Positions 1 through 64,000 of a stretch of 64,000 bases of DNA are shown one piece after another. Under the pieces are notes generated by a model. The model was not told the origin of the DNA and ran no database searches. It saw only the letters and a program-made list of their open reading frames with translations. The stretch is taken from the IMG/VR virus record IMGVR_UViG_3300009537_002640, positions 1-64,000 of that record. One strand, 5' to 3'. Numbering within the stretch: the first letter of the stretch is position 1; each line of letters opens with the position of its first letter. A program made the position numbers and the translations under genes.

Positions 1-1460
1 TCGTGAACCTTCCATGCAATATTGCCGGTTTCTGGAAACTCTTGGGTGTACCAAAACCCCCTATCATAAAGATTAGGGAAAGTTTCCCATAATGCGTCTG
101 CTGGACTAGTCACTCTATTTGGCATCATAAGAACTCGTCCAGAACGTAGGAATTTTATCTGCGGTTGTCCCAATATTGAGGCTGTGCTATTACCCGTATC
201 GCCCTGAGATACCCATTGTGGGCTCCCCGGATGCGGCACTCCATTATCATCTAATTCCATGTACCATATATTTCTACCACTATCATCCCATACATATAGC
301 CTATTGTATTGAAATCCTGATATTTGTTTATCATAAAATGCTATGTTTTCGTGAGACACTCCCTCATATGGTAGCTCGGGAAAGCTAGGGTCTAAAGGAT
401 CCTGAGTAATCCTCCACGAATCTTCTTGAATAAAATAAACACCCCAATCAGGTGTATTTAGGCTGGAGCTTACTGCACTAAACCCGCCTCTAGTTAAGTA
501 AATATGGTTCCCCCCATCCCAGCAAATAGCATTGGATTGATTAAGCCCATCATCTTCGCTACTTGTAAACATTTCGCTAACAATACGTATGGGCCACGTT
601 GGAATGTTAGCTATATCTTCCCAAGATTCAGTTAATAGATTTAAACGAGCAGTTTCAGTTCTGCTACCACCTATTGCAAGAAGGTAAGGAACTCTAGTTA
701 CTCGGTCTTCATAATAACACAAATACATTACCGGAGTAAATGGAGAGGTGGAATATGTTTTAGTCCTACTAATTGTACTAAGGCTATACTCTCCGCCGCC
801 TCTTCGCATATCATAACGCTCAACGGTATTAGCTGCTATTGATGAAACATAAACATTAGCCTTCCCGTCTGTATCATGGGGAAAAAATGTGGTAACAAAG
901 ATGCTGGAATTTGTGGGTCCACTATTCTGACGAGTAAAATGATTATTCTCCTCAGTGATAGTATGCAGAGTGTCAGATGTGGGTGAGCTTTCAGAAGTCC
1001 CATTAATCTCTAATTGGCCGCCGCCAGCCATATGATTTATTTGTAATATTTCATGATGCCACACTCGGTAATCATCACCACCAGACATATGCATAAATCT
1101 TGGTCCAAATTTCCCTATTTCTGAGTAACCAGCATAGGCATCACCATCCTTAGGAAAATATACATATGATTGTATTATAACATAGCCAGTATCGCCACGG
1201 TTATGGTCATCATAATCATAATAATCAGCCCCTCGCACGAATGGTTCAGGCGGAGCAACTCTTACGCGCGCAAATATCTCATTTCTCCCGGAACTGCCGA
1301 GAGAACGATAAACCATATCGTACCCGTCATAATCGCTGCCAGTTCCATAGCCGTCTATATTGCTCCATAATTGCCAGCCAGGAACATTATCGGCTATGAA
1401 ATTGTGCAATTCACGGGTAAGCTCAAATGTATTTGATACTGTTCCACGCTTGAACGCCAT
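1..1460 (-). CDS. Large putative virion/surface protein, 3' end beyond the window; possible Kelch-like beta-propeller segments
   Basis: Not in the ORF track because it has no stop in the window. Manual translation from ATG 1460 (GAGG upstream) stays open to base 1: MAFKRGTVSNTFELTRELHNFIADNVPGWQLWSNIDGYGTGSDYDGYDMVY... It includes Kelch-like stretches (TARLNLLTESWEDIANIP, NAICWDGGNHIYLTRGG) and follows the 3634 aa gene directly. Confidence 0.75.
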   Translation of the reverse strand, partial: MAFKRGTVSNTFELTRELHNFIADNVPGWQLWSNIDGYGTGSDYDGYDMVYRSLGSSGRNEIFARVRVAPPEPFVRGADYYDYDDHNRGDTGYVIIQSYVYFPKDGDAYAGYSEIGKFGPRFMHMSGGDDYRVWHHEILQINHMAGGGQLEINGTSESSPTSDTLHTITEENNHFTRQNSGPTNSSIFVTTFFPHDTDGKANVYVSSIAANTVERYDMRRGGGEYSLSTISRTKTYSTSPFTPVMYLCYYEDRVTRVPYLLAIGGSRTETARLNLLTESWEDIANIPTWPIRIVSEMFTSSEDDGLNQSNAICWDGGNHIYLTRGGFSAVSSSLNTPDWGVYFIQEDSWRITQDPLDPSFPELPYEGVSHENIAFYDKQISGFQYNRLYVWDDSGRNIWYMELDDNGVPHPGSPQWVSQGDTGNSTASILGQPQIKFLRSGRVLMMPNRVTSPADALWETFPNLYDRGFWYTQEFPETGNIAWKVH

Positions 1461-1489
1461 GTGTATAAACCTCAGTATACGCTAATTTA

Positions 1490-4400
1490 TTATAAGTTTT
1501 TGACTATCACGTCTCTTACATCGTTGCTTATCAGAGTGCCAGCTTCTTGTGAAGCAAACTGGAACCTAGTATTGCTTGGTAGATTGATGATAGTAACTCC
1601 GCCACCTAAGGAAGAGTCCTTAGTTGCCACAAATGCCTGCTGCTGTTGTAGGTTTACATCTACAGCAACAACCCTGTCCACTTGTCCGCCGAGTATTTCA
1701 AAAGTAGTACCGGATCCTTCTGTTCCATATGTGAGACTAATACCACCAGTTTCACTAGAGCCAGGAATTGATTCATCTGTATGTATGACAGTGAGGCCAT
1801 AATCTGTTGCTACATATATGGTATTAGAATAGTCATCTATAATTGAAGTGTTATTTGTAATCTTTATTTGATTAATGATACTATTGGATATTTCTGGCGT
1901 CGTAGTTACACTGTAATACGCATCCGGAACTGTGCTATCAACAGCGTCCAAATGTACATTATAGTACACTTCAACCCTACCTAAGGTATTGTTAGCCAGA
2001 TAAAGCACACTACCGCCGTCGTCCATATGAATTGAGCTTATATCACTCCCCAAGCTATAGTTTACTCCCGAAGCATTGTCTTTTATCAATGTAGCACCAG
2101 CCACTGTTGCCACTGCCAGAAATCCATTACTTGCGTTCGTTGCAGTAAACAAATCATTAACCTCATTGGAAGGTATAGATGGCGATGTTCCTTCGTTAAA
2201 TGCATCTTGTACTCTCTCAGAACTATCCCTGTGCAAATCGTTGAATGATAACCTGCGGACACCATAGGCATCTTCCACGTAACCATCGCTACGGCCAAAG
2301 TATATATCTTCTGTATCAGCAGTGATAGCGTTAAAACCATAACCGTCCAGCACGAACCCTACATTCTCAAGTTCAATTTTAGACACCACGTCTATACCAC
2401 CACTGGTAGCCAGGTACCAATTTGTATGGTCCTCATACATTCTGCGCACTGCGTTTCTACTCTTTACTCGTCCAGTGATTCCGGAAAGTGCAGCAGTAGT
2501 TGGCTTCATTGTAACTACTCCATGATTGTAATAAAGGTCAAACTTGTTACCGAAATAATCTCTTATCTCATCACTAGCCACAAATACATCAAAGGTTGAA
2601 CGACCATAAAGCCTATCTACAGTTAACACAACCCTGTCTAATTCTTTAGGATCTGCAGTGACGGCTTTTACTATCGCACCATCACTTATATGATAGTTAT
2701 TAGGATTAGTAAGATTTGAATCCTGGGTCATAGCCTCATTGAACACAACTGTTACATTGACATTGAATGGTTCATTTACGGCAGCCAGAACTCTTGGACC
2801 CACAATATCAGGGTATCCAGAAAAATCAACGGACTCGTATCCGTCGTCTATAGTAAAACCAAACTCATTAACAATACCCACTGAATCCACAGTTACAGTG
2901 TAAATGACCAGTGCTTGCATTGGAACGTTAAAAGTTAATTCAAATGTATCGTCATCCTGTTGCGCTACAGCAATTACATTGATAGGATAATCTCCACCAC
3001 TAATAGTATAAGCGCCGGGACTAAGTTCTGTTCCACCTATCACTGGAGGATCGCTGAATGTTAGATCCACTGTTTTGATAGAGGTTGCTTCAGCAAATTG
3101 TGGACGGAAGATGCGACGTTCAGCCATAAAGGAACCGCGATAGATGCTAACATCCACTGTGCCACCAGCTGCAATTTGTCGGTCAAATACAATTTCATCT
3201 GTAGTATAACCATCCACCACTGCGGCACCGGTTCCAGCTATAATGGCTAAATCCCCAGAGGTAAGCTGATTAGAATCGATAAAGAATTCACCTACATCAA
3301 TTGTATTAAATCCTGTCACTGCTCCAGATGCGGCATCTATAAAGCCTCCTTCCTTACCAATCTTATTTACTGCCACATTGCCTCTGTTATCTGCTGCAGT
3401 AATCCTGAAAGTAAACACCGCAAAACTTTCAGCCTGTTCATCCTTGTACATATCTATTACATAACCATCACCATCAGGCTGATTGCTTATAACTCCGCTC
3501 CAACCATTTTGAAACTCATCTACCGGCTCATATGATACCAGGAATGGTTCATCGGCATTATTGGATACCTCTATAAGCAGAGTGCTAAGGTTTACTTCCC
3601 CATCTCCTCTATCACGAATACCAAAACTTACATGCAAAGGCTCGCCCTCTGCATCTACAGAATTAGGCTCTGGATGAAAATCAAATACTAAGGGGCCTTC
3701 ATCATCAATTATTGAGAATGTATACTCGAAATGGGTCTGGTTGCTGGCATAATCGTAACCATCAACAACAACTCGTACTAAATAAGAAGGATCAAATATT
3801 ACTGAAGAATCTATTGTTATATCGTAACCATCCAAACGCTGGATAACTTGGCTATATGGTCCATCAAACCCTGAACCAACCACAAACTCACCCTCTTCCA
3901 TGACCAGAATATTATCAATAGTCAGATTAAATCTATCGAAATCAACCCCAGTCTCATCATCTACAATACGTATCTCTATGGTTGGACTACGAGCAACCCC
4001 TCCCTGGGTATCCACTGGGTCGATAGGAATAATGGTAGGCCCATTTACATCAACTTTGGTCAAGAAATCGTACACGAAATGTACATGATTATCAGCATAA
4101 TCATAACCATCTATTATTACGGTTTGCAGCTCATTGTAATCGAAGTTGACAAACTGATCCAACACAACCCTATACCCATCAACAATAGGCGTTATGCCTG
4201 ACTCAGGGTCAGACCATGGTGCCTTTATCTCACCATCTGTAACCGCTGGCACATCATTGACATAAACATCTAACCTGGTCATATCTACACCAGAAACAGA
4301 GTCGGTGATATCAAATGCTATGTCAGTATCTACCGGAACTTCCACTTCGCCTGGGAATGGATCTAGGTTGGTAATAGATGGTGCGTCTACATCTGCAATA

Positions 4401-7400
4401 GTTGCAAACCAATAAACATCATTAGTATGGTTGTCAGCAAAATCATACCCATCTACAGTTACTACAATAATCTGATTAAAATCAAACTCCTGCGTTCCCA
4501 CGGGATCTACAACAATGTGATAACCATCAAATATAGGCTCTATGCCTGCGGAAGAACCATCATATCCTGGTTGAAATACTCCATTAATTACAGCTGGAAT
4601 GCTATCGATGTGAACATCTAACCTGTCTAAATCGACACCAGCAACAGCGTCAGTTATGTCGAAGGAGACATCTGAATCGAGGGACACTTCTACTTCGAAA
4701 CTATCAGGGTTGCGATTACTTACTACAGGACCAGCAGTATCCGCTATCGTGTAAAAATAATACTCAAAATGCACATGATTGTCAGAAAAATCGTATCCAT
4801 CCACAACCACCGTAACTTGTTGATTGTAGAAAAAATCAAATTCTGGATCAATTTCTACATGATACCCATCCACTATTTGTTCAATGCCGCTAGAAGTATC
4901 ATTGTAGCCAGGTTGTAATAGGCCATCGATTATTGCCGGATTGTTATCGATATGAACATCAAGTCTGCTTATATCTACATCGTATCCATCAATAATGTCA
5001 AAGACGACGCTGCTGTTAAGAGCTATTTCAATGTCATTAGGCGCAGGAACTAGATTAACAATCTCTGGTTCTTCCTCATCAATAAATGTATGGAAGGCAA
5101 AATCAGTCAGCATGTAGTTGCCATATGCATCGTATCCATCTATCAGCACTCTGATGTCACTATCTAAAGCATATCTGCTGTCAGAAGATATATGAAAATT
5201 GTATCCATCATATCCGTCTACCCATGTTTGCTCTATTATTGCATCCCAGCCCCCTTGTGTCTCTCCTAACACAATAGCATTTCGGTCATCTATCTGAACA
5301 TTAACGGTACTTAGTTGTAATCCTGAGCCACCAGTATCGTGTATGTCGAACACTATGTCAGTAAATGGATTTACTTGTATAGACCCATCTACAGGTAGTT
5401 CATTGTCAAGAACCGGCGAAGTAAAGTCATCGGTAGAGAACTGATATGTATATATAGTCTGGTTGGGGTCTATATCGTAACCATCCAATATAACCACAAT
5501 ATTCCTGAATTCGGGGAGCGGATAATCTAAGTCAACAACAATATTGTAGCCATCCACTATAGGGGTAACATATATATCCGACTCTACACCTAACCCATCT
5601 TCAACTACCAAATTGCCATCTATCGTGATATTCAGTGTGTCTATATCTGGGCCAGAATGTACATCAATAAAATCAAATACTATGTCGGTGCTTGTATCTA
5701 CTCTAATCTCTCCAGAAGCAGGAATAAAGTTAGAGAATACAGGCGGAGTTTCGTCCAGTGTGTTGAAAAAGTAACTTATGTACCCATCGTTTCCAGCATT
5801 ATCTGTAGCAAACAGGTCAACATAAACCGATGTAAATTCGGCAAACGAAGGGGACTGCCCTCTATTATACGAGTTAGCTATCGATGATATAGTCCTTGGC
5901 CCATCACTGATACGCAAATCGTCTATCTTTCCATTAAACACATCTATTATGGTACCGGCGAAAGGACTTACACGTGCACCTATCAGCACACGAGCAGTAG
6001 CGGGAGATCCTGAGGCCCCATTAGAATATACTATCGAAGATATAGGAAATGTGCTTGTGGCTACCACTGCACCGTCTACCAATAACTTAACAAAATCATG
6101 GGTGCGGCTTACCACAGCTGCAATATGTGTATATGAACCAGTGGGGACTAATCCTGGTGCAGAGGTTACTGAACTGAATGATGCATTTCCATCACCCAAA
6201 TCTATAGCTAAAGCGCCAGTTGATGTTATTTTGAATACCACGCCTCTAGATTCTGCAACAGTTTGACGAGGATTGTAAGTGTATATTACATGATTTCCGG
6301 TTAAAGTCGTAGGATTAATCCATGCCTCTATGGCAAAGTCTTGCATTCTAAGTTCTGAATCTGCAGAGACATCAACTCTGTCATTTATACCATCAAAACT
6401 TAATGCATTGTCGAACATTCCTGGTACTAATGTAGCGCCTACTATTATTCCGTCTAAAGCAGAATTACCTGTAGCCTCTAGCACAGTTCCAGAAGTATCC
6501 ATTCTCCACAAAGCAACAGTATCACTATCTATATCATGTGGCAATGGACCAACACTTTCTATTACTACCCTATAGCCGTCATCTATTTCTATAAATTCAG
6601 TAACAAAGCCGGTGGGTTTGATCACACCAGAATCTACATAGCTGGTTCCATCTATTGTTATACCTATGCTGTCAAAATCTACACCTGAGTGCGGGTCTAG
6701 AATGTCTGCATAAATTGGGCCGGTACCAGTTATTTTGGCATCGGGGAATCTAGGCACCAATCTGTCGAATACAGGTCCAGTCTCATCTGCTGTTATCCAT
6801 GAGTACTCAAAAAATGCAAAGTTTCCATCGTTATCGCTACCGCTAAGAACAATATCAATTGCCTCATACTCAGGAAATCGTTCAGGCATAAACAACTGTA
6901 CATCATAACCATCCTTGGCGTTAGGTGTAATCTCTACTACATACCCATCAAGAGCATTGCCATCTATAACTACAAAAGAGCCAAGTATTCTGATATCCAG
7001 AGTATCCTTATTTGTTCCGGAACCACCAGTGTCATTAAATTCAAAGCGAATAGCAGTGTCAGTTGGCACATCTATGGCATCTGGAGCAGGATAAATATGC
7101 TCAAACACAGGGCCCTGGACATCTTCAGTTAAGAATGAAAAATCAAATTGCGCTGAGTTCCCAACACAGTCTTCACCATATAAGGAGACAGTTATAGTGG
7201 CATGATTAGGCCATCCATCATTTGGATATACTGTTACATGATAACCGTCACCATAAGCATCTCTGAAATACTCTGTGAAACCGCTGTAACCATCTTGGAA
7301 TTCACCGCCTATTATGGCTTGAGTAATTCCAAGAGTTACGTCCAAGGTGCTTAGGAACGCTCCAGAGCCTATATCTATAAAGTCAAAGGTTAGAGGTCTA

Positions 7401-10400
7401 TCTAGCTCTACGTCCTCTTCATCAGGAAATGGATCAACGTTAGCAAATATAGGTGGGCCCGTATCATCTACGATAGAGAAAGCATAAGTTCTATCTCCCT
7501 CATTGCCCTCTAAATCTGCCGCATGAACTTGGACAGTTACAACACTGCTTAACTTAAAATCAGTTCTTCTATCAAATGTAAATCTGTAGCCGACATTTTG
7601 AATGGATATATATCCATCATATCCATCATCAAAATAACCATCCAGCTGATAACCGTCTGGTACAAAGTATCCATCTATGTATCCGTCTACATCCACATAT
7701 CCATCTATGTATCCGTCGAAATCATCGTCAGTATCTATGTATACTACTTCATGGAATGGCACAGGCGGATAAAAGGTGCCTACTGGAATATAAACTGGAA
7801 CTAAATCGGGGAAATGCCTAAATTCATCATCAGTTATTTCCTCTATGTCACTGTTAATATCATCGAACGGGAATAAGAAAGACCCATCTCTGAAAGCTGG
7901 TATACCATCAATGTCTACAGTGAGCCCATTAAGGTCCACACCGTTAATGTCTCTTACCTCAAATACCACATCTGTGTCTGTTGGTACATCTAGCTCACCT
8001 TCGAGAGGATCAATAGGAATAACTTGAGGCGGACCATGTTTCCCAACATCATAATAGTACTCGAACAACCCAGGATTACCATCAAATGTAATCGCTTCGA
8101 TGCTGACAAACACCATACTATATGGTTCGAAAGGAGGATGCTCTATTATTATGTTGTAGCCATCTTCGTTAGGGCTTATCTCAACGCTGTATCCATCTTG
8201 AGCTATACCGGCCAATATTACCGGTTGGAAATTCAGGTAGACATAAATAGAGTCAAAGAATATTCCATTATCAGCAGGATCATCTATTGTAAATGATATA
8301 TTCTCTTCTTCACTCTGATCTACTGAAAAGGGTGGAGGTGTAACGAATAGAAAATCAGGCGGGAACGCACTGACAGTTTTAAAAGTATAGTCAAATGTTC
8401 CCTCTATCCCATTATTATCCCTGCCGAATAATTCCACCACTACATTGTAAAACTCAGACAATGGCTCTTCTAGTTCAAGTGTAACCCTGTAACCATCAGT
8501 AATTGGTGCATAAGTGACTACATATCCATCTAGTGGCTGACCGCTTATTACAGCTGGCGCGCCGTTGATTAAAATTTCTAGGTCGTCAAGATTAACTCCA
8601 TAGGCGTCAGTGAAGTCAAACTCTATATCAGTATCTACAGGGACACTAATCTCAAATGGCACTGGACTGAAATTACTAAAAAGAGGAGGAATATATGCAC
8701 CAGTTAGGAGATATGATATAGATGTATAGTTTCCAGAGTTGTCATAGCCATCTAATACAATTTCTATTTCTTCGCCCTCAACGAATACTAATTCCTTTAC
8801 CTCTACAAAATAACCGCTGTCAATTACAGAAGTCTCTAACTGAATTCCTGGCTCGGGACTACCATTGGTGACCAAAGGAACACCATTAGCGGTGACACCA
8901 AGAGTATTTAAATCTGCGCCCGATGTGTAATCTATGAAATCAAAAGATAGATTGATGTGATTTGGAACATTGATATCAAAAGGCTCTGGCAGTATGGAAT
9001 CAAAGTCAGGACCAGTTACATCTGCCACATCAAATGAATAAGCAAAGGACCTAAGATTCCCCTCGATGTCTTGTAATTCTACACCTACAAGTGCAGTTTT
9101 ACCCTCAGCAAAATTAGAGCCGACTAATTCTATCTGGTATCCATCTACAACTGGCGTTATGTTGGCATCATAGCCATCTTGTAATTCTCCATTGATAATC
9201 GCTGGTTCATTATCAACAGTAACATTTACTGTATCCAAATCTACGCCCGAATAACCATCGAGTAAAATAAAGATAACATCTGTTAGCGGAGAAATTCCTG
9301 TATCTCCAGGATTTGGATATACGGTCTCTATTAGCGGAGGTGTCACATCAGCTGTGCGGAAAGAATACTGAAAGGACGTAAAATTGTCAGAAGAATCGTA
9401 GCCATCCAACTCCACTATAACTTCATAAAACTCTGGAAGAGAACTTGGCAGAAATACTTCAATATCGTAGCCATCAGAACCATTTTCACTAAATACTATG
9501 TTATAGCCATTTACGCCAAAACCATTTTCCACCGCCTGATTTCCATCTATGGTTATGTTCAGAGTAAATAAATTTGAATTTCCTATATAACCATCTGCGT
9601 CATTAAAAGAAAACGTTACAGCTGTATCAAATGGAACGCCGGTTTCTCCAGGTTCGGGAGAGAAATCATCGAAAATGGCAGGAGTGGTGTCTATAGTTGT
9701 GAAGAAGCTATAAGCTAGCTGAGAGAAATTCCCTACAGCATCGTAACCATCTATAATAACAAAGTGCTCTGAGCCTGGTACAAAGTAATCATCCCACCTT
9801 ACAAACACATTGTATCCATCAAATCCATTGACACTGGTTGGGTCTATTAAGCCTGCAAAGTGAGGTGCTATTTCGCCATCGATGATAGCAGGAACGCCAT
9901 CTACTGTCATCTGTAATCTTATTGGGTCTACACCTGTGCCACCAGAATCATGTATGCCAAATCTTATATATGGCCGAAGCGAGGATGTTTCGCCATCATC
10001 GGGGTCAAGATTAGTTATTACGGGTGCAACTTCATCCGCCACCTCAAATGTGTATGCTGCTGTAGATTCATTACCATAACCGTCCTTGGTGCTAACAAAG
10101 ACATCTACAAATGTTCCGAGGGTGAAGTCATCATCTGGATCTATGGTTATACTGTAACCATCAAAACCCTCTACGATAGATAGGTTAATAGACCCAGTAA
10201 ATCCCGCTTGAAATGTGCCATCAATAATGGCAGGCGTTCCATCAATAGTGACATTAAGCAAATCGGGTATGACGCCCACGCCCCCGGAATCATGAACTTG
10301 AAAAGTGACATCGGCCGCAGCAAATGCCTTTTCATTGTCATCTGGAACTCGATTGGTTATTACGGGACCACTTATGTCATCTACCGATACATAATAGAAT

Positions 10401-12394
10401 AGAGAATTGAAATTACCTTGATTGTCGGCGCCGCTTATTTCTATTCCCAATACTGCAAATTCGGTCCAGCCACCATCTTTAATTAACCTTATGCGGTAGC
10501 CCTCATCTAGATGGTCAAAGTTTACTTCATAACCAGGTAGTGCGTAACCATCATTGACCACGAGCCAATCGTTTATACTGATATCTATCGAATATGCATC
10601 TGGTCTTGAATATCCATCTAGTGCATCTATTACTATTTGAGAAAACGGGTCTATTCTTTGAGAATCAGGTTCAGGGATAAATGGTTCAAAGACAGGCGGA
10701 GTTTGGTCAACAGTCTGGAATGAAAAAGTTCTCTGCCTTACTTCATTAACCCTGTTTGTAATTACAACCTCTACATCTACCTCGGTATATTCTGGGAGAG
10801 TAGGTTGCTGTATAACTACCCTATACCCATCCTCCAATTCAGTATACACAAGCGAATGGCCGTTAATAGCTACGCCATTAACAATTGCTGGGATGCCCTC
10901 AATAACAACCTGAAGTTCTTCTTTATCTACACCAAAAATAGCGTCAGCAAACTCAAAGCTTACATCGGTGGTTCTAGAGACTTCTATATATCCGTCCCCA
11001 GGATATTCATTTTGTACAACTGGGCCGCCGCCCATCTTTATGTAGAAGCTTTCAATAGTGGACGTACCATTATTATCTTCGCCATATAGATTAACATGGA
11101 AATTGCGTCCTTCTCTCCATCCACCGGTTTTATTTAATGTAACGTTGAATCCATCGAATCCGTTTGCAGTTATGGTTCCAAAGAATCCGGGCTGAATTAC
11201 CCCATCAACCACTACGTCGTCACCATCTATGTGTACTTGCAAGGTAGAAAGATTCGCTCCCGATATAAGATCGGGGCCCGTATCATAACCGTCATTGAAT
11301 TGGAAAAATATAGGATCATTGGCGCCGTGGCCAGCAGAAAAAGGCTGCGGGTCAAAGTTTACAAACTTAGGCGGAGGATCTACAGAGGAAGCTGTAGCAA
11401 AACTGTAAGTTAGGTATGCGAAAGAGCCATAAGCATCGGCAGCATCTAGCTCCATATTTATGACGGAACGCTCTGGCAATCCATTGAGAAATTCTATTGT
11501 TACCTGGTATCCATCATAACCATCCGAAAGACCCTCAGAAAATTCTTCATAAGTAACAAAATATCCATCTGTAGTGACTAACCCATTTTCAATTATAGGG
11601 AAGTCGTTCATACTAACATTTAAAGTACTCAGGTCTGGATTTTCATCCGAGTATATGAATACTACTGGGGTGCCTACTAGTACTTTAGTTTCCCCATCCA
11701 CAGGACTAACTGGGAAAAATACAGGCGGGAAAGCGTCATAGGGAGTATCGTAGATAAGCTCTTTTACTTCTTCTGGAAGTAAGGCGTAATTGTATATTCT
11801 AACGTCATCAATGTATCCATCAAATGAACTATCCCATGCACTTGATTCAGAATAGTTACCAATAATTAGAGGTGCGGTACTTATAAATACATCAGATATC
11901 CCGCTAACCGTATTGTCTATAGGGGCGCCATCAATGTACAAATTGTAATCTTGCCCACTACGAGTAACAGTTATAAGATGCCACTGACCATCATTTACAG
12001 CAGTTGAGCTAGATACTTGTGATACATTAGTTGAGCCATCTGAGCTGGCCGAGAAATCTATTAACCCACTGGAATCTAAAATTAGAGAAAAGCTATTGTT
12101 ATTGGTAGTATCATCTCTTTTGGTTATGATACCCTTGCTAGATGATAGTACAGTGGTTGTACTAACCCAGGCCGAAAGAGTAAACTCATTATTAGTGAAT
12201 TCAAATAAGTCCAAATCTCCTATTTCAACTCTATCTTCAGACCCTGGAAAAAATACACGAGCATTACCAAGAACCCCAGGCTCTATAGCAGTGCCGGTGA
12301 CGTTACCATTGTTCTCATTGGAGGTGCTGTCATTCGCAATGGAGCCTGATGTTTCGTCAAATTTCCAGTGTCCTATAATTCGTTGATCTGTCAT
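1490..12394 (-). CDS. Giant (3634 aa) acidic putative virion/surface protein: N-terminal LamG domain, ~22 tandem Ig-like repeats, an internal LamG, C-terminal beta-rich domain
   Basis: LamG motifs (HWKFDE, WHLITVT, FDGYIDDVRIYNYAL; second copy FNGKIDDLRISD). About 22 units start with P-x-F/I-x4-P and run ~110-120 aa each. No signal peptide is evident. Confidence 0.8.
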   Translation of the reverse strand: MTDQRIIGHWKFDETSGSIANDSTSNENNGNVTGTAIEPGVLGNARVFFPGSEDRVEIGDLDLFEFTNNEFTLSAWVSTTTVLSSSKGIITKRDDTTNNNSFSLILDSSGLIDFSASSDGSTNVSQVSSSTAVNDGQWHLITVTRSGQDYNLYIDGAPIDNTVSGISDVFISTAPLIIGNYSESSAWDSSFDGYIDDVRIYNYALLPEEVKELIYDTPYDAFPPVFFPVSPVDGETKVLVGTPVVFIYSDENPDLSTLNVSMNDFPIIENGLVTTDGYFVTYEEFSEGLSDGYDGYQVTIEFLNGLPERSVINMELDAADAYGSFAYLTYSFATASSVDPPPKFVNFDPQPFSAGHGANDPIFFQFNDGYDTGPDLISGANLSTLQVHIDGDDVVVDGVIQPGFFGTITANGFDGFNVTLNKTGGWREGRNFHVNLYGEDNNGTSTIESFYIKMGGGPVVQNEYPGDGYIEVSRTTDVSFEFADAIFGVDKEELQVVIEGIPAIVNGVAINGHSLVYTELEDGYRVVIQQPTLPEYTEVDVEVVITNRVNEVRQRTFSFQTVDQTPPVFEPFIPEPDSQRIDPFSQIVIDALDGYSRPDAYSIDISINDWLVVNDGYALPGYEVNFDHLDEGYRIRLIKDGGWTEFAVLGIEISGADNQGNFNSLFYYVSVDDISGPVITNRVPDDNEKAFAAADVTFQVHDSGGVGVIPDLLNVTIDGTPAIIDGTFQAGFTGSINLSIVEGFDGYSITIDPDDDFTLGTFVDVFVSTKDGYGNESTAAYTFEVADEVAPVITNLDPDDGETSSLRPYIRFGIHDSGGTGVDPIRLQMTVDGVPAIIDGEIAPHFAGLIDPTSVNGFDGYNVFVRWDDYFVPGSEHFVIIDGYDAVGNFSQLAYSFFTTIDTTPAIFDDFSPEPGETGVPFDTAVTFSFNDADGYIGNSNLFTLNITIDGNQAVENGFGVNGYNIVFSENGSDGYDIEVFLPSSLPEFYEVIVELDGYDSSDNFTSFQYSFRTADVTPPLIETVYPNPGDTGISPLTDVIFILLDGYSGVDLDTVNVTVDNEPAIINGELQDGYDANITPVVDGYQIELVGSNFAEGKTALVGVELQDIEGNLRSFAYSFDVADVTGPDFDSILPEPFDINVPNHINLSFDFIDYTSGADLNTLGVTANGVPLVTNGSPEPGIQLETSVIDSGYFVEVKELVFVEGEEIEIVLDGYDNSGNYTSISYLLTGAYIPPLFSNFSPVPFEISVPVDTDIEFDFTDAYGVNLDDLEILINGAPAVISGQPLDGYVVTYAPITDGYRVTLELEEPLSEFYNVVVELFGRDNNGIEGTFDYTFKTVSAFPPDFLFVTPPPFSVDQSEEENISFTIDDPADNGIFFDSIYVYLNFQPVILAGIAQDGYSVEISPNEDGYNIIIEHPPFEPYSMVFVSIEAITFDGNPGLFEYYYDVGKHGPPQVIPIDPLEGELDVPTDTDVVFEVRDINGVDLNGLTVDIDGIPAFRDGSFLFPFDDINSDIEEITDDEFRHFPDLVPVYIPVGTFYPPVPFHEVVYIDTDDDFDGYIDGYVDVDGYIDGYFVPDGYQLDGYFDDGYDGYISIQNVGYRFTFDRRTDFKLSSVVTVQVHAADLEGNEGDRTYAFSIVDDTGPPIFANVDPFPDEEDVELDRPLTFDFIDIGSGAFLSTLDVTLGITQAIIGGEFQDGYSGFTEYFRDAYGDGYHVTVYPNDGWPNHATITVSLYGEDCVGNSAQFDFSFLTEDVQGPVFEHIYPAPDAIDVPTDTAIRFEFNDTGGSGTNKDTLDIRILGSFVVIDGNALDGYVVEITPNAKDGYDVQLFMPERFPEYEAIDIVLSGSDNDGNFAFFEYSWITADETGPVFDRLVPRFPDAKITGTGPIYADILDPHSGVDFDSIGITIDGTSYVDSGVIKPTGFVTEFIEIDDGYRVVIESVGPLPHDIDSDTVALWRMDTSGTVLEATGNSALDGIIVGATLVPGMFDNALSFDGINDRVDVSADSELRMQDFAIEAWINPTTLTGNHVIYTYNPRQTVAESRGVVFKITSTGALAIDLGDGNASFSSVTSAPGLVPTGSYTHIAAVVSRTHDFVKLLVDGAVVATSTFPISSIVYSNGASGSPATARVLIGARVSPFAGTIIDVFNGKIDDLRISDGPRTISSIANSYNRGQSPSFAEFTSVYVDLFATDNAGNDGYISYFFNTLDETPPVFSNFIPASGEIRVDTSTDIVFDFIDVHSGPDIDTLNITIDGNLVVEDGLGVESDIYVTPIVDGYNIVVDLDYPLPEFRNIVVILDGYDIDPNQTIYTYQFSTDDFTSPVLDNELPVDGSIQVNPFTDIVFDIHDTGGSGLQLSTVNVQIDDRNAIVLGETQGGWDAIIEQTWVDGYDGYNFHISSDSRYALDSDIRVLIDGYDAYGNYMLTDFAFHTFIDEEEPEIVNLVPAPNDIEIALNSSVVFDIIDGYDVDISRLDVHIDNNPAIIDGLLQPGYNDTSSGIEQIVDGYHVEIDPEFDFFYNQQVTVVVDGYDFSDNHVHFEYYFYTIADTAGPVVSNRNPDSFEVEVSLDSDVSFDITDAVAGVDLDRLDVHIDSIPAVINGVFQPGYDGSSAGIEPIFDGYHIVVDPVGTQEFDFNQIIVVTVDGYDFADNHTNDVYWFATIADVDAPSITNLDPFPGEVEVPVDTDIAFDITDSVSGVDMTRLDVYVNDVPAVTDGEIKAPWSDPESGITPIVDGYRVVLDQFVNFDYNELQTVIIDGYDYADNHVHFVYDFLTKVDVNGPTIIPIDPVDTQGGVARSPTIEIRIVDDETGVDFDRFNLTIDNILVMEEGEFVVGSGFDGPYSQVIQRLDGYDITIDSSVIFDPSYLVRVVVDGYDYASNQTHFEYTFSIIDDEGPLVFDFHPEPNSVDAEGEPLHVSFGIRDRGDGEVNLSTLLIEVSNNADEPFLVSYEPVDEFQNGWSGVISNQPDGDGYVIDMYKDEQAESFAVFTFRITAADNRGNVAVNKIGKEGGFIDAASGAVTGFNTIDVGEFFIDSNQLTSGDLAIIAGTGAAVVDGYTTDEIVFDRQIAAGGTVDVSIYRGSFMAERRIFRPQFAEATSIKTVDLTFSDPPVIGGTELSPGAYTISGGDYPINVIAVAQQDDDTFELTFNVPMQALVIYTVTVDSVGIVNEFGFTIDDGYESVDFSGYPDIVGPRVLAAVNEPFNVNVTVVFNEAMTQDSNLTNPNNYHISDGAIVKAVTADPKELDRVVLTVDRLYGRSTFDVFVASDEIRDYFGNKFDLYYNHGVVTMKPTTAALSGITGRVKSRNAVRRMYEDHTNWYLATSGGIDVVSKIELENVGFVLDGYGFNAITADTEDIYFGRSDGYVEDAYGVRRLSFNDLHRDSSERVQDAFNEGTSPSIPSNEVNDLFTATNASNGFLAVATVAGATLIKDNASGVNYSLGSDISSIHMDDGGSVLYLANNTLGRVEVYYNVHLDAVDSTVPDAYYSVTTTPEISNSIINQIKITNNTSIIDDYSNTIYVATDYGLTVIHTDESIPGSSETGGISLTYGTEGSGTTFEILGGQVDRVVAVDVNLQQQQAFVATKDSSLGGGVTIINLPSNTRFQFASQEAGTLISNDVRDVIVKNL
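7611..7720 (-). repeat. Intragenic tandem array encoding 8 DGY tripeptides (DFDGYIDGYVDVDGYIDGYFVPDGYQLDGYFDDGYDGY)
   Basis: Visible in the translation. An exact 20-bp DNA repeat tatccatctatgtatccgtc occurs at 7668-7687 and 7698-7717. Confidence 0.9.
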
Positions 12395-12396
12395 AG

Positions 12397-12897
12397 TTAA
12401 CCTACGTGGATAACATTATATCCGTATGCATCCAATATGAATCCCTCATTCATTAGTGATACTTTATTTACCACATCAACCCCTGATTCGGTTTTTATGT
12501 ACCATCTATCTTCATCTTCTTCTATCTCGATAACTGATGTGCCTGATTTTAGTCTACCATTTCCAACTGCTATAGATTGTACAGTATCAGATACATTAGG
12601 GCGGTAAGCTAGTGAAAAGGCATACGAGTTGTTGTTTGGATCTACCTCTTCTCCATTAAATGCTCTAACATTAGAGTCTACGGTAACAACAAAAGAATCA
12701 AATTCAAACAAATTTTCTACCGTTAATCTTACCTGTTTTTCATCTATTTGCGTCACTGATGTGGTAAAAGCACCATGAGTAAATGTGTAATTATCCGGGT
12801 CTATCAATTGATCATCAGATAGCATAACAGTATCAAAATGAACCTCTACGGTTACTGGCCATGGGCGATTGATAGCATTAATAACTTTTGGTCCCAT
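12397..12897 (-). CDS. 166 aa protein paralogous to a C-terminal segment of the giant protein (Ig-like plus beta-rich module)
   Basis: GPKVINAINRPW...EDEDRWYIKTESGVDVVNKVSLMNEGFILDAYGYNVI aligns by eye with GPRVLAAVNEPF...EDHTNWYLATSGGIDVVSKIELENVGFVLDGYGFNAI in the 3634 aa protein. Confidence 0.8.
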   Translation of the reverse strand: MGPKVINAINRPWPVTVEVHFDTVMLSDDQLIDPDNYTFTHGAFTTSVTQIDEKQVRLTVENLFEFDSFVVTVDSNVRAFNGEEVDPNNNSYAFSLAYRPNVSDTVQSIAVGNGRLKSGTSVIEIEEDEDRWYIKTESGVDVVNKVSLMNEGFILDAYGYNVIHVG

Positions 12898-15800
12898 TAT
12901 CGTTTCAACCTTGCCCCTTTGTATCTTTCGAATATCTCAGTAGAAGTACGAACAGAATTAGATACTCTTACGGCCCCTATAGAGCCATCAAAATATTCAT
13001 CCGTTGACGGCCAATATATCCCCATATACACATCAGCTGTACTAACATGGTTGCCCGTCATAAGCGAATTTTCTGTTTGTCCCAATTGTCGACCGTCAAG
13101 ATACAACGCTAATCTTTTGTCGGCAAAACTATACGTAAACGCTACATAGTGCCAAGCCCCAGCAGTAATTGTACCTAAAGTCAATTGAACGCTTTCTCCT
13201 ACATTATCCATAACTTCTGCAGCAAGATAGCCGTCTGAGCCAACACCTAGAGAAAAGCCTGCACCACCTACTTCTATGCGATTTAGCAATCTTCCATTAT
13301 GCAATGTATCAGCTTGAAACCAACATTCTACAGATAGGTCTTCGTGATCCCATTCAGAGTTAGCAGGTATAACTACGTAATCAGCTGTACCATCAAAAAT
13401 ACGGGCTTTCTCGCCGCTGGAAGAAACACTCAACAGTGGTTCACTTCTTGGAGAGCCGCCATGAATTTCGTTAAACAAATAGCCGTCGCGCTCATCATTG
13501 TTAAAACCCCTCACCTGCATATTATTCCATTCATAATCAAATGTTCCAGTGGTTGCATATTCGGCACGAAGGACATTTCCTATCTGAATCCAACAATCAT
13601 CTTCGGGTCCGGTTGCCTGCCCTAATAATGTTGTTGGTTCAGCCCCATTTATCCCGTAATATGTTCTCCACTTATTACCTTCTCTAGTAAAACGTGTGCT
13701 TATTGAACTAGGAACTACAGCTCCAAATTCAGTAGTGCTAATCGTACTGTACAGATAAGAATATATCCTATTTCTGTTGTTTGATCCATCAAACCATTCA
13801 TCATATACAATGTAAACTGCTACGCCCGATGCTGTTCGCATTCTAACTTCGGACCTATCGGTGCTGCTAGTTGCCCACGGTTGAGGTCTGCTTGGCAAGC
13901 TAGGCATATCTATTCTGAAATCAAAATTCCCAGTGACTCTTAATCCTCCCCGAGAATCTATGAAGACCTGAGAATAGTCTCCGCCTATGTGGTCATTTCT
14001 CAGAACTATATTGCCCCCGGATACAAAAACATCGTTGGAGCCATTTCCTAATAAAGAATCGCCTACTGCTGGGAAAAAACGACGAAAATCATCTGTATCG
14101 GCATAACTAGCCAAAGCGTTGTACGCTAATGGAATAGAGCGATTACTGGTCATTATTTGTCGTCCAGGATCTTCACTAAAATCCCAAATAACCATTGTGT
14201 GTTCGTCTTCTACAAACCCAATCTTGGGGTCATCTGCTGCATGATAAGTATTGTATATTTCCCATGGGGCCCGCACTACATTAGAGAAACGAATGTCGGC
14301 TATATCACCATCGAAATAAAATGTTGCAGATGAGCCTCGACGACCTACAGCGAATGAATTTGTAGTATTGGCGGTTATGCCTGCCGAAATAGTATCTACC
14401 AATTCGCCATCTAAATACCCAGAGAGGTTAGAACCATCGTGAGTCATAGCAAAATGATACCACCTATTGGTCAAAATCTGAGGGCCAGTGAGTGTAAAGC
14501 CAGAACCGTTAGCAGAATTGTACCTTATGTTCATATTTGCGTCGAGGTCGACCCCCCATCCATTAGAATTGTATGCCTCTTTGGAAACTATGTACTGATA
14601 ATCACCAGTAACGCTATGAGCCCTAAACCACCCCTCAATAGTAAATGGAGAACCAATATCAAATGCCGCATCGTCACTATACATATATCCCTGACTACCA
14701 TCAAATCTTGCGCAATGAGTAAAGGGCACTTCGTTATCATCTGCTAGTGCAAGATTACACCCAAGACGAGCCCGTAGGTCTAATGCAGAATTGCCCTTAA
14801 CATTAGTTCCTATTCGTTCTATGAATGGATTTGCTTCCATCAGTCTGAACGTATCAAACTCTGCAGATATAAAAGATGCACCAGTAAATGCGTTGCCAAG
14901 ATATAACGCAGTGCCACTAGTTGTTGTTGCCCAAGTCTGTTCCGTCAACTGATCATTTATGTATAGCTCAATATAATGACTACTAGTATTGCCAGGATCT
15001 AACTCATAACCCCTAACCTCTATTTCGGTCCAATCTTTGGTAAAATCAATTCCGTTCGGGAGTCCAAAGCTTATGGAGCCCTGATCATTAATAATAGTAA
15101 AAGTGTCAACTCCACCATAAACACGCCATCTAGTTCCATCTATAACACTATAGAGAATAGTGTGATTGCTTGCTGTAGGAGTGAAGGGGTTTACGTCTTC
15201 GTCCCTATGTCTAAATTTAATAGTAAAGCCATTAGAAAATTGAGGTACGTAACTAGAGTCATTGGAGCGCCACATGCGGCTATAACTCGATGTAACATTG
15301 AAATTATAGTAGGTCATAGTACCCTTAAATTCCGGTCTCAATGTTTCGCTACTTGAATCTCCAGTGAAATTACTAGGTGGATCATGAACATCACCACCAA
15401 TTGTACTGAAATCAAAATTAAGCTTTGGTGCAGAGCCAGTTGTTTGAGATTCTGCCCGAATTGTTTTATTCATAGGCCACAATGCTACAGTGTTCGCATC
15501 TACTTGCAATCTGCGACCAGAACGAGTAACTACAGGCTGGAGTGCTTGGGCAGCCTGAACGAGTGTAACAGTCACCTCGGGAGAATCAGGACTAGCCTGA
15601 GAAACAGATACGGCTCTAATTTTTGTCCCGGGCTCTTGATTAGAAAAAGGTATACTCATTGAGAATTGTCCATTCTCAGCCGCTATGGTGTACCCATCGG
15701 CAATCAGCCCCTCATCCGTATGTAATTCTGTATGAACGCCATTTAGTGGGGGTACTCTACCCTTGATGCTTACAACGCTAAAAACCTTATCACCGCTGTT

Positions 15801-17939
15801 AGGGTATTCATAATGTACTGGTATAGTAGTAAAATGCCACACATTGCCTGTCGTTCGTCCGCCATAACCAACAGTATCAATTCTCCAGTAATAAGTAGTC
15901 CCCGGATCAAGAGTAGGTAAAACAAAACTCAGCTCGGTTTGTGCACTTTGATAAGTACCCATAAGAATATCACTGGTTACCCCATCCTCATCTTTTCCAA
16001 AATACACCTCATAAGTATTGGCATCTACAGCCGCTCCCCAAGTTATAGACTTGCCTTCAAGCTCTACAAAAGTTGCGCCATTTTCTGGGGTAGGGCTATT
16101 AGGTTGCCCTGGAGGCGGAAGGAACACAACCGTGGTAAAGCTCCACACATCTCCAGTAGTAGTCCCACCTTCGCTAACCTCGTCGATTCTCCAATAATAA
16201 GTAGTGTTGAGTTCAAGAATACCTGGTTCATATGTTGTAGTAGCCTGATTACCTTTAAATGTACCGCCAGTACCATTAGTTACGTCGGTTTGATTGGTTC
16301 CAAAGTACACGTCACTGGTTAATGTGCCCTCACCAGTTACATCCCAACTCAAATCATCGGTAAGAAATATATCAGTGGCGCCATTAGACGGACTTGGGTT
16401 AGATGCCTGATCTGGAGGCGGCACAAATTCCTGGGTACTCATCACCAACAACATCATTTGCCTTAGATCATTTCCAGAAGTAGAAGGAGAGGTAGAATAT
16501 AGCTCCCAGGATTGTTCTACATTTGGAGTTTCACCAGTGAGCAATTCAAATATCCATGGACCAACTACGGAGCCGTCAGTGCCAGTGTAGTTAGAGTTGT
16601 CACCATGCCATTGAACAGCATATGATTGAGAATCCCATATCTTGGTTCCATCTCTGGTAACATCACCAGCAATACCTCTGCTAGTTGTGCTAAAACTTCC
16701 GTCACCTTCAGATTGCACAGAGCCAAATACTATAACTTCGCCTGTGGAGTCTGGAGTAAAACTAAGAGTAGAGCCGCGTTGGGTCCTATTAGTGTTAGCG
16801 GGTGGTGTAGAACCCTCATCAATATCGAAATATGTGAAATTAGCAAATGAATTTAGGCGTATAACAATAATTCTAGCTTCGTCTTTTTCGGCTGCTGAAA
16901 ATGAACGATATTCCGTAACAAGGGTAATTGGAGATGCTGGGGGAGCTGTCTTAATTCCCCATCCGGTATAGCAGTGTTCTTCGTTTCCTAAGTTACCGGT
17001 ACCGATACCTGATTGAAACACTGTGGTTGAGTTAGTAACGTCGCGAAGACGCATAATCATATTACCAGGTATGTTGTCAAAAGCCGCCACGCCTATACAC
17101 AAATAATCAGATGTACCGTCTGGAGTAAAGGTTAGTACTGCAGGATTCCAATCAGCAAATACCCAGGAAGAATTAGCTACTGTGTCAGATAGGTTTATTT
17201 TTTGGGACGCCCCGCTATTTGGTCTCACTAATGTATAGCTGGTACTTCCTTGTGTGCTAGCAAAAACGTTAAGTGGAGATGCTCCATTGATAGCATTAAT
17301 AATAGCCGTTCGTACAGTGCTAGAAGAATCCCCTGGATTCAGAGTAACAGCAATATTGCCAGGAGTTACCCCATCGCCACTAATATCGAATTCGAATGTC
17401 TGGACATTGCCTTCTGTGTCATCGATAGTAAATGTTTCACCATCAACTAGTGTAGACGCCGCCTGATTTTCAATTACAGCAGATGGTTGACTAAATGAAT
17501 GATGAACATGCTGTGAACGAGATGAATCGACAACGTGAAACCAGTCTTCATTCTCGACAAGTCCTGCAGAGTCTAGGTCTATAGCCATTAGTGAGCAGTT
17601 ACGAGCAACACCATTGTTTGAATTGCTGCGCTGAACTGTTAGAGTAATATCTTGCCCAGCTACAGCAGTCCACAATGTACAGCCTTTGTACTGGTGCACA
17701 TTGCTTCCGCCACCAGGAGAAGAATAATCACCACGGATATTATTGTCAGGAGATCCGCCGAAATTCAACCTACAGAATGCACCATGAGAGCCACCTAAGG
17801 TGTGAATAGTGCCAAAAACAAGATACCGGTGCCCTGCAACCAGTTCGGTGTTGCTGATAGTGCATACGGTTAATTCTGTAGAGCTTACAGAAAGCTGGGT
17901 GGTGTGATACGCCTTATCAAATAATACTGTAACAGCCAT
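12897..17939 (-). CDS. 1680 aa putative virion/receptor-binding protein with two FnIII-like repeats and several LamG (concanavalin-like) domains
   Basis: Two repeats ending TYYWRID...G.VW[SH]FTT. LamG motifs RWYHFAMTHDG...FDGDIADIRFSN and AWHYVAFTYS...FDGSIGAVRVSN. Confidence 0.75.
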   Translation of the reverse strand: MAVTVLFDKAYHTTQLSVSSTELTVCTISNTELVAGHRYLVFGTIHTLGGSHGAFCRLNFGGSPDNNIRGDYSSPGGGSNVHQYKGCTLWTAVAGQDITLTVQRSNSNNGVARNCSLMAIDLDSAGLVENEDWFHVVDSSRSQHVHHSFSQPSAVIENQAASTLVDGETFTIDDTEGNVQTFEFDISGDGVTPGNIAVTLNPGDSSSTVRTAIINAINGASPLNVFASTQGSTSYTLVRPNSGASQKINLSDTVANSSWVFADWNPAVLTFTPDGTSDYLCIGVAAFDNIPGNMIMRLRDVTNSTTVFQSGIGTGNLGNEEHCYTGWGIKTAPPASPITLVTEYRSFSAAEKDEARIIVIRLNSFANFTYFDIDEGSTPPANTNRTQRGSTLSFTPDSTGEVIVFGSVQSEGDGSFSTTSRGIAGDVTRDGTKIWDSQSYAVQWHGDNSNYTGTDGSVVGPWIFELLTGETPNVEQSWELYSTSPSTSGNDLRQMMLLVMSTQEFVPPPDQASNPSPSNGATDIFLTDDLSWDVTGEGTLTSDVYFGTNQTDVTNGTGGTFKGNQATTTYEPGILELNTTYYWRIDEVSEGGTTTGDVWSFTTVVFLPPPGQPNSPTPENGATFVELEGKSITWGAAVDANTYEVYFGKDEDGVTSDILMGTYQSAQTELSFVLPTLDPGTTYYWRIDTVGYGGRTTGNVWHFTTIPVHYEYPNSGDKVFSVVSIKGRVPPLNGVHTELHTDEGLIADGYTIAAENGQFSMSIPFSNQEPGTKIRAVSVSQASPDSPEVTVTLVQAAQALQPVVTRSGRRLQVDANTVALWPMNKTIRAESQTTGSAPKLNFDFSTIGGDVHDPPSNFTGDSSSETLRPEFKGTMTYYNFNVTSSYSRMWRSNDSSYVPQFSNGFTIKFRHRDEDVNPFTPTASNHTILYSVIDGTRWRVYGGVDTFTIINDQGSISFGLPNGIDFTKDWTEIEVRGYELDPGNTSSHYIELYINDQLTEQTWATTTSGTALYLGNAFTGASFISAEFDTFRLMEANPFIERIGTNVKGNSALDLRARLGCNLALADDNEVPFTHCARFDGSQGYMYSDDAAFDIGSPFTIEGWFRAHSVTGDYQYIVSKEAYNSNGWGVDLDANMNIRYNSANGSGFTLTGPQILTNRWYHFAMTHDGSNLSGYLDGELVDTISAGITANTTNSFAVGRRGSSATFYFDGDIADIRFSNVVRAPWEIYNTYHAADDPKIGFVEDEHTMVIWDFSEDPGRQIMTSNRSIPLAYNALASYADTDDFRRFFPAVGDSLLGNGSNDVFVSGGNIVLRNDHIGGDYSQVFIDSRGGLRVTGNFDFRIDMPSLPSRPQPWATSSTDRSEVRMRTASGVAVYIVYDEWFDGSNNRNRIYSYLYSTISTTEFGAVVPSSISTRFTREGNKWRTYYGINGAEPTTLLGQATGPEDDCWIQIGNVLRAEYATTGTFDYEWNNMQVRGFNNDERDGYLFNEIHGGSPRSEPLLSVSSSGEKARIFDGTADYVVIPANSEWDHEDLSVECWFQADTLHNGRLLNRIEVGGAGFSLGVGSDGYLAAEVMDNVGESVQLTLGTITAGAWHYVAFTYSFADKRLALYLDGRQLGQTENSLMTGNHVSTADVYMGIYWPSTDEYFDGSIGAVRVSNSVRTSTEIFERYKGARLKR

Positions 17940-18036
17940 ATATGGTTATTCCTGAAAGTGAATAGTAAAAGGCGGGACTGCTATTAAAAGCAGCATAAAA
18001 AGAAGGTTTTTAAAGCAGCACGCCTGAGAAAACTAC

Positions 18037-18096
18037 AAATAAAAATAGGCACTTAAAGACATAGTGATCCTCTTGCACCACGTCTTTAAGTGCCTA
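18037..18096 (-). terminator. Rho-independent terminator after phoH, separating the metabolic block from the structural block
   Basis: Perfect 15-bp inverted repeat (taggcacttaaagac 18046-18060 / gtctttaagtgccta 18082-18096). It extends to 21 bp with G-U pairs in minus-strand RNA, has a 9-nt loop, and is followed on the minus strand by TTTTTATTT. Confidence 0.85.
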
Positions 18097-18130
18097 CAAC
18101 ACGTACAAATAAGCAAAAATATTAATAGTT

Positions 18131-19429
18131 TCAGAGTAATTCGGCGGCCTTCGTAGCCAACTCAGAGCGTTCTCCCTTCTTCAAACCTACATGAGCCGCG
18201 ATTGGCTCATCTTTGAACTTTTCAATAACATATGAGAGCCCATTATCTACCGCGTCGATAAAAGGATTATCTATCTGGTAGATGTCGCCTGTCAGGACGA
18301 CCTTAGAATCCTCTCCTACACGAGTGATAATAGTCTTTATTTCATGCCTTGTTAAATTCTGGCATTCATCTACTATGATAAAAGTCTTTGGAATAGAGCG
18401 CCCTCTGATATAGGTTAGCGCCTCGACCTGCAATCTACCGCCACGAGACTGTTCTAAGTCTAGATAGTCTGCGCCCTTTTCTGAAAATAGTAGGTCTAAG
18501 TTATCCTGCAAAGGCGCCATCCAGGGCTGCATTTTCTCTTCCTTTGTACCTGGCAGAAATCCCAAGTCTCTGCCCAAAGGCATAATTGGACGGGACATGA
18601 TTATCTTACGATAGGTATGGCTATCGTAGACCTGGCTAACACCAGCAGCTGCAGCCAGAAGTGTCTTACCACAACCAGCTTTACCTGTCAGAGTAACCAA
18701 TCTAATGTCAGGATTAAAGAGAGCATCGAATGCAAACGCCTGCTCTTTGTTACGAGGGTTTATTCCCCACACATTTGCTTTAGGCTCTATCTTGTGCAGC
18801 TGTCCACAAGAAAATCTAGCTAAGCCTGAGTGCTTAGGATTAACTTCTGAGCTTAATAGAACATACTGATTCTCATGGAATTGATGGACGAATCCACCAT
18901 CCATAAAGCCTAAATTATGAAACGTATCAATGTGAGATTCTGGAACCTGAACCTGAACACAACCGCTGTATATAGCTTCAGCTGTTTCTGCCACAGAGTC
19001 AGTATTGTAATCCTCAGCATCTACATTTAGGGCGTCACACTTCACCCGCATATTGATATCTTTGGTGATTAGTGCAACCACGCAGTCAGGGTGCGCTGAT
19101 TGCAATCCTAATGTAACGCTTATGATACGATTATCTGCCCGAGATGGGTCAAGGTGGGAAGGAACATTGTCCTTATGATTGATTTCAACACGAACCGTTC
19201 CACCTGCTGGTGTAGGCACACCTTCATGCAAATTACCCTGCTCACGCATTTCATCGAGTGAACGGATAACCATTCTTGCATGGCGTGCTACCTCATCTGG
19301 TCCGCTTTTCTTCTTGTCTAATTCATCTAAAACTACTAGGGGTATTACTACTTCATTATCATCAAATGCAAATAATGCTCTTGGGTCATGCAATAGGACA
19401 TTCGTGTCCAATACAAATATTTTGCTCAT
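18131..19429 (-). CDS. phoH: PIN domain-PhoH ATPase fusion (PhoH2/YlaK-like)
   Basis: N-terminal PIN (FVLDTNVLLHDP, VVLDELD, ADNRII, TKDINMR). C-terminal PhoH ATPase (GKAGCGKT, LGFLPG, YIRGRS, IIVDECQN, LTGDIYQID, RSELA). Confidence 0.93.
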   Translation of the reverse strand: MSKIFVLDTNVLLHDPRALFAFDDNEVVIPLVVLDELDKKKSGPDEVARHARMVIRSLDEMREQGNLHEGVPTPAGGTVRVEINHKDNVPSHLDPSRADNRIISVTLGLQSAHPDCVVALITKDINMRVKCDALNVDAEDYNTDSVAETAEAIYSGCVQVQVPESHIDTFHNLGFMDGGFVHQFHENQYVLLSSEVNPKHSGLARFSCGQLHKIEPKANVWGINPRNKEQAFAFDALFNPDIRLVTLTGKAGCGKTLLAAAAGVSQVYDSHTYRKIIMSRPIMPLGRDLGFLPGTKEEKMQPWMAPLQDNLDLLFSEKGADYLDLEQSRGGRLQVEALTYIRGRSIPKTFIIVDECQNLTRHEIKTIITRVGEDSKVVLTGDIYQIDNPFIDAVDNGLSYVIEKFKDEPIAAHVGLKKGERSELATKAAELL

Positions 19430-19467
19430 TAAAGGCGGTCTCCTTATTTGTGGGATTACTATTCATT

Positions 19468-19938
19468 TTAGCCTCTTGCTCTACCTCTGCGTTCACGTCT
19501 AATTTGTGTACGCTTCAGTATATCCCTAACCTTTTTATATTCCTTTAAAGTGAGCGGTGATGGTAACACTACAGTTTTGAATTTCTTGCTTAATCTCTTG
19601 TAAGTCTTTTTCAAGATATCACTTAGCGAGGTTATATCCTCGCCGCTCGTAATCTGTAGGCAGAGGGCTTTCTCTTCAAGCTCCTCTTTATTCACCGCAT
19701 CAACATCAATCTGATAAGGGGTAACTATGACACTGACATCCTCTAACTCATTCAGGACATCAGCTCGTCTAAAGCTTTCCCACGTCTCATCAACATCACT
19801 AATGGATGCTGGATGCTCATCGGTGCCTACTCTTACGACAGCTAACTTGCCATTAAGGTCTTTAGTAAAGTACGAACTCAAACTCACTGGTAAAAATTCG
19901 CCACTTTTAGTTTTTATGTAAAATTCACTCATCATCAA
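19468..19938 (-). CDS. Hypothetical protein, basic C-terminus
   Basis: 156 aa ORF packed co-directionally and overlapping its neighbour; no motif recognised. Confidence 0.7.
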   Translation of the reverse strand: MMMSEFYIKTKSGEFLPVSLSSYFTKDLNGKLAVVRVGTDEHPASISDVDETWESFRRADVLNELEDVSVIVTPYQIDVDAVNKEELEEKALCLQITSGEDITSLSDILKKTYKRLSKKFKTVVLPSPLTLKEYKKVRDILKRTQIRRERRGRARG

Positions 19939-20314
19939 GCCTCATGTTAAAACTAGACCATTTATTTAGATGTACTTCATAATATACATCTTTTCCCTCT
20001 ACCTTTCTAACAAAGGTGGGAGGCTTCCAGTGGGCAATAATATTCTCTTTAGATGGATTCAGCCAGTCAACCTCTTCTCCATCTGGCCCACGATGCATTG
20101 TTTTCTTGTATATCAGTACTTCGCCGGTAGTCTTGTATTCTACCTCTATACCGAGCTGATTCATGAGGTACAGATATTCATCTATATCTTCCGCTGATGC
20201 TACAGTATCTTCAGACACACCAAGGCTCAAAAGAACCTCCTGAACCCAGAAGTTCTTTTCCTCTTCAACCACCTTGTTTGCATCGGAAATATTGCATAGA
20301 ATCACATCAGCCAT
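19925..20314 (-). CDS. Hypothetical protein, probably from a leaderless transcript
   Basis: The track starts at 20329, but ATG 20314 (MADVILC) lies 6 nt after a TATAAT box and has no SD. Confidence 0.7.
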   Translation of the reverse strand: MADVILCNISDANKVVEEEKNFWVQEVLLSLGVSEDTVASAEDIDEYLYLMNQLGIEVEYKTTGEVLIYKKTMHRGPDGEEVDWLNPSKENIIAHWKPPTFVRKVEGKDVYYEVHLNKWSSFNMRLDDE

Positions 20315-20349
20315 ATGTATATTATACACTCTTTAGAAGAAACTTTCAA
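20313..20349 (-). promoter_or_regulatory. sigma70-type promoter (TTGAAA-17 nt-TATAAT) overlapped by palindrome TGTATA-N-TATACA
   Basis: -35 at 20344-20349, -10 at 20321-20326, 17-nt spacer. The 17-mer GTGTATAATATACATAT is identical to the one at 30744-30760. Confidence 0.8.
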
Positions 20350-20587
20350 TGGAGGCAAGCTTGGTTGGCTCAATTTTAAATGAGCCGGTTAAAGCCTTGT
20401 AACAATCATCACACAGGTGAAACTCCTCCCTGTCACCATCTTTAACAGAGCCGTAACCAAAATCAGATTCCAGACGTGTGCCTTCGTAAAATCCATGGGA
20501 ATCTATAATTGTAGACTTCTCACACTTGTTACAGAGTATATCCTTAACACACTCTTTTTCTACCATTTTGGTTTCTCTAATGAACAT
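20333..20587 (-). CDS. Small hypothetical protein with two CxxC motifs (putative Zn-binding)
   Basis: CNKC and CDDC motifs. Confidence 0.7.
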   Translation of the reverse strand: MFIRETKMVEKECVKDILCNKCEKSTIIDSHGFYEGTRLESDFGYGSVKDGDREEFHLCDDCYKALTGSFKIEPTKLASIESFF

Positions 20588-21066
20588 TAAACACCTGTGC
20601 TTCCAAACCCAGCTGCTCCTCTTTCTGATGGCACTGAAAGTTCATCAACCTCAACTACCTCGATTTCGGGCAACTTGTTTACTACTAATTGGGCAATGCG
20701 ACCGCCTACACTTAGTTCAAAGGTCACGTGTCCCATATTGATTAGGATTACTCCTACTTCGTTTCTATAGCCTGCGTCGATTGTTCCAGGGCTATTCACA
20801 ACACTAATTCCATTCTTTAGCGCCAATCCACTCCTGGGTCTAACTTGAGCCTCATAACCAGGAGGTATAGCCATTCCAAAGCCTGCTTTCACCAATACTC
20901 TATTGCCTGGCTCCAATCTAAAGTTGGTGACATCTAGAGGTCTCAAAACGCCCCTGATGACTTCATGGAACGAATGGGCATACAAATCAAACCCAGCGTC
21001 CGTTTCATGTGCCTTTGTAGGCAGTATGGAATCTTCGTATAACTTCTTAAATTCTACTCTTGCCAT
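20587..21066 (-). CDS. dut: Trimeric dUTPase
   Basis: AGFDL, QVRPRSGLA, GTIDAGYR, RIAQLV, RGAAGFGSTG motifs. Confidence 0.97.
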   Translation of the reverse strand: MARVEFKKLYEDSILPTKAHETDAGFDLYAHSFHEVIRGVLRPLDVTNFRLEPGNRVLVKAGFGMAIPPGYEAQVRPRSGLALKNGISVVNSPGTIDAGYRNEVGVILINMGHVTFELSVGGRIAQLVVNKLPEIEVVEVDELSVPSERGAAGFGSTGV

Positions 21067-21068
21067 TT

Positions 21069-21254
21069 TTAGGACCCTTTCTTAAAATGCTCTAGAAGCT
21101 TTTCAGCCAATTTATCAGGCTCGTCTTCATTATCTTTCAGAATCTCTACCATCTCATACATATGGTCTTTTACTTTCTTCTGAAACTCTGGCCCCTTATC
21201 GGCAGAAGCCTCAACTAATCTATCAATTGCCTCTTCAAGCTCTTTAGTATCCAT
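21069..21254 (-). CDS. Small helical hypothetical protein
   Basis: 61 aa with a TAGGAG SD; fills the gap between nrdJ and dut. Confidence 0.7.
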   Translation of the reverse strand: MDTKELEEAIDRLVEASADKGPEFQKKVKDHMYEMVEILKDNEDEPDKLAEKLLEHFKKGS

Positions 21255-21263
21255 TTATATCTC

Positions 21264-23681
21264 CTAACTGCACTTAGACCATCCACAGTCTTGACAAGTT
21301 ACGCAGCCTTCTTGATATATCATCGCCTCTGATTCACAAGAAGGGCATGTTTTATCGGATGTAACTCTTGTCCCATCCTCTATGTATTTCTTTAGAACTC
21401 GCGCCAATACTTTTGAGAAGCTGGTTAAATCACTATCAGGGTCTTTCTGCAGTTGCTCAACCAAGAATGATGGCTTTGCCCCATGTCTCAATGCAAGTGA
21501 TACCATCCTAGTATGTGTTTGGTATAGCACGTTGTCAAATACCTTTGTCACATTACGTATAGCTCCGTCTTCTCCAAAAGATAAATCGTATTTACTTTGT
21601 TTCTTAGTACTGGATGCTTTGGTAAGAACACCATCAGAAAACTTACGCGGTATCTCAACCATTTCAGATAGCCCGCCGAATACCTCATATGGTCTTCCGT
21701 TCATAAGTCCAACCAGAATAGTCCACTTCTCGCCCTTAACAGTTGCTTGGTGAATATGGCAAGGTAAGTCTTTGGGACGCTTTACTGCATCTCTGTAATC
21801 AAACTTATCTTTGCTACTCTCAGTAACCAGCACCCCACTACGAGAACCGTCTACGTAAACAGTAACGCCCTTCAGCCCCTCTTTCCAGCCTGCCATGTAA
21901 AGCTCACCAACAACTTCTGGCGGTGTACCACTGGGAAGATTAATGGTGCTTGAGATAGCGTGGTCTATGTGCCTTTGAATAGTGCCTTGAATCTGTACTC
22001 GACGCAACCAATCTATTTGGTCACTCTCCACAAAGAACTCAGGCAACTCAGCATCAGGCTTCAGCCCCTTAATATCAAGCCACTGTTTTACGTTATGATG
22101 GAAAACCTTAAACTCTTCCCACCTATCGCCCATATCATCCACAAAGTCATCAGGGGAGCCAGCATCGTTATGTGAACGCTTCTTGCGTCGAATATGCGCA
22201 TTCCTAAATACAGGCTCTAATCCAGAGCTAGTTTGAGATACTAGTGATACACTTCCTGTTGGGGCGTTGGTAAGATTAGCTATATTGCGCCTGCCGTTTT
22301 CTTTAACCAACTTAAGTACATCTACTGGTAAGTTCTTAATAAACTCATTATCCTTTTCTTTGTTCCAGTCCCATACAGGAAACGTGCCTCGTTCTCCTGC
22401 TAACCTGGCACTTTCAGAATATGATACCACCTTGAGAGTTTCGTAAATCCTATCTACTACCTCAAGAGCTGCATCCGAATCATACCTTAGTTGCAAACAT
22501 GCTAAAACATCAGCCAGACCATGAGTACCCAATCCGGTTCTACGGCCATCTTGTGCAGCCTTTAGAAGCTTAGTCCACATTGCTTTTTCATCAGGGGTGT
22601 CAGATATATTTAGGATATTCTCTAGCTTCTCAATCTCTAACTCAACCAGGTCATCTGATAATCTTTGTGCCATTGATACTGTATTCTCGAATTCTTCAAA
22701 ATCAAAGAACGCCTCATCTGTGAATTCGCCATGTACAAAGTTCTTTAGGTTGATAGAAATCAACCTACATGAGTCGTAAGCTGATAGAGGAATCTCAGAG
22801 CATGGGTTGGTAGAGATAGTCTTAAAGCCCACATCAGCATAAGCTTCGGCTGGCATATACTTCAAAATGTTATCCCACATTAACAAACCTGGCTCTGCAT
22901 AATTAGTTGCAGACTCCACTATTGTCTTCCAAAGTTCCTTGGCGTGAACCTTACGAGTTATCACTGGGTCATCGGAATCAATAGGGAAGCGCAGAGTGAA
23001 CATCTCGTCCTTTTCTACCGCTTCCATAAACTCATCCACCAGCCTGACTGAAACATTAGCTCCAGTGACTTTGGTAAGGTCGTTCTTCATTGTAACAAAT
23101 TTGAAAATATCGGGGTGCCGTACATCCATACTAATCATAAGAGCACCACGACGACCGTGTTGCCCAATCATACGACATGTATAGGAATACAAATCAGCAA
23201 AAGACCAAGCTCCAGTTGTGGTGCCAGCAGAATTATTCACTAGCGAGCCTTCGGGACGCAAAGTGGATATATCTAACCCGACACCACAACGGCGCTTGAA
23301 TAGATTAGCCAGCTCTTTACTGGCATCAACAATAGAAGATATTGTATCTTTTGGAGATTCCACTACGACACAATTTGACAAGGATACATTGACATAGTTG
23401 TTGCCAATACCCATCATAGGAGAGCCCTGAGGAACAATGTGTTTAAAATGTGCAAGCTGTGCGTAAATCTGTTCTTCAGACAACGCACGGTTTCCCCCAA
23501 ATTTCTTCTCCATCCTGGCAAACTCTTTAGCTAAACGCCGATGCATATCATCTGGCGTCTTCTCCATAAGATTGCCCTCTTTATCTTTAAGAGCATACTT
23601 GCTCATCCAAACATTAGCGGCTAATTGGTCGCCGCCGAAATATTCAAGTGTACTTTCTAATACCTCATTCTTGTCGTGCAT
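21264..23681 (-). CDS. nrdJ: Class II (adenosylcobalamin-dependent) ribonucleotide reductase
   Basis: SLSNC, RRGALM, TNPCSEIPL, APTGS.S, DHAISSTINLP, KGVTVYVDGSR. C-terminal TSCPD-like domain and Zn ribbon (CPSC...EGCVTCQDCGWSKCS). No small subunit is present. Confidence 0.93.
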   Translation of the reverse strand: MHDKNEVLESTLEYFGGDQLAANVWMSKYALKDKEGNLMEKTPDDMHRRLAKEFARMEKKFGGNRALSEEQIYAQLAHFKHIVPQGSPMMGIGNNYVNVSLSNCVVVESPKDTISSIVDASKELANLFKRRCGVGLDISTLRPEGSLVNNSAGTTTGAWSFADLYSYTCRMIGQHGRRGALMISMDVRHPDIFKFVTMKNDLTKVTGANVSVRLVDEFMEAVEKDEMFTLRFPIDSDDPVITRKVHAKELWKTIVESATNYAEPGLLMWDNILKYMPAEAYADVGFKTISTNPCSEIPLSAYDSCRLISINLKNFVHGEFTDEAFFDFEEFENTVSMAQRLSDDLVELEIEKLENILNISDTPDEKAMWTKLLKAAQDGRRTGLGTHGLADVLACLQLRYDSDAALEVVDRIYETLKVVSYSESARLAGERGTFPVWDWNKEKDNEFIKNLPVDVLKLVKENGRRNIANLTNAPTGSVSLVSQTSSGLEPVFRNAHIRRKKRSHNDAGSPDDFVDDMGDRWEEFKVFHHNVKQWLDIKGLKPDAELPEFFVESDQIDWLRRVQIQGTIQRHIDHAISSTINLPSGTPPEVVGELYMAGWKEGLKGVTVYVDGSRSGVLVTESSKDKFDYRDAVKRPKDLPCHIHQATVKGEKWTILVGLMNGRPYEVFGGLSEMVEIPRKFSDGVLTKASSTKKQSKYDLSFGEDGAIRNVTKVFDNVLYQTHTRMVSLALRHGAKPSFLVEQLQKDPDSDLTSFSKVLARVLKKYIEDGTRVTSDKTCPSCESEAMIYQEGCVTCQDCGWSKCS

Positions 23682-23719
23682 TGTCCTTATTTCTCCTGGT
23701 AGTATATTTTAGATACACT

Positions 23720-23760
23720 AATCCCTACAAGGGGGATACAACCTTAAACTTGTAGGGATT
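23720..23760. other. Intergenic hairpin between the sigma factor gene and nrdJ
   Basis: 12-bp perfect inverted repeat aatccctacaag / cttgtagggatt with a 17-nt loop; no U-tract. Confidence 0.65.
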
Positions 23761-23765
23761 GAGAA

Positions 23766-24416
23766 TTATCCGCTAAGTTCGCCAAGTAGTTGACTCTTGC
23801 GCAACTTAGAGATTGCCTTATTCTTGATTTGTCGGATACGCTCGTGGGTAAGATTGAACATAGGCCCTATCTCACGCAAAGTTTGTGGCTGACGGCCATC
23901 CAAACCGAAGATAAGCCTTACAATCTCACGGTCACGTTCTGGAAGCTCGCCAAGCACTTCTGCTATACGCTCATCACGTTCCTTGACAAAGAATTGCTCT
24001 TCGGGAGTTTCCTCCACCTGCTCTTCTTCCTTGCCAATTTCAGAAGGCTCTGCGTACACAACGCGAGTCTTGTCGGGATTGTACACGACATCGAAACGAC
24101 TTGCTGCACGCTTTACACTATGGCGAATCCATTGCTCCGAAAAGACGAAGAAGTTTGGGAAACGGTTATGGTCAAAGCGACGTACTGCCTTCACAAGACC
24201 AATAAACCCTTCCTGGACCAAATCTTCATAATTAGGGAAACTTCTATATGGTTTAGTTACACTATATACCAAAAAAGAAAGTTCGGTAACTATTCTGTTC
24301 TGGACCTTTTCTACCTGCTTCTCCAATTGATCACTTGACAGAGTGCCATCGGCCTTCAAATCATCAATACTACGAAACAGGTTCATTGCCTCTTCGTTGC
24401 TCATGTAACGACTCAT
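23766..24416 (-). CDS. Compact sigma70-family RNA polymerase sigma factor (regions 2 and 4)
   Basis: Region 2 YEDLVQEGFIGLVKAVRRFD...WIR. RpoD-like region 4 TLREIGPMFNLTHERIRQIKNKAISKLR. 216 aa, region 3 largely absent. Confidence 0.93.
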   Translation of the reverse strand: MSRYMSNEEAMNLFRSIDDLKADGTLSSDQLEKQVEKVQNRIVTELSFLVYSVTKPYRSFPNYEDLVQEGFIGLVKAVRRFDHNRFPNFFVFSEQWIRHSVKRAASRFDVVYNPDKTRVVYAEPSEIGKEEEQVEETPEEQFFVKERDERIAEVLGELPERDREIVRLIFGLDGRQPQTLREIGPMFNLTHERIRQIKNKAISKLRKSQLLGELSG

Positions 24417-24419
24417 AAC

Positions 24420-24977
24420 TTACTCCTCTTCGCTTACATCTTCAACTCTAAATACTTCTTTTAATTTTCCATCTTTCCAAACACGCACTGTGTTGGTCTC
24501 CTCACTAAGAGTTAATACACCAATTACATCGTCGCGTAAAGAAAAACTTGCTGCGGCTTTATGACGTGTGCCACAATCTTCAGGTGTATCTAACATTGGG
24601 TTTGCAACAACTAGATACACCCCCGCCCCTACAATCTGCCCAGACCTATCGACAACAACAGCGCCGTCATGGGGTGGGCGTGAGTACTCTATGACACACT
24701 GCTTTCCTGCCTCTGTGTCTATCATTCTAAGAGCCTCAATCGGATTCTGCTTAGGCTTCATTTGAACCATGCCATCTACTCTAGGTTCTTTTTCAAAATC
24801 TCCTAAGACAACAAGAGCACCCAGCGGATCTTCTATACCAGATGCAACAGCTTTGGCTAAGTCTTTCAGAATTTCAAAGATAGTTCGTTCAAACTTCTCA
24901 TTATTCTTGGCAAAGCTAAATTGCATACTAAAGTCCACATAAGGTGCCTCACTTTGCTTACTCTTTTCTTCTGTCAT
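24420..24977 (-). CDS. Stand-alone diadenylate cyclase (DisA_N/DAC domain, DacZ-like)
   Basis: GALVVLGD, NP, catalytic HDGAVVV, GAGVYL, GTRHKAAA (RHR-like motif), LSEE...VRVWKDG. Confidence 0.85.
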   Translation of the reverse strand: MTEEKSKQSEAPYVDFSMQFSFAKNNEKFERTIFEILKDLAKAVASGIEDPLGALVVLGDFEKEPRVDGMVQMKPKQNPIEALRMIDTEAGKQCVIEYSRPPHDGAVVVDRSGQIVGAGVYLVVANPMLDTPEDCGTRHKAAASFSLRDDVIGVLTLSEETNTVRVWKDGKLKEVFRVEDVSEEE

Positions 24978-24978
24978 T

Positions 24979-25482
24979 TCATTTTCTTTCTGTATCCTCT
25001 TTGGTAACTATTTTCATAGTAAAACCATCTATTACCATACGGTTGTTATCAAAGGAATACTCAATCGTGTCGTATGTGTGTCCTTGTTTTCTTCCATCCC
25101 AAAATACCATGGTGAAATTAGAGTTTTCAACAATGTGCTCATTTACGGTATTATCAAAGAATCCTCTTCCGTCGTCTGTTGTGGGCTTAATAATGCTTAG
25201 TGCATCAGCATATTGGTAAACCCTATTTAAGTCCTCTTTCTGTTCTTCGTACCAGTGCTGTCCCAAAACCTCTGGCAGATAGGGGAGAAATAAATGATAT
25301 TGTTTCTTGGTCTTCAGGCAATGCTTAGCCGCCCAGAGACCGACCCCGATGTTCACAGATATGTTATACACCAACTCATCGCCATATTGAAAGCTCAAAG
25401 TGTCAAGAGTTTCCTGGACACGCTTATCCTCCGCCTGACTAAATACATCAGGCGTATGTCCAACTACACCAACCTTGTACAT
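24979..25482 (-). CDS. SLOG-superfamily protein (YspA/DUF1273-like)
   Basis: VGVVGH start, GVGLWAA, LFLPY, YADA, NEHIVENS..MVFWDG...GHT..TIEY pattern typical of YspA-type SLOG. Confidence 0.65.
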   Translation of the reverse strand: MYKVGVVGHTPDVFSQAEDKRVQETLDTLSFQYGDELVYNISVNIGVGLWAAKHCLKTKKQYHLFLPYLPEVLGQHWYEEQKEDLNRVYQYADALSIIKPTTDDGRGFFDNTVNEHIVENSNFTMVFWDGRKQGHTYDTIEYSFDNNRMVIDGFTMKIVTKEDTERK

Positions 25483-25491
25483 ATATACCCT

Positions 25492-25680
25492 CTACTTGTT
25501 ATTTTCTTCTAGTTCTTCGAGCATCGATTGTAACGCCAGCTGTATAATCTCCACATTCTGCGTACTCATTATAGATTGTAATCGCAGTTGGAGTGTCTTG
25601 GCGTCTATTTCGACTCTCTGTTTACCATTAGAGGTTTTGGTCGTTTTCCAAAGACCCATCCTATTCATTGTTATCCTCAC
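25492..25680 (-). CDS. Small hypothetical protein
   Basis: Fills the gap between spoVR and SLOG; likely start ATG downstream of GGTGAGG. Confidence 0.55.
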   Translation of the reverse strand: MRITMNRMGLWKTTKTSNGKQRVEIDAKTLQLRLQSIMSTQNVEIIQLALQSMLEELEENNK

Positions 25681-27150
25681 CTATAAGATGTCAAATCCCG
25701 CTTCATCAAATACAAATGCTACCGGGTCTGCATCATCACCATAAGTTTTAAGTTCGACTGGTCCTCCCCATAGTTCATATATATATCCCATGGTTTTCTC
25801 AGTATACTTCTCATCTAAAGGGCCAAAGTCGTCTGAATGTTGGAGCATTAATATATCTCCATCTACCTGATTTACTGTCACAAGAGGTGCTCCATAATTA
25901 ATGGTGGGGCGAATTATATTTTCGATAATCTTATCTAACTCTCTATCTTTCAATTCAATAATACCGTACTCTTCGGGCAAATCATCTTCGTCCATACCTG
26001 GTTCTCGTTCATGTCTATATCCATAGTTGAACAAGCCCAGACTTGTAGCTAACTCAGGTGTTAGATAGTTACGTAAGAACGATGCGTCATCTTCTTCAGC
26101 CGCGACCTCTATTACCTTTTGTATGCCAGTGATATCTGATTCACCATCTTTGTACTTCTTATCCCACCTCTCTCGAATATCAGTAAACACTTTGAACCCT
26201 AAATAGTAAGGATTGATTCGGAAAGGGTGTCCTGGACTTACCACTGAAGCGTGGCACTTACAAAACTCTAAATGTTCCTCCTCACTTGTTTCATGATACT
26301 TAAACATTAGCTCCGCATGCCAAAAGGAAGCAAAGCCTTCATTCATAATCTTGGTCATAACAATGGGATAGAAGTAGTACGACTCTTCTCGTATAATACC
26401 AAGTATATCCTTCTCCCATTCTTCTAACGGAGCATAATTAGTAAGAAACCAAAGCAGGTCTCGCTCAGGATGCGGAGGTAGCTTTTCACCTTCCACCCGA
26501 TATCTTATGCTTCTCTTATTATTGTTGATATTTAGTAGATCGTCGAACTCATCCCTATGTACTTTTTCTTCTATTATGTGCTTATCAGGATAGCGTTTTC
26601 TATATACGCCTTTATGCCAATCTATGTGATTATCTAAAGCAAAACCTATATCCATTAGGTGTTCTACTTTCTCTAACCCATATTGCTCTACATAATCATC
26701 AACTCTAGCTGCTCTTTCTGCAGCTCTATAAATCATATTTCGGTCTGAACCCTTAAACATATGATTGTGCTTAAAAAAATGCACATGCCCAAAGACATGT
26801 GCTGCGACCATGATGTTAATTACATCCAAATTTGTATTCAAAAGGAAAGCATAAGATGGGTCATTATTGAATACAATCTCATACACTTTTGATAGCCCCA
26901 TCTCACCATATATCTTTTGGTGGTCATAGGAGCGACCGTATGACCAGTGGCGCGCTCTAACTGGTAAGCCATATGAACAAGCCTCCAGCATGATGTCTCT
27001 ATTAACATATTCAAAGATAGTAGGGAAGAAATCTAATCCCTCTTTACGGGCTAGCTCTTCCATGTCTTTGATTGCTTTAAATACGTATTCTTGGCCCATA
27101 ATAAATATCCTTACACAAGCATTGTGCCTGCCATAGTTACTGTTTTCCAA
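25681..27150 (-). CDS. spoVR: SpoVR/YcgB family protein
   Basis: YGLPVRARHWSYG, YEIVFNNDPSYAFLL, AHVFGHVHFFKHN, TKIMNEGFASFWH, INPYYLG, FLRNYLT, LWGGPVELKT. Confidence 0.95.
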   Translation of the reverse strand: MENSNYGRHNACVRIFIMGQEYVFKAIKDMEELARKEGLDFFPTIFEYVNRDIMLEACSYGLPVRARHWSYGRSYDHQKIYGEMGLSKVYEIVFNNDPSYAFLLNTNLDVINIMVAAHVFGHVHFFKHNHMFKGSDRNMIYRAAERAARVDDYVEQYGLEKVEHLMDIGFALDNHIDWHKGVYRKRYPDKHIIEEKVHRDEFDDLLNINNNKRSIRYRVEGEKLPPHPERDLLWFLTNYAPLEEWEKDILGIIREESYYFYPIVMTKIMNEGFASFWHAELMFKYHETSEEEHLEFCKCHASVVSPGHPFRINPYYLGFKVFTDIRERWDKKYKDGESDITGIQKVIEVAAEEDDASFLRNYLTPELATSLGLFNYGYRHEREPGMDEDDLPEEYGIIELKDRELDKIIENIIRPTINYGAPLVTVNQVDGDILMLQHSDDFGPLDEKYTEKTMGYIYELWGGPVELKTYGDDADPVAFVFDEAGFDIL

Positions 27151-27545
27151 TCGTGATTTAACAACTCTCGTATAGCTGGTTTATCCACTCTCTGATACTC
27201 ATCAATTAGCAGGTGTATATCTCTTGTTCTAATCCCATCAAAGCATCTATCATACATAGAGGTTGCTGCTGTCACACGCATTCTATCCACCCCTGTTCTA
27301 TTAACAAAAGCTTTGACATATTTTTGGGTGGGAACTACCACCATAAAATACTCATTGCGTGAATCAAATATATAAGCAAGTTTGCCCAGCATATTAGTTT
27401 TGCCTGACTGCCGAGGTACAGTACTAACAAAAGCACCATATTCTTGCCACCAAATATCTATCGCGGATGTATACTTTTTGATAGAGGGTAGATAAATATC
27501 ATGATGATATTTCCATCTATACAGCTCTAAATCCATATAGTTCAT
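27111..27545 (-). CDS. Minimal P-loop NTPase (terminase/SF-helicase-like ATPase fold, 144 aa)
   Basis: Walker A VPRQSGKT, FMVVVPT strand, Walker B LLIDE; overlaps both neighbours. Confidence 0.7.
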   Translation of the reverse strand: MNYMDLELYRWKYHHDIYLPSIKKYTSAIDIWWQEYGAFVSTVPRQSGKTNMLGKLAYIFDSRNEYFMVVVPTQKYVKAFVNRTGVDRMRVTAATSMYDRCFDGIRTRDIHLLIDEYQRVDKPAIRELLNHDWKTVTMAGTMLV

Positions 27546-28717
27546 TCTTCCTTACCCTCGATTCCTAAGAACTGTTTCAAACAAGTATAAATGTCTTCTT
27601 TCTGCTCAATAGCTGCTGTAAGAAAACGCGGATGGTCTATACTCTTCTCAAACTCTTGATGAAGGGTAGACCATCTAAACCCACTGCCCCCATAGTTGTA
27701 AAAGCTATCAGTATTAATTTCTCCGTACCCCACCGCACTGCACAGTTCTAGCAACTCTTTTACCAGCTCAACGCACTTCTCATTATCAGATGGCCAGTTG
27801 TCCCCATCACTAAAAGAGAATACGTAATTGTTCCATTGAGCAGGGGGATGATTAGCCTCTATATGCTCTAAGGCCAGCTTGAATGCTGAGCTACACATCG
27901 TTCCACCAGAGTTAGATATCTTGAAGAAGTTCTCTTCAGGAACCACAGCAGCTCTGGTATCGTGAGCAATAAAGATTAACTCTACGAAGTTATACTTGGT
28001 CTTACAAAAGTGCGCCAACCAAAAGAAGAATGATTTAGCTATGTACTTCTTATCGTCATCCATACTGCCTGAGCGGTCCATTAGGAAATACACAGCGGCA
28101 TTGGAGTGATATTCTTTCTCTAAGTCCCATATCTTGTAACGTAAATCTTCTGGGCGGATGTTCTTAATTTCCGCCTTGCCCTTTTTAGCATTACGCTTCA
28201 TGTTCTCGAAGATGGTGCGCTTCTTGTCTACGTTAGACAATGGGCCAACTTCTGCCAAGTCAGTGAACTTAATGTTCTCTGTCTCAATCTCTACTGCACT
28301 ATCCTTAGCCTCAAGCCAGGGCAAGTCAAGGTCTTCTAGCATCATCTGTATGATTTCAGCTAGCTCTACTTCTTCCTCGTAGATTTCATCACCAGCCTGA
28401 TCATCTGCCTGATTGCCAGTGCCTTTACCCTTACGCCCTGTGCCATCATGAGCAATCATATCTCCGGGCTTAGCATCGCCTTCGCCTTGGCCTACACCCT
28501 CTTTATTCTTATCATCAGCGTGCTTAAACCTATACGTATCTAGAAACTTGATAGGAATCTTAACCTTCCTCTTTCCATCAGAGGAGATAATGCTGGCATC
28601 ACTAACCAAATCCTTCAGATTCTCTCGTATGGCCTTTTTAACACGCTGGGAGTGTCGTGCAGAGTCACGCTTGCCGCGTTTACGCATTCCCCAGATATCT
28701 AGTAAGCTATCGCTCAT
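27542..28717 (-). CDS. yhbH: YhbH/YeaH (DUF444) vWA-domain protein
   Basis: RHSQRVKKAIRENL, KVKIPI, GQGEG, LEDLDLPWL, MIDAS motif LMDRSGSM, SGGTMCSSA, FSDGDNW. Confidence 0.93.
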   Translation of the reverse strand: MSDSLLDIWGMRKRGKRDSARHSQRVKKAIRENLKDLVSDASIISSDGKRKVKIPIKFLDTYRFKHADDKNKEGVGQGEGDAKPGDMIAHDGTGRKGKGTGNQADDQAGDEIYEEEVELAEIIQMMLEDLDLPWLEAKDSAVEIETENIKFTDLAEVGPLSNVDKKRTIFENMKRNAKKGKAEIKNIRPEDLRYKIWDLEKEYHSNAAVYFLMDRSGSMDDDKKYIAKSFFFWLAHFCKTKYNFVELIFIAHDTRAAVVPEENFFKISNSGGTMCSSAFKLALEHIEANHPPAQWNNYVFSFSDGDNWPSDNEKCVELVKELLELCSAVGYGEINTDSFYNYGGSGFRWSTLHQEFEKSIDHPRFLTAAIEQKEDIYTCLKQFLGIEGKEE

Positions 28718-28724
28718 TTTAACC

Positions 28725-30719
28725 TCATGTGGTTTTAGACATTAGTGAGTTCACATATCGTAGCAATTGATTTGCTGAATCGACATTATACCCATACTTA
28801 TCAACCAACGTCTCGATAACCTGATTGATTTTCTTCAACGCCTCAGGGTCAGGATTACGTGAGCTAACGGTCAGACGAATGATATCTGCACGCTCGTCGA
28901 ACAGCTGCTTCTCAAGAGCCTCTTTCAATTTAGCATGACTCTGATAGTCAAACTCAACACCATCGCTTCTACGCTGAAGTACCTTACGAAGTGCTTCCTG
29001 CCTAAAACTATCCTTAGTAGCATCACTGATTCCTACCTTCTCTTCGATACTTCTCATTAGCCCATGGTCTGGTTCGTGGTGCTCACCAAACTCATCAACC
29101 AAATCTGTATCATCTAGATAGGCAGCTACGTTATCTACGTAGTTGTTCAACAGGTTGTTGATTTCCTTATCGAAGTTGACAAAGAATGCCTTCTGAACTT
29201 CGGTCTTAGCCATCTTGGTATATTCCTCAATGACAGTCATGATAATCTCATCAAAGCGTTCGAGGTCTTCCTTACCAAACTTGGCACTGCTCTCAAAGTT
29301 TTCCTTAATAGACCTCAGTACATCAATAGGAGTTATGCAACGCAAGTTGTGCTTACTGAAGCAATCTGCAATACAGTTAAAGATGTAACGTGGACTCACT
29401 CCATCCATACCCTCTCTATCTGCCTCTTCCTTAATGTCCTTCAAGTCTTCCTTAGTGAAGCCATCGACATCGCTACTGTTATATAGATGTAGTTTCTTTA
29501 GTAGAGTAAGATTCTGGTCCTTACCTGGCTCTAGACGACTCATAACTGCAAACATAGATGCTACCTTAAGAGTAAGTGGAGCAACATGTACATCACCGAA
29601 ATCGGCTTCAGCAACCAGCTTCTTGTAAATCTTCTCTTCTTCATCTAAGATTAAGTTATACGGAGCCTTCACAACAATGATACGGTCATGCAACGCTTCC
29701 ATCTTAGTGTCCGCCAAGAAACGAGTATATTCGGTTTCATTGGTGTGCGCAAGAATAAACTCATCAGCGTAAATAAGTGGGAAACGCTCAGTTTTAATGG
29801 TCTTTTCTTGTGCTAAGGTTAGTAGTACATGAAGAAACTTAGGGTCAACCTTTAGCATTTCTATCATTTCCATAATGCCACGGTTTGCTACGTTTAATTC
29901 GCCATCAAACTTGTAAGCACGGGGGTCTGATTCAACACCAAACTCGCCTAACTTACTAAAGTCTACAGAGCCTACAAGCTCGGTAATAGATTGGTTCTTA
30001 GTATCGCCTGGTAAGAATGTACCTATGCCGATACGATTGGTTTCTGAAATGAACAGGCGTTTCACTGGCAACTTTAGCCATTCGCCATTATATTTATGGT
30101 CTAGTAGGTGTTGCACTGGCGGGGATAGTCTTGCTAACGGGTCAATCTTAATGCCGTACTTTTCTCGAAACATTGGTCGTAGGTCGACCGGAACAGCATT
30201 AAGTGGATTCTCGTGCATTGGAGAATCTGTAAGGGCATAAATCGCACCTTCTTTAGTGCGAGACCACGCTTCAAGCCCGTGCTTTAGAAGTGTAGCCATT
30301 TGACTCTTACCAGAGCTTGTTGGCCCGTACAGTAGCAAAATACGACGGCCAACTTGAGAGCCACTGGCTGCAGCCTTTAGGTACTTCACTACCTTATGAA
30401 TCATGTTATCAACGCCAAACAACTCCTGGTTAAAAAACTTGTACCTGGGAATCGTTTGTGTTTTGTCTTCCTCATCGTAGTCCACACCTGCACTGAGTAT
30501 CATATCTAATACTCGGGAATGGGCTAACTGAGCAAGTTTAGGGTTTTCTTGAACCAAAGGAATGAATTCTTCCAGGGTACCTTCCCACTCATGAGTATCC
30601 TGTTTCCTGCTAAACTCGGCGATATCTTTAAAGATATCTTGTTTAGTTCCTTGTCCCTCTAATGTCTTTTCATCGGACATAGTATTACCTCCACTGTTAA
30701 GAACCTTGCTTCTTGACAT
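28725..30719 (-). CDS. prkA: PrkA/YeaG family AAA+ protein
   Basis: Walker A LYGPTSSGKS, SPMHENPL, ESDPRAYKFDGELNVANRG, AHTNETEY, EALHDR, EGMDGVSPRY. There is a second in-frame ATG at 30680, also with GGAGG. Confidence 0.95.
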   Translation of the reverse strand: MSRSKVLNSGGNTMSDEKTLEGQGTKQDIFKDIAEFSRKQDTHEWEGTLEEFIPLVQENPKLAQLAHSRVLDMILSAGVDYDEEDKTQTIPRYKFFNQELFGVDNMIHKVVKYLKAAASGSQVGRRILLLYGPTSSGKSQMATLLKHGLEAWSRTKEGAIYALTDSPMHENPLNAVPVDLRPMFREKYGIKIDPLARLSPPVQHLLDHKYNGEWLKLPVKRLFISETNRIGIGTFLPGDTKNQSITELVGSVDFSKLGEFGVESDPRAYKFDGELNVANRGIMEMIEMLKVDPKFLHVLLTLAQEKTIKTERFPLIYADEFILAHTNETEYTRFLADTKMEALHDRIIVVKAPYNLILDEEEKIYKKLVAEADFGDVHVAPLTLKVASMFAVMSRLEPGKDQNLTLLKKLHLYNSSDVDGFTKEDLKDIKEEADREGMDGVSPRYIFNCIADCFSKHNLRCITPIDVLRSIKENFESSAKFGKEDLERFDEIIMTVIEEYTKMAKTEVQKAFFVNFDKEINNLLNNYVDNVAAYLDDTDLVDEFGEHHEPDHGLMRSIEEKVGISDATKDSFRQEALRKVLQRRSDGVEFDYQSHAKLKEALEKQLFDERADIIRLTVSSRNPDPEALKKINQVIETLVDKYGYNVDSANQLLRYVNSLMSKTT

Positions 30720-30743
30720 ATTGATCCTCCGTCTAAATTGGGT

Positions 30744-30780
30744 ATATGTATATTATACACCAACTTTTTGGCACTCTTAA
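30744..30780 (-). promoter_or_regulatory. sigma70-type promoter (TTAAGA-17 nt-TATAAT) upstream of prkA, overlapped by palindrome TGTATA-N-TATACA
   Basis: -35 at 30775-30780, -10 at 30752-30757. The 17-mer is identical to 20313-20329. Confidence 0.78.
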
Positions 30781-31041
30781 CTATTTTTCGCCATATAAAT
30801 CTAAGAAATGCTTATCTTTTCCCTGGCCCATTTCTTTCCTAATGCGGTCAGCATCAGGTGCTATTTTCTGATTGTACAAATCTTTAGCACTTAGCCATGT
30901 TCTATTATTCCACGCAGATAAAAGCTTTTTAAACTCTGTGCATTCGCATTCTGGACATGTAATTTCCGGAGGATCCTTACCACGCTGGAACTTCTCTAAC
31001 ACGAGTTCACATTTTTGACACTGGAAATTAAATAACGGCAT
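30781..31041 (-). CDS. FmdB-family zinc-ribbon protein
   Basis: MPLFNFQCQKC...CPECEC motif. Confidence 0.8.
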   Translation of the reverse strand: MPLFNFQCQKCELVLEKFQRGKDPPEITCPECECTEFKKLLSAWNNRTWLSAKDLYNQKIAPDADRIRKEMGQGKDKHFLDLYGEK

Positions 31042-31042
31042 A

Positions 31043-31915
31043 TTACTCCTCTCCTAATAATCCCTTGATGACTTTCTCGGTGTCTGCTGGGCACGATACC
31101 TCTACGCATTCAATGCCCAGCTGCTTCACCGAATAATCATTCCCGCCAGGAAATAGAGCATCAGCCACAAAAAGAACCTGCTCGGGTAGTGTCTTGAGCT
31201 TTACATGCCTCCACTCATCCCAATCAAGAAACTTCTGCATCCCGTAAGCCTTATCTCTTCCCTTAAGGGTCACATCAATGGAGCTTGACCCGCCGACAGT
31301 AATTTCGTACTTGTCTTCTTGGCCAGCCTCTTTTAACAATCTCTTCATTTCTTTTGCCACCTCTAATCGTTTCTTTTGGTCAGGGTCCCAAGGCTTTTTG
31401 ATTTCCAAGGGCGCCTGTTGACCAAAAAAGGAAAAGGTAACCTGGCTATCTCTATCCTCGGCTACCTCTCCATATGAGCCAATAAGTGGCAATATGTTAA
31501 CGTTCTCACAGGCTTCATAAAATGTATTGTATATCTCGGTTTTCTCTCGTAAAACCAGAGCTTCTTTATACGCACACTTCCATCCTCCAGAACGGTCATA
31601 AAAGTAAAGCTGGGAGCCCGAGGCAGGCATCAAGAATGTTCGAGCCAAAATAGATTCTGCCCATACTTCTCTACCCCAAGCATCATTGTTTTCAACATGT
31701 TCCCAGAATGGCTCCAGAAACTGTTTTTCAAATTGTTCATAGGCACAACCAGAGATAATACCCAGTGAATAGTTCCACTCAGTAATATCCCCATTTTCAT
31801 CTAACTTACCATCACATAGCATAGCATGAAGCAGACGAGTCATCTCCTCGCTGATGTTAGTTTTACTTTCGCTTAGAGTGTCGTCCAAGTCAAACACTAT
31901 CATGTTTTTTTGCAT
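31043..31915 (-). CDS. HAD-superfamily subclass IIB hydrolase, phosphomannomutase-like
   Basis: FDLDDTL, IISG, EDRDSQVTFS..GQQAP, GGSSSIDVT..GRDKAYG, FVADALFPGGNDY. Confidence 0.85.
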   Translation of the reverse strand: MQKNMIVFDLDDTLSESKTNISEEMTRLLHAMLCDGKLDENGDITEWNYSLGIISGCAYEQFEKQFLEPFWEHVENNDAWGREVWAESILARTFLMPASGSQLYFYDRSGGWKCAYKEALVLREKTEIYNTFYEACENVNILPLIGSYGEVAEDRDSQVTFSFFGQQAPLEIKKPWDPDQKKRLEVAKEMKRLLKEAGQEDKYEITVGGSSSIDVTLKGRDKAYGMQKFLDWDEWRHVKLKTLPEQVLFVADALFPGGNDYSVKQLGIECVEVSCPADTEKVIKGLLGEE

Positions 31916-32084
31916 TTTCCCTCACCGTTTCCATTAATCTACTATGCATTGTGTGTACACCATTCCACTCTTCCTCTGTCCAATCCAGAGTGCAGGGCTT
32001 AGTATAGTTAGGCTCAAACCACTGCAAGACATTACCATTGTCACCCAATAGATTTGCATATATCCATAATACATCCTTACTCAT
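31890..32084 (-). CDS. Hypothetical protein
   Basis: Small ORF overlapping both neighbours. Confidence 0.55.
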   Translation of the reverse strand: MSKDVLWIYANLLGDNGNVLQWFEPNYTKPCTLDWTEEEWNGVHTMHSRLMETVRENAKKHDSV

Positions 32085-32286
32085 CTTTATTACTCTTGGA
32101 TGCTACTACCATCACATCTCTACCACTAATCGATATAATATCCTGAAAGCTCCTAGATGATAAGACATGGCGCTTAAACTTAGGGTCAGTAATCTCCATC
32201 ACCAAGCGTACCACACCAGTTTCTTCATCTTGCTCTACTCGGATTACTTTTCCGACCGGCTTAGATTCCAAGGTCATCGTCATCAT
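32077..32286 (-). CDS. Hypothetical protein
   Basis: Small ORF directly downstream of dnaB. Confidence 0.6.
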   Translation of the reverse strand: MMTMTLESKPVGKVIRVEQDEETGVVRLVMEITDPKFKRHVLSSRSFQDIISISGRDVMVVASKSNKDE

Positions 32287-33655
32287 CCCCTGCGAATGTC
32301 TCGTCTACCATATCAATAAGCTTCATTCGCGGGAAGTCCTTACTCAATACAAATGAACCCTTTTCGCCATCTCGCATCTTAATAATGTAGATGGGCATGT
32401 CGGCTCTTGCGTACTCATCATCACGACAGCCTATTTGAATAATGATATTTGCATTGTTGGTAACCATGTCCGAACGTGCAAGGCGGTCAGTAGAGTAGTG
32501 TTGTTTATTCGGGTCTTTTGGTCTGTTAACCTGAGAGCCTGTGATTACTGGTATGTTGTATACACGAGCAAACTCGTGCAAGTCTGCGGCAATCTTACCG
32601 AGTGCCAACCAGTCTGAATCCCCTGGCTCGTTAGGTGCCATAATACCAATGTAGTCTATGATAACCAAGTCTGGTTTAAACTTGGTCTCGCACAGTTCAA
32701 CAAACTTAAGCTCAATCTCTCTGGTAGTTGCGCCCTTTGGCATATCTACAATGTGAAAATTGTAAGGATATTCCATCTGGAACTTTAGTACTTCAAAATA
32801 CTTATCCTTCTCTTCCTCGGACAACTTACCATCCCTTATATAGTTGTAGATAAGACCACCCATACAGGAGTCAATACGTCGCTCCATAGAAGACTTAGGC
32901 ATCTCTAGAGAGAAGTACAGAACATTGTGTCCTTTGTTTAAAGCTGCCGCTACACCTTGGAATGGGTCATTTCTATTGAGATATGCATTGACACCTATGT
33001 TGTGCATAACAACAGATTTACCTGTTCCTGTCGCGCCTGCTACAATCATAAGCTCACCAGGATGGAGCCCGTTTGTAATCCTATCAAACTCAGTGAACCC
33101 TGTTAAGATGCCTCTGGCCATATCGGGGTTAGCTTCTAGTTCTCGATAGTAATCCTCTCTTGTCTGGGCACTTTCGCTGAGTGAACCCTCTTCATAAGTT
33201 TCTCTCTTATAAATAGAGTCTATGTCTACTACAGCTTCTCGCACAAGGCGATTCACCTTATCCAATGCATCCTCTTGTCCGCTCTTGATTATGTCCCTGG
33301 AATCTTTGATGAGCGACTTGTGCAGAATCTTGTTATATCTGACACGAAACTTGTCCAAAATCCAAGTGAACTCCCGGTTATCTATCTCCGTCGCTGCTAT
33401 CTGATCGTACAAACCCACCACATCATCGTCCAAGTCAGTATCTAGTTTAGATGCGTACTCAGCTATGATGTCTCGTGTTGGAATGGATTTGTACTTGGGA
33501 TTCTCAAAATGCTCCATAATGGTTTTATAGAGCCATCGGTACTGAGGCGCGAAATACTCTTCGGTAATGGAACTTGTGCTCAACTCCATTGCGATTGTTT
33601 TGTCTTTTAAAGCATAAGCAATGATTTTTTGATCAAGCGTTATTTCCTGAGTCAT
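32261..33655 (-). CDS. dnaB: Replicative DnaB-like helicase
   Basis: TGFTEFDRITNGLHPGELMIVAGATGTGKS, YFSLEM, VIIDYIGIM, GSQVNR, LARS, KMRDG. Confidence 0.92.
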   Translation of the reverse strand: MTQEITLDQKIIAYALKDKTIAMELSTSSITEEYFAPQYRWLYKTIMEHFENPKYKSIPTRDIIAEYASKLDTDLDDDVVGLYDQIAATEIDNREFTWILDKFRVRYNKILHKSLIKDSRDIIKSGQEDALDKVNRLVREAVVDIDSIYKRETYEEGSLSESAQTREDYYRELEANPDMARGILTGFTEFDRITNGLHPGELMIVAGATGTGKSVVMHNIGVNAYLNRNDPFQGVAAALNKGHNVLYFSLEMPKSSMERRIDSCMGGLIYNYIRDGKLSEEEKDKYFEVLKFQMEYPYNFHIVDMPKGATTREIELKFVELCETKFKPDLVIIDYIGIMAPNEPGDSDWLALGKIAADLHEFARVYNIPVITGSQVNRPKDPNKQHYSTDRLARSDMVTNNANIIIQIGCRDDEYARADMPIYIIKMRDGEKGSFVLSKDFPRMKLIDMVDETFAGDDDDDLGI

Positions 33656-34310
33656 CAGCTAACCTCTTTCTAAAGTCTTTCCCTACTACAGGATAGACCT
33701 TCAAATATTGATTGTTTAACGAATCTATACTCTGCACTCCTGGCCCATAAAACACCCTTAGAATGTCTTGTGTTTCATTTGTACAAAGTATAGTTGGTAA
33801 TTGATTGTGTGCTCTGTGCCTAAAGATAAGTTCATATTTACCACTAAAGAACTCTCTCATGCTATCACTGGTAAAGAATCTAGAATCCAACTCATCTATC
33901 ACCAAGAAGTCTACGTTCTTAAGATGTGAACGAATGCTGCTGGTTTCTTTATCAGATAAATCACTAAGCATATCAGCTGCAGTTGTATAATAGGCAGAGA
34001 AGTCTTTCTTCAGAGCTTCTTTAAGAATACATATGGACGACATAGTTTTGCCTGTGCCTTGATTACCGGCTAAACAAATAGAGCGTCCTTCCATATAGTA
34101 GTTTTGAAGATTGGCAACATAATCGTCAACTATCTCTTTAAGCTTAGGAGACCCTTCGAACTTATCCATAGTCAAGAACCAATAACCTGCCGGTATGTTA
34201 GCATCCGACATCTTGTCTATCATTCTATGTATCTTGGTGGTCTTGATTCCTTGCCCATGTTCAGCGAGAACTCTTGCCTTTATTAATTCTTTCTTTCTTC
34301 CAATAGTCAT
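33633..34310 (-). CDS. DnaC/IstB-like AAA+ helicase loader
   Basis: GNQGTGKT, LVIDEL, R..NQLPTILCTN; adjacent to dnaB. Confidence 0.85.
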   Translation of the reverse strand: MTIGRKKELIKARVLAEHGQGIKTTKIHRMIDKMSDANIPAGYWFLTMDKFEGSPKLKEIVDDYVANLQNYYMEGRSICLAGNQGTGKTMSSICILKEALKKDFSAYYTTAADMLSDLSDKETSSIRSHLKNVDFLVIDELDSRFFTSDSMREFFSGKYELIFRHRAHNQLPTILCTNETQDILRVFYGPGVQSIDSLNNQYLKVYPVVGKDFRKRLADDSGNNA

Positions 34311-34461
34311 TTCTGGCTCTTTCTTTCTGTAAAAGTGAGAAGCACTTATCGTGGTAGTAATCCACTTTATTGAGTGCCTTGTTGCCTAATTTGCGCCTGT
34401 ATGTGTCTATCTTAGCATTTTTATACACTACTTTGCCACAATGTGCACATATCATGTCCAT
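34261..34461 (-). CDS. Small protein with CxxC/HxxC (putative Zn-binding)
   Basis: CAHC and HDKC motifs. Confidence 0.6.
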   Translation of the reverse strand: MDMICAHCGKVVYKNAKIDTYRRKLGNKALNKVDYYHDKCFSLLQKERARNDYWKKERINKGKSSR

Positions 34462-35069
34462 TATTTATCCACTCCCTGTTTTCTGACGGCACTGTTTAAC
34501 ATATCGACCATCTGTTGGCCTGACATAAACTGCTTACCTAAATTACCGCCCATGCTAAATGTGTTTTGGCTTCCTGGATTAGACGGAGGAGTAATCTCCT
34601 CGCCTTCTTCCTCTTCGGTCACTGTAGTAATATACAACTTTCCTGGATGATACTCTACTTGTTTCTGTCTTCGTCCCGCCAAAATAGACTGTACATCTGG
34701 ATTGCCCAGCGCCACTCTCATAATATCATCACTAAAGACATCAGTCCTAAATGTTGATGGCGTAGGAATATCTATGATGTGGTCACCGTTGATGAATACA
34801 GTTAAGAAGCCCGGCTGCTGAACCTGTTGCTGTTGTGGTTGCGGTTGCTCCTGCTGTTCAGACTCATAAGTGGGTAGCACCCTTGACGTAGCAGAAAAAT
34901 TGTTGGTTACATAATATTTAACATTGTGCTTTGGAACTATGTATAGGTTTGTGCTGTTTTCCATTTGAATATATACATAGTATTCCTCTACATGTATAAG
35001 GATACCGCACAAAGTCTCCTCATCATTCTTTAGACTTACCCATACTTTATTACCTATCAAGTGTTCCAT
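34461..35069 (-). CDS. Protein with N-terminal Sm/LSm-like fold and Gln-rich linker
   Basis: LIGNKVWVSLKN...LCGILIHVEEYYVYIQ....YIVPKHNVKY resembles the Sm1/Sm2 pattern; followed by EQQEQPQPQQQQVQQ. Confidence 0.55.
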   Translation of the reverse strand: MEHLIGNKVWVSLKNDEETLCGILIHVEEYYVYIQMENSTNLYIVPKHNVKYYVTNNFSATSRVLPTYESEQQEQPQPQQQQVQQPGFLTVFINGDHIIDIPTPSTFRTDVFSDDIMRVALGNPDVQSILAGRRQKQVEYHPGKLYITTVTEEEEGEEITPPSNPGSQNTFSMGGNLGKQFMSGQQMVDMLNSAVRKQGVDK

Positions 35070-35070
35070 A

Positions 35071-35805
35071 TTAGCTCCTTATGTTAAGCATGTCATCTTT
35101 AATAAGATTCATTTTGGTTGCCTGCGCTATAACCCTAAACTCAGATGACTCGGGATTAATATCAGAGCTATAAGTCTTGACATACCCTAATAGCGCACCA
35201 AGGTCATTCATTGTATTAAGTTCGTAGTTAGTGAAAATCTCTGGTACATTATCGCCACACCAAGTAATGAAGTCTTTGGGCAACTTAGATGCCCTCGTAA
35301 AAGTCTTCTTCTTTTCTAAGTAGAGATTGTACTTACGCACAATGTTGGGTGTATTTAGATACGCAAAGCTGGTTATATCTGTATTTCTACCTATAGTTTT
35401 TGTGAAGAACCAATATATATATCTTCTTACCTCGTGTGCATCCCCTTGAAACGCACTTAAAAGAGACCAGGCATCTCGTACTTCTTTCGCACCATATGGA
35501 TTAGGATTTTGTGGAACAAACACATAATCTATATCGTAGTGCTTCTTGTACATACTACAAAAGAAGCCCACTATACAACTAACCTGGTGCTTCTTATTAT
35601 CCCAATTGTCCTTTATCTTGTACAGCTGGAGATAATCATTGTAGAACTTTTGCCATGTAAGCTCTTGCGCCCCGCATTTCTCACAGGTAAAAATAGGAGC
35701 ATTGTTTTCATGCGTAAGAAGATATTTACCAGGACACTTTACCCCTGCGATTACGTTTTTGCACTGGCTTACTCTTCTTCGCTTTCGCTTTTTGGTCTGT
35801 GTCAT
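35071..35805 (-). CDS. Hypothetical protein in the replication module, N-terminal Cys motifs
   Basis: 244 aa with a basic N-terminus and CEKC; lies between the SF2 helicase and the loader/helicase genes. Confidence 0.75.
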   Translation of the reverse strand: MTQTKKRKRRRVSQCKNVIAGVKCPGKYLLTHENNAPIFTCEKCGAQELTWQKFYNDYLQLYKIKDNWDNKKHQVSCIVGFFCSMYKKHYDIDYVFVPQNPNPYGAKEVRDAWSLLSAFQGDAHEVRRYIYWFFTKTIGRNTDITSFAYLNTPNIVRKYNLYLEKKKTFTRASKLPKDFITWCGDNVPEIFTNYELNTMNDLGALLGYVKTYSSDINPESSEFRVIAQATKMNLIKDDMLNIRS

Positions 35806-37288
35806 TAGTTAACCCTTTCTTGCTTGGTAGCTTGATTTTAAACCCTGCTTCGCTTCTATATATTTCTACTCTCTTTGCAGTATGGTTTAGCAGATATTTA
35901 GCATCGTCTATAAAATCTACTACTATTGCATCGGTCTTTCCTTTAGCAGGGCGAATAACCCTGCCAATACGCTGTAATGCCCTGGTTGAAGATTTGCCAG
36001 AGCCAGCTAATATTAGTGCATCCAGATTCGGAAGATTGATTCCCTGGTCATACACGACACTGGCAATGATTACATCTATCTTGCCACTAAGGAAATCCTG
36101 TCGAATCCTGTTGCGTTCTTCTGAGTCTACGTCGCCCCTTACAAAGTATATTACAAGATCTTCATCGAATTTGGAAAGTAAAATCTCCCCATGCTTGATA
36201 TTTTTTACTAAGATTAGGACTTTTCTGCCTTTTTCCAATAGCTTATTGGCGCACTTAACAATCTTGTCATTGCGCACATCATTCTCTACAACAAACGTCT
36301 TATATATAGAGGGGTATTTTTCAGGCAGAATCCCTTCATAGGCGGGAACATTAAGCAAATGAATAGTGGGCTGAACCAACCAACCATCTTTTATCAGCTC
36401 TGTGGCAGTAACCTCAACTATCTGTTTACCACAAACAGCCTCTAACAACAGATCAGCACCATCATCTCTAAATGGTGTGCCGCTAAACCCGTATTTGAAA
36501 TAGGCAGATTCGCTGGCGTTATTTATGGTTTGCATAGTTTGTGTTGCTAAGAATTGACATTCATCAAAGATAATCATCTCGGAAGCTTTAATCGCCTTTG
36601 CTATCTTTTCCTTGTTTTTGTCGTCGAACTTTTCTTTCTTAACAACATCTTCATCATCAAACGATTTATATTCTTCGCCCAGGGCACTTGCCGCTGTCCA
36701 TACGCTACATACATTTATCTTCTTAATGATAGCTTGTCCGTCACCGATGATGCCTACTTCTGTGCCAAGCATCTCCTCAAACGTTTCCTTCATTTGATAT
36801 AGCAGGTCTACGCCTATAACGTACACCATTGTCTTAACATTGGTTTCTGCTATGAGACGAGTAATCATTACAGACTTGCCACTACCTGTGGCTGCCTTAA
36901 CTATGCCTCCCTTGTGTTGTAGGCATGCTTGGTGCACTCGGTCTTGGTATGGCCTGCTTTCAATCTTTTTGGTTTTGATTTTGCGCTTGAGCTTAACTTC
37001 CTTGCGCTGGTCATCGATGGTGAACTTTACATTGTAGTTTTGAAGAATGTTGGTTACTTTGTGTAAAAGGCCAGTGTGAAAGCGCAACTTACCGTCCAGT
37101 AGGTGATTCCTACCATCCCATTTTTCCCACTTCTTGTTTTTGCTATTCCACCAGCCCGTCTTAAAAGCTTTGGTAAATTGATAGCCCTGAACATAGTAGC
37201 TTAATGCTTTATCTAACTTGTATTTAACATCACTACTTTCCAGTCCGTCAATCTTGGAATAGACGTTGTTTACAATTATAGTAACCAT
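35726..37288 (-). CDS. Superfamily 2 helicase (UvsW/RAD25-like)
   Basis: SRPYQ, AATGSGKS, IFDECQ, FGFSGTPFR, GINLPNL, LQRIGRVIR. Confidence 0.92.
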   Translation of the reverse strand: MVTIIVNNVYSKIDGLESSDVKYKLDKALSYYVQGYQFTKAFKTGWWNSKNKKWEKWDGRNHLLDGKLRFHTGLLHKVTNILQNYNVKFTIDDQRKEVKLKRKIKTKKIESRPYQDRVHQACLQHKGGIVKAATGSGKSVMITRLIAETNVKTMVYVIGVDLLYQMKETFEEMLGTEVGIIGDGQAIIKKINVCSVWTAASALGEEYKSFDDEDVVKKEKFDDKNKEKIAKAIKASEMIIFDECQFLATQTMQTINNASESAYFKYGFSGTPFRDDGADLLLEAVCGKQIVEVTATELIKDGWLVQPTIHLLNVPAYEGILPEKYPSIYKTFVVENDVRNDKIVKCANKLLEKGRKVLILVKNIKHGEILLSKFDEDLVIYFVRGDVDSEERNRIRQDFLSGKIDVIIASVVYDQGINLPNLDALILAGSGKSSTRALQRIGRVIRPAKGKTDAIVVDFIDDAKYLLNHTAKRVEIYRSEAGFKIKLPSKKGLTNDTDQKAKAKKSKPVQKRNRRGKVSW

Positions 37289-37294
37289 TACTCA

Positions 37295-38728
37295 TTAGCG
37301 TCTACGCCTATCTACCACCCTCTTAGAGTTCTTTGTTAGCTTGCCCATCGCAGAGTTCTTTGCGGTAATCTTCTTGTGCAATGCATCTGCTGCGCTAACA
37401 GTCTGAGTCTTTCCAAGGTCGATGTTCATAGTCTCCGCACGAGTACTTTCTTTACCCTCTAGTGCCTTCATATGACGCTCAGCCTCAGCCTTAAGTTCTT
37501 TCACTCGTTCCTCTGGTAGTCCCAATCCACTGAAGAAAGTATAAATCTTCAAACTGTCTTCGTGGCCCGGAACTTCATAAACACCACGGAACACACGAGT
37601 TCCCTCGTTGCATATCTTGCTTACCATAGCAAATCCGTATTCTAGGTTTGCTGCTGGAACTTCCTCAAGCGCCTTCTTGCTACCAGTAACAATAACACCA
37701 GCCGAACGAGTTTGACCTAGATTGAAGTCAGCAGACAACAGCCCGCTTTCTAAACTGGTTAGCATAGCCTCAGCTACTGCCTCGTCCTCTAGGTAATCTT
37801 CAACTTCAATCATACCGTATAGAGCACAGTCACCAGTTCCCACAAAGACTCTCGAAAAGTCCATTGGGTCTAGAGAAGTGTGTTCGGATGGATTAGCTGA
37901 AAGCTTGTTGAACAAGTGAATAGGCTCAACAATAGCAGTGTTTGCTGTCTTCCAGAATTGTGCCATGGACATACCAGGATACATAAGCTCAATCTTAGCA
38001 TTATCCACAACGAACAGTGAGTTGATTACATCACTGCTTGCCATCTTAGCCAACTTAGCTAAAGTTTGAATGGAGTTGTGCTTAGATAAGCTATCCTCAC
38101 TGGACATGGGTAGCACATATAGCACAGACAATGGCTTGCCTAATTGTGACATAAGGCTCACCATAGTTTCGGCAGAACCTGAACCAGTACCACCACCACC
38201 AGAGACGCATAACAAGAGAATCTCAGTATCCTCTAGATGCTCCTCTAGGTGTTTTAGAATTTCATCAGAATATGTCTCTGCTGCAGCTTTACCAGTATCT
38301 AGGTCCTTACCTGCACCGCCGAGAGCATAGTCCAAAAATAACTTTTGAGCCTCTGGAATATGAACATGCTTCAAATCCTGAGTAGCTGTGTTGATAGCAA
38401 CAGTGCTGTAGCCTCGACCATAAAACTCCTCGGCCAACTTAGACCCACACTGTCCAACACCAACAACTCCAAGATTAACGCTCCTATCCTGTTGCTCTAC
38501 TAACATAACGGTCATATCCTCTTCCTCCGTTGGTTGCTCTTGCTCTTTACGCATCTCTTGTTTTTCTTTTAGAACGTCATCAAGCGAAGCCATATTTGGC
38601 CTTCTAGCCTTTAGCTCTGCTTCAAGACGAGCATTTTCTTCTACAATCTCGCCATCTGTTTTGATTCTTTTTGGCTGCCCATCCGAATCAACTACGACAA
38701 CTCGATTTCCTTTTTCCTCTTCCGACAT
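37295..38728 (-). CDS. Tubulin/FtsZ-superfamily GTPase (PhuZ/TubZ/CetZ-like)
   Basis: GVVGVGQCGSKL, AINTATQDL, GAGKD, tubulin signature GGGTGSG, VVDN. Has a ~80 aa acidic N-terminal extension and a basic C-terminal tail. Confidence 0.9.
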   Translation of the reverse strand: MSEEEKGNRVVVVDSDGQPKRIKTDGEIVEENARLEAELKARRPNMASLDDVLKEKQEMRKEQEQPTEEEDMTVMLVEQQDRSVNLGVVGVGQCGSKLAEEFYGRGYSTVAINTATQDLKHVHIPEAQKLFLDYALGGAGKDLDTGKAAAETYSDEILKHLEEHLEDTEILLLCVSGGGGTGSGSAETMVSLMSQLGKPLSVLYVLPMSSEDSLSKHNSIQTLAKLAKMASSDVINSLFVVDNAKIELMYPGMSMAQFWKTANTAIVEPIHLFNKLSANPSEHTSLDPMDFSRVFVGTGDCALYGMIEVEDYLEDEAVAEAMLTSLESGLLSADFNLGQTRSAGVIVTGSKKALEEVPAANLEYGFAMVSKICNEGTRVFRGVYEVPGHEDSLKIYTFFSGLGLPEERVKELKAEAERHMKALEGKESTRAETMNIDLGKTQTVSAADALHKKITAKNSAMGKLTKNSKRVVDRRRR

Positions 38729-38729
38729 T

Positions 38730-39473
38730 TTAATCTCCTGTCACTAAGTCATAGAACTTATCATACTTAGTTGTGTCTAATGATACATCGTTTGGTAAGT
38801 CTACGTCCTTAATATCTGCTCTTGACATAGGCTTAACGTTAACGTTTCGTCTTCTTGCTAGTTCATAAATCGATTTTCTATCTGTACCCACATTGATAAT
38901 ACCAGTTAGCTCTGTGTCTGGAAAACAATGCAGCAAAAAGCTTATCTTGTCAGCTATAACATCAACATAGTCTGCTGAAGAGTACAAATCATCAAATGCC
39001 TTTGGGTATGGCCATGGTGTATTTGGCTTAAAGCTGGTTCTTATTATCAAGTCGTTAGCATCATACCATGCTTCTCCCATAAGCTTTGTGCAGGCATAGT
39101 AGTTTATGGGCCGCGTTCTATCTGTCTCTTTATATATTCCCTTGTCTCCAGGATAAACATAATCAGTGGAGATATATATCACAGGAAGCCCATATGTTCT
39201 GGCCCAACGCTTTACATTCATAGCGCCCTCTACATTTATCCTTACCGCCTGGAGCCTTCCCTCTTCAGTTTCTGCCCCAGGTACATTTGTATAGGCGGCA
39301 CAATGCACTATACCCCTGATTCGATGATAATTGCTTACCAAACTCTCAGGCGCATGTCTCAATAATACATCAGCATCATCGCTGCTGGGAGCTAAATAAC
39401 TGATGCCGTGTTCTGGAGCAATCTTTTGTAATTCGGTTCCTAGCACTCCGGAACCACCAGTCATAAAGTACAT
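38730..39473 (-). CDS. rmlD: dTDP-4-dehydrorhamnose reductase-like SDR
   Basis: TGGSGVLG, VHCAAYTNV, YISTDYVY, PINYYACTKLMGE. Confidence 0.88.
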   Translation of the reverse strand: MYFMTGGSGVLGTELQKIAPEHGISYLAPSSDDADVLLRHAPESLVSNYHRIRGIVHCAAYTNVPGAETEEGRLQAVRINVEGAMNVKRWARTYGLPVIYISTDYVYPGDKGIYKETDRTRPINYYACTKLMGEAWYDANDLIIRTSFKPNTPWPYPKAFDDLYSSADYVDVIADKISFLLHCFPDTELTGIINVGTDRKSIYELARRRNVNVKPMSRADIKDVDLPNDVSLDTTKYDKFYDLVTGD

Positions 39474-39643
39474 CTTCCATACTTCCTGAAGAAATCAAAA
39501 ATCTTCCTTGCTTGCTCATTAAACACAACAGCGGTATCAAGATAATCGCGCACAGCAATAGTGGCAGACTCGATAGATTGCTTTTGAGCTAATAGAGCCA
39601 CGTAAGTAAACCTAATCTCATTTTGAACGCCAGAACCACCCAT
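39461..39643 (-). CDS. Possible small hypothetical protein
   Basis: Fills the gap between rmlB and rmlD and overlaps both. Confidence 0.4.
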   Translation of the reverse strand: MGGSGVQNEIRFTYVALLAQKQSIESATIAVRDYLDTAVVFNEQARKIFDFFRKYGRCTL

Positions 39644-40613
39644 TTGCTTTGTACCATCCTATTGTGTGTGCTAGAGCCTCTTCAAAAGAATATAGGGGCT
39701 TCCAGCCAGTGTGTTCAGTAATCTTAGAGCAATCTACAGAATACCTTCTATCATGTCCGGGCCTGTCTTTAACATAGGTAAGCAGCTCTTTGCCACCCAT
39801 TATGTCAAAAATAGCCTCTAAAACTTCTACATTTTGTTTTTCGCATCCAGAACTAATATTGTATGTCTCGCCCACTACACCTTTTTTAACCAGGGCTACT
39901 AATGCACCAAAGTTATCCTTCACATATATCCACTCTCGACAGTTCTTTCCATCCCCATATAGCGGGATGCTTTTTCCGGTCAAGATATTTGTGATGGTTT
40001 TTGGAATGAACTTTTCTACATGTTGGCGAGGCCCATAGTTATTAGAGCAGCGAGTGGTAATTACGGGCAAGTTGTGGGTTATGTAATACGAATAGCCCAA
40101 TAGGTCGGCTGATGCTTTGGTGCTAGAGTATGGGCTTCTGGGTTGTAGGGGGTCAGTTTCTAATGAACTACCTTCCTCAACAGACCCATATACCTCATCG
40201 GTGCTTATGTTGATAAACTTCTGAGGGGTGTGCACGTGCAATGCTGCTTCTAACATACTATGAGTGCCTAAGACGTTGGTTTTAACGAACTCATCTGCAC
40301 TATTTATGGAATTATCCACATGAGATTCAGCAGCACCGTGTATCACTATATCGGGCTTTTCCATCTCGAAAACTTTATTGACAAAATGCTTATCACATAC
40401 ATCGCCCAGATAAAACTTGTGACGCTTGTTGAAGATATCACTATTGTGAGATATGTTGTATCGAGAGCCAGCATAAGTCAGCTTATCTATACTAACCAAA
40501 TCCCACTTAGTTTCTTGTAAAGCATATATGATAAAGTTGGAGAATATGAACCCGCAACTTCCTGTAACTAAAACTTTCATTCTTCTTCCTCGCATAAAAA
40601 CTTCTCTATCCAT
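39618..40613 (-). CDS. rmlB: dTDP-glucose 4,6-dehydratase (probable start ATG 40580)
   Basis: VTGSCGFI, DKLTYAG, HGAAESHVDNS, ISTDEVYG, PRSPYSSTKA, NNYGPRQ..EKFIP, DRPGHDRRYS. Confidence 0.95.
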   Translation of the reverse strand: MDREVFMRGRRMKVLVTGSCGFIFSNFIIYALQETKWDLVSIDKLTYAGSRYNISHNSDIFNKRHKFYLGDVCDKHFVNKVFEMEKPDIVIHGAAESHVDNSINSADEFVKTNVLGTHSMLEAALHVHTPQKFINISTDEVYGSVEEGSSLETDPLQPRSPYSSTKASADLLGYSYYITHNLPVITTRCSNNYGPRQHVEKFIPKTITNILTGKSIPLYGDGKNCREWIYVKDNFGALVALVKKGVVGETYNISSGCEKQNVEVLEAIFDIMGGKELLTYVKDRPGHDRRYSVDCSKITEHTGWKPLYSFEEALAHTIGWYKANGWFWRSK

Positions 40614-40825
40614 GTAACATACTGTGGCTTTTTCACAGGCGGCAATGACATTTTTAGAGTAGCTGGAGCAACATTGCTATTTAGCACCTTACTACGAAAC
40701 TCATCGTATTCTTTATAGAAACCTACAAGCTCTGAAACCTGTACTCTAATTCTATCTGGCTTCAGTAGAGCTTTGTATATCCACTTAAGTTCTCTTTTTA
40801 CTGGTATTCTTTTACTTGTCATCAA
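40577..40825 (-). CDS. Hypothetical protein
   Basis: ORF whose stop overlaps the rmlB start (ATGA). Confidence 0.6.
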   Translation of the reverse strand: MMTSKRIPVKRELKWIYKALLKPDRIRVQVSELVGFYKEYDEFRSKVLNSNVAPATLKMSLPPVKKPQYVTWIEKFLCEEEE

Positions 40826-41801
40826 AAACTATAGACCTAAAAGTATCGATTTCTTGAGCAGACACTTTTGCTTCCTTAGCACCATGCATATTACACTCTG
40901 CATAACGCTGAATGGAACCACCAGCATCTCCCCAGTATCCATTAACCATCTTATACGCCAGCTTGCCTTGCTTAGCGTAATAATCATTAACACTACTGAT
41001 TTCTAACTCGCCTCTTTCACTTGGGCTTGTTGTGTCGATAGTATTAAAAACATCATAGTCGAACATGTAAAGACCCACAACAGCTAAGTCACTCGCAGGA
41101 TTCTCTGGCTTCTCTACAATCTCCACTACCTTTTCATTCTCCACTTGAGCTACGCCATACGCCCTTGGGTTGTCTACATGCTTCAGCCACACACAAGCTT
41201 TGGTGTTTTCGTCTAGCTTAACCTGGTTGTCTATAGCACCAATATCGAATATATTGTCGCCCAAAATACACACTATCTCATCACCAGGTCTAGCAAAATC
41301 CTTAGCAAGATATAATGCTTCGGATACACCGCCCGCCCCTTCTTGAATCTTGTATGAAAAATCCATACCAAACTCTTTACCACTACCAAGCATTTTCATA
41401 GTAGCATTTGTGCCTTCACGGTCAGTAACCACTAAGGCTCGTTTAATACCAAAGTGCTGAAGGGTCTTTACTGGATAGAATATCATCGGAACTAGACCAA
41501 CAGGCAGGGTGTGTTTGTTCTGATACATAGTTAGCGGATACAGGCGTGTACCCTTTCCACCACAAAGTATAACACCAACCCTATCGTCTCTTCCAAAACT
41601 CTGCACCTTGGTTGCTATCTTAAAGCAATTACGACATCTTGTAACTAGGTTGGACAGGTGCCATGTTAATCTTCCCGCTCGTGGAACTAAAGGCTCTACT
41701 ATAAGGTCGTTTACCTCGTCTCCTGTAGTACCACAATGTCTGCATCGATGAGCATCTCTTTCTAAACATAATGCTTTCGCGTCATTTATACTATAACTCA
41801 T
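40812..41801 (-). CDS. rmlA: Glucose-1-phosphate thymidylyltransferase-like nucleotidyltransferase fused to an N-terminal degenerate HNH/Zn domain
   Basis: ILCGGKGTRLYPLT...NKH, LGDNIF, PRAYGVA, VEKP, AVVGLY, PSERGELEI. N-terminus has CRHCG...NLVTRCRNC. Confidence 0.88.
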   Translation of the reverse strand: MSYSINDAKALCLERDAHRCRHCGTTGDEVNDLIVEPLVPRAGRLTWHLSNLVTRCRNCFKIATKVQSFGRDDRVGVILCGGKGTRLYPLTMYQNKHTLPVGLVPMIFYPVKTLQHFGIKRALVVTDREGTNATMKMLGSGKEFGMDFSYKIQEGAGGVSEALYLAKDFARPGDEIVCILGDNIFDIGAIDNQVKLDENTKACVWLKHVDNPRAYGVAQVENEKVVEIVEKPENPASDLAVVGLYMFDYDVFNTIDTTSPSERGELEISSVNDYYAKQGKLAYKMVNGYWGDAGGSIQRYAECNMHGAKEAKVSAQEIDTFRSIVFDDK

Positions 41802-41802
41802 T

Positions 41803-42699
41803 CTACACCGCCTTATTACTTAATCCCAAGTCTATGGCATCTACTCTGCGTATATCCATCATTTGGGTATTCCTAATGCCTATCTTACCCAGTTTATTAA
41901 AGGCATTATCCAATACGTATATGTGCCCTGTGCGACGATTTCTGTTTTTTCTGATAGGGCTGATTCCTGAACTTCCTACCAAAATAAAATCCGATGATAC
42001 TGCCAATCCTCTTGTAAAGGATTTTTCATCGCACTCAAATACCACCTTTCCATTACACAATAACGTTCCTTCTTCCGAATTACAAATCAGCTCTTTTTCG
42101 TCGTCCTTATAGAAGTTATGAGCGCTAGAGCAATCAGTAAGTATCGATTCGCCTAGATTATGAAAAGTCTTGTCGTATACAAATACTTCGCTTTTCTTTC
42201 CAGTTTTGAAAGTCTCATTATGTGCCAAAACATAAGCCTTATCATCCGTGGCAAAAATAGAGTTCATATGACAATATTCTCGTCTAGGGGTCAGCCAACT
42301 AGCAAAATTGCTGAAACCCAAGACTTTATCGCTTAAATACGGCTCTCTAAAGGTCAATATACGATTCTCAAGCGTATCAGCAACTACCAGTTCATTACCA
42401 ATGAAGTCTATTTGATGTATGGCTTTACTCAAACCATCTATCCGCACTCTTAAATTATACCCCTTTTGATCTCTAATGTTAAACGATACCACGAAGCCTT
42501 TTTCATTATCTTGTGCGAATACCCACCACTCATCCTTATACTTAGTAATACCATAAGCCAGCGGAACACTTAGTATTTTCTTAAACTCTGTGCCATCGAA
42601 GTATAATATCCCATTACTCGTGGTTGAAACTAAAAAGTTAATAGGAGGGATATAACCATCTACATCAAACTTGGTAAAGCTCGAATTATCTAGCTCCAT
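41803..42699 (-). CDS. Beta-propeller-like hypothetical protein
   Basis: Short beta-strand repeats (HQIDF, CHMNSIF, SAHNF, FTRGLAV). Confidence 0.6.
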   Translation of the reverse strand: MELDNSSFTKFDVDGYIPPINFLVSTTSNGILYFDGTEFKKILSVPLAYGITKYKDEWWVFAQDNEKGFVVSFNIRDQKGYNLRVRIDGLSKAIHQIDFIGNELVVADTLENRILTFREPYLSDKVLGFSNFASWLTPRREYCHMNSIFATDDKAYVLAHNETFKTGKKSEVFVYDKTFHNLGESILTDCSSAHNFYKDDEKELICNSEEGTLLCNGKVVFECDEKSFTRGLAVSSDFILVGSSGISPIRKNRNRRTGHIYVLDNAFNKLGKIGIRNTQMMDIRRVDAIDLGLSNKAV

Positions 42700-43016
42700 T
42701 AGCTTGCCTCTATAACCACCTCGTCTTCAACAAGCTTAGTTCCTGTCTCTAAAATTGTAGCATCGCCTCTAACAGCTACAAATCCATGCATAACCTTAGG
42801 CGGTATGTGTATCTCTGTACCCTCATTGAGCAGCTTGCTTTGCCCCTCTATCTTAGCCTGAACTATTCCTTGCAAAACAAATATGGTCTTCTCTCGCACT
42901 TTATGGTACAAGTAAGGAGTCTTCTCTCCCTCTTTGATAACAAACACGCGACTTGAGTAGTTATCTCTGTCGGCACATACTATCTCGTGTCCCCATAAAT
43001 GCTTCTTGGTTTCCAT
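42699..43016 (-). CDS. Cupin-domain protein (sugar isomerase-like)
   Basis: HLWGHE, YH...EKT.FVLQG, IPPKVMH. Confidence 0.8.
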   Translation of the reverse strand: METKKHLWGHEIVCADRDNYSSRVFVIKEGEKTPYLYHKVREKTIFVLQGIVQAKIEGQSKLLNEGTEIHIPPKVMHGFVAVRGDATILETGTKLVEDEVVIEAS

Positions 43017-43888
43017 TATTCATCCTCGTCTTCTCTACTAACGGCGCTTGGAATCTCTTCCCAGTCTTTACTTGGTCTATCTTCCAAGTTCTGTTCCCAT
43101 GATGCCTCAAGTAACATAGGGTCTACACCACGGTTTCTAGCAAAAGCTATAAGTGCGTTTACATCTTTAGGGAAACATGCACCGGAATATCCTCTTTGCC
43201 CATCCCAGCCTGGCACGTTAGCATGTGAACGACCTATACGACCATCCGATAGTATCATATCTCGTACTTCATCAAAGTCTAGCCCTAATCCTTGGCATAG
43301 CTCATATATAAAGTTGAAGTAGGATATCTTGACAGCAAAGAAACAATTTGCTCCGTATTTGGTCAACTCTGCTGCCTCCCAACCGCAACGATAAATGGGA
43401 GTAGAGTTTCCAAACCTATAGCGATAGATTTCTTCCATTTTATCGCCTACCCATTGTTCCTCTGCACCTATGATAATTCTGGATGCGCAAATGAAATCTA
43501 GCCTGTTGTTTCTGGCAGTCAAAAATTCTGGATTCATAACAAAGTTCAGATTATCGTACTTGTTGGCAAACTGTCGTGTCGAGCCCGGGACAACCGTAGA
43601 CTTAATTACAACTATCTTCTTGTCTTCAGGTTTAGCCAACTCATTAATATTGGCAAGATTCTCATCTATTATGCTCAGGTCTATAGCCCCAGTATTCATA
43701 TTCATGGGCGTGGGTAGACCAATCCATATCACATCAGCATGGTCTACCACATCCTCGATACTGTCATAATCCATAAACTTGTCATGAATCTTAATATCGG
43801 CATGTAGTCCAAAGCCATGAGCAATGGCAGTTCCTAAAAACCCATACCCCACTAAACCAAAATTGTATTTCTTTACATCAACTGTCAT
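43016..43888 (-). CDS. ugd: UDP-glucose/GDP-mannose dehydrogenase family (short phage type)
   Basis: GYGFLG, GLPTP, IKSTVVPG, NPEFL, AELTKYGAN, GYSGACFPKD. Confidence 0.9.
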   Translation of the reverse strand: MTVDVKKYNFGLVGYGFLGTAIAHGFGLHADIKIHDKFMDYDSIEDVVDHADVIWIGLPTPMNMNTGAIDLSIIDENLANINELAKPEDKKIVVIKSTVVPGSTRQFANKYDNLNFVMNPEFLTARNNRLDFICASRIIIGAEEQWVGDKMEEIYRYRFGNSTPIYRCGWEAAELTKYGANCFFAVKISYFNFIYELCQGLGLDFDEVRDMILSDGRIGRSHANVPGWDGQRGYSGACFPKDVNALIAFARNRGVDPMLLEASWEQNLEDRPSKDWEEIPSAVSREDEDE

Positions 43889-43891
43889 TAC

Positions 43892-44125
43892 TTACCCCGT
43901 ATATCCGTATATCATAATGCATCCGCACTGTCCTTCAGGACATCCGCCGCAAGCTGATTCTGCATCTCGTCGAGAATATTCATCGAGTTGCCCAGCCAAT
44001 TGCAAATGCTTCAGAACTGTTAATACAGATGGTATTTCAGCATATGGCACTTTGATAACAAAATCACTGCTAGGATTATTTGAATCAGCATCTTTAAGTA
44101 ATGCCTCTACTTGGTGTCTACGCAT
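43892..44125 (-). CDS. Hypothetical protein, Cys-rich C-terminus
   Basis: CGGCPEGQCGC; tightly packed with neighbours. Confidence 0.55.
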   Translation of the reverse strand: MRRHQVEALLKDADSNNPSSDFVIKVPYAEIPSVLTVLKHLQLAGQLDEYSRRDAESACGGCPEGQCGCIMIYGYTG

Positions 44126-44126
44126 T

Positions 44127-44447
44127 TTATGCCTCCCTAAGAGTTTTATTTCGTTTTTCTACCTCTTCTTTAGCATCTTCCAATGTTCCAAAAACATTTT
44201 CTTCATAGCACCAATCTATAATGTCCTCATTACTATCTACAAGCGAGTAATGATAACCTTGGTCGTCTTGACTCACCCTATTGATCATAAGGATGTCTGG
44301 ATGAACTGCATATCTAGTATCTGTCTTGTGTTTTCCTGTTACTGGCACAGCATAAATCAAATAGGCCGATGCGCCTATCTTATGCTTACTATCATTTCTT
44401 TGCATGTTTACGCACCTCATTTCACTGGGCACCCCGATAGCCACCAC
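44127..44447 (-). CDS. Hypothetical protein
   Basis: Co-directional ORF that fills the gap. Confidence 0.6.
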   Translation of the reverse strand: MVAIGVPSEMRCVNMQRNDSKHKIGASAYLIYAVPVTGKHKTDTRYAVHPDILMINRVSQDDQGYHYSLVDSNEDIIDWCYEENVFGTLEDAKEEVEKRNKTLREA

Positions 44448-45376
44448 TCGGAGGTTAGCTTCATTCCTTCATCAAACTTTATGGTGGGATTATAGCCTAA
44501 AACTTTAACCGCCTTACTGATATCTGCGTGAGATTTTCTCGGGTCTCCTAATCTTGGCGGCGCGTTTTTGCGTTTCAGTGGAGTTTTAAGCAAACTCTGA
44601 ATTGCATCAAAAACATCATTTACGCTGTTATGCTCGCCGCAAGCAATATTAAACCTATCGCCGACAAAACGCTGAGTGCTAGTCGCAGCCAAAATGTTTG
44701 CTTGTACCACATTGTCCACATAACAAAAATCCCTCGACTGTCCCCCATCACCATCTACACGGCACTCTGTTCCAGTCATTCCCGCCTCGAAGAAAGCAGG
44801 TATCACTGTGGCGTATGCAGAATTAGCACGCTGATACTTTCCAAACACATTGAAGTATAGCAAGCTCACCGTATCCAACCCATGAAGTTCGCTGTAAAGC
44901 CTACAGTACTCTGCTCCAGTTTGTTTATGTAGAGCGTAAGGAGACTTTGGTGATGGTGGTGCTGTCTCCGGAGTAGGAAACTGAGCTACCCCGCCATATA
45001 CAGAACTAGAGCAGCTAAATACAACTCGCTTCACACCAGCCTGTCTAGCCGCCTCCAACACACTAAGGGTGCCATGAGTATTAGCAAAGTCTGCCGCGAG
45101 TGGTTCATCTATAGAGAACGATACTCTTGGAAGAGCTGCCAAATGAAACACAACATCGCACCCATGAAAAGCTTGTACTAATGCCTCGGTGTCAGTGATA
45201 TCCAACTTAGTAAACATGTAATGACCTGGCAATTCCATAACACGAATAGGGTCTGCCATTTCATCAAAACCAGTGGATAGATTATCAACACCTACCACAC
45301 ACCAGCCTTTCTTCAGGCAACCCTCTACTAAGTTAGAGCCTATAAATCCAGCACTACCAGTTATTGCTACTTTCAT
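44417..45376 (-). CDS. NAD-dependent nucleotide-sugar epimerase/dehydratase (WbpP/GalE-like)
   Basis: TGSAGFIGSNL, FHLAA, SPYALHK, YFNVFG, SAYATVIP, RDFCYVDNVV. Confidence 0.92.
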   Translation of the reverse strand: MKVAITGSAGFIGSNLVEGCLKKGWCVVGVDNLSTGFDEMADPIRVMELPGHYMFTKLDITDTEALVQAFHGCDVVFHLAALPRVSFSIDEPLAADFANTHGTLSVLEAARQAGVKRVVFSCSSSVYGGVAQFPTPETAPPSPKSPYALHKQTGAEYCRLYSELHGLDTVSLLYFNVFGKYQRANSAYATVIPAFFEAGMTGTECRVDGDGGQSRDFCYVDNVVQANILAATSTQRFVGDRFNIACGEHNSVNDVFDAIQSLLKTPLKRKNAPPRLGDPRKSHADISKAVKVLGYNPTIKFDEGMKLTSEWWLSGCPVK

Positions 45377-45383
45377 CTAAACC

Positions 45384-45683
45384 TCACACCAAATCGCTAA
45401 GTCTACTTCGCAACTGTTCCTCTGTCACCAATCCAACTATAGTGTCTACCACAGTGTCTCCATCAGAAAGCACGATGGTTGGTACAGCTGAAACACGTGC
45501 ATCTGCTGCTCTCTTAGAATCCTGGTCAATATCTACAACCTCAAACTCTATCTTACCCTGAAACTCTTGTGCCAACTTTGCCCAAATAGGCTGAAGCATT
45601 CTGCATGGGGCACACCACTCTGCTTCAAACTTTACTGCCTTAATCATTTTATTCTCTCCAAGTACATTAGCCATCCTTTGCAA
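45384..45683 (-). CDS. trxA: Thioredoxin
   Basis: WCAPC active site, VDID, VPT. Confidence 0.9.
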   Translation of the reverse strand: MQRMANVLGENKMIKAVKFEAEWCAPCRMLQPIWAKLAQEFQGKIEFEVVDIDQDSKRAADARVSAVPTIVLSDGDTVVDTIVGLVTEEQLRSRLSDLV

Positions 45684-45720
45684 ACTACCAGTATGACGGC
45701 TATCAATATAAGCTTTGTTA

Positions 45721-46329
45721 TCATTTTACGCATTTCACCATGTAAGTATAAGGGTCATAAATATTCGGCCCGCTTTCCTCAATAGTTACTTTACTAAAGT
45801 CTTCCGTAAGCAACTCCCAGCCATCTCTAGATATGCGCCAGTAGTCATACACCCTGTGCTTCTTGGGTGCCTTACCTGGAAAAGAACCTTCCCCAAACCA
45901 TCGATAGTTAAACGGTGAGTCTATGAAAAGAACTCCGCCTGGTTTAAGAACCCTGTGCAACTCCGACATAGCTTTGAATGGGTTCTTGAAACATTCCATA
46001 GCCTGGTTGCATATCACACAATCCCACTTATTAGTCCACTCTTTTGGCATACTATGAACATCACCGAAGTTATCAACCGGATTTTTGCTATCCCCGTAAA
46101 ACTTCTGGTCATAGGTTGCATAGGACTTTACACCAGGATTAGTTAATAGCTGCTTAGGCACTGGCCATCCGCCTGCAGCAACATTAAGGACATCACCTGT
46201 TACATTAGGCAGCTCTCGCTCAAGCCACTTAATAACAGCATAACGAGTCTCGCTATACATCTGTCCTCGCCACTTTTTATTCTTCGGTATCGGGTGTCCG
46301 TCCATCTTGTTTCTCTCTAAACTCTTCAA
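45721..46329 (-). CDS. Class I SAM-dependent methyltransferase
   Basis: VLNVAAG, DVHSMP...WDCVICNQAMEC, RVLKPGG. Confidence 0.85.
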   Translation of the reverse strand: MKSLERNKMDGHPIPKNKKWRGQMYSETRYAVIKWLERELPNVTGDVLNVAAGGWPVPKQLLTNPGVKSYATYDQKFYGDSKNPVDNFGDVHSMPKEWTNKWDCVICNQAMECFKNPFKAMSELHRVLKPGGVLFIDSPFNYRWFGEGSFPGKAPKKHRVYDYWRISRDGWELLTEDFSKVTIEESGPNIYDPYTYMVKCVK

Positions 46330-46897
46330 TATCGTTTTGCACTATCTTAATTTGCTCTTCTGTAAGTAGACCCTTGCTTTGTAATTCTACTAGAGCATTT
46401 TCTGCGTCCTCAAGAGTAGTAAGCTTTTGCATCTCTTGTTCAAGCACCTTATTCTTCTCATCCTGCTTGCCCAATTGCTTTGCTGCTTCTACCAATTTCT
46501 CATAGTCCTTTTCTGGGTCAAGCTCATTTGCTGCGGCCTCTATTTCGTCTCTCATCAGCTCAAGCTCATCCTCATAATCATTCTCGGAGGGACGAGAAAA
46601 CATCGGACCCTCCATTTCTTCTTCTGGCTCTTCACCAGGCTTACCATCGAATATTTGACTAAGTTTCTCGGTCATATTATTGACTTTAGCTCCAGTTAAC
46701 TTGTTAGATAAATCTGCGGCATACTCTGCTAACTTTGTGTTAGATAGCCCCGCCTCCGATTCTTTTACCGCCAAGTTCACCAAACCCTCTAGAGTTCCTG
46801 CCAGTATATGGTTCTGCAATAGACGATACAACAATATCCCTACAGCATCATCCACCAATAAAGCTGGTTTTTCTTCTTCTAACATATTGTCCCTCAC
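46277..46897 (-). CDS. Acidic coiled-coil hypothetical protein
   Basis: 206 aa, E/K-rich helical composition. Confidence 0.7.
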   Translation of the reverse strand: MRDNMLEEEKPALLVDDAVGILLYRLLQNHILAGTLEGLVNLAVKESEAGLSNTKLAEYAADLSNKLTGAKVNNMTEKLSQIFDGKPGEEPEEEMEGPMFSRPSENDYEDELELMRDEIEAAANELDPEKDYEKLVEAAKQLGKQDEKNKVLEQEMQKLTTLEDAENALVELQSKGLLTEEQIKIVQNDIEEFREKQDGRTPDTEE

Positions 46898-47937
46898 ATG
46901 AATGGGTATTTTGTACTAAAGCTTACGCCATGTTCAGACATCTTATCTAGCACAAACTTATAGGCACTATCGTGTCTCGCTATTCGCTCGGCAGGCAGCA
47001 CTCCTGTATGCGGAAAAACTCCACTCGCTATCAGTGCTGCGAAAGAAGAACAGGCATGAGCGGTTCCTTGAGACATAGCAGAATCTAAACCACCATCTAT
47101 CTTAAGCATGACTTCTTCGTCATCAACCTTAATAATCATAATCAGCATGTCCTGTACTTCACCAGATGACTTGAACGTGCTGGTTATCCCCTTAACAAAG
47201 TTTCCGCTTCTAAGAAGAGGGCTCACTACTTTCTCAATGTGTCCTGGCCATCTGATAGTTTTCTCGGCCATGAAATCTACTTGACCTTGGTAGCTCAACA
47301 AACTACGAAGCCCATCGGTATAATAAGAGTTAAACCTTCCTATGTTCGGAAAGATTAGATTCTCTTCTCCAGAAAGTGCCGGGACAGTTGTGACTAATCC
47401 ATTTTGAATAATTCGAGCTGGCCTCGTGTACTCTGCTTCTAAATCTTCTGGTGACCAACTAATAACATAGTCGTCTGCTTTATTGTGGGCTACACCACCA
47501 ACATGTACTTCGACTCGCTTAGGCTTCTTTAGCATGGCCCGACCAACAATAAGATTAGACAGTCCTGGGGCTATACCTGCGTCTGGAATAATGGTAATTT
47601 TCTTGTGTAGGGCAGAACTATCAAAATCCATGTAATCCTGCTCTAGAAACGAAAGATCAACATAATGAACACCTGCGTCAACTACAGCAAACATAGCTGT
47701 ATGCCCAAGCTTAGCTGGTAGACAGCCTATTACCAAATCATGTTGTTCGCATATCTTTCTTATTGCCTTGTAGTCACTTAGGTCGGCCTCTACATAATGG
47801 TAGGGGGTAAGATTGTTGTCTTTTTCATTACTCAAGTCTAAGTCTACAACACTGAGACTGGTCACACCTTTGGTTCGTGCCATGTCGTGAGCTACTATCT
47901 TGCCCTGTCTGCCGAATCCTAAAACTGCAACTTTCAT
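46894..47937 (-). CDS. Saccharopine dehydrogenase / lysine 6-dehydrogenase family oxidoreductase
   Basis: VLGFGRQG Rossmann fold, YVDLSF, DAGIAPGLSNL, VGG, SWSPEDL.EY, TDGLRSL, EKTIRWPGH. Confidence 0.85.
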   Translation of the reverse strand: MKVAVLGFGRQGKIVAHDMARTKGVTSLSVVDLDLSNEKDNNLTPYHYVEADLSDYKAIRKICEQHDLVIGCLPAKLGHTAMFAVVDAGVHYVDLSFLEQDYMDFDSSALHKKITIIPDAGIAPGLSNLIVGRAMLKKPKRVEVHVGGVAHNKADDYVISWSPEDLEAEYTRPARIIQNGLVTTVPALSGEENLIFPNIGRFNSYYTDGLRSLLSYQGQVDFMAEKTIRWPGHIEKVVSPLLRSGNFVKGITSTFKSSGEVQDMLIMIIKVDDEEVMLKIDGGLDSAMSQGTAHACSSFAALIASGVFPHTGVLPAERIARHDSAYKFVLDKMSEHGVSFSTKYPFM

Positions 47938-48650
47938 ACTAAATCCCCTATAAACCTAAAGTCTATCTTATCTGTTCCTTTCAAGCATTCAACTACCATG
48001 TTGAATCTTGTTTCGTCCATATAGTTATTAGTCCAATCAGACGTATGCCCGTAAGCAACTATGCAGTCTGATTTGGGCTTTGGGCCAACCAAGTCCCAGT
48101 TATATTGTACCCATTTTAACCCAGAAACTTTACCAGAAATACGATTAAAATAGTTGCCATCTCCTGCTATTACAAAGCCAGCATTAGTCAAAACCTTAGC
48201 GCTAGATACACTTATTTTCCAACCAGGCGGACGAAATGTTTTATGGCACCTTATACCAGCCTCTTCAAACTCATTTATCATATGAGATGCAAAAAGAGCA
48301 GCTTGTTGCTCATTTAAAAACTGCCATTCGTCATTGTTTGAATTGCCATGTTTAGTGCTAAGACGACGATGGTAATATCCATGAAAACATACTCTATAGT
48401 TAGCCGGGAGAGCATTTACCCTCTCTACCCATTCTTTATTCTTAGAAAGATGACAAGGATCCTCGCCAAGCCTACAGTAGGCTGCTGGGACAAACAAATC
48501 TATCTTAATATCAGGATACAGCTCTATCAGTTTATCACACCATTCTATCGATTCGAAATTCAATCCTGCCCTTGGATGAGGAGAAAAATCGTCGAGTGAA
48601 AGATTAAACTGCATGTAGGCTCTCCCAAACTTTGTCGTGTTCTTCAGCAA
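47934..48650 (-). CDS. Polysaccharide deacetylase (NodB/DUF2334-like)
   Basis: SLDD, CFHGYYH, FRPPGW, HTSDW. Confidence 0.8.
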   Translation of the reverse strand: MLKNTTKFGRAYMQFNLSLDDFSPHPRAGLNFESIEWCDKLIELYPDIKIDLFVPAAYCRLGEDPCHLSKNKEWVERVNALPANYRVCFHGYYHRRLSTKHGNSNNDEWQFLNEQQAALFASHMINEFEEAGIRCHKTFRPPGWKISVSSAKVLTNAGFVIAGDGNYFNRISGKVSGLKWVQYNWDLVGPKPKSDCIVAYGHTSDWTNNYMDETRFNMVVECLKGTDKIDFRFIGDLV

Positions 48651-49446
48651 AGCATTTCCATGTAAACTGCCCTACCTGTTCTCTTAATCTTTTGCCTACA
48701 TTATAATTATACCAAGTCTTATACGTTTTATTTCGCCACATATGTTTTAGCTTATCGACAAAAGCATCAGCATTGTTATATGGGATTCTAATCACACCAT
48801 CGTGAAACTCGTTCGCTACACCAACACCCTCAAAGCAAATCACTGGCACACCTACAGCTAAAGCCTCAGTAACTGCCATTGGGCCACCTTCAATTGTTGC
48901 TGGTGATACTACAAAATCCAAATCAGAATAGAAACTGGGAATTAGGTCTTGAGACATATTCCCGCCTGTGGTTCTAAACTCAACAAAGTCTAACTCGGCT
49001 ATTCGTTTTAATAATGTAGGATTCTTTCTGGCGGAAGATGTATATTGTCTACCTACATATCCAACCACCAGCTTGTCTCTATCAGGAGCATCCCAATAAC
49101 GCAACTTGAATTTATCTAAGTCTACACCAGGCATAATTTGTTTCGCTCCATATTGCTTAAGCAAATCAGCATACTTTTTACTATGACTCAATGGAACATC
49201 AACCAACTTAGCTACTGCATCAAACTTCGCTGCTAGGTCTTTACGAGCTTCCCTGTGCGACATCCAGGCTGTGCAAGGATTATCGGATGCAATTTTTTTA
49301 TCGTAAGTATAGTACGGCAAAAAATGCACAACATCAAAATCGCTCTTGAAATTACGAACTATTTCGTGCTTAGAGTGATTCTTGAACTCCAATATGAATT
49401 TATCATATATCCAGCCATGATCATCACACACAATATTTATTCGCAT
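48604..49446 (-). CDS. Glycosyltransferase, GT4-like
   Basis: PGVDLDKF, VGYVGR, FYSDLDFVVSPATIEGGPMAVTEALAVGVPVI. Confidence 0.88.
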   Translation of the reverse strand: MRINIVCDDHGWIYDKFILEFKNHSKHEIVRNFKSDFDVVHFLPYYTYDKKIASDNPCTAWMSHREARKDLAAKFDAVAKLVDVPLSHSKKYADLLKQYGAKQIMPGVDLDKFKLRYWDAPDRDKLVVGYVGRQYTSSARKNPTLLKRIAELDFVEFRTTGGNMSQDLIPSFYSDLDFVVSPATIEGGPMAVTEALAVGVPVICFEGVGVANEFHDGVIRIPYNNADAFVDKLKHMWRNKTYKTWYNYNVGKRLREQVGQFTWKCFAEEHDKVWESLHAV

Positions 49447-50243
49447 GGCCCTTTTCCTTTCATTATATTATCCGCTAATGTCTGTTTTCGCTCTAAATAT
49501 CTAGTAGATCCAGAATATAACAAAGATACTATTTTCCTGACATCTTCTTGTTTTCTATAGGATACAGTGTAAATATTACACCTTGGCATGATTTTACAAC
49601 GATTTATTGGTATTTCTTTATTAAGAAACTTCACAAATCCTTCAACCATATCCCTTGTGCCATTAAATGATACTGCCCAATATTTATTTCTATATGAGGT
49701 TATGCAACCATCTCCATCGAAACACCCTCTCCAAAAATGCCTCTTTATTTTTTCGTCTATATCTGGAGGACTTAATGAAAAAGACTTGTTGGGCGTGATG
49801 CCTAACTTTATCAAATCTTCTTTTAGCATTTTTGAACTAATAGATGCATACGCCTGATCGCTACCATTTCTATTAACAAAGTACACCTTAGATGTTGAGC
49901 CTATATCATCTATAAAATTTTGAATATGCTTTGTGTCTGATATCTGCAAGCTCAGTACTATTTCATTCCTACTCTTATCGCTCCTTATTGTCCCATCTGT
50001 TGCTATCATGCCCAGCCAATATGCTTGATATTCTGAGGCGATTTCTTTAAAGAATCTGTCATTTATCACATACCTGCTTCCCTGTTGCCTGATATAAACC
50101 TCATTCTCTCTAAGTATTCTGCTTATTGGCCTATTAGAACACCCTATAATCTTACTAATTTCTAGTATAGATTTGCCAGACTTGTACATAGAAACAATCT
50201 TGTCTGAATATTTATCATAGTTTACTTGCATTTCAAAGCCCAC
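49437..50243 (-). mobile_element. Free-standing double-motif LAGLIDADG homing endonuclease gene
   Basis: YWLGMIATDG and FWRGCFDGDGC motifs, N-terminal HTH (MYKSGKSILEISKIIGCS), C-terminal YLERK. Confidence 0.9.
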
Positions 50244-50518
50244 TTGTATAGCATTGTAGTATGCCCAAGAAGAGCCTCCTCCTCTGTTGCATACCTATTA
50301 CCATCCATATCTTGAAAACTATCGAGAGGGAACACCATAGTTTCAAACGTCATTGGCATACCAGTTAGTTTTTGAAAGTTATCGAGACCTGTCCACACGG
50401 TAGAGATTACACAATCATTAAGCTTAGAGTATGCTACTCGTTTGTAGCTATCATCACTCATTAGCTTCATCCACTCTTCTATCTCTATAAGGTTTCCCTG
50501 CTTATCCCAACAGTCCAT
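50222..50518 (-). CDS. Phage-type hypothetical protein
   Basis: ISTVWTGLD...FETMVF...YATEEEALLGH, a pattern recalled from phage hypotheticals. Confidence 0.7.
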   Translation of the reverse strand: MDCWDKQGNLIEIEEWMKLMSDDSYKRVAYSKLNDCVISTVWTGLDNFQKLTGMPMTFETMVFPLDSFQDMDGNRYATEEEALLGHTTMLYKWALKCK

Positions 50519-50761
50519 TTACTTCTCCGCTTTCTCCCCAAGAAATTCTCCGAGCCTATCAATCATAGCCCTTTTGATGTCATCTCTATCCTTGACATGC
50601 TTTATATGTATCAAGTGCCACGTATCACCATCCACAAAACCTAAATGCAACGTCCGAGGGTTATTTTTGGGCTTAGGGTCGATGGCATTACCTAGAGCAT
50701 ATACAAAAGCTGTAGCAGCTGTTCCACCACCATAGCCCTTCTCTTTAAGCTTTTCACTCAT
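50519..50761 (-). CDS. Hypothetical protein
   Basis: Packed ORF. Confidence 0.6.
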   Translation of the reverse strand: MSEKLKEKGYGGGTAATAFVYALGNAIDPKPKNNPRTLHLGFVDGDTWHLIHIKHVKDRDDIKRAMIDRLGEFLGEKAEK

Positions 50762-50999
50762 CGTTGCTCGTATCCTGACTATGATTTCCTAAGAGCAGTG
50801 TAAGAAACAATTCTCGTTCTTGCCCATCTGACTGCACTGCCTTTACAGCTACAGCCTTACTATCCACTAGAAACTTTGTCAGTGCCACGGCGTTGTTCAA
50901 AACCTCGACACGGCTCATTCCCAGGGCTTTAGACAGACTTCCCAGAGTTTCATACTGAGTCTTGGAAACCCTCATCTGCTTACTATCATTCTGCTTCAT
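50754..50999 (-). CDS. Putative ribbon-helix-helix DNA-binding protein
   Basis: QMRVSKTQYETLGSLSKALGMSRVEVLNNAV fits an RHH pattern; GAGG SD. Confidence 0.6.
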   Translation of the reverse strand: MKQNDSKQMRVSKTQYETLGSLSKALGMSRVEVLNNAVALTKFLVDSKAVAVKAVQSDGQERELFLTLLLGNHSQDTSNDE

Positions 51000-51092
51000 T
51001 GTATTTACCTCACTTGAAGGGTCTTACTATATGAGCCAAATATTAATAGGTTCCTGCCCCGCTGCTGACACAAAAATGATATACTTCTGATA

Positions 51093-52133
51093 TCAGGCAA
51101 GTAGGCGCTCGTATAGCTCTTTATACCTAAGTGCTTGTTTTTTAACGTTAAATTCTCGCTCTACCAGGTCCCTTCCGGCCTGTCCAAACTGCTGGCACTT
51201 TTTAGGACTATCCTTCAGCTTAATAATAGCGCGAGCGATGCTATTACTATCATTTGGCTTAACGAGAATGCCACTAGTGTCTGCAAGAACAATTTCATTA
51301 GTTTGACCCACATCTGTTGCTACTACTGGCTTACCCAGAGCAGCTGCTTCTATAATAGAGTTTGATATACCATGATGAAATGCTGAACATACATAGAGAT
51401 TAGCTCCTGCCATTATAGGAGCGGGATTATCTAAGGCACCAGTAAATACACAATCATCGCCCATAGGTTTAGCCAGTTTACGCAGTTTAGGACGAATATC
51501 CTCTGCCGAATGCTCTGGCTTATCTCCTATCAGTACTAGCTTTATGTCATGGGTCTTTCTTGCCTTTAGCACAGCATTTAGTAGAACCTCAAATCCCTGT
51601 CCAATACCGCCCATCCTTGCACAATAGCAGACCACAAAATCATCAGGCTTAAAGTGGAGACGGTCGGGTTGAACAGACTTGTAGTAATCAACATCTAGCC
51701 CATTGCGTATTACTTCCAATGGACCCTGATAGTTCTTGCGTATAAGTGGTACTGTTCCCTCATTAGATGCTACTACATAATCCACGCTGCTTCGCCCAAT
51801 ATTGCAAGAACGAGGACCTGCTGTGCGCTCAATCACAATAGGAGGATTCGGAACATTCTTAGCAATCTTTCCGAGCCACTCTTTATTTCCAAACTGCACT
51901 ATATCGGGCTTTTGAGTAATGAGCCTATGGTTGATTGCTTCGAAGTTACTACCCAGATATTCAGCCCTACCTAGCTGATGAAATCTGGAGTTGATGTTCT
52001 TGTTGTCTACTGCTATAAAGCTAAACTCAAAATCACTACATAGTTCCATGCATAGATTTATAAGAAAGGTTGGCCATCCTCCCATATGCAAATCACCAAT
52101 GAGATAGGTTATCTTTGGTTTCACCATGTCCAC
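51093..52133 (-). CDS. Glycosyltransferase family 4
   Basis: LHMGGW, IRNGLD, GISNSIIEAAALGKPVVATDVG. Confidence 0.92.
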   Translation of the reverse strand: MDMVKPKITYLIGDLHMGGWPTFLINLCMELCSDFEFSFIAVDNKNINSRFHQLGRAEYLGSNFEAINHRLITQKPDIVQFGNKEWLGKIAKNVPNPPIVIERTAGPRSCNIGRSSVDYVVASNEGTVPLIRKNYQGPLEVIRNGLDVDYYKSVQPDRLHFKPDDFVVCYCARMGGIGQGFEVLLNAVLKARKTHDIKLVLIGDKPEHSAEDIRPKLRKLAKPMGDDCVFTGALDNPAPIMAGANLYVCSAFHHGISNSIIEAAALGKPVVATDVGQTNEIVLADTSGILVKPNDSNSIARAIIKLKDSPKKCQQFGQAGRDLVEREFNVKKQALRYKELYERLLA

Positions 52134-52483
52134 TCGCCTGCAGCAATTGGACTATCAATTGGCCCAAACTTAATATCGGCGCCCCACAACATATTCTTTC
52201 TAATATGCTTCACAATGCCGGGGTCTTGGGATTGAACCTTAGCCTTAAAATCCTCTAACCACGCTAACGGCAGAACAATGACTAACGCAACGTTACCATG
52301 TTTATCGTGCTGCACCTTGGCTTCGGAAACTTGTCTAACCCAATCATCAGGCATCTCTACCTGTTCTATCTCAAGCTTAGGTTCTGGCCATGGAGCAATA
52401 TTTTCTGGATCAAGCCCTATATCATCTAGTTTCTTCTTTAGCTTGTCTAGTATTACCCGTCTTTCTTCTTTAGTTTTGGTCAT
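52121..52483 (-). CDS. Hypothetical protein
   Basis: Packed ORF. Confidence 0.65.
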   Translation of the reverse strand: MTKTKEERRVILDKLKKKLDDIGLDPENIAPWPEPKLEIEQVEMPDDWVRQVSEAKVQHDKHGNVALVIVLPLAWLEDFKAKVQSQDPGIVKHIRKNMLWGADIKFGPIDSPIAAGEWTW

Positions 52484-52953
52484 CTTTTACCCTTCCAAAA
52501 ACAAATAGTAAATCTATCATCAAGTATCTCTTCTAGCACAGGACGAACATCAACCCATCTAAGGTTTCCGTTATTAACCCCCGGTGCTGGTATCAAAACC
52601 TTCTTCCAGGAATTTGCATCAGCTATCTCAACTATCTGTTGGGCTGATTTTCTTATCAACTCAATATCACTATCTTCCCACGGAGAATGCTTTGTAGGAA
52701 AAGCTAGAACGCTCAGAAATCGTTTCTCTATCTTAAACGTCTCAATCACCTGACAGCGGTTTCCGTTTTTCTTTACCTTCTGTCCAGCAGTAATATCCAT
52801 ACCAGGAAACCTATCACGAAATTGCTTGGCAACCCCTGCACCCATTATAAGGGCGCCATTCTTCTTAATAGAACCATTAGAGGTGAAGCATATAGCATCT
52901 GCTTTGCTTAACGCCTCGGCTGAAAGAACGTTTAGTTTCCTTGCAATTTTCAT
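52480..52953 (-). CDS. Macrodomain (ADP-ribose binding/hydrolase) protein
   Basis: ADAICFTSNG...MGAGVAKQFRDRFP, FPTKH.W.DS...I, PAPGVNNGNL.W..V. Confidence 0.85.
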   Translation of the reverse strand: MKIARKLNVLSAEALSKADAICFTSNGSIKKNGALIMGAGVAKQFRDRFPGMDITAGQKVKKNGNRCQVIETFKIEKRFLSVLAFPTKHSPWEDSDIELIRKSAQQIVEIADANSWKKVLIPAPGVNNGNLRWVDVRPVLEEILDDRFTICFWKGKR

Positions 52954-53159
52954 CTCTTAAATTCCCACCAGCCATCTATCATTTCAAAAATCTTGATGGC
53001 TATATCATCGGCTTCCTTAATGGTAGTGTTATCTGGCAAATACTTCCACAACAAATCATTAATCTCTCGCTTGCCATTCTCTCGCCAACACTCGAACGCC
53101 TCTTCGTTATCAGAAGACTCCAATGCCTTCTCAAACTCATAATCTAAACTACTATCCAT
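52950..53159 (-). CDS. Hypothetical protein
   Basis: Packed ORF. Confidence 0.6.
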   Translation of the reverse strand: MDSSLDYEFEKALESSDNEEAFECWRENGKREINDLLWKYLPDNTTIKEADDIAIKIFEMIDGWWEFKR

Positions 53160-53445
53160 TTTCTAACCTCAGTTTAATAATAGGTGCGGGGCTTATGTGT
53201 GGAAACCTTAGCACCCTGCCCCTCATTCGTATCTTTAGTTTCTCTAACCAAGAAGGCTCATACAGCTCTGTATACACTAAAGTAAAGGGCTCGCCATATC
53301 TGTCCATATTGTAATACATGGCGTTCAGATGGCTTTCTTTTACATAAACATCTCCCTGCTTATATATCTTAACCATGCCAATATTTACATCGTGTTTTAG
53401 TAAGCCTAAATATGTGCCTACTACGCTGGTTCTAGTAAACATCAA
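53152..53445 (-). CDS. Hypothetical protein
   Basis: Packed ORF. Confidence 0.6.
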   Translation of the reverse strand: MMFTRTSVVGTYLGLLKHDVNIGMVKIYKQGDVYVKESHLNAMYYNMDRYGEPFTLVYTELYEPSWLEKLKIRMRGRVLRFPHISPAPIIKLRLENG

Positions 53446-53999
53446 ACCTCAATCACTTTCTCGAAGTAGTTGAATATAAACTCTGCCCTCTCTTCATCAG
53501 TGGTGGGCACTTCAATCAACGGAACCTTGTGCTTATCCAGAAATGACCTAAGCAACTTGTGATTTTCCTTCGACCCCTCTTCTGATTCAAATCTACCCCG
53601 CGTATCATATGGCTTGTTTCTCCTCAGCCAAAAGTTGTGATGAATAACCCCATTCTCTTGGGCATAATCCATAAAGTTGTGGACTGCTGGAGAAATAATT
53701 TCTTTACCCACATATCTCTGTTCATAGAATGCTGATAGCCACAAAGGACTATCGGTGATTATGTAGTCTACCTTATCATACAGGATGGACTCTCTCCGTG
53801 CCTGCTTTCCGAAAATGTACGCTTGATCAAATTTGCCCGGAAGACGTTGTTCCCAAGCCATCGTTTTTACATATTCGGAAACCAACTCTGTGTGCCTTCC
53901 TGCCATTTTAAACTTAGCAAATGTTGCAGCAGCTGTGGTTGATTTCCCAACTCCACTCGCACCGAATAAATTAACTACTTTTGTTACCATGTTTGGCAC
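53442..53999 (-). CDS. P-loop nucleotide kinase (NadR/AAA_28-like); likely start ATG 53990
   Basis: [33 protein letters not shown]. Confidence 0.82.
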
Positions 54000-54144
54000 C
54001 TTTAGATAAATTGTCTTTAGCCCATAGGGGCTGAAGGTTTGTATAATGGCAAGCCTTTTTGACTTGCTCTATGTCAGTTAAGTCAAACTTGGACAATGGA
54101 TTTATGTGGTCAATGTGCCACAACCCATAGTTTTCCCACGACAT
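53971..54144 (-). pseudogene. Isolated C-terminal HNH endonuclease domain (57 aa), probable homing-endonuclease remnant
   Basis: Below the track size cut-off. Manual translation: [58 protein letters not shown] stop lies 9 codons upstream, so there is no N-terminal DNA-binding region. Confidence 0.8.
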
Positions 54145-54175
54145 TTCTTCTCCGGTTTCAGGGAAACCTTATTCA

Positions 54176-55279
54176 TTATGCTTCGCCTTTTGCTACTTTT
54201 AATATTGCGTTAGCTGTTCTCTCATAAGCCTTTCCATCATCAGAAAAGCAATGCTTCTTTGCATAATCTTTGAATGCAGGAATATCATCGGGTTTGATTT
54301 CATAACTATATGAATTCAACACTGTGGCTAATTCCCCCATCTCTGCATCTATCATTGTTTTTGGGTCTGCTGGCCAGTTTGTTACATACTTGCGTCTATT
54401 GATATTCACAAGAGGCTTTGGAAACAAGCAGGTCTCCATAGCTATACTAGAACGAACATTTAGGACAACATCACATGCTCTAATGGCCCTGTATCCTTCT
54501 TCAGCTTTTACAACTGCTATTCCGGGTGCAAAATTCTGCCATGAATGTTTACCTTCATAATGTTGATTTTTGTGAACTATCCCTACCTGTGCTGGCATAC
54601 TAGCCGTGTAATCAAGAGGATGCGCCTTTACCATTATCTCATAGTCCGGGCATTGTTGTTTTACTATACTAACTATTTCGGAATATTCATTGTTTACACC
54701 ATGCTGATGTCCAAGCTCTCCAGGATTGGCAGGAGTGAGTATTGCAAGCTTCTTTTCTGGATTTAGCCCATAAGACTCCATGAATACCTTTCGATTTGCA
54801 GTAATCGTGGCCGCAGCGTCATAGTGTATTGTACCCGTTGTGAAGATATTTTTATAGGTTTTTGGAAACTTTTTCAGGGTGGCAAGCTTTAGTTCCTTGC
54901 TCTTTGCGGTGAGATAGTGAGCCGGGCATTGTCTTACACGAATATCAATTCCTGATGGGTCGTACATAAAAACTATTCTGCCAAACTTACGAGCCGATAG
55001 TGCGGCTTCACCTCCGGCACCCTTGTAAGCAAAACGAGAGACTATAATGTCACCTTTTTTAGTTAGCCTGTCGTCTGCTATATACATCGGTTTAGATATA
55101 GTTTTTATATTTAGCGCATTAAACCTTTCAGCGAATCTCGGTGTGGTTAACCTAATATCGCCCTCTTGTAACACATACGTCACATCAAGTCCGAGTTCTT
55201 CTAATTTGTGATAGAGCGGAAACTCTAAAAAAGGAAACGTGGGTAAAAACAAATCGCTGTATATAAACACTCTAGTCAT
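54176..55279 (-). CDS. GT-B fold transferase (CDP-glycerol phosphotransferase / capsule KpsS / UDP-GlcNAc epimerase-like)
   Basis: TGTIHYD, VKAHP, CDVVLNVRSSIAMETCLFPKPLV. Confidence 0.7.
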   Translation of the reverse strand: MTRVFIYSDLFLPTFPFLEFPLYHKLEELGLDVTYVLQEGDIRLTTPRFAERFNALNIKTISKPMYIADDRLTKKGDIIVSRFAYKGAGGEAALSARKFGRIVFMYDPSGIDIRVRQCPAHYLTAKSKELKLATLKKFPKTYKNIFTTGTIHYDAAATITANRKVFMESYGLNPEKKLAILTPANPGELGHQHGVNNEYSEIVSIVKQQCPDYEIMVKAHPLDYTASMPAQVGIVHKNQHYEGKHSWQNFAPGIAVVKAEEGYRAIRACDVVLNVRSSIAMETCLFPKPLVNINRRKYVTNWPADPKTMIDAEMGELATVLNSYSYEIKPDDIPAFKDYAKKHCFSDDGKAYERTANAILKVAKGEA

Positions 55280-55376
55280 ATTTCTTTTCTCTTAACATTA
55301 TCTTGCCTATTATAATAACTGACGCTGGCACCACTACTGCTGCAATCATTATGACTGCTCCTATATAACCTATCAT
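55272..55376 (-). CDS. Small single-pass membrane protein (34 aa)
   Basis: Manual translation MIGYIGAVIMIAAVVVPASVIIIGKIMLREKKYD; exactly bridges two genes. Confidence 0.55.
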   Translation of the reverse strand: MIGYIGAVIMIAAVVVPASVIIIGKIMLREKKYD

Positions 55377-55978
55377 CTCAATCCCTTAGCATTATGAGTT
55401 ATTGACTCATCATGCATTGTATAACGATAAAGAGGGATGGGTATGTTGTATATCCTATACTTCTTCAAAAATCTATTTCTGAAGTCTACATCCTCTCTCG
55501 GTAGCCTCTCATCATAAAGCCCAATATCTATCAATTGATCCACCCTATACATGACACCACAGGCTATTGGCCAAGTATCACCATTTCTACGACGCAAAAT
55601 ATTCTCTTTTAAATCCACTTCATAGTAATCTGAAGATGTGGCATCCATATCTTTATTTGATGCGAGAAACAGTTGGTGCACTTTTAGAAAATCTTGATTT
55701 ACATAATCATCTGCATCAACTCTAACTATCAATTTACCTAACGCTGCCTGAATAGCCTTATTACAGGTAGCCGCCAAGCCCAAATTTTCATCGTTGTATA
55801 TTGCTCGCACTTTGTCTTCATTCATAGAAATTATATCTCGACTATTGTCGGTGCTGCAATCATCAATAACAATAATTTCATACTCGTCACTATGATAGGA
55901 TTGGGTAAGGAGGGACCTTATACATCTTGGCAGAAATCTTCCATAATTATAATTAGTAACTATTACTGACACTTCCAT
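55373..55978 (-). CDS. Glycosyltransferase family 2
   Basis: VSVIVTNYNYGRFL, IDDCSTD, NLGLA, RVDADD. Confidence 0.92.
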   Translation of the reverse strand: MEVSVIVTNYNYGRFLPRCIRSLLTQSYHSDEYEIIVIDDCSTDNSRDIISMNEDKVRAIYNDENLGLAATCNKAIQAALGKLIVRVDADDYVNQDFLKVHQLFLASNKDMDATSSDYYEVDLKENILRRRNGDTWPIACGVMYRVDQLIDIGLYDERLPREDVDFRNRFLKKYRIYNIPIPLYRYTMHDESITHNAKGLR

Positions 55979-56328
55979 TATTTATTCCTCGGCAACATAG
56001 TTTGATACAGTACACGGGGCATGAAATCGCGCATATTGTTATATACCTGGCTGAAAATTTGTCCCTTGCATGCTTCACACTTTCTACTGCACTTTTGTCC
56101 ATCATACGCAATGTGAGTAACTATACGAATTTTCCATCTGGTTTCGCAGCACTTAGGACAATTGTTGGAACGCTTACAGAACTTTCCATTTACATGATTA
56201 TGTTTTAACTCATCACTAAATGCTGCCTCTTTGATTGCCAGAGTGCAGGATGCGCAATCACACTTTCTACGACTATAAACTCGTCCATGATGATACTTAC
56301 AGTTCTCTACCATGTATCCGTGATTCAT
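55978..56328 (-). CDS. Cys/His-rich hypothetical protein (putative Zn-binding)
   Basis: HGRVYSRRKCDCASC, CPKCC and CEAC motifs. Confidence 0.6.
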   Translation of the reverse strand: MNHGYMVENCKYHHGRVYSRRKCDCASCTLAIKEAAFSDELKHNHVNGKFCKRSNNCPKCCETRWKIRIVTHIAYDGQKCSRKCEACKGQIFSQVYNNMRDFMPRVLYQTMLPRNK

Positions 56329-56330
56329 CT

Positions 56331-57494
56331 TTAAACCCTTATTAGTTCTTTTATAGCTTGTAGTGCTCTCTTGTGGTGTTGCCCATCAAACGTTAAGCCC
56401 AAATCAAACATATGCTTATTTTGATTTTGTAGCTGCACTGCGTTGTCTGAATTAACTGCTGTGAGAATAATCTCTTCAAACACATCTTGGCTATCTGCAT
56501 GATATGCACAATCGTTCTTAATGGTATCCAGATTGTCGTTTCCTCCAGCAAATACATTATCTGCCACCCTAACTATAACAAGTGGCTTATTTGCTAAACA
56601 CGCCTCAATTTCTACAGTGGACCTTCCTGCCAGAACTATAACATCGGTGGCAGCAATAATAGGATAAGGATCACCAAAGGGCGCGACGAACTTAACATAA
56701 GGACTTTCTTTCAAAGACATAAATTCGTCTATAATCTCTACTGCCCAAGCTTCGCCTGACTTGGCCTTGATATCAATAAAGCTAAATGTATTTTCTTTTT
56801 TAGGTTTTACCACTAACAACCAGTTGTTTTTTTCTGCCAGTTTGGCCAATTTAATAACAGACAAATAAAAATCTACAGAGTGCGCTATGAAATCGCTTCG
56901 GCCATACTTGTGTCCAAAGATAGTTACAATCTTATTAGCCTGAGAGTTTTCTAACAAAGCCCTTCTACACTCATTACTTCGTTGTACTCTGTCATATAGT
57001 ACATCAAATTGTGGTAGGGCATTTAACACAATCTTCTCTGAGGGTACATTGGCATTGTTCATAAGCAAAGTTCTAAAATTATGTATGCCTCCCAGTAATA
57101 AATCAAAATTAGCCCAAGTTTCAGAGAATGATCGCTTTACATTAGCTGGGCTTGCGTCCCAAACTCCGTGACCAACATATACAATTTTCATACCATATTT
57201 TTTCATCTTAGTATGCCAAGTCCCAGAATTATGACACTGAACCACCACATTTGGCTTTTGATTCTTAAGAGAAAATTTGAAATGATAATCTATGTCATAT
57301 TTATAATGAGGCAATTGCAACCCTTTAGAAGAAATAAAGTTGGGTGTACATGCAAATTGCTTGATACCCTTCTCAGGCTTAAATGACTCGAAGACCCTAA
57401 CATGCTCTCTTTTCATAAAGTGGTACATTATGCGTTTCTGTTTTTCCACCTTTTTCTGTTCTGTCAACGTTGTGGCTTTCAATTTTTTGCCCAT
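56331..57494 (-). CDS. GT-B fold transferase (CDP-glycerol phosphotransferase/KpsS-like)
   Basis: VGHG, ALPQFD, VVKPK, TDVIVLAGRSTVEIEACLANKPLV. Confidence 0.7.
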   Translation of the reverse strand: MGKKLKATTLTEQKKVEKQKRIMYHFMKREHVRVFESFKPEKGIKQFACTPNFISSKGLQLPHYKYDIDYHFKFSLKNQKPNVVVQCHNSGTWHTKMKKYGMKIVYVGHGVWDASPANVKRSFSETWANFDLLLGGIHNFRTLLMNNANVPSEKIVLNALPQFDVLYDRVQRSNECRRALLENSQANKIVTIFGHKYGRSDFIAHSVDFYLSVIKLAKLAEKNNWLLVVKPKKENTFSFIDIKAKSGEAWAVEIIDEFMSLKESPYVKFVAPFGDPYPIIAATDVIVLAGRSTVEIEACLANKPLVIVRVADNVFAGGNDNLDTIKNDCAYHADSQDVFEEIILTAVNSDNAVQLQNQNKHMFDLGLTFDGQHHKRALQAIKELIRV

Positions 57495-57509
57495 TGGGAA
57501 CTCCCGGGT

Positions 57510-58187
57510 TTACACTTTTACAACCACTAACTCTCTCGCCCCATTAGTTTGTACTTCCTCTGGCAATGGAATTACTTGTGGGTCGTAGCCCAAATCCTTA
57601 TATATCGATACTAAATCAGGATTCCATTGCACCTGGTCTGACACTTTGTAGGTTGGCTTCATGTGCTTTGGCCCAGCAGCAACCTCATTATTTCCTAGTT
57701 GTTCTAGATGCATTACATACTTAAATGCAGCAGGAACTATCTGAACCTCTATCACATTTCGCATTGTTTCGGGCGGAACATGTATTAGCACACCAGAAGT
57801 AAATATAATGTCCGCCTCCCAGTTCACAAAGTCTAAATCATGCAAGTCTTCACATAGCAACCTAACATCTGAACCTAGTTTTTCTTGGGCGAATTTAACT
57901 GCCTTAGGGTTCACTTCTACGCCACTCACCTGTTTGTCTGGAAAGGCTTCCCTAATGTATCGTAAGTTTCTGCCAGCAAAGAAACCTACCTCACCTATAG
58001 AATCAAATTCATAATTTCTAAGTTGTTCCACAAACCACTTAGAGCGCTTGGTTGCTGGAGGCGAGTCCCAATACGACTGAATAATCTTTAAGTCTTTTCC
58101 TGCCCAATGTTGAGCCTGTGTTTTCTTATCTACCATTACACTCTCCCTTAATAGCTTCACATATTCTTTCGCACGCATGACCATCAA
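57510..58187 (-). CDS. Class I SAM methyltransferase (similar to pseudaminic-acid-associated methylases)
   Basis: EVGFFAGRNL, GVEVNPKAV, DIIFTSGVLIHVPP. Confidence 0.82.
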   Translation of the reverse strand: MMVMRAKEYVKLLRESVMVDKKTQAQHWAGKDLKIIQSYWDSPPATKRSKWFVEQLRNYEFDSIGEVGFFAGRNLRYIREAFPDKQVSGVEVNPKAVKFAQEKLGSDVRLLCEDLHDLDFVNWEADIIFTSGVLIHVPPETMRNVIEVQIVPAAFKYVMHLEQLGNNEVAAGPKHMKPTYKVSDQVQWNPDLVSIYKDLGYDPQVIPLPEEVQTNGARELVVVKV

Positions 58188-59208
58188 TATCGCATAGGTA
58201 GTGATTAACTAAACCTACGGTATCACAATCTATAGGATTAGACAAAATATCCAGCAATCCTTTTTGATCGTAGGCTACTGGCAAATACTGGTGATAATCA
58301 GGTAAACCATCAAAATCCCTGGATTCGCCAAATAAAATATATACGATGGGCTTATTGAGTATTGCCGCCTCTAATAACATAGTACTGGCGAACCCCGCAA
58401 CAACATCTGAGTGCACCAACAATTCTCGTGCCACTTGAGTAGATGATTCCCATATATCTGGGATAATCTTAATATCAACGCTTGGGTTGTCGAGCCTGGC
58501 CTTCATTACATCAGATACATACATATCGTATTTGCTATAGCTTTTCCAGGTTTGAGGATGAACTTTAATCACTATCTGGTGATTGCCCGTGCTTTTAGCA
58601 AAATGCTCCAGAGCTAATATTGAGTCGTCCCTTACTTTATCTATGTTGACGTCTACAATTTTTCCATTTGACTCTTGAGAAAATAGAGGCGGATAGTCGG
58701 GAAAGAATATCCATTTTCTAGATAGTTCTAAACCATACTTGTTCGCTACCTCTTCTCTAGATTGGTAGGAGTTATCCATATACAACTCAAATCTTGGGTA
58801 GCCTGTTATATATGTGGTAGTTAGGTCTTCCCAAAAATTGGCGTAATTTTGTCCTGGAGCAAATACTGCATCTGGCGTAAAAAAGTACTCTCCGTCTAAC
58901 TTATATTTCGGATGTCTAAACATCGCGCTCTCATGTGCACCGAACTTAAATGGTTCTCGGGGCAAAAGAAATATTTTTAACCCCTGCCCTCTAAGATGTT
59001 GTAGCGTTCGCCTAATAGGTTTTTCCCACACACTGGTTGTAATAGCAAACTTATACTTGCTGTTCACTCGTATGTTCTGTTTAGCTATACGAGATGCTTT
59101 AGTGGGCGGAAAGTCCATCTTAACCTCGAACTTATCTGGGTTCCAAAAAATCGATGGGTCTATATCTATTCCCCAAACTCTAGGATCTAAATATAGCCCA
59201 TGTAACAT
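58126..59208 (-). CDS. GT-B fold transferase (CDP-glycerol phosphotransferase/KpsS-like)
   Basis: TGYPRFE, IKVHP, SDVVAGFASTMLLEAAILNKPIV. Confidence 0.72.
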   Translation of the reverse strand: MLHGLYLDPRVWGIDIDPSIFWNPDKFEVKMDFPPTKASRIAKQNIRVNSKYKFAITTSVWEKPIRRTLQHLRGQGLKIFLLPREPFKFGAHESAMFRHPKYKLDGEYFFTPDAVFAPGQNYANFWEDLTTTYITGYPRFELYMDNSYQSREEVANKYGLELSRKWIFFPDYPPLFSQESNGKIVDVNIDKVRDDSILALEHFAKSTGNHQIVIKVHPQTWKSYSKYDMYVSDVMKARLDNPSVDIKIIPDIWESSTQVARELLVHSDVVAGFASTMLLEAAILNKPIVYILFGESRDFDGLPDYHQYLPVAYDQKGLLDILSNPIDCDTVGLVNHYLCDIDGHACERICEAIKGECNGR

Positions 59209-59855
59209 TATACTGCCTTTTGCATCAACATCTTACCTCTATTTATGTCTACCTGGATAATGTGTGACACATCTCTACCCCTTATGGCTGCTGGTAAACG
59301 ATTATGGGTGGCATAATAACCCAATTTAGCATAATAATCTATAAGGTTTGGTCTCCATTGAAACTTATCTGCTACGCGCTTAGGGTTTAATTCCTCTGAG
59401 CCCTTTAGTATAAAATCATCACTATACGCTTCAATATGCATCACATATTTGTTCGCTTTGTCGAGACATTTCTTAAGCGCCCTCAAGATTCCATCTGGAG
59501 GTATATGTATCAGGACCCCCATAGTAAACACCATATCATATTTTTTGGTAATATCCATATCATACACACTCTCTCTAGCAAAATCTCCATCTGGCATATT
59601 CTCTCGCGCCCAATCTACACTGTCTTGTGATACATCTATGCCACCGAAACTTTCTAGGGACATCTTGTTTTTAATCACATCCAGGTTCCTGCCGCCCATA
59701 ATACCAACCTCAAATAAAGATTCTATATCATACACCCTGATGTGATTACCAAGCCAATTTGCACGACGGACATGATTTTCATTGTTCCAGTAGGCTTCCA
59801 CCGCATTAGTGGTTTTGCCTCCCCACAATTGAGCCTGGATGTCCCTATATTCCAT
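59208..59855 (-). CDS. Class I SAM methyltransferase, paralog of 57510-58187
   Basis: EVGIMGGRNL, GIDVS, DMVFTMGVLIHIPP. Confidence 0.82.
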   Translation of the reverse strand: MEYRDIQAQLWGGKTTNAVEAYWNNENHVRRANWLGNHIRVYDIESLFEVGIMGGRNLDVIKNKMSLESFGGIDVSQDSVDWARENMPDGDFARESVYDMDITKKYDMVFTMGVLIHIPPDGILRALKKCLDKANKYVMHIEAYSDDFILKGSEELNPKRVADKFQWRPNLIDYYAKLGYYATHNRLPAAIRGRDVSHIIQVDINRGKMLMQKAV

Positions 59856-59856
59856 A

Positions 59857-60564
59857 TCATACCACCTTCTGCATCAGCCTGGAATACTTAACCAAATCTG
59901 CTAGTTCATCTGGAGTTATACTACAGATGTGGTCAAAGCCAGGAGTTGCCTTAGAGAGAGTAAAATGTTTCTCTATAAGCTTTGCTCCTCTTGCTACAGC
60001 TACCAATGATGCCTCTATCCCAAGTGTATGGTCAGAGAACCCATAGTAAAAATCTCCAAATACTGGAGGAAAGTTTAGACTCTTATACTCGGTAGGATAT
60101 TCTGATACGCAATAGAGATACTTTACATTATCAGGAGACTTATCTAATGCCACTGAATTAAATCCCAGAGACATATAGCATTCTTTTCCGGTTGCTACCA
60201 TCTTCTCAGCTAATGGCCTATTAAGCTTAGACACACGACTTGCTATTTTGTGTCGCTTAACACCCAAGTCTTCCATCCATTGTAGCCGCTCTTCATCAAA
60301 AACGCTACACATGAACTCGATGCCTTCTTCATCGCACCAGTCTTTAAGCTGTGCGAATTGCTCTTTGTTAAATTCTAGAGGTTTTACACCAGCATGAATT
60401 TCTGGGTTTGGGTCTTCTCCGTCAGGCCCAAAGAGAGCATCCACCGAATAAGCCTGAAACTTAGCAGCATCAGCTCCAGCAATTGCAGCCTGACGGATTA
60501 ATTCATGCGCCAGGTGTATATTGCCATTATGGTTAATTCCAATCTCAGCAATTATAAACACCAT
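59857..60564 (-). CDS. neuB: Nonulosonic acid synthase (NeuB/PseI/SpsE family), no C-terminal AFP domain
   Basis: IIAEIGINHNG, GADAAKFQ, HKIAS, YCVSEYPT, GFSDHT, IEKHFTL, DHICS. Confidence 0.9.
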   Translation of the reverse strand: MVFIIAEIGINHNGNIHLAHELIRQAAIAGADAAKFQAYSVDALFGPDGEDPNPEIHAGVKPLEFNKEQFAQLKDWCDEEGIEFMCSVFDEERLQWMEDLGVKRHKIASRVSKLNRPLAEKMVATGKECYMSLGFNSVALDKSPDNVKYLYCVSEYPTEYKSLNFPPVFGDFYYGFSDHTLGIEASLVAVARGAKLIEKHFTLSKATPGFDHICSITPDELADLVKYSRLMQKVV

Positions 60565-60574
60565 GTCTTTCTCC

Positions 60575-61300
60575 TCATCTTAATTTCAGTTCTGTTTTCA
60601 CATCACGGTAATCTATGTCGTCCTCATCGCAGGCTTTATCATAAGCCTCTTCGTCGAGTTCATATAGCTCATCCATATTCATACCGTCAGACTTTCTGAT
60701 TTCTTCTTCGTAGCCCACAATAGCCGTTGTGGCATCTTTCCAGCCAAACAACCTATCGTATCTACCATCAGCGCTAGCTAAATCTACAGGGTGCTTCATA
60801 GGCTCTGTAAAATCATAAAATCTAACTTCGTATGGACAAGCCCAATAACAACCTTCAACCGCGATGATGGTATTGTCGGGAGATAACTTAACATCTGCCC
60901 AACAGAAACCAAAACCTTTCTGCGCTGATTCTGGTAGGTAATCCAGACGCTTAGGGTCATCTAATCGAATTATTGTTTGTCCCTGATAGTTCTCACCACA
61001 CAGTAAGTAATCATGCCCATCAGGATGTCCTATCGCCCAGCACTTCCAAAAGCTATGATAGTTTCTATTAACTACCGCTATCACTTCTTTTGTCTTCTTA
61101 TTACGAACTGTGCCACGAGTATAGTTCCAGGTCCCCTTGCCAGTCTTGAAACTCTCGATGGCTAACTCGTATGTGCCACAAGGCGAATCTTCAAACTCTG
61201 TGCTTTCTAAGTTCTTCTTGCTATAGAACTTGCTCTTCTTAAATTCACTTGCATATTCTTTGATGCTTGTAATAAGCTTCTTTGCTAATACCTAAGTCAT
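60575..61300 (-). CDS. Hypothetical protein; the best-supported start is followed by an in-frame TAG at codon 3 (nonsense allele or amber readthrough)
   Basis: AAGGAG-7nt-ATG(61300) ACT TAG, then 69 sense codons with no ATG/GTG/TTG (...SPCGTYELAIESFKTGKGTWNYTRG...) continuing in frame into the track ORF 60575-61084. Confidence 0.65.
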
Positions 61301-61302
61301 TG

Positions 61303-61518
61303 TTAAACTCCTTTGATTTCATCTTCATAGATTGGGGTTGTGATGGGCTCAAAGTCTTCTGCCTCAAGCTTACTATATTCCTCTATAGTTATCTCGCCCC
61401 TAAGTAATTTACCATACCATTTCATAGCTTGAAAATTGGTCTGATATCCTATAACTTTGCGTTCTTGGTTCCGCTTACGACGCTTGGTGAATCTCTTCCA
61501 CCATGTTTCTCGAACCAT
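61303..61518 (-). CDS. Small hypothetical protein
   Basis: GGAGG SD before ATG; overlaps the GNAT gene by 70 nt. Confidence 0.55.
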   Translation of the reverse strand: MVRETWWKRFTKRRKRNQERKVIGYQTNFQAMKWYGKLLRGEITIEEYSKLEAEDFEPITTPIYEDEIKGV

Positions 61519-62093
61519 TCATCCTCCAATACACTAAGCATTGTAGAGTCTATATAGGTGCCATTGGTGAACTGGTTGTGTCGCAATTTGCCATCAACCT
61601 TCATACCAAGCGGCCCAGTGTAAACCCCTAATGCTACGTTGTTATCATATACTTCTGCCCATATCTTATGCAGGTTCATTTCTCTAAACCCAAAGTCAAA
61701 TAGCAGCGTAAGAGCCTCTTTACCTAATCCCTTGCCTCTTGCCTCGGGACTTAAAAAGATACCAAACTCTGCAGAACGTAAACGCCAGTCTACATAGTGT
61801 AAACCGCAGCAGCCAACTAAATCTGGTGCAGGGTTTTGCTTGCCAGTTCCGTAGTCTGTCCAACCCTGTAATGGTGGCGTTTGTACTGGCAGATTCTCAT
61901 GAATCTCAAAGTATACATGATTGTCCGCCATGTTGTTGCCACGGTTTTCGTACCACCACTGCTGTCGTGCCTTACTGATATCCTTCCATTCCCTAAAGTA
62001 TTTGCGCATCTCAGGATCATTCCTTTGCTCGCGCATCCACTCTACATTGGAAGGGTCTATCTCTTTCAGATATACTTTATCACCAACTATCAT
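61449..62093 (-). CDS. GNAT/RimJ-like N-acetyltransferase (PseH-like)
   Basis: WMREQRNDPEMRKYF, VGCCGL, AEFGIFL...RGKGLG, LHKIWAEV. Confidence 0.85.
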   Translation of the reverse strand: MIVGDKVYLKEIDPSNVEWMREQRNDPEMRKYFREWKDISKARQQWWYENRGNNMADNHVYFEIHENLPVQTPPLQGWTDYGTGKQNPAPDLVGCCGLHYVDWRLRSAEFGIFLSPEARGKGLGKEALTLLFDFGFREMNLHKIWAEVYDNNVALGVYTGPLGMKVDGKLRHNQFTNGTYIDSTMLSVLEDEWFEKHGGRDSPSVVSGTKNAKL

Positions 62094-62593
62094 CAGTTAG
62101 TCCTCTTGCTCGTTTTCTTTTTACGAGCGGGCTTCTTAGACGTCTTTTTCTTAGTAGTGGCCTGAGCTATCACCTTATCCTCTTCCGACATAACTATAGC
62201 TGGAGCTGTTTGCTCTTGCGGCAAATTCACCACTATAGGAGTTGTGCCCTTGCTTACAACATGAGTATCTTTATTGTCTTCATCTGAACCATATGCGGAA
62301 GATGGGTCATTAACAAACTCTATCACTATGCACTCAGTCTCGGCCTCTACTTGATGCATAAAACCTGGAGGAATTGATAGAGATGTTCCTGGTTCAAAAG
62401 GAATGCCCTTTATCTGCCCATTCTTAATTACTCTAATGGTAGCTTTTCCGCCCAGAAGATAAAGCACTTTCGTTAGCCTGGTATGAAACACCATGTCGGT
62501 TTTCTTACCTGCTTCTATCTTGTGTACGGCACCACCAACATTACGTGCCTTGTCCCAGACAACTGCCCTGGAACCATAACCTATCTCTGACAT
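62093..62593 (-). CDS. Cupin-domain protein with basic tail
   Basis: FH...KVLYLLGG, SIPPGFMHQVEA; C-terminal KKTSKKPARKKK. Confidence 0.72.
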   Translation of the reverse strand: MSEIGYGSRAVVWDKARNVGGAVHKIEAGKKTDMVFHTRLTKVLYLLGGKATIRVIKNGQIKGIPFEPGTSLSIPPGFMHQVEAETECIVIEFVNDPSSAYGSDEDNKDTHVVSKGTTPIVVNLPQEQTAPAIVMSEEDKVIAQATTKKKTSKKPARKKKTSKRTN

Positions 62594-62603
62594 TGTTTTC
62601 TCC

Positions 62604-63434
62604 TTAATATTTTCTTAGCTTCTCTATGATGGGCTGTTCACTTACATACACAGTCTTAATCCCATCACCCAATATAGTCTCAACCTCACGAGCATCACGG
62701 CACAACTTACGTAAACCGGTTGGCTCCAATGATGCTGCCTGGTCACTACCATACATTGTACGGTCTAAAGTAATGTGTCGTTCAACTACGGCTGCACCTA
62801 GAGATACAGCGAGCAAAGTTGGTAATAGTCCCTTTTCATGCCCGCTGAAGCCGACGCCCTTTGAATCTGGGTATCTTTCGGTGAGAGTCTTAACAACACG
62901 AATATTAGACTCCCTGATGTCGGTTGGGTATGTAGAAGTGCAATGCATAACTGTAAAAGGACACTTGTGCTTCCTAAATATTTCTACTGCATGGTCAACC
63001 TGTTCTAGGGTACTCATACCCGTAGATATATAGGTGTGCTTTCCTTCTTGAGCTACAGTCTCTAATAGCTCATCGTATGTCAAGAGCGCTGAAGCAATCT
63101 TATTAAACTCTAGGTCATACTGCTGTAAGAACTTCTGGCTTTCTAAATCCCAGGCGGATGCGCTCCATGCTATACCTTTCTCTTTACAGTATCTATCTAT
63201 CTCGTCGTATTCTTCTTTGCCAAACTCTAAGCCTTCTTTCTGCTGCCTGTTGATTGTTCCCCAAGGCGATTCGCGAGACTTATCTAGCTCTTCCTTTGTA
63301 TACACTAAATCAATAGTGCGCTTTTGAAACTTAACAGCATCACATCCTGCATCTACTGCCAGGTCGATTAGCTTCTTGGCAATTCCCAAGTCACCATTGT
63401 GATTAATGCCTATCTCGGCTATAATATAAACCAT
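62604..63434 (-). CDS. neuB: Second nonulosonic acid synthase (NeuB/SpsE family)
   Basis: IIAEIGINHNGD, GCDAVKFQKRT, KIASA, ISTGMST, MHCTSTYP, GFSGHE, ERHITLDRTMYGSDQAASLEP. Confidence 0.93.
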   Translation of the reverse strand: MVYIIAEIGINHNGDLGIAKKLIDLAVDAGCDAVKFQKRTIDLVYTKEELDKSRESPWGTINRQQKEGLEFGKEEYDEIDRYCKEKGIAWSASAWDLESQKFLQQYDLEFNKIASALLTYDELLETVAQEGKHTYISTGMSTLEQVDHAVEIFRKHKCPFTVMHCTSTYPTDIRESNIRVVKTLTERYPDSKGVGFSGHEKGLLPTLLAVSLGAAVVERHITLDRTMYGSDQAASLEPTGLRKLCRDAREVETILGDGIKTVYVSEQPIIEKLRKY

Positions 63435-63438
63435 AACT

Positions 63439-64000
63439 TTACCCCTTATTACAAACTAAAAAGATTGTATCGTGTTTTCTAATGGTTTTAAGAAATGCGG
63501 AATACGCCGCGTTCATAAAACTCAAGCTCTTAAATTTACCTGGCTTACCTCTTAGCAGCCAATACAAATGATTATCGAATGAATATCTCTGTAACCTTAT
63601 TTCTTTCTCTACTAAAAACCTCTCATTGTTTAGTAATTTGGTCAGCGATTTTGGTGTGAAGTATGAACAATGGGCGTTCTGAAAATAGAAGCTCTTGTAC
63701 TTCTCTAGCCCCACCAAGGCGTCATTGAGATTTGGAACCTCCACTATCAGACGACCATTATGACCTAACACATCATAAATATGATGCAAGAAAGGGGCTG
63801 GCTCAGGAATATGCTCTAATACATGAAAGAGGGTTACTGTATCTACCTCTTCCTTCCAATCAGAAATATTGCATAGCCTAACGTCCAGTCCTCTTTCTTG
63901 TGCGCTTCTAACTCGTGCCTCGCTAATATCTACGCCTATAGCTCCATCAATCAAACCAACAAAGTTAGAATAACCAGTGCCAACATCTAAAAGCTTGAGG
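63439..64000 (-). CDS. Class I SAM methyltransferase, 5' end beyond the window
   Basis: The frame stays open to the window edge (LKLLDVGTGYSNF...). Motifs FHVLEHIPEP and LIVEVPN. Confidence 0.85.
   Translation of the reverse strand, partial: LKLLDVGTGYSNFVGLIDGAIGVDISEARVRSAQERGLDVRLCNISDWKEEVDTVTLFHVLEHIPEPAPFLHHIYDVLGHNGRLIVEVPNLNDALVGLEKYKSFYFQNAHCSYFTPKSLTKLLNNERFLVEKEIRLQRYSFDNHLYWLLRGKPGKFKSLSFMNAAYSAFLKTIRKHDTIFLVCNKG

What the first reader, a model, noticed from the sequence alone, without database searches (positions are those of the whole stretch)
24420..24977. Stand-alone, apparently unregulated diadenylate cyclase in a viral context
The catalytic DGA and RH(K) motifs and the SEE motif are present, but there are no TM helices (unlike CdaA), no HhH (unlike DisA) and no PK_C or PTS input domain (unlike cellular DacZ-type proteins). 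A 185 aa bare DAC could raise c-di-AMP during infection, affecting K+/osmolyte transport, cell wall or the sporulation checkpoint. It could also drain ATP or interfere with nucleotide-signal immunity. Phage enzymes that destroy or sequester cyclic nucleotides are well known; phage synthases much less so.
Basis: partly seen in the sequence, partly recalled or inferred. Interest (0 to 1): 0.8.

Follow-up and report, generated by a model that had tools for sequence, protein, structure and literature searches.

The report
Diadenylate cyclase family in jumbo phages
An uncultivated giant bacteriophage carries a small, soluble enzyme that very probably makes the bacterial second messenger cyclic di-AMP, and it belongs to a widespread clade found mostly in phages that I found described nowhere, so some large phages may write this host signal themselves.

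Summary
Window 24420-24977 (-) is a 185-aa ORF. It matches Pfam DAC (PF02457) at 65.9 bits against a cut-off of 27. DGA (104-106), RHK (138-140) and SEE (158-160) are present, and there is no TM helix or second domain. An AlphaFold model (pLDDT 86) matches CdaA, DacA, DisA and CdaM cyclase domains.

The window is the first 64 kb of a 206-kb IMG/VR contig with jumbo-phage gene content. The protein belongs to a distinct clade of about 165-215-aa DACs. I found 97 clusters, all metagenomic, and a long branch separates them from cellular DacZ-type enzymes. The clade sits on phage-like contigs of 47-481 kb and has its own conserved N-terminal motif (P-x-VDFS-x-QF).

In the window's lineage the gene lies in a tightly packed array: Zn-ribbon, PrkA, DUF444, ORF144, SpoVR, ORF62, SLOG/YpsA, DAC, sigma-70 factor, then RNR.

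GenBank phage genomes, PHROGs, BFVD and the searchable literature show no counterpart. Short stand-alone relatives do occur in a cellular-looking context.

Best reading: an active c-di-AMP synthase that takes control of host c-di-AMP signalling during infection. "Unregulated" is not shown. Host, product and role are untested.

The parts
24420..24977 (-). Phage diadenylate cyclase (DAC domain protein), 185 aa
   Evidence: ORF. PF02457 at 65.9 bits. AF2 model pLDDT 86, pTM 0.80. Foldseek best hits are CdaA/DacA/CdaM/DisA DAC domains at E about 1e-7, probability 1.00.
24918..24944 (-). Family-specific N-terminal motif P-Y-V-D-F-S-M-Q-F (residues 12-20)
   Evidence: Q19 is invariant and D15 and F16 are at least 90% conserved in A1. 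The motif is kept in the divergent and cellular-like branches. The profile match of family members starts here, whereas cellular DacZ-type proteins match only from about profile position 25.
24660..24668 (-). DGA catalytic motif (residues 104-106)
   Evidence: Invariant in A1. Coordinates.
24612..24617 (-). Y121-L122, aligned with the Y-L pair of CdaA
   Evidence: At least 90% conserved. Aligned to the CdaA/DacA 'YL' in the phmmer alignments.
24558..24572 (-). G-T-R-H-K (RHR-type motif, residues 136-140)
   Evidence: R138 and H139 are invariant and G136 and T137 at least 90% conserved. The third position varies (K/I/L/M here; A/L/I/T/M/R in the DacZ-like outgroup).
24498..24506 (-). S-E-E motif (residues 158-160)
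   Evidence: Invariant in A1. Coordinates.
24979..25482 (-). SLOG/YpsA-like protein (167 aa), 1 nt upstream of the DAC
   Evidence: PF06908 YpsA at 35.5 bits. Homologues at the same position in L003 (35% id, E 4e-42) and L004 (28% id, E 3e-31). Atlas places it in virus-dominated YpsA/DprA-like clusters.
25492..25680 (-). Small ORF (62 aa) between SpoVR and SLOG
   Evidence: An ORF of 52-62 aa sits at the same position in L001, L003, L004 and the P0091 contig. Only a below-cut-off Pfam hit at E 0.0064, taken as chance. Homology between the copies was not tested.
25681..27150 (-). SpoVR-like protein (489 aa)
   Evidence: PF04293 at 354.7 bits.
27111..27545 (-). ORF144, weak P-loop (AAA_30/AAA_19) similarity, overlapping both neighbours
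   Evidence: A 148-152-aa ORF sits at the same place in L001 and the P0091 contig.
27542..28717 (-). DUF444 (YeaH/YhbH-like) protein
   Evidence: PF04285 at 325 bits.
28725..30719 (-). PrkA/YeaG-like AAA protein
   Evidence: PF08298 at 374 bits plus PF06798 at 233 bits.
30781..31041 (-). Zn-ribbon protein (86 aa) preceding PrkA
   Evidence: ORF with CxxC...CxxC. A Zn_ribbon_8 ORF sits at the same place in L001, L003 and L004.
23766..24416 (-). Sigma-70-family factor (216 aa), 3 nt downstream of the DAC
   Evidence: Sigma70_r2 and Sigma70_r4. phrog_351 RNA polymerase sigma factor. Found at the same place in L001, L003, L004, L007 and the P0091 contig.

Best explanation
The ORF encodes a catalytically competent, soluble, minimal diadenylate cyclase. 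It belongs to a DAC clade found mostly in phages and is carried by an uncultivated jumbo phage of about 206 kb that infects a bacterium.

Mechanism, inferred from the DAC family: two DAC domains meet head to head, each binds one ATP with a divalent metal, and together they form c-di-AMP. The DGA, G-T-R-H and S-E-E residues do this chemistry.

The protein lacks the membrane anchor and sensor domains through which cells throttle their own cyclases, and the phage expresses it. It would therefore set the infected cell's c-di-AMP level independently of host control.

The gene is packed with a PrkA-DUF444-SpoVR trio, whose cellular counterparts are starvation or sporulation-associated, and with a SLOG protein and a phage sigma factor. 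This suggests one takeover cassette. I infer that it holds the host in a state favourable for a long infection by changing K+/osmolyte uptake and turgor and by damping starvation or dormancy signalling.

Shown here: identity, fold, motif conservation, clade structure, phage context and synteny. Inferred: activity, product, co-transcription, oligomeric state, host and physiological purpose.
For: Family membership: PF02457 at 65.9 bits, and PDB DAC chains hit by sequence and by fold.

Catalytic residues are invariant across sequences down to 34% identity.

The K in RHK is unproblematic, because that position varies among the nearest cellular DACs.

Soluble, single domain.

Clade: the profile search gives about 30 representative clusters that match full length, then DacZ-type multidomain proteins. 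In the tree, 51 short DACs are separated from the DacZ-like set by a branch of length 1.4 with SH-aLRT 100.

Phage context: IMG/VR UViG; UvsW-like helicase, DnaB and loader, TubZ-like tubulin, PIN-PhoH, dUTPase, RNR, homing endonucleases, all genes on one strand.

Synteny: the same array occurs on contigs of 167, 327 and 481 kb and in divergent IMG/VR contigs. Other phage-like contexts are L014, L015 and L016.

Tight packing: SLOG to DAC 1 nt, DAC to sigma 3 nt, and 0-9 nt gaps or overlaps back to PrkA.

A sigma-70-family factor implies a bacterial host.

Literature: c-di-AMP levels do affect phage-host outcomes. Accumulation inhibits Listeria prophage induction (10.64898/2026.05.13.725036). 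Host DacZ c-di-AMP rises on viral infection and is sensed by a TIR-SAVED effector (10.1101/2025.06.19.660554).
Against: There is no biochemical data, and the product and metal are unknown.

The host is unidentified, so I do not know whether it uses c-di-AMP at all.

The link to PrkA/SpoVR may be inherited gene order within one phage lineage rather than functional coupling. DAC relatives in L014, L015, L016 and the P0093 contig lack the trio nearby.

The SLOG partner is missing in L007, L008 and L011 and belongs to a family common in phages generally.

No capsid, terminase or tail hallmark lies in the 64-kb window.

Promoter and terminator scans were no better than shuffles, so the operon is inferred from spacing alone.

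Foldseek TM-scores are moderate (0.5-0.67).

No c-di-AMP riboswitch or other Rfam family is present in the window, and no c-di-AMP receptor was recognised there.
Confidence: 0.55

Rival explanations
1. Phage-internal signal. The c-di-AMP made by the enzyme is read mainly by phage-encoded proteins, such as the adjacent SLOG domain protein, the PrkA/DUF444/SpoVR trio or the sigma factor. It would time the phage's own developmental programme rather than host physiology, and this could work even in a host that lacks c-di-AMP signalling.
For: SLOG, DAC and sigma are separated by 1-3 nt and co-occur in the main clade across DAC identities down to about 43%. Structural neighbours of the SLOG protein are fused to NADAR, NUDIX and SLATT modules, and SLOG domains are described as using NAD+ to make ADP-ribose-derived signals (PMC7824862).
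Against: I know of no SLOG protein shown to bind c-di-AMP. SLOG is absent from L007, L008 and L011, and sigma from L008 and L011. Other DAC-carrying phage contigs have neither. No known c-di-AMP receptor domain or riboswitch was found in the window.
Confidence: 0.15
2. Interference with nucleotide-based immunity or with competing phages. The c-di-AMP would act as a decoy or competitor for cyclic-oligonucleotide receptors such as CBASS effectors. Alternatively it would suppress induction of resident prophages, or modify the cell surface or turgor to exclude superinfection.
For: A SAVED effector can read c-di-AMP (10.1101/2025.06.19.660554). c-di-AMP accumulation inhibits prophage induction in Listeria (10.64898/2026.05.13.725036). 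The window also holds a Macro-domain protein, a domain type that degrades ADP-ribose-derived signals according to the jumbo-phage review (PMC7824862).
Against: In the one documented case, c-di-AMP activates the effector, which would harm the virus. PADLOC has no model matching the DAC or the SLOG protein. No known anti-defence gene is adjacent.
Confidence: 0.12
3. Non-catalytic role. The protein is kept as an ATP or c-di-AMP binding module (a sponge), or as a partner that titrates host DAC regulators, rather than as a synthase.
For: Phage sponges for cyclic nucleotides are well known (for example Acb2, PMC10312549). Some branch members carry EGA instead of DGA.
Against: The full catalytic set (DGA, RH, SEE) is invariant in the phage clade. 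A binder would be expected to relax the metal-binding and catalytic acid residues. EGA variants were seen in the sequences tied to the cellular-like context (P0114, P0115, P0117). One search counts 10 EGA among the 129 family-like sequences without saying which branches the others lie on.
Confidence: 0.08
4. Not viral. The contig is cellular or plasmid DNA misfiled as a virus, and the gene is an ordinary host cyclase.
For: No structural hallmark gene lies in the window. The weak 'phage' hits in GenBank turned out to be host cdaA-ybbR-glmM DNA. A related branch sits in a cellular-looking aconitase/fumarase operon.
Against: IMG/VR lists the contig as a UViG. All 59 ORFs of at least 110 aa outside overlaps lie on one strand. 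Phage-type genes are present: UvsW-like helicase, TubZ, PIN-PhoH, homing endonucleases and giant Laminin_G proteins. The same array occurs on 167-481-kb contigs. Two pattern scans of 185,579 species genomes found no relative.
Confidence: 0.03

Closest known systems
DacZ/CdaZ-type diadenylate cyclases (archaeal and bacterial: DACZ_N, PK_C or PTS_EIIA_2 plus a C-terminal DAC)
   Same: They are the nearest cellular relatives by profile score (about 62-82 bits), and DacZ is the best NCBIfam model (47 bits). They share the DAC core, including the helix that precedes it, and a variable third residue in the RHx motif.
   Different: The phage protein has no N-terminal sensor domain. It scores 47 bits against the equivalog cut-off of 430. 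A long, fully supported branch separates it from them. It has its own N-terminal motif.
CdaA/DacA (membrane-anchored essential cyclase of Firmicutes and many other bacteria)
   Same: Best structural matches (6hvm, 8c4n, 6gyw; E about 1e-7, 25-27% identity). Same DGA, Y-L, G-T-R-H and S-E-E residues. To my knowledge, truncated soluble CdaA catalytic domains are active in vitro, which gives a precedent for a bare DAC being active.
   Different: No CdaA_N transmembrane domain and no cdaR/ybbR or glmM neighbours (contrast L017 and L018). TIGR00159 scores 42 bits against a cut-off of 189.
CdaS (sporulation-specific soluble cyclase, about 207 aa) and DisA
   Same: CdaS is also small and soluble. DisA shares the DAC fold (3c1y, 9y9y).
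   Different: The CdaS model matches only residues 95-173, at 35.8 bits against a cut-off of 225, so the N-terminal helical domain is not shared. DisA's linker and HhH domain are absent, at 28 bits against 201.
Phage-borne PrkA-DUF444-SpoVR trios (Thermus phages phiYS40/TMA, Ralstonia phage RsoM2USA, metagenomic huge phages LR756502/LR756511)
   Same: The same three genes occur in large phages (PMC8504454).
   Different: Identity is only 24-37%. None of these genomes gave a DAC hit by tblastn. The DAC, SLOG and sigma additions are specific to the lineage described here.

Membership tests
DAC domain superfamily (PF02457, diadenylate cyclases) | Sequence match to the DAC profile above the curated threshold | tested here: met
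   65.9 bits against a gathering cut-off of 27, covering profile positions 3-119 of 119.
DAC domain superfamily (PF02457, diadenylate cyclases) | DGA motif | tested here: met
   D104-G105-A106, invariant in 32 family members.
DAC domain superfamily (PF02457, diadenylate cyclases) | RHR motif | tested here: inconclusive
   R138-H139 are invariant, but the third residue is K (I/L/M in other members). That position also varies in the nearest cellular DacZ-like proteins. The effect on activity was not measured.
DAC domain superfamily (PF02457, diadenylate cyclases) | Acidic metal-binding S-E-E segment | tested here: met
   S158-E159-E160 invariant.
DAC domain superfamily (PF02457, diadenylate cyclases) | DAC alpha/beta fold | tested here: met
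   AF2 pLDDT 86, pTM 0.80. The Foldseek PDB hits shown are all DAC domains, probability 1.00, TM 0.5-0.67.
DAC domain superfamily (PF02457, diadenylate cyclases) | Head-to-head dimer, and synthesis of c-di-AMP from two ATP | not testable with these tools
   No multimer modelling or biochemistry was available.
CdaA | N-terminal three-helix membrane domain (CdaA_N); cdaR and glmM neighbours | tested here: not met
   No CdaA_N hit. Maximum hydropathy 1.39. The neighbours are SLOG and sigma. TIGR00159 scores 42 bits against 189.
DisA | DAC plus helical linker plus C-terminal HhH DNA-binding domain (about 360 aa) | tested here: not met
   The protein is 185 aa with the DAC domain only. NF010009 scores 28 bits against 201.
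CdaS | N-terminal two-helix autoinhibitory domain plus DAC; equivalog-level score | tested here: not met
   NF038328 scores 35.8 bits against 225 and matches only residues 95-173. PDB 2fb5 matches only residues 98-165.
DacZ/CdaZ | N-terminal DACZ_N, PK_C-like or other sensor domain preceding the DAC | tested here: not met
   NF041371 scores 47 bits against 430 and aligns only to profile positions 117-261. No DACZ_N, PK_C or EIIA hit, whereas outgroup proteins P0130, P0134 and P0141 have them.
Phage short-DAC clade (defined here) | About 165-215 aa, full-length match including the N-terminal P-x-[VI]-D-F-x-x-Q motif, phage-like gene context | tested here: met
   for sequence. for context.

The most novel reading that the evidence does not exclude
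Large phages of several lineages carry their own c-di-AMP synthase clade. It is ancient enough to have diversified to about 30% identity and may have been exchanged with cells. They use it as a virus-made second messenger. In the window's lineage it may be wired to a phage sigma factor, a SLOG nucleotide-sensor-like protein and a PrkA-DUF444-SpoVR module, forming a self-contained viral signalling circuit. Such a circuit could reprogramme host dormancy and osmotic state, and might work even in hosts that have no c-di-AMP system of their own.
Probability: 0.3. Interest if true: 0.85.

Novelty: new variant of a known kind. Interest (0 to 1): 0.62.

Why it matters
c-di-AMP is the only second messenger known to be both essential and toxic in many bacteria. 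It controls potassium and osmolyte homeostasis and cell-wall integrity, and it cross-talks with (p)ppGpp.

Known phage dealings with cyclic nucleotides are mostly destructive: nucleases and sponges. A conserved phage-borne synthase would mean that viruses also write this signal.

It would give the field three things:
- a minimal, soluble, naturally deregulated DAC for biochemistry;
- a handle on why jumbo phages carry the enigmatic PrkA-YeaH-SpoVR trio;
- a new class of host-takeover gene to look for in viromes.

It also bears on defence systems that read c-di-AMP.

Tried and rejected
- Megablast of 10 kb around the gene against GenBank phages gave no match.
- tblastn of the DAC against the same collection gave 15 weak hits in unannotated, UNVERIFIED records. 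The two I examined are host operons, cdaA-ybbR-glmM and cdaA-ybbR, so I rejected them as phage DACs.
- PHROGs and PADLOC have no family for the DAC or the SLOG protein.
- BFVD has no structural match at E<=0.001.
- Two pattern scans of GTDB species genomes found no relative, one with the phage clade and one with the cellular-like branch. A first attempt failed for lack of conserved stretches. The scans rely on family-specific peptide patterns, so absence is not proven.
- Rfam at gathering thresholds on the window found nothing, including no c-di-AMP riboswitch. A multi-locus Rfam call exceeded the size limit and was not repeated.
- Promoter and terminator scans did not differ from shuffles.
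- Sequencing-run search listed none for 4.5 kb and one soil DNA run with 4% of words for the gene. I did not lay reads, so there is no expression evidence.
- Galperin's 2023 survey of DAC architectures is not held, so I could not check whether it lists viral or stand-alone forms.
- Host identification was not achieved: no tRNAs and no taxonomy in the protein searches.
- I considered CdaS-like autoinhibition and rejected it on the NCBIfam and PDB alignments.
- ATP drain is unlikely, because as far as I recall DACs are slow enzymes. This was not tested.

Full report
**1. The observation**

The window has an ATG-initiated ORF of 185 codons at 24420-24977 on the minus strand.
- It matches Pfam PF02457 (DAC) over essentially the whole profile, at 65.9 bits against a cut-off of 27, and matches nothing else.
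- Motif positions: DGA at residues 104-106, Y-L at 121-122, G-T-R-H-K at 136-140, S-E-E at 158-160.
- Hydropathy peaks at 1.39 inside a beta-strand, so there is no membrane helix.
- The NCBIfam models for DacZ, CdaA, CdaS, DisA and CdaM all match only the cyclase core, far below their cut-offs. The accessory parts that define those classes are therefore missing.

**2. Fold and catalytic competence**

An AlphaFold2 model built on a 32-sequence family alignment has mean pLDDT 86 and pTM 0.80.
- The Foldseek PDB matches shown are all DAC domains: CdaA 6hvm and 8c4n, S. aureus DacA 6gyw, CdaM 8ofj and DisA 3c1y and 9y9y. They score E about 1e-7, probability 1.00, TM 0.5-0.67.
- Sequence search of the PDB gives the same proteins and aligns HDGA, YL, GTRH and SEET with their CdaA counterparts.
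- In the family alignment D104, G105, A106, R138, H139, S158, E159 and E160 are invariant down to 34% identity.
- The third residue of the classical RHR motif is K here. It is K/I/L/M across the family and A/L/I/T/M/R/V/Q in the nearest cellular DACs, so it is not a conserved position in this part of the superfamily.
- I conclude that the protein is very probably an active cyclase. This is an inference from conservation, not a measurement.

**3. What genome this is**

The window is the first 64 kb of IMGVR_UViG_3300009537_002640, a contig of 206,495 bp.
- Essentially all real genes are on the minus strand and there are no tRNAs.
- Recognisable genes:
  - PIN-PhoH, dUTPase, an RNR with a TSCPD domain, DnaB with an IstB-like loader;
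  - a UvsW-like helicase, found in 2,884 phage records, with Bacillus phages vB_BpsS-140 and G the best isolates at about 32% identity;
  - a TubZ/PhuZ-like tubulin;
  - HNH and LAGLIDADG homing endonucleases, and a Macro-domain protein;
  - a large glycan and nonulosonic-acid gene cluster, and two giant Laminin_G_3 proteins of 3634 and 1680 aa.
- No capsid, terminase or tail hallmark lies in these 64 kb. The viral assignment rests on IMG/VR, on this gene content and on the relatives described next.
- Nothing in GenBank phages is similar at the DNA level.
- The sigma-70-family factor next to the cyclase implies a bacterial host. I could not identify which one.

**4. The family**

A search of 5.8 billion proteins found 97 clusters at 36-92% identity, nearly all 165-215 aa and all from metagenomes.

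An exhaustive profile search gave two tiers:
- About 30 representative clusters match over the full length, including a conserved N-terminal segment (consensus P-x-VDFS-x-QF; Q19 invariant, D15 and F16 at least 90%).
- A lower tier at about 82 bits or less consists of multidomain cellular cyclases that match only from about profile position 25. Of five checked, four carry DACZ_N, PK_C or PTS_EIIA_2 in front of the DAC, which is the DacZ type; the fifth (P0139, 191 aa) has the DAC domain alone.

A maximum-likelihood tree of 85 DAC domains puts the 51 short proteins on one side of a branch of length 1.4 with SH-aLRT 100.

Contexts of the short clade:
- The window's array recurs on contigs of 167, 327 and 481 kb and on a 13-kb contig.
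- Divergent IMG/VR contigs of 47-135 kb keep SpoVR-DAC-(sigma)-RNR.
- Other phage-like contigs of 70, 80 and 152 kb and a 21-kb contig carry the DAC without the PrkA trio.
- One branch (P0096, P0114, P0116 and relatives) sits between aconitase-family large and small subunit genes, next to class I fumarase subunits. These proteins have long basic tails and sometimes EGA in place of DGA. That context looks cellular. In the midpoint-rooted tree the branch is nested among the phage sequences with only moderate support (81-91), so I draw no direction of transfer.

The Atlas search also lists DAC clusters of about 180 aa labelled Uroviricota, Methanobacteriota and Planctomycetota. A bare DAC is therefore not a phage monopoly, but this clade is found mostly in phages.

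**5. The neighbourhood**

On the minus strand the order is as follows, with gaps:
- Zn-ribbon, then 61 nt to PrkA
- PrkA, then 7 nt to DUF444
- DUF444 overlaps ORF144 by 4 nt
- ORF144 overlaps SpoVR by 40 nt
- SpoVR, then 0 nt to ORF62
- ORF62, then 9 nt to SLOG/YpsA
- SLOG/YpsA, then 1 nt to the DAC
- DAC, then 3 nt to the sigma factor
- sigma factor, then 84 nt to RNR

This spacing suggests co-transcription. Consensus promoter and terminator scans were uninformative.

The SLOG protein is conserved at this position in the main clade (28-35% identity) but is absent in L007, L008 and L011. It belongs to virus-dominated YpsA/DprA-like clusters whose structural neighbours are fused to NADAR, NUDIX and SLATT modules.

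PrkA-DUF444-SpoVR trios are known in Thermus phages, Ralstonia phage RsoM2USA and metagenomic huge phages, but none of those genomes gave a DAC hit.

All SpoVR-linked contigs also share the DnaB ... RNR ... PhoH backbone. The adjacency may therefore be inherited gene order, so I treat functional coupling as a hypothesis.

**6. How it most likely works**

- Shown: a single-domain DAC with intact active-site residues, in a phage, in a compact array with regulatory-looking genes.
- Inferred from the family's established mechanism: head-to-head dimerisation and condensation of two ATP to c-di-AMP with a divalent metal.
- Inferred from architecture: it has no membrane anchor, no CdaR/GlmM-type partners and no sensor domain. 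Its activity would therefore not follow the host's controls, and would depend on expression level, self-association and possibly phage partners. The conserved N-terminal motif is the obvious candidate for either.
- Inferred purpose: imposing a high-c-di-AMP state. To my knowledge, in c-di-AMP-using bacteria this closes K+ and osmolyte uptake, lowers turgor and opposes starvation signalling.
- This fits with carrying a PrkA-YeaH-SpoVR trio, whose cellular counterparts are tied to starvation and sporulation, and a phage sigma factor.
- Recent work shows that c-di-AMP levels matter in virus-host interactions. Accumulation inhibits Listeria prophage induction (10.64898/2026.05.13.725036). In Haloferax, infection raises DacZ-made c-di-AMP, which a TIR-SAVED effector reads (10.1101/2025.06.19.660554).

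Rivals, with my estimates:
- a phage-internal signal read by cassette proteins (0.15);
- interference with immunity or with competitors (0.12);
- a non-catalytic binder (0.08);
- misassigned cellular DNA (0.03).

**7. Comparison with the known, and novelty**

The protein works like a CdaA catalytic domain and is closest in sequence to the DacZ type. It fails the defining accessory features of CdaA, DisA, CdaS and DacZ; for CdaM only the below-cut-off score and the absence of a predicted TM helix were checked (see the membership table).

I found no counterpart:
- in 50,697 GenBank phage records; the hits I examined are host cdaA operons in UNVERIFIED records;
- in PHROGs, PADLOC or BFVD;
- in the papers searched.

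The 2021 comparative survey of 224 jumbo phages mentions neither DAC nor PrkA/SpoVR. Galperin's 2023 DAC survey could not be read.

I rate it a new variant of a known kind: a known enzyme fold in a distinct, phage-dominated clade with a minimal architecture, its own N-terminal motif and a new genomic setting.

**8. Verdict**

Identity and viral context hold. 'Unregulated' and the physiological effects are open.
- Interest is 0.62. It is a clean, testable and apparently undescribed case of a virus encoding a synthase for an essential bacterial second messenger. It is widespread among uncultivated large phages, but rests on a well-understood enzyme family and has no host or activity data yet.

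Noticed in passing
window 25681-30719 (-), plus 30781-31041: A complete PrkA (AAA_PrkA+PrkA), DUF444 and SpoVR trio in a phage. It has an extra 144-aa weak P-loop ORF overlapping DUF444 and SpoVR, and a Zn-ribbon ORF upstream. The same trio occurs at only 24-37% identity in Thermus phages, Ralstonia phage RsoM2USA and metagenomic huge phages.
   Followed up: partly
window 24979-25482 (-): A SLOG/YpsA-like protein immediately upstream of the cyclase. It is conserved at that position in the main clade, and its structural neighbours are fused to NADAR, NUDIX and SLATT modules.
   Followed up: partly
window 23766-24416 (-): A phage sigma-70-family factor (regions 2 and 4). Its best NCBIfam and PADLOC hit is the C-terminal part of MzaA, the sigma factor of the MZA anti-phage system, well below that model's cut-off.
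   Followed up: no
window 1490-12394 and 12897-17939 (-): Two giant ORFs (3634 and 1680 aa) with Laminin_G_3 and Big_5 domains, probably fibre or adhesin proteins. Relative L004 has a 2725-aa ORF at the corresponding end.
   Followed up: no
window 37295-38728 (-): A TubZ/PhuZ-like tubulin (Tubulin plus TubZ-like_C), next to a UvsW-like helicase at 35726-37288.
   Followed up: no
window 38730-63954 (-): A glycan-biosynthesis region of about 25 kb. It holds three nucleotide-sugar epimerases, UDP-glucose dehydrogenase, two NeuB-family synthases, a GT4 glycosyltransferase, two CDP-glycerol glycerophosphotransferase-like proteins, several methyltransferases, an acetyltransferase and a saccharopine-dehydrogenase-like protein. 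HNH (40812-41801) and LAGLIDADG (49437-50243) ORFs interrupt it.
   Followed up: no
window 52480-52953 (-): A stand-alone Macro-domain protein, a candidate ADP-ribose-signal hydrolase.
   Followed up: no
L008 5331-7940; L015 1-2431; P0091 and P0093 contigs: Inteins with LAGLIDADG endonucleases inside SpoVR (L008) and inside the RNR of several relatives.
   Followed up: no
L015 14243-15136: A 297-aa DHH protein with a weak DHHA1 match lies 6 kb downstream of the DAC on a 152-kb phage-like contig. The DHH/DHHA1 family includes c-di-AMP and pApA phosphodiesterases, so one phage may carry both a synthase and a hydrolase.
   Followed up: partly
L012 6748-9301; L013 212-2852; P0116 contig: A sister branch of short DACs is inserted between aconitase-family large and small subunit genes, next to class I fumarase subunit genes, in cellular-looking contigs. 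These proteins carry long basic low-complexity tails. P0114, P0115 and P0117 have EGA instead of DGA.
   Followed up: partly
L017 (OR845009.1) and L018 (MT837076.1): GenBank records labelled as phage (UNVERIFIED) carry host operons: S. aureus dacA-ybbR-glmM in L017, and cdaA-ybbR followed by an FAD-dependent oxidoreductase in L018. They are a trap for anyone counting phage cyclases by BLAST.
   Followed up: yes

What the first reader, a model, noticed from the sequence alone, without database searches (positions are those of the whole stretch)
25681..30719. Complete PrkA-YhbH-SpoVR triad carried on a virus-like genome
All three members appear full length with intact motifs (Walker A GPTSSGKS; vWA MIDAS DRSGS; SpoVR HxxGH and NEGFAS). 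In E. coli ycgB is unlinked from yeaGH, and in B. subtilis the three genes are not one operon, whereas here they are one unit. The biochemical output of the triad is poorly understood, so a phage copy is a handle on function: AAA+/vWA chaperone or protease with SpoVR as a possible metallo-enzyme effector.
Basis: partly seen in the sequence, partly recalled or inferred. Interest (0 to 1): 0.68.

Follow-up and report, generated by a model that had tools for sequence, protein, structure and literature searches.

The report
PrkA-YhbH-SpoVR module of a huge phage
A very large tailed phage carries intact copies of the bacterial PrkA/YhbH/SpoVR stress module, which its whole phage clade has kept under strong selection, most likely as an ATP-driven protein-degrading machine used on the infected cell.

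Summary
PrkA (28725-30719), YhbH/DUF444 (27542-28717) and SpoVR (25681-27099) lie on the minus strand, full length, with every cited motif intact. The record is a 206-kb myovirus-like phage fragment.

This is not a recent host capture. The nearest cellular homologs are 57% identical or less. Phage relatives on contigs up to 468 kb keep the same neighbouring genes. All three gene trees give one phage clade. Non-synonymous change is low (pN about 0.05-0.06) while synonymous sites are saturated. Relatives carry inteins at the ATPase site and beside the SpoVR NEG motif.

The "one unit is unusual" argument fails: 58 of 64 cellular loci have the same order. Phage copies are not new either (Thermus phiYS40, Lalka8, Ralstonia RsoM2USA, LR756511).

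New here: the SpoVR N-domain models as a zincin metallopeptidase fold with an HxxxH plus NEG triad but no catalytic Glu. The YhbH N-terminal arm is predicted to bind SpoVR (0.80 against control 0.01).

With the YeaG-dependent starvation proteolysis reported in 2026, I favour a phage-run machine that recycles host proteins. That part is inferred, not shown.

The parts
30752..30780 (-). Promoter-like site (TTAAGA-17-TATAAT) in the only sizeable intergenic gap (61 nt) upstream of prkA. It is followed by the SD GGAGGA and ATG 30719.
   Evidence: The number of promoter-like sites in the region is not above chance (24 against 21.9 expected), so only its position makes it a candidate.
28725..30719 (-). 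PrkA/YeaG-family AAA+ protein, 664 aa. Walker A GPTSSGKS (30303-30326), Walker B/sensor-1 YADEFILAHTNE (29736-29771), conserved GIGTFLPGDTK loop (29997-30029), C-terminal PrkA (kinase-like) domain.
   Evidence: Pfam PF08298 374 bits and PF06798 233 bits. PDB homolog 9xip, E 1.5e-127. Motif coordinates. Invariant residues.
27542..28717 (-). YhbH/YeaH (DUF444) vWA protein, 391 aa. It has a complete MIDAS (D214-R-S216-G-S218 at 28064-28078, GGT271-273, SDGD303-306) and a conserved Gly-rich N-terminal arm (residues about 57-95).
   Evidence: PF04285 325 bits. TIGR02877 440 bits, cut-off 468. Invariant columns. The arm forms the predicted interface with SpoVR.
27111..27545 (-). Small 144-aa P-loop NTPase inserted between yhbH and spoVR. 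Walker A PRQSGKT (27396-27416), Walker B LLIDEY (27195-27212). Its start overlaps the yhbH stop (ATGA).
   Evidence: Conserved at the same place in L011, L013, L014, L007 and L006 but absent in L009/L010. Only weak Pfam hits to AAA_30/AAA_19. The Atlas structure resembles the RecD2-type 1A domain (TM 0.68), and the nearest clusters are virus-only. It evolves fast: 47% aa identity where PrkA and YhbH are 90-91%.
25681..27099 (-). SpoVR/YcgB-family protein, 472 aa counted from ATG 27099. The N-domain (residues 1 to about 356) has a zincin-like fold, with AHVFGH (26785-26802) and NEGFAS (26326-26343). A C-terminal SpoVR_C domain follows.
   Evidence: PF04293 355 bits and PF24755 29 bits. Start codon. 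AF2 models with pLDDT 87.6 and 89.5. Structure matches. Invariant H101, H105, N253, E254, G255 and E275.

Best explanation
This is a vertically inherited core module of a clade of very large tailed phages. It has four genes: prkA, yhbH, a small P-loop gene, and spoVR. It was probably acquired once, long ago, as a unit from a bacterial prkA-yhbH-spoVR operon, although the direction of transfer is not rooted. It sits in the replication and nucleotide-metabolism block (DnaC-like loader, DnaB, Zn-ribbon, then the module, then diadenylate cyclase, sigma factor, class II RNR). Proposed mechanism: the three proteins form an ATP-driven protein-remodelling or protein-degrading machine. PrkA is the AAA+ motor. 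YhbH is the adaptor: its N-terminal arm clamps onto SpoVR, which leaves its vWA/MIDAS domain free for PrkA or for substrates. SpoVR is a zincin-fold metallo-enzyme that acts as the effector. During a long huge-phage infection the phage would use it to turn over host cytoplasmic proteins, supplying amino acids and energy, just as its RNR and nucleases mobilise nucleotides. Shown here: gene identity and intactness, phage context, monophyly, purifying selection, operon-like layout, the zincin-like model of SpoVR, and the predicted YhbH-SpoVR interface. Inferred: that SpoVR is the peptidase, that PrkA feeds it, and that the targets are host proteins in bulk.
For: Identity and motifs. Phage context. 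The same synteny (tubulin, UvsW-like helicase, DnaC-like loader, DnaB, Zn-ribbon, PrkA, DUF444, SpoVR, sigma, RNR, PIN-PhoH) holds in independent assemblies, including 468-kb and 461-kb contigs, down to 57% PrkA identity. The phage clade is monophyletic in all three gene trees (SH-aLRT 100, 92 and 96). Its sister is a cellular clade whose loci carry LutB, ABC transporters and FeFe-hydrogenase. Selection, window against L011: PrkA pN 0.063 and pS 0.765; YhbH pN 0.051 and pS 0.792. That is as constrained as DnaB (pN 0.092) and the UvsW-like helicase (0.069). Inteins sit after H325 (between Walker B and sensor-1), after K241 (GIGTF loop), and just before SpoVR TKIMNEG. By general knowledge, inteins usually persist at conserved functional sites. 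For SpoVR, all 50 top VIA rows in two searches are zincin-fold proteins. Nearly all are metallopeptidases: DUF885 3o0y Z 12.1 and 11.6; M1 3cia 10.7 and 11.0; LTA4H; M3; M32; M30; thermolysin. H101, H105, E254 and E275 are invariant. Predicted YhbH-SpoVR complex: ipSAE 0.80, best control 0.01. That mark was reached by 58 of 80 solved complexes and 2 of 110 mismatched pairs. Runs agree on at least 92% of contacts, and partner pLDDT is at least 82. Literature: yeaG, yeaH and ycgB are cofit in six bacteria (10.1101/072470). E. coli YeaG/SpdA is required for non-specific starvation-induced proteolysis that supplies amino acids and ATP (PMC13684143). Pure B. anthracis PrkA is a pore-loop AAA+ protein with no protease activity of its own, so any protease must be a partner (PMC13001217).
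Against: No experiment on any phage copy exists. SpoVR has Val102, not Glu, after the first His (AHVFGH), so the canonical zincin general base is missing. It could be a non-peptidase hydrolase or a pseudo-enzyme; the pseudo-peptidase TAF2 is among the structural matches. Z scores of 10-12 on a largely helical domain are below the level the tool calls decisive. Foldseek and sequence profiles found nothing. I could not check at residue level that H101, H105 and E254 superpose on a zincin metal site, because no coordinates were available. The E. coli paper tests only YeaG and does not mention YeaH or YcgB. The protease activity reported for B. subtilis PrkA (PMC9512850) is disputed (PMC13001217). 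Host and expression timing are unknown. The complex score comes from my own alignments, so the calibration holds only roughly.
Confidence: 0.45

Rival explanations
1. The module is regulatory rather than degradative. The phage triad reprograms host physiology through a few specific targets, for example by forcing or blocking a starvation, dormancy or sporulation-like state. PrkA would act as a signalling ATPase or pseudokinase, and YhbH and SpoVR as signal-pathway partners.
For: Price et al. interpret the triad as a conserved signalling pathway whose phenotypes differ between species. In Bacillus, PrkA affects sporulation gene expression pleiotropically (PMC9512850 and PMC13001217). The module lies next to a phage sigma factor, a diadenylate cyclase and a YpsA-SLOG protein, all regulatory or signalling genes. 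SpoVR lacks the canonical catalytic Glu.
Against: The sigma factor is generic RpoD-like, not SigF/G-like. The cellular sister clade includes many non-sporulating phyla. The metal-ligand-like residues of SpoVR are invariant, and inteins target its NEG site, which argues for catalysis. YeaG-dependent proteolysis in E. coli is global, not targeted.
Confidence: 0.25
2. The module is a specific chaperone or protease. It would either serve the phage's own needs, such as assembly or maturation of giant virion or replication-compartment proteins, or destroy host defence proteins. In that case it is a MoxR/vWA-like maturation system or a counter-defence device.
For: AAA+ and vWA-MIDAS pairs are classically metal-insertion or assembly chaperones (general knowledge of the MoxR-vWA, CbbQ-CbbO and NorQ-NorD systems). 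The genome encodes several giant proteins of 1680-3811 aa and a tubulin that might need remodelling. At least four to five unrelated phage lineages acquired the triad independently.
Against: No PADLOC defence family matches the triad beyond a marginal P-loop hit. The module is not in the structural gene block, which lies about 150 kb away. The cellular orthologs work in cells without phage proteins. By literature, PrkA belongs to the pore-loop 'classic' AAA+ clade rather than MoxR.
Confidence: 0.15
3. The block is a passenger or an artefact: a recent host-derived auxiliary gene block in decay, or a chimeric assembly or mis-binned cellular fragment.
For: IMG/VR classes the record as a linear fragment with 25% estimated completeness. 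Several relatives are filed in MAGs under cellular names.
Against: The same block, in the same phage synteny, occurs in at least six independent assemblies. The best cellular identity is 57% or less. pN/pS is about 0.06-0.08 with saturated synonymous sites. There are no stops or frameshifts. GC is uniform across the window. The MAG contigs with phage synteny are mis-binned phage: L015 'Pacearchaeota' carries the phage DnaC-like loader and DnaB, and P0040 'Patescibacteria' is identical to the PrkA of IMG/VR contig L006.
Confidence: 0.02

Closest known systems
Bacterial prkA-yhbH-spoVR (yeaG-yeaH-ycgB) operon. YeaG was recently renamed SpdA for starvation-induced protein degradation in E. coli.
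   Same: The same three Pfam families occur in the same order and orientation. Walker A/B, MIDAS and the SpoVR H/NEG motifs are all conserved. The closest cellular relatives come from Bacillota (Halothermothrix, Limnochordia, Clostridia), Chloroflexota, Nitrospinota and Entotheonella, at 45-57% identity.
   Different: It is encoded by a phage, inside a replication and nucleotide-metabolism block. A fourth, virus-specific P-loop gene is inserted between yhbH and spoVR. None of the three reaches the NCBIfam equivalog cut-offs. It lies downstream of a sigma-70-like promoter candidate and near a phage-encoded sigma factor, so it is probably not under RpoS or sigma-E control as in E. coli or Bacillus. 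Relatives carry inteins.
Triads of cultured and GenBank phages: Thermus phages phiYS40/TMA (YS40_056/057/059) and Lalka8 (gp12-14), Ralstonia jumbo phage RsoM2USA (ORF30/29/28), and uncultured huge phage LR756511.
   Same: All are phage-borne and carry all three families within a few kb. RsoM2USA has the same gene order.
   Different: Identity is only 24-37%. They sit on separate long branches away from this clade, so they were acquired independently. The Thermus phages have the order DUF444-SpoVR-(x)-PrkA, next to packaging genes. None has the small P-loop gene. The papers read give annotation only, with no functional treatment of the phage copies (PMC8504454; none in PMC7824862 or PMC7162821).
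ATP-dependent zinc proteases and gluzincins (FtsH/YME1; the M1, M3, M32 and thermolysin families; DUF885).
   Same: The SpoVR N-domain model matches only zincin catalytic domains (Z 8-12, 165-190 aligned residues). It has an H-x3-H motif on a long helix and an invariant NEG(F/W)A Glu on a later helix, which recalls the HExxH...NEGFA arrangement of M1 peptidases (the M1 motif is from my own knowledge). The pairing with a pore-loop AAA+ protein mirrors the logic of FtsH.
   Different: Motor and putative peptidase are separate polypeptides bridged by a vWA protein. The catalytic Glu of HExxH is replaced by a near-invariant Val. About 150 residues separate the His pair from the Glu. No sequence-level similarity is detectable. 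Peptidase activity is untested.

Membership tests
PrkA/YeaG family (Pfam PF08298 + PF06798) | N-terminal AAA_PrkA domain with Walker A and Walker B, plus the C-terminal PrkA domain, over full length | tested here: met
   374 and 233 bits against a cut-off of 25, covering residues 48-655. GPTSSGKS and YADEF are present and invariant in the clade. PDB 9xip aligns over residues 44-662.
PrkA/YeaG equivalog (NCBIfam NF011999) | Score above the curated equivalog cut-off (576 bits) | tested here: not met
   302.5 bits. It is a divergent family member, not an ortholog-grade match to enterobacterial YeaG.
YhbH/YeaH (DUF444, PF04285; TIGR02877 spore_yhbH) | DUF444 profile over full length with a vWA MIDAS (DxSxS...T...D) | tested here: met
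   PF04285 325 bits. D214, S216, S218, T273 and D304 are invariant in 29 sequences. TIGR02877 scores 439.9, just under its 467.95 cut-off, so it is the short Firmicute-type form but not an equivalog.
SpoVR/YcgB (PF04293 + PF24755) | SpoVR domain plus the SpoVR_C domain | tested here: met
   354.7 bits (cut-off 27) and 29.1 bits (cut-off 27.6). The ESM Atlas nearest structure cluster is SpoVR, TM 0.85. The NF008737 equivalog cut-off is not met (204 against 679).
Conserved prkA-yhbH-spoVR three-gene operon | The three genes adjacent, on the same strand, in that order | tested here: met
   The order is kept, with gaps of 7 nt and 11 nt and an ATGA overlap. One extra 144-aa gene is interposed. The cellular norm is 58 of 64 loci.
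Zincin (clan MA) metallopeptidases, for the SpoVR N-domain | Thermolysin-like catalytic fold: a beta-sheet, an active-site helix and a Glu-bearing helix | tested here: inconclusive
   All 50 best VIA rows are zincin-fold proteins in both searches, Z up to 12.1 and 11.6. However, Z is below 13 on a helical domain, Foldseek finds nothing at E<=0.001, and no residue-level superposition was available.
Zincin (clan MA) metallopeptidases, for the SpoVR N-domain | HExxH motif with the catalytic Glu | tested here: not met
   The motif is A-H101-V-F-G-H105. Position 102 is Val in 90% or more of the sequences. So SpoVR is not filed as a canonical zincin peptidase, only as zincin-like.
Zincin (clan MA) metallopeptidases, for the SpoVR N-domain | Zinc-dependent peptidase activity | not testable with these tools
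   This needs biochemistry.
MoxR-type AAA+/vWA chaperone pairs | A MoxR-clade AAA+ ATPase partnered with a vWA-MIDAS protein | not tested
   A vWA partner with a MIDAS is present. The PrkA clade was not assigned here. The literature places PrkA in the pore-loop 'classic' clade III (PMC13001217), which argues against MoxR membership.
Phage-encoded host-derived (auxiliary) gene module | Flanked on both sides by phage genes on a contig with virion hallmark genes, and conserved among related phages | tested here: met
   DnaB and the DnaC-like loader lie upstream; sigma, RNR and PIN-PhoH lie downstream. Major head and tail sheath genes are on the same contig. Synteny holds in six other assemblies.

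The most novel reading that the evidence does not exclude
Huge phages carry their own version of the bacterial starvation-induced bulk proteolysis system. They switch it on during infection to convert the host proteome into amino acids and energy for making virions. In this system SpoVR is the long-missing zinc-dependent peptidase subunit, YhbH tethers it by an N-terminal arm, and the PrkA AAA+ motor feeds it. This would explain why purified PrkA alone is proteolytically inactive. It would also define a new three-component class of ATP-dependent protease shared by bacteria, archaea and phages.
Probability: 0.3. Interest if true: 0.85.

Novelty: new member of a known kind. Interest (0 to 1): 0.6.

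Why it matters
The PrkA/YeaG-YeaH-YcgB triad is among the most widespread bacterial gene sets that still lack a known mechanism. In 2026 YeaG was tied to global starvation proteolysis, but no protease was identified.

A phage clade has kept all three genes for a very long time, as tightly constrained as its replicative helicase. That shows the three act as one self-sufficient unit that works without host-specific regulators.

This gives compact, independent material for reconstitution, and culturable carriers (Thermus and Ralstonia phages) for genetics. The zincin-like model of SpoVR and the predicted YhbH-SpoVR clamp turn 'unknown function' into specific mutational and biochemical tests.

For phage biology, it suggests that large phages may mobilise host protein as well as host DNA.

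Tried and rejected
- Megablast of the block against GenBank phages found no match.
- Foldseek of the SpoVR model against the PDB found nothing at E<=0.001. The weak rows were mixed, with several zincins among them.
- A profile search of the SpoVR alignment against PDB sequences gave only chance-level hits.
- phmmer of the 45-residue NEGFAS segment against the PDB found no M1 peptidase, only a chance glycosidase. The NEGFA/M1 resemblance therefore rests on the fold match and on my own knowledge of the M1 motif, not on a sequence test.
- Terminase_6N was not found in the 206-kb record. The record is a fragment, so this says nothing.
- No tRNAs were found.
I therefore have no environment or expression data, and read laying was not used.
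- PADLOC gave no defence-family match for the triad, so I dropped the defence-system reading.
- NCBIfam shows the neighbouring sigma factor is generic RpoD-like, not a sporulation sigma. I did not adopt a sporulation-hijack reading or a Firmicute host call.
- The NG86 dS estimate failed because synonymous sites are saturated. I report raw pN and pS instead.
- Only YhbH with SpoVR was sent to complex prediction.
- The large representative search (search of protein representatives) was not used, because the word search and the family scans had already settled identity.


Full report
**1. What is in the sequence**

The finding's interval holds four tightly packed minus-strand ORFs, not three.
- PrkA: 28725-30719, 664 aa.
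- YhbH: 27542-28717, 391 aa.
- A 144-aa ORF: 27111-27545.
- SpoVR: listed as 25681-27150.

Pfam assigns them without ambiguity.
- PrkA: AAA_PrkA 374 bits and PrkA C-domain 233 bits.
- YhbH: DUF444 325 bits.
- SpoVR: 355 bits, plus SpoVR_C 29 bits.

NCBIfam agrees on the families, but none of the three reaches an equivalog cut-off. YhbH comes closest, to the Firmicute-type TIGR02877 (440 against 468 bits).

None of the three has an internal stop.
- GPTSSGKS at 30303-30326.
- DRSGS at 28064-28078, with GGT and SDGD completing the MIDAS.
- HVFGH at 26785-26799.
- NEGFAS at 26326-26343.

Two corrections are needed.
- The TTG at 27150 overlaps the 144-aa gene. The likely SpoVR start is ATG 27099, behind TAAGGA. 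That gives 472 aa, matching relatives of 472-476 aa.
- The 144-aa ORF is a real gene. It has a Walker A (PRQSGKT) and a Walker B (LLIDEY). It occupies the same position in the nearest relatives.

The gene spacings are 7 nt, an ATGA overlap, and 11 nt. The only real gap is 61 nt upstream of prkA. It holds a TTAAGA-17-TATAAT site and a GGAGGA Shine-Dalgarno sequence. No terminator-like site lies between the genes. The layout therefore looks like one transcription unit. The promoter call is only a consensus match.

**2. Is it a virus?**

Yes. The window is the first 64 kb of a 206,495-bp IMG/VR record.
- All 85 ORFs of 250 aa or more lie on one strand.
- Outside the window there is a major head protein (phrog_2522, 265 bits) and a tail sheath.
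- Around the module are a PhuZ-like tubulin, a UvsW-like helicase, a DnaC-like loader, DnaB, a class II RNR, a sigma factor, a diadenylate cyclase, a PIN-PhoH fusion, an HNH endonuclease, and giant ORFs of 1680 and 3634 aa.

**3. Relatives and evolutionary history**

The word search found more than 100 clusters of PrkA at 55-90% identity in metagenomes, on contigs up to 468 kb. I fetched six independent contexts.

At 90%, 79%, 78%, 74% and even 57% PrkA identity the neighbourhood is the same: tubulin, UvsW-like helicase, DnaC-like loader, DnaB, Zn-ribbon, PrkA, DUF444, SpoVR, (DAC), sigma, RNR, PIN-PhoH.

A scan of one genome per prokaryotic species gave 80 loci. The best cellular matches are 45-57% identical.

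Trees of PrkA, YhbH and SpoVR each recover the phage sequences as one group (SH-aLRT 100, 92 and 96). The sister group is the same set of bacterial sequences each time: Halothermothrix, Limnochordia, Clostridia, Chloroflexota, Nitrospinota, Entotheonella and some CPR bins.

Three of those sister loci were checked and are plainly cellular. They carry LutB, ABC transporters, RNase D, FeFe-hydrogenase and NuoF.

The triad therefore entered this phage lineage once, as a unit, and long ago. The reverse direction (phage to cell) cannot be excluded, because the root is not inferred.

The trees are 'quick' IQ-TREE LG+G4 runs. Rows outside the expected length range, and duplicate loci, were left out.

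**4. Selection**

Between the window and its closest relative (L011), PrkA has pN 0.063 against pS 0.765, and YhbH has pN 0.051 against pS 0.792.

Synonymous sites are saturated, so dN/dS is far below 1. Constraint equals or exceeds that on DnaB (pN 0.092) and the UvsW-like helicase (0.069). SpoVR is 85% identical to L013, again with saturated dS.

The small P-loop gene evolves much faster: 47% identity, pN 0.34.

Some relatives carry inteins.
- In PrkA after H325, between Walker B and sensor-1.
- In PrkA after K241, in the invariant GIGTF...K loop.
- In SpoVR right before the invariant TKIMNEG.

Inteins typically persist in conserved active sites (general knowledge). This marks these motifs as functionally critical in the phage copies.

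The hypothesis of recent capture and decay is rejected.

**5. Is 'one unit' special, and is a phage copy new?**

Neither. [quoted passage not shown] In my sample, 58 of 64 cellular loci with enough flank have PrkA>YhbH>SpoVR adjacent on one strand.

tblastn finds PrkA in 17 GenBank phage records. I confirmed all three families in four of them.
- Thermus phage phiYS40.
- Thermus phage Lalka8.
- Ralstonia jumbo phage RsoM2USA.
- The 595-kb uncultured phage LR756511.

These lie on separate long branches, so they are independent acquisitions.

The literature I could read only annotates these genes (PMC8504454). A jumbo-phage review, the phage G paper and the huge-phage survey do not mention them.

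**6. Mechanism: what the literature gives**

- B. subtilis PrkA was reported as a slow ATP-dependent protease.
- Carefully purified B. anthracis PrkA has no protease activity. It is a pore-loop (clade III, YME1-like) AAA+ protein.
- E. coli YeaG, now renamed SpdA, is required for non-specific starvation-induced degradation of cytoplasmic proteins, which supplies amino acids and ATP.
- A PrkA homolog has solved structures (9xip, 9xiq, 9xir). YhbH and SpoVR have none.

**7. Mechanism: what I add**

SpoVR fold:
- An AlphaFold2 model of the phage SpoVR is confident (pLDDT 87.6 for the whole protein; 89.5 for the N-domain).
- Foldseek finds nothing significant.
- Exhaustive structural alignment to 48,161 PDB representatives returns zincin-fold proteins in all 50 top rows, both for the whole protein and for the N-domain alone.
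- Nearly all of those rows are metallopeptidases. They include DUF885 (Z 12.1 and 11.6), M1 aminopeptidases and LTA4H (10-11), M3, M32, M30, thermolysin, LasB, ACE and DPP III, with 165-190 residues aligned.
- Across 29-30 SpoVR sequences from phages and many phyla, H101, H105, N253, E254, G255, A257 and E275 are invariant.
- H101-x3-H105 lies on a long helix that follows a beta-sheet. E254 opens a later helix. This is the gluzincin arrangement, and NEG(F/W)A recalls the third-ligand motif of M1 peptidases (the M1 motif is from my own knowledge).
- The canonical catalytic Glu is missing: position 102 is a near-invariant Val.
- I therefore call SpoVR zincin-like, not a proven peptidase.

YhbH-SpoVR complex:
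- The prediction scored 0.80 (0.80, 0.81, 0.80) against a best control of 0.01.
- That mark was reached by 58 of 80 solved complexes and 2 of 110 mismatched pairs.
- The runs agree on at least 92% of contacts, and partner pLDDT is at least 82.
- I supplied my own alignments, so the calibration holds only roughly.
- The interface uses the YhbH N-terminal arm (residues 4-25 and 57-95, the conserved Gly-rich segment).
- That arm lies against SpoVR's beta-sheet, the region just before the active-site helix, and the C-terminal domain.
- The vWA/MIDAS domain stays out of the interface.

**8. Synthesis**

Best reading: PrkA is the AAA+ motor, YhbH is a bridging adaptor, and SpoVR is the metallo-enzyme effector. 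Together they form one machine. The phage deploys it from its replication and nucleotide-metabolism block, plausibly to recycle host protein during a long infection.

My confidence differs between the two layers.
- About 0.9 that this is a conserved, selected, functional module of a huge-phage clade.
- About 0.4-0.45 for the degradative mechanism and the host-proteome target.

Rivals:
- A regulatory or signalling role, supported by the neighbouring sigma factor, diadenylate cyclase and SLOG genes.
- A specific chaperone or counter-defence role. PADLOC gives no support for defence.

The host is unresolved. The sigma factor is generic, and the MAG labels of related contigs are inconsistent. At least two are mis-binned phage.

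**9. Limits**

- No model coordinates, so no residue-level superposition.
- Only one pair was tested for binding.
- The tree root, and so the direction of transfer, is not established.

Noticed in passing
window 27111-27545 (-): A virus-specific 144-aa stand-alone P-loop domain sits between yhbH and spoVR. It has a RecD2-like 1A fold (TM 0.68) and its nearest Atlas clusters are 81-94% viral. It is present in the 70-90% subclade and absent in the 57% subclade, and it evolves about 7 times faster (pN) than its neighbours. Its role in the module is unknown.
   Followed up: partly
relatives: proteins P0022, P0042, P0049, P0056, P0062 (PrkA site after H325); P0058, P0059, P0122 (after K241); L014:12494-15307 (SpoVR): Inteins with LAGLIDADG endonuclease domains are inserted at three distinct conserved sites of PrkA and SpoVR in related phages. 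The window's own copies are intein-free. The SpoVR intein sits one residue before the invariant TKIMNEG motif.
   Followed up: partly
window 24420-25482 (-): A phage-encoded diadenylate cyclase (DAC domain, 66 bits) lies next to a YpsA-type SLOG protein, directly downstream of the triad and upstream of a sigma factor. The DAC gene is kept in L007 and L013 but missing in L009 and L014. This may be a c-di-AMP signalling module of the phage.
   Followed up: no
window 23766-24416 (-): A phage sigma-70 family factor (regions 2 and 4). Its best named matches are the MzaA anti-phage-system sigma and RpoD C-terminal models, not sporulation sigmas.
   Followed up: partly
window 1490-17939 (-); G000:C1 97952-159731: A run of giant ORFs: 3634 aa and 1680 aa (the latter with Laminin_G_3 domains) in the window, and 3811, 2185, 2180, 1702 and 1581 aa further along the contig. 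All have essentially no family matches.
   Followed up: no
G000:C1 1-206495: All 85 ORFs of 250 aa or more are on the minus strand across 206 kb. GC skew is uniformly negative and there are no tRNA genes. This is an unusually strict one-strand organisation for so long a stretch.
   Followed up: partly
window 37295-38728 (-): A tubulin/PhuZ-like protein (FtsZ model 73 bits; phrog PhuZ 36 bits) conserved at the same position in all relatives. I did not search for a phage-nucleus shell protein.
   Followed up: no
L015 (NZCX01000035.1, 'Pacearchaeota archaeon' MAG); P0040 (MFA5023370.1, 'Patescibacteria group bacterium' MAG, 246,754-bp contig): Public MAG contigs filed under cellular names belong to this phage clade. 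L015 carries the phage DnaC-like loader and DnaB upstream of the triad. The PrkA P0040 is identical to the one on IMG/VR contig L006. Both are probably mis-binned phage DNA.
   Followed up: partly
window 18131-19429 (-) and 21264-23681 (-): A PIN-PhoH fusion protein and a class II (B12-dependent, NrdJ) ribonucleotide reductase with a C-terminal TSCPD domain. Both are syntenic in relatives.
   Followed up: no
L002 (phiYS40) 4061-5911: In Thermus phage phiYS40 a 616-aa protein with no Pfam match (YS40_058) sits between SpoVR and PrkA. It is another lineage-specific insertion inside a phage triad.
   Followed up: no

What the first reader, a model, noticed from the sequence alone, without database searches (positions are those of the whole stretch)
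37295..38728. Divergent phage tubulin/FtsZ-family protein with unusual N- and C-terminal extensions
The GGGTGSG signature and other GTP-binding loops are intact. At 477 aa it carries an ~80 aa acidic coiled-coil-like N-terminus and an extended C-terminus ending in a basic tail (KRVVDRRRR), which is longer than typical PhuZ. It sits directly upstream of the replication genes. Established: PhuZ and TubZ position phage DNA or nuclei. Inference: a spindle or segregation system, possibly a distinct tubulin clade, whose tails bind DNA, capsids or an adaptor.
Basis: partly seen in the sequence, partly recalled or inferred. Interest (0 to 1): 0.72.

Follow-up and report, generated by a model that had tools for sequence, protein, structure and literature searches.

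The report
TubZ-like tubulin of a megaphage
This gene encodes an intact tubulin/FtsZ-type GTPase from a large, uncharacterised, virus-only clade of huge tailed phages; it resembles plasmid TubZ rather than the phage-nucleus tubulin PhuZ, and its genomes lack every known partner of either system, so what its filaments move is still open.

Summary
Window 37295-38728 (-) is a 477-aa tubulin/FtsZ-family protein with intact GTP loops, an ~80-aa acidic N-terminal extension and a long basic C-terminal tail ending VVDRRRR.

It is not a one-off. At least 506 IMG/VR viral contigs encode full-length relatives, including five CheckV-complete genomes of 442-481 kb, each with one copy. Almost no cellular genomes hold it.

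By sequence profile, Pfam C-domain type and predicted fold (pLDDT 89; Z about 40) it is closest to plasmid TubZ, then CetZ and FtsZ. PhuZ is far. In trees it lies in a 100/100 clade apart from PhuZ, plasmid TubZ, c-st TubZ and FtsZ.

The tail motif [VI][VI]-D-[RK]-R-[RK]-[RK] marks the subfamily (73/73 IMG/VR relatives; 0/54 more distant TubZ-like proteins).

The gene sits in a conserved module, followed by a UvsW helicase, a DnaC-like protein and DnaB.

Chimallin, TubR, TubY, ParB, integrase and iterons were not found; positive controls worked.

Best reading: a GTP-driven cytomotive filament whose tail staples the polymer and recruits cargo, probably replicating phage DNA. The function is inferred, not shown. 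I rate it a new variant of a known kind.

The parts
37295..38728 (-). Tubulin/FtsZ-superfamily gene (477 aa, P0001), a TubZ-like megaphage clade
   Evidence: ORF and translation; PF00091 63.3 bits; AF2 model pLDDT 89.2; Foldseek and VIA best hits are TubZ
38489..38728 (-). N-terminal extension, residues 1-80: acidic (net -9), predicted beta-hairpin (11-13, 19-22) plus helices 25-41 and 49-63, then a low-confidence linker. The motif N-R-V-V-V-x-D...K-x-K-T-D-x-E-I-V-x-E-N is found mainly in members at 50% identity or above
   Evidence: (75/119 close homologues, 7/73 IMG/VR relatives); no counterpart in solved structures, whose alignments start at about residue 69-84; no meaningful Atlas match
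37988..38470 (-). GTPase domain (PF00091, residues 87-247) with T1 loop GVGQCGS (38441-38461) and T4 signature GGGGTGSG (38177-38200)
37856..37876 (-). T7 (synergy) loop SLDPMDF, residues 285-291. D287 is invariant. D290 falls opposite residue 269 of TubZ-Bt, which I recall as its catalytic aspartate
   Evidence: invariant columns; hhalign to TubZ-Bt, LDPMDF against YDPSDL
37490..37891 (-). TubZ-like C-terminal (activation) domain, residues 280-413 (PF22453, 22.2 bits, just under the 26-bit cut-off here; on record for most relatives)
37427..37513 (-). Long C-terminal helix, residues 406-434, aligned with the TubZ C-terminal helix
   Evidence: H406-434; VIA aligns model 77-440 to TubZ-Bt 16-416
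37298..37426 (-). Conserved basic C-terminal tail, residues 435-477: two short helices (446-458, 460-469) holding the S-A-[FM]-G-K-L motif, then the terminal R-V-V-D-R-R-R-R (37298-37321)
   Evidence: (D[RK]R in the last 8 residues in 111/119, 73/73 and 0/54 of the three groups)
35726..37288 (-). UvsW-type SF2 DNA helicase, starting 6 nt after the tubulin stop; downstream of the tubulin in 73/82 related loci
32261..35805 (-). Rest of the conserved replication module: 244-aa basic, Cys-rich protein (35071-35805), 202-aa protein (34461-35069), DnaC-like AAA+ (33633-34310), DnaB helicase (32261-33655)
38730..39473 (-). RmlD-like reductase directly upstream. Its stop is 1 nt before the tubulin ATG and the tubulin's AGGAG lies inside its 3' end. 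An epimerase/reductase gene takes this position in most relatives

Best explanation
The gene encodes a TubZ-like cytomotive GTPase. It is specific to a lineage of huge tailed phages (complete relatives 442-481 kb) that form no chimallin nucleus and show no sign of a plasmid-prophage lifestyle.

Shown by computation:
- The GTP-binding loops and the T7 acidic pair are intact.
- The fold is TubZ-like, including the long C-terminal helix.
- A single copy is present per complete genome.
- The distribution is virus-restricted.
- The gene has a fixed position at the head of a UvsW / DnaC-like / DnaB module.
- The subfamily-defining C-terminal peptide ends in V-V-D-R-R-R-R.

Inferred mechanism:
- Subunits assemble head to tail on GTP, each T7 loop completing the active site of the next subunit, to give polar, dynamic filaments.
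- As in TubZ, the flexible basic tail contacts the neighbouring subunit and is also the docking site for cargo.
- Given the conserved linkage to replication genes and the absence of TubR, tubC and chimallin, the cargo is most likely the replicating phage genome or its replication factory. It would be bound either directly by the Arg-rich tail or through an adaptor not yet recognised.
- The filament would then position or spread very large replicating genomes inside the infected cell.
For: Family and active site: PF00091 E=4.7e-17. T1, T4 and T7 residues are invariant in 105 homologues. P0001 D290 falls opposite residue 269 of TubZ-Bt.

TubZ likeness: the family profile against PDB gives pXO1 TubZ (RepX) 5.4e-37 over the full length, against about 1e-25 for TubZ-Bt, FtsZ and CetZ. 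hhalign gives TubZ-Bt 99.3%, E=1.7e-20, 322 columns. The Pfam C-domain type is the one plasmid TubZ carries (PF22453). AF2 pLDDT is 89.2. The Foldseek top 17 hits are all TubZ (3.5e-26). VIA Z is 40.5 and 40.3 for TubZ, 36-38 for CetZ, 31-34 for FtsZ.

Distinct clade: 100/100 support for the query's clade. PhuZ, plasmid TubZ and c-st TubZ sit on separate long branches. A single clade of the 30 basic-tailed proteins is not rejected (p-AU 0.52).

Tail: conserved down to about 31% identity. D[RK]R is in the last 8 residues in 73/73 IMG/VR relatives and 0/54 distant TubZ-like proteins. TubZ C-tails are known to range up to long and basic, to contact the upper subunit and to bind TubR and TubY (PMC5322520).

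Context: UvsW helicase downstream in 73/82 loci; DnaC-like and DnaB in 62/82 each; the same order on a 481-kb contig.

Phage identity and single copy.

Absences, each with a working control: chimallin, TubR (two types), TubY, ParB, integrase; no iterons.
Against: - No experiment exists, and polymerisation itself is unproven. The dimer prediction gave no answer.
- Conserved gene order among related phages may reflect shared ancestry, not functional coupling to replication.
- The invariant V-V-D in front of the Arg run argues for a specific protein contact rather than plain DNA binding.
- Adaptors such as TubR are small and diverge fast, so they could be missed. Only two TubR types and one TubY family were searched.
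- The window's own record is a fragment (CheckV 25%). Absences therefore rest on relatives whose tubulins are 42-53% identical.
- In other subclades the slot next to the tubulin holds cell-wall hydrolases, which hints at other roles.
- The tree backbone is unresolved and lacks CetZ, archaeal FtsZ and true tubulins.
Confidence: 0.45

Rival explanations
1. TubZRC-type partition motor. The megaphage persists as a low-copy extrachromosomal element (pseudolysogeny or plasmid-prophage, like Clostridium phage c-st). The tubulin segregates it, through an unrecognised adaptor and centromere that the basic tail binds.
For: Closest known relatives by sequence and fold are plasmid TubZ proteins. Basic C-tails bind TubR-DNA in those systems (PMC5322520). 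IMG/VR flags several relatives as 'provirus'.
Against: No TubR of the c-st or Bt type, no TubY, no ParB and no tyrosine integrase in the record or in five complete relatives, while c-st and pBtoxis controls score strongly. No iteron arrays in the 206-kb record. No winged-helix gene among the conserved neighbours. The gene is embedded in a sugar/replication gene string, with 1-nt and 6-nt junctions and no regulatory region of its own.
Confidence: 0.15
2. Virion-assembly or trafficking track. Filaments move or organise very large procapsids or other virion parts in the cell, like the capsid-delivery function of PhuZ but without a nucleus.
For: PhuZ filaments traffic capsids (literature quoted). 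Complete relatives have genomes of 442-481 kb, which imply very large capsids (my inference). The invariant tail peptide suits a specific protein cargo.
Against: The gene never sits with structural genes; it is fixed next to replication genes. PhuZ is the most distant reference. Nothing links the tail to a capsid protein.
Confidence: 0.12
3. Host-takeover factor. The phage tubulin acts on the host envelope or division machinery, for example blocking division or redirecting wall growth to enlarge the cell, with the S-A-F-G-K-L plus basic tail mimicking the FtsZ C-terminal peptide that recruits FtsA, ZipA or SepF.
For: The architecture (globular core, linker, short conserved peptide, basic end) parallels FtsZ. 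Upstream neighbours are glycan and cell-envelope enzymes. In other subclades the adjacent slot holds a GH25 lysozyme or an amidase with a PG-binding domain.
Against: The likeness to the FtsZ peptide (IPAFLRK) is only loose. Foldseek identity to solved FtsZ chains is about 20%, which I judge too low for co-polymerisation. No FtsZ_C domain is hit. The tail is too hydrophilic for a membrane-targeting helix (mean hydrophobicity about -0.2 to -0.5). The host is unknown.
Confidence: 0.12
4. PhuZ-type spindle that centres and rotates a proteinaceous phage nucleus.
For: It is a tubulin in a huge phage. A weak PHROG PhuZ hit (9.4e-9). Al-Shayeb et al. 2020 labelled huge-phage tubulins 'PhuZ'.
Against: Chimallin (phrog_4795) is absent from the record, from five complete relatives and from four partial ones; phiKZ scores 1.8e-232. 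The PhuZ C-domain PF22334 is not hit. The tail is basic, not the acidic PhuZ type. hhalign covers only 186 columns, E=2.6e-8. BFVD PhuZ models score about 1e-13 at 14% identity. PhuZ forms its own 100/100 clade.
Confidence: 0.04

Closest known systems
Plasmid TubZ (B. thuringiensis pBtoxis TubZ; pXO1 RepX / B. cereus TubZ): type III partition motor
   Same: Best sequence-profile, profile-profile and structural match. Same Pfam C-domain type, PF22453. Same size (477 against 484 aa). Same long C-terminal helix followed by a long, flexible, basic tail. T7 acidic pair aligned, DPxD.
   Different: Only about 21-24% identity. Separate clade: plasmid TubZ sits on its own 100/100 branch. No TubR, no TubY, no tubC iterons, not on a plasmid. 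Has an ~80-aa N-terminal extension without counterpart, and its own invariant tail ending V-V-D-R-R-R-R rather than ...NPFKKR.
PhuZ (phiKZ gp039, 201phi2-1 gp059) of nucleus-forming Chimalliviridae
   Same: A tubulin-superfamily GTPase encoded by a jumbo or huge tailed phage. A conserved C-terminal tail is important in both.
   Different: Most distant of the references compared. PhuZ is 315-327 aa with C-domain PF22334 and an acidic tail ending in hydrophobic residues. PhuZ co-occurs with chimallin, which these phages lack.
Clostridium phage c-st TubZ (TubZRC plus TubY system of a plasmid-prophage)
   Same: Phage-encoded TubZ-type protein. hhalign 98.9%, E=2.7e-17. VIA Z=33.
   Different: c-st TubZ is 358 aa with C-domain PF22340 and an acidic tail. 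It sits between tubR and tubY, in a phage that also has ParB and integrase genes; none of these are found here.
CetZ and archaeal FtsZ
   Same: High structural similarity (CetZ2 Z=38.2; M. jannaschii FtsZ Z about 32). Profile E about 1e-25 to 1e-20.
   Different: No CetZ_C or FtsZ_C domain is hit. Virus-restricted distribution. These score lower than TubZ in every comparison. They were not included in the trees because no sequences were available to me.

Membership tests
Tubulin/FtsZ superfamily | GTPase domain matching PF00091 above the curated cut-off | tested here: met
   63.3 bits against a cut-off of 33, E=4.7e-17, residues 87-247; 65.2 bits in the genome search
Tubulin/FtsZ superfamily | Nucleotide-binding loops: T1 GxGxxG and T4 signature GGGTG[ST]G | tested here: met
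   GVGQCGS 90-96 and GGGGTGSG 177-184; G92, G95, G179, G180, G182 invariant in 105 sequences
Tubulin/FtsZ superfamily | T7 synergy-loop acidic residue that activates GTP hydrolysis in the neighbouring subunit | tested here: met
   SLDPMDF 285-291; D287 invariant; D290 opposite residue 269 of TubZ-Bt in hhalign. The catalytic role is from literature knowledge, not assayed
Tubulin/FtsZ superfamily | GTP-dependent head-to-tail polymerisation | not testable with these tools
   The dimer prediction gave 'no answer', which is not evidence either way. Needs biochemistry and EM
TubZ (type III plasmid/prophage partition) | TubZ-type fold: two-domain core plus long C-terminal helix, with a TubZ-like C-domain | tested here: met
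   VIA Z=40.3-40.5, model 77-440 aligned to TubZ-Bt 16-416. Foldseek top 17 hits are all TubZ. PF22453 scores 22.2 bits here, under the 26-bit cut-off, but is on record for most relatives listed
TubZ (type III plasmid/prophage partition) | Adjacent centromere-binding adaptor TubR (and modulator TubY) | tested here: not met
   No winged-helix gene among the conserved neighbours. phrog_17403, Bt TubR and phrog_20864 are absent from G000-G005, with positive controls at 1.7e-57, 2.9e-68 and 1e-158. Caveat: TubR proteins diverge fast
TubZ (type III plasmid/prophage partition) | Centromere of tandem iterons (tubC) next to the operon | tested here: not met
   TRF finds only trivial 2-4 copy repeats in the window and in the whole 206-kb record. 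Gene junctions are 1 and 6 nt
TubZ (type III plasmid/prophage partition) | Carried by a stably maintained low-copy replicon (plasmid or plasmid-prophage) | tested here: not met
   No ParB or tyrosine integrase in G000-G005; c-st control positive. Tailed-phage hallmarks are present. Lifestyle was not observed directly
TubZ (type III plasmid/prophage partition) | Falls within the clade of characterised TubZ proteins | tested here: inconclusive
   Plasmid TubZ is a separate 100/100 long branch. The backbone joining it to the megaphage clade is unresolved
PhuZ (Chimalliviridae spindle tubulin) | PhuZ-type C-terminal domain (PF22334) | tested here: not met
   phiKZ PhuZ hits PF22334 at 1.7e-37. P0001 does not hit it at E<=0.1
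PhuZ (Chimalliviridae spindle tubulin) | Acidic C-terminal tail that docks on the next subunit | tested here: not met
   PhuZ tails end in an acidic pair followed by hydrophobic residues. This tail has net charge +9 and ends VVDRRRR
PhuZ (Chimalliviridae spindle tubulin) | Co-occurrence with the nuclear-shell protein chimallin | tested here: not met
   phrog_4795 is absent from G000, from five CheckV-100% relatives and from four partial ones; phiKZ control 1.8e-232. The phiKZ chimallin protein search was also negative
PhuZ (Chimalliviridae spindle tubulin) | Falls within the PhuZ clade | tested here: not met
   PhuZ is its own 100/100 clade on a branch of length 4.5. A tree holding the 30 megaphage proteins together, without PhuZ, is not rejected (p-AU 0.52)
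FtsZ (cellular division protein) | FtsZ_C domain, cellular chromosomal location, membership of the FtsZ clade | tested here: not met
   No PF12327 hit. Virus-restricted. Two bacterial FtsZ sequences are separated from the family by a 100/100 branch
CetZ (archaeal cell-shape tubulin) | CetZ_C domain, archaeal genomes, membership of the CetZ clade | tested here: inconclusive
   No CetZ_C hit. Structural Z of 36-38 is below TubZ. The distribution is viral. No CetZ sequences could be put in the tree

The most novel reading that the evidence does not exclude
These chimallin-less megaphages run an adaptor-free, nucleus-independent DNA-positioning spindle. The invariant C-terminal V-V-D-R-R-R-R peptide of a TubZ-like filament engages the replicating phage genome or its replisome directly (for example the co-located UvsW, DnaB or DnaC-like proteins). 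This would be a third kind of phage tubulin system, mechanistically distinct from PhuZ-chimallin and from TubZ-TubR-tubC.
Probability: 0.2. Interest if true: 0.75.

Novelty: new variant of a known kind. Interest (0 to 1): 0.52.

Why it matters
Two phage tubulin systems have been worked out. One is PhuZ with the chimallin nucleus. The other is TubZ with TubR, tubC and TubY in a plasmid-prophage.

This gene represents a third group that looks much larger, with at least 506 IMG/VR contigs. It is confined to huge phages (complete relatives 442-481 kb), it has the partners of neither known system, and databases label it only 'FtsZ' or 'CetZ' automatically.

It offers a concrete handle on how the largest phages organise replication of half-megabase genomes inside a bacterial cell: a single-copy gene, a confident model and a sharply defined tail peptide to mutate. 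It may also inform how TubZ, PhuZ and other viral tubulins are related.

No isolate phage among 50,697 records carries it at tblastn E<=1e-3, so experiments will have to begin with recombinant protein.

Tried and rejected
- Self-association prediction (two copies of residues 76-477): 'no answer'. This is not evidence for or against polymerisation.
- Public sequencing runs holding the locus: none was listed, so no read-level or expression check was possible.
- tblastn and megablast against 50,697 deposited phages: no match.
- Amphipathic membrane-targeting helix in the tail: rejected. The region is hydrophilic (mean hydrophobicity about -0.2 to -0.5). The hydrophobic moment rises only in the highly charged last residues.
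- Sm-like small proteins as a conserved adaptor. Two small families next to the tubulin in other subclades (c18, c26) are related to each other (hhalign 94%, E=1e-7). They are not related to the window's 202-aa protein (probability 1.5-5%) and are absent from the window.
- Promoter and terminator scan: counts equal those of the shuffles, so it tells nothing.
- N-terminal extension in the ESM Atlas: no meaningful look-alike.
- First AU test: confounded. My tail regex left out family members with variant tails. It was replaced.
- Apparent nesting of PhuZ and c-st TubZ inside the family in the quick tree: flagged by the tool as a meeting of long branches, and not upheld.
- A superfamily tree including CetZ, archaeal FtsZ, BtubA/B and Asgard tubulins could not be built. 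No tool gave me those sequences.
Full report
**1. The observation**

Window 37295-38728 (minus strand) is an uninterrupted 477-codon ORF. It has a good ribosome-binding site (AGGAG about 7 nt before the ATG) inside the end of the upstream RmlD-like gene, whose stop is 1 nt before the start. The next gene starts 6 nt after the tubulin stop.

Pfam places residues 87-247 in PF00091 (Tubulin/FtsZ GTPase domain) at 63.3 bits against a cut-off of 33. Residues 280-413 match PF22453 (TubZ-like C-terminal domain) at 22.2 bits, just under the cut-off of 26.

The T1 loop (GVGQCGS, 90-96), the T4 signature (GGGGTGSG, 177-184) and the T7 loop (SLDPMDF, 285-291) are present. Their key residues are invariant in an alignment of 105 homologues.

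The first 80 residues are acidic (net -9), the core is very acidic (net -21), and the last 25 residues are basic (net +9), ending KRVVDRRRR.

**2. What genome this is**

The window is the first 64 kb of a 206,495-bp IMG/VR viral record, which CheckV rates 25% complete. About 98% of it is coding, with 174 of 186 ORFs on one strand.

It encodes a baseplate wedge protein (1.5e-35), a tail sheath (3.9e-14) and a head-maturation protease domain. So it is a tailed phage with a contractile tail.

Downstream of the tubulin lie a UvsW-type helicase, two proteins without family matches, a DnaC-like AAA+ protein and DnaB. Beyond them are PrkA-YeaH-SpoVR, a ribonucleotide reductase and PhoH. Upstream is a long nucleotide-sugar and glycan island.

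**3. The family**

The protein is not an orphan.
- A word-indexed search found 825 homologues. The best 120 are 50-87% identical and mostly full length, on contigs of up to 481 kb.
- An exhaustive HMMER search of 1.84 billion cluster representatives found 174 clusters at E<=1e-30.
- Five of these contigs are CheckV-complete genomes of 442-481 kb, one with direct terminal repeats. Each has exactly one copy.
- A scan of one genome for each of 185,579 prokaryote species found only two hits, both on MAG contigs.
- The nearest ESM Atlas clusters are 96-97% viral and carry only automatic 'FtsZ cell division GTPase' names.
- No deposited phage among 50,697 records matches at tblastn E<=1e-3.

**4. 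Which known tubulin it resembles**

Every comparison gives the same order.

| Comparison | Plasmid TubZ | c-st TubZ | CetZ | FtsZ | PhuZ |
|---|---|---|---|---|---|
| Family profile vs PDB, E-value | RepX 5.4e-37 (full length); TubZ-Bt 1.3e-25 | about 1e-20 | 1.6e-24 to 3e-20 | archaeal 2.6e-25 | not in best 60 |
| hhalign | 99.3%, 1.7e-20, 322 columns | 98.9%, 2.7e-17 | not run | E. coli 98.2%, 3.5e-14 | 95.2%, 2.6e-8, 186 columns, GTPase domain only |
| Pfam C-domain type | PF22453, the one this family hits | PF22340 | not scanned (CetZ_C not hit by P0001) | not scanned (FtsZ_C not hit by P0001) | PF22334 |
| VIA Z-score | 40.5 (B. cereus), 40.3 (Bt) | 33 | 36-38 | 31-34 | not among the 50 entries shown |

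The AlphaFold2 model is confident (mean pLDDT 89.2, pTM 0.78). The top 17 Foldseek hits in the PDB are all TubZ chains, down to E=3.5e-26 with 377-413 aligned columns. The VIA alignment covers model residues 77-440 against TubZ-Bt 16-416. In BFVD the top hit is a full-length family member from an uncultured phage (38% identity, 5.6e-55), while PhuZ models score about 1e-13 at 14% identity.

**5. Phylogeny**

I built trees with the family, more distant TubZ-like representatives, five PhuZ, two plasmid TubZ, c-st TubZ and two bacterial FtsZ sequences.
- The query lies in a 100/100 clade of nine megaphage proteins.
- PhuZ (100/100, stem length 4.5), plasmid TubZ (100/100, stem 2.99) and c-st TubZ (branch 4.07) are separate long branches.
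- FtsZ is outside with 100/100 support.
- The backbone is unresolved.
- An apparent attachment of PhuZ inside the family was flagged as a long-branch join. A tree holding all 30 basic-tailed megaphage proteins together, without PhuZ, is not rejected and is marginally better (p-AU 0.52).

'A distinct tubulin clade' is supported. Its exact sister group is unknown. CetZ, archaeal FtsZ and true tubulins could not be included.

**6. The extensions**

*C-terminal.* After the core comes a long helix (406-434) that aligns with the TubZ C-terminal helix. It is followed by two short helices (446-458, 460-469) and a terminal coil.

The sequence of this region is conserved down to about 31% identity. It holds an S-A-[FM]-G-K-L motif and a terminal [VI][VI]-D-[RK]-R-[RK]-[RK].

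| Group | D[RK]R in the last eight residues |
|---|---|
| Close homologues (50% identity or more) | 111 of 119 |
| IMG/VR relatives | 73 of 73 |
| More distant TubZ-like representatives | 0 of 54 |

The tail is thus a defining character of this subfamily.

Tails of the references differ. Plasmid TubZ ends in a short basic cluster (...NPFKKR...IQNRK). PhuZ ends in an acidic pair followed by hydrophobic residues. FtsZ ends in IPAFLRK.

Published work on TubZ states that its C-tail ranges from short and acidic to more than 60 residues and basic. It contacts the upper subunit in the filament and carries the binding site for TubR and TubY (PMC5322520). The 'unusual' C-terminal extension is therefore TubZ-like in kind but has its own motif. 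The invariant V-V-D before the arginines suggests a specific protein contact rather than plain electrostatics (my inference).

*N-terminal.* Residues 1-80 are predicted at moderate confidence as a beta-hairpin plus two helices. They have no counterpart in solved homologues. Their motif is conserved mainly among the closer relatives.

**7. Context**

Across 82 loci with tubulins down to about 40% identity, the tubulin is followed on the same strand by:
- the UvsW-type helicase (73 loci);
- a roughly 200-aa protein of unknown function (63 loci);
- the DnaC-like protein (62 loci);
- DnaB (62 loci).

It is preceded by epimerase/reductase and GT2 genes. The same order occurs on a 481-kb contig. Between the tubulin and the helicase some subclades have a variable slot holding a GH25 lysozyme, an amidase or small proteins. 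The window has nothing there.

**8. Partners of the known systems are missing**

| Component | Family or query | Result in G000 and the five complete relatives | Positive control |
|---|---|---|---|
| Chimallin | phrog_4795 | absent (also from four partial relatives) | phiKZ 1.8e-232 |
| TubR, c-st type | phrog_17403 | absent | c-st 1.7e-57 |
| TubR, Bt type | pBtoxis protein | absent | pBtoxis 2.9e-68 |
| TubY | phrog_20864 | absent | c-st 1e-158 |
| ParB | PF02195 | absent | c-st 7.8e-10 |
| Tyrosine integrase | PF00589 | absent | c-st 2.5e-25 |

No iteron-like tandem repeats occur in the window or the whole record. Two caveats apply. Small adaptors diverge quickly. The window's own record is incomplete, so the absences rest on relatives whose tubulins are 42-53% identical.

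**9. Mechanism**

Shown by sequence and structure analysis: an intact GTP pocket and T7 acidic pair, a TubZ fold, a conserved tail, a single virus-restricted copy, and a fixed position in the replication module.

Inferred:
- GTP-dependent head-to-tail assembly into polar, dynamic filaments;
- the tail acting both as an inter-subunit contact and as a cargo site, as in TubZ;
- the cargo most likely being replicating phage DNA or the replication factory, bound directly or through an unknown adaptor.

I put the family assignment at about 0.9 and the proposed role at about 0.4. The combined statement is given 0.45.

Rivals:
- partition of a carrier-state replicon with an unrecognised adaptor (0.15);
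- a track for virion parts (0.12);
- manipulation of host division or wall growth (0.12);
- a PhuZ-type nuclear spindle (0.04).

**10. Literature and novelty**

The huge-phage survey only notes 'tubulin homologues (PhuZ)' (PMC7162821). A jumbo-phage comparative study speaks of two distinct FtsZ/tubulin representatives in jumbo phages (PMC7824862). Phage G has a separate FtsZ/tubulin-like gene (PMC12484599). A 2026 review discusses tubulin only as PhuZ in the passages retrieved (PMC13282480). A study of FtsZ/tubulin evolution does not mention phages or viruses at all (PMC9871819). Two papers on large aquatic phages and marine megaphages do not mention tubulin.

In the papers I searched and read I found no description of this clade, its tail motif or its context. 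I rate it a new variant of a known kind: a TubZ-like viral tubulin without the known TubZ or PhuZ partners. Interest is moderate. Tubulins in huge phages are expected, but the size of this clade, its distinctness and its missing partners make a concrete, testable problem.

Noticed in passing
window 25681-30719 (-): A complete PrkA (28725-30719), DUF444/YeaH (27542-28717) and SpoVR (25681-27150) three-gene module, known from bacterial stress and sporulation regulons, is encoded by the phage. PrkA and DUF444 sit in the same place on a 481-kb relative (L002).
   Followed up: partly
window 1490-17939 (-): Two giant ORFs of 3634 aa and 1680 aa with ConA-like/LamG and Big_5 domains, probably fibres or adhesins. 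The wider record has further ORFs of 2180-3811 aa.
   Followed up: partly
window 38730-59208 (-): A long nucleotide-sugar and glycan island directly upstream of the tubulin: RmlD, RmlB, an RmlA-like transferase with a ~70-aa Cys-rich N-terminal extension (40812-41801), UDP-glucose dehydrogenase, an epimerase, a saccharopine-dehydrogenase-like enzyme, a GT1, and a teichoic-acid-type CDP-glycerol glycerophosphotransferase (58126-59208). The last may hint at a Gram-positive host.
   Followed up: partly
P0143, P0156 (and probably L062, L082): P0143 (891 aa) and P0156 (983 aa, with a LAGLIDADG homing-endonuclease domain) carry inteins inserted in the tubulin at or near the GGGTGSG nucleotide-binding signature. 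The 800-807-aa tubulin ORFs of L062 and L082 probably do too, but were not scanned. The RmlB homologue on L002 also holds an intein.
   Followed up: partly
P0222, P0259, P0125: More distant TubZ-like representatives are fused to other modules: a PilM/FtsA actin-like domain (P0222, 818 aa), HEAT repeats (P0259), or a GT1 glycosyltransferase in front of the tubulin (P0125; this could be a gene-calling fusion).
   Followed up: no
L026, L029, L052, L064 and others, between the tubulin and the UvsW helicase: In other subclades a variable slot next to the tubulin holds a GH25 lysozyme (25 loci), an amidase_2 with a PG-binding domain, DUF1653, a highly basic ~90-aa protein (c39), and two related small families (c18, c26; hhalign 94%). 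None of these is present in the window.
   Followed up: yes
G001, G004, G007-G009 (relatives of 158-481 kb): IMG/VR classes several relatives, including two CheckV-100% genomes, as 'provirus'. No tyrosine integrase or ParB was found in the two complete ones (G001, G004). The flag may be an artefact of host-like genes.
   Followed up: partly
window 35726-35805: The UvsW-like helicase ORF overlaps the next ORF (244 aa, basic N-terminus with Cys pairs) by 80 nt. A similar 71-nt overlap is seen on L002, so the downstream gene may use a later start, or the overlap may be conserved.
   Followed up: no
window 18131-19429 and 21264-23681 (-): A PhoH fused to an N-terminal PIN domain, and a class I/II-type ribonucleotide reductase large subunit with a C-terminal TSCPD domain.
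   Followed up: no
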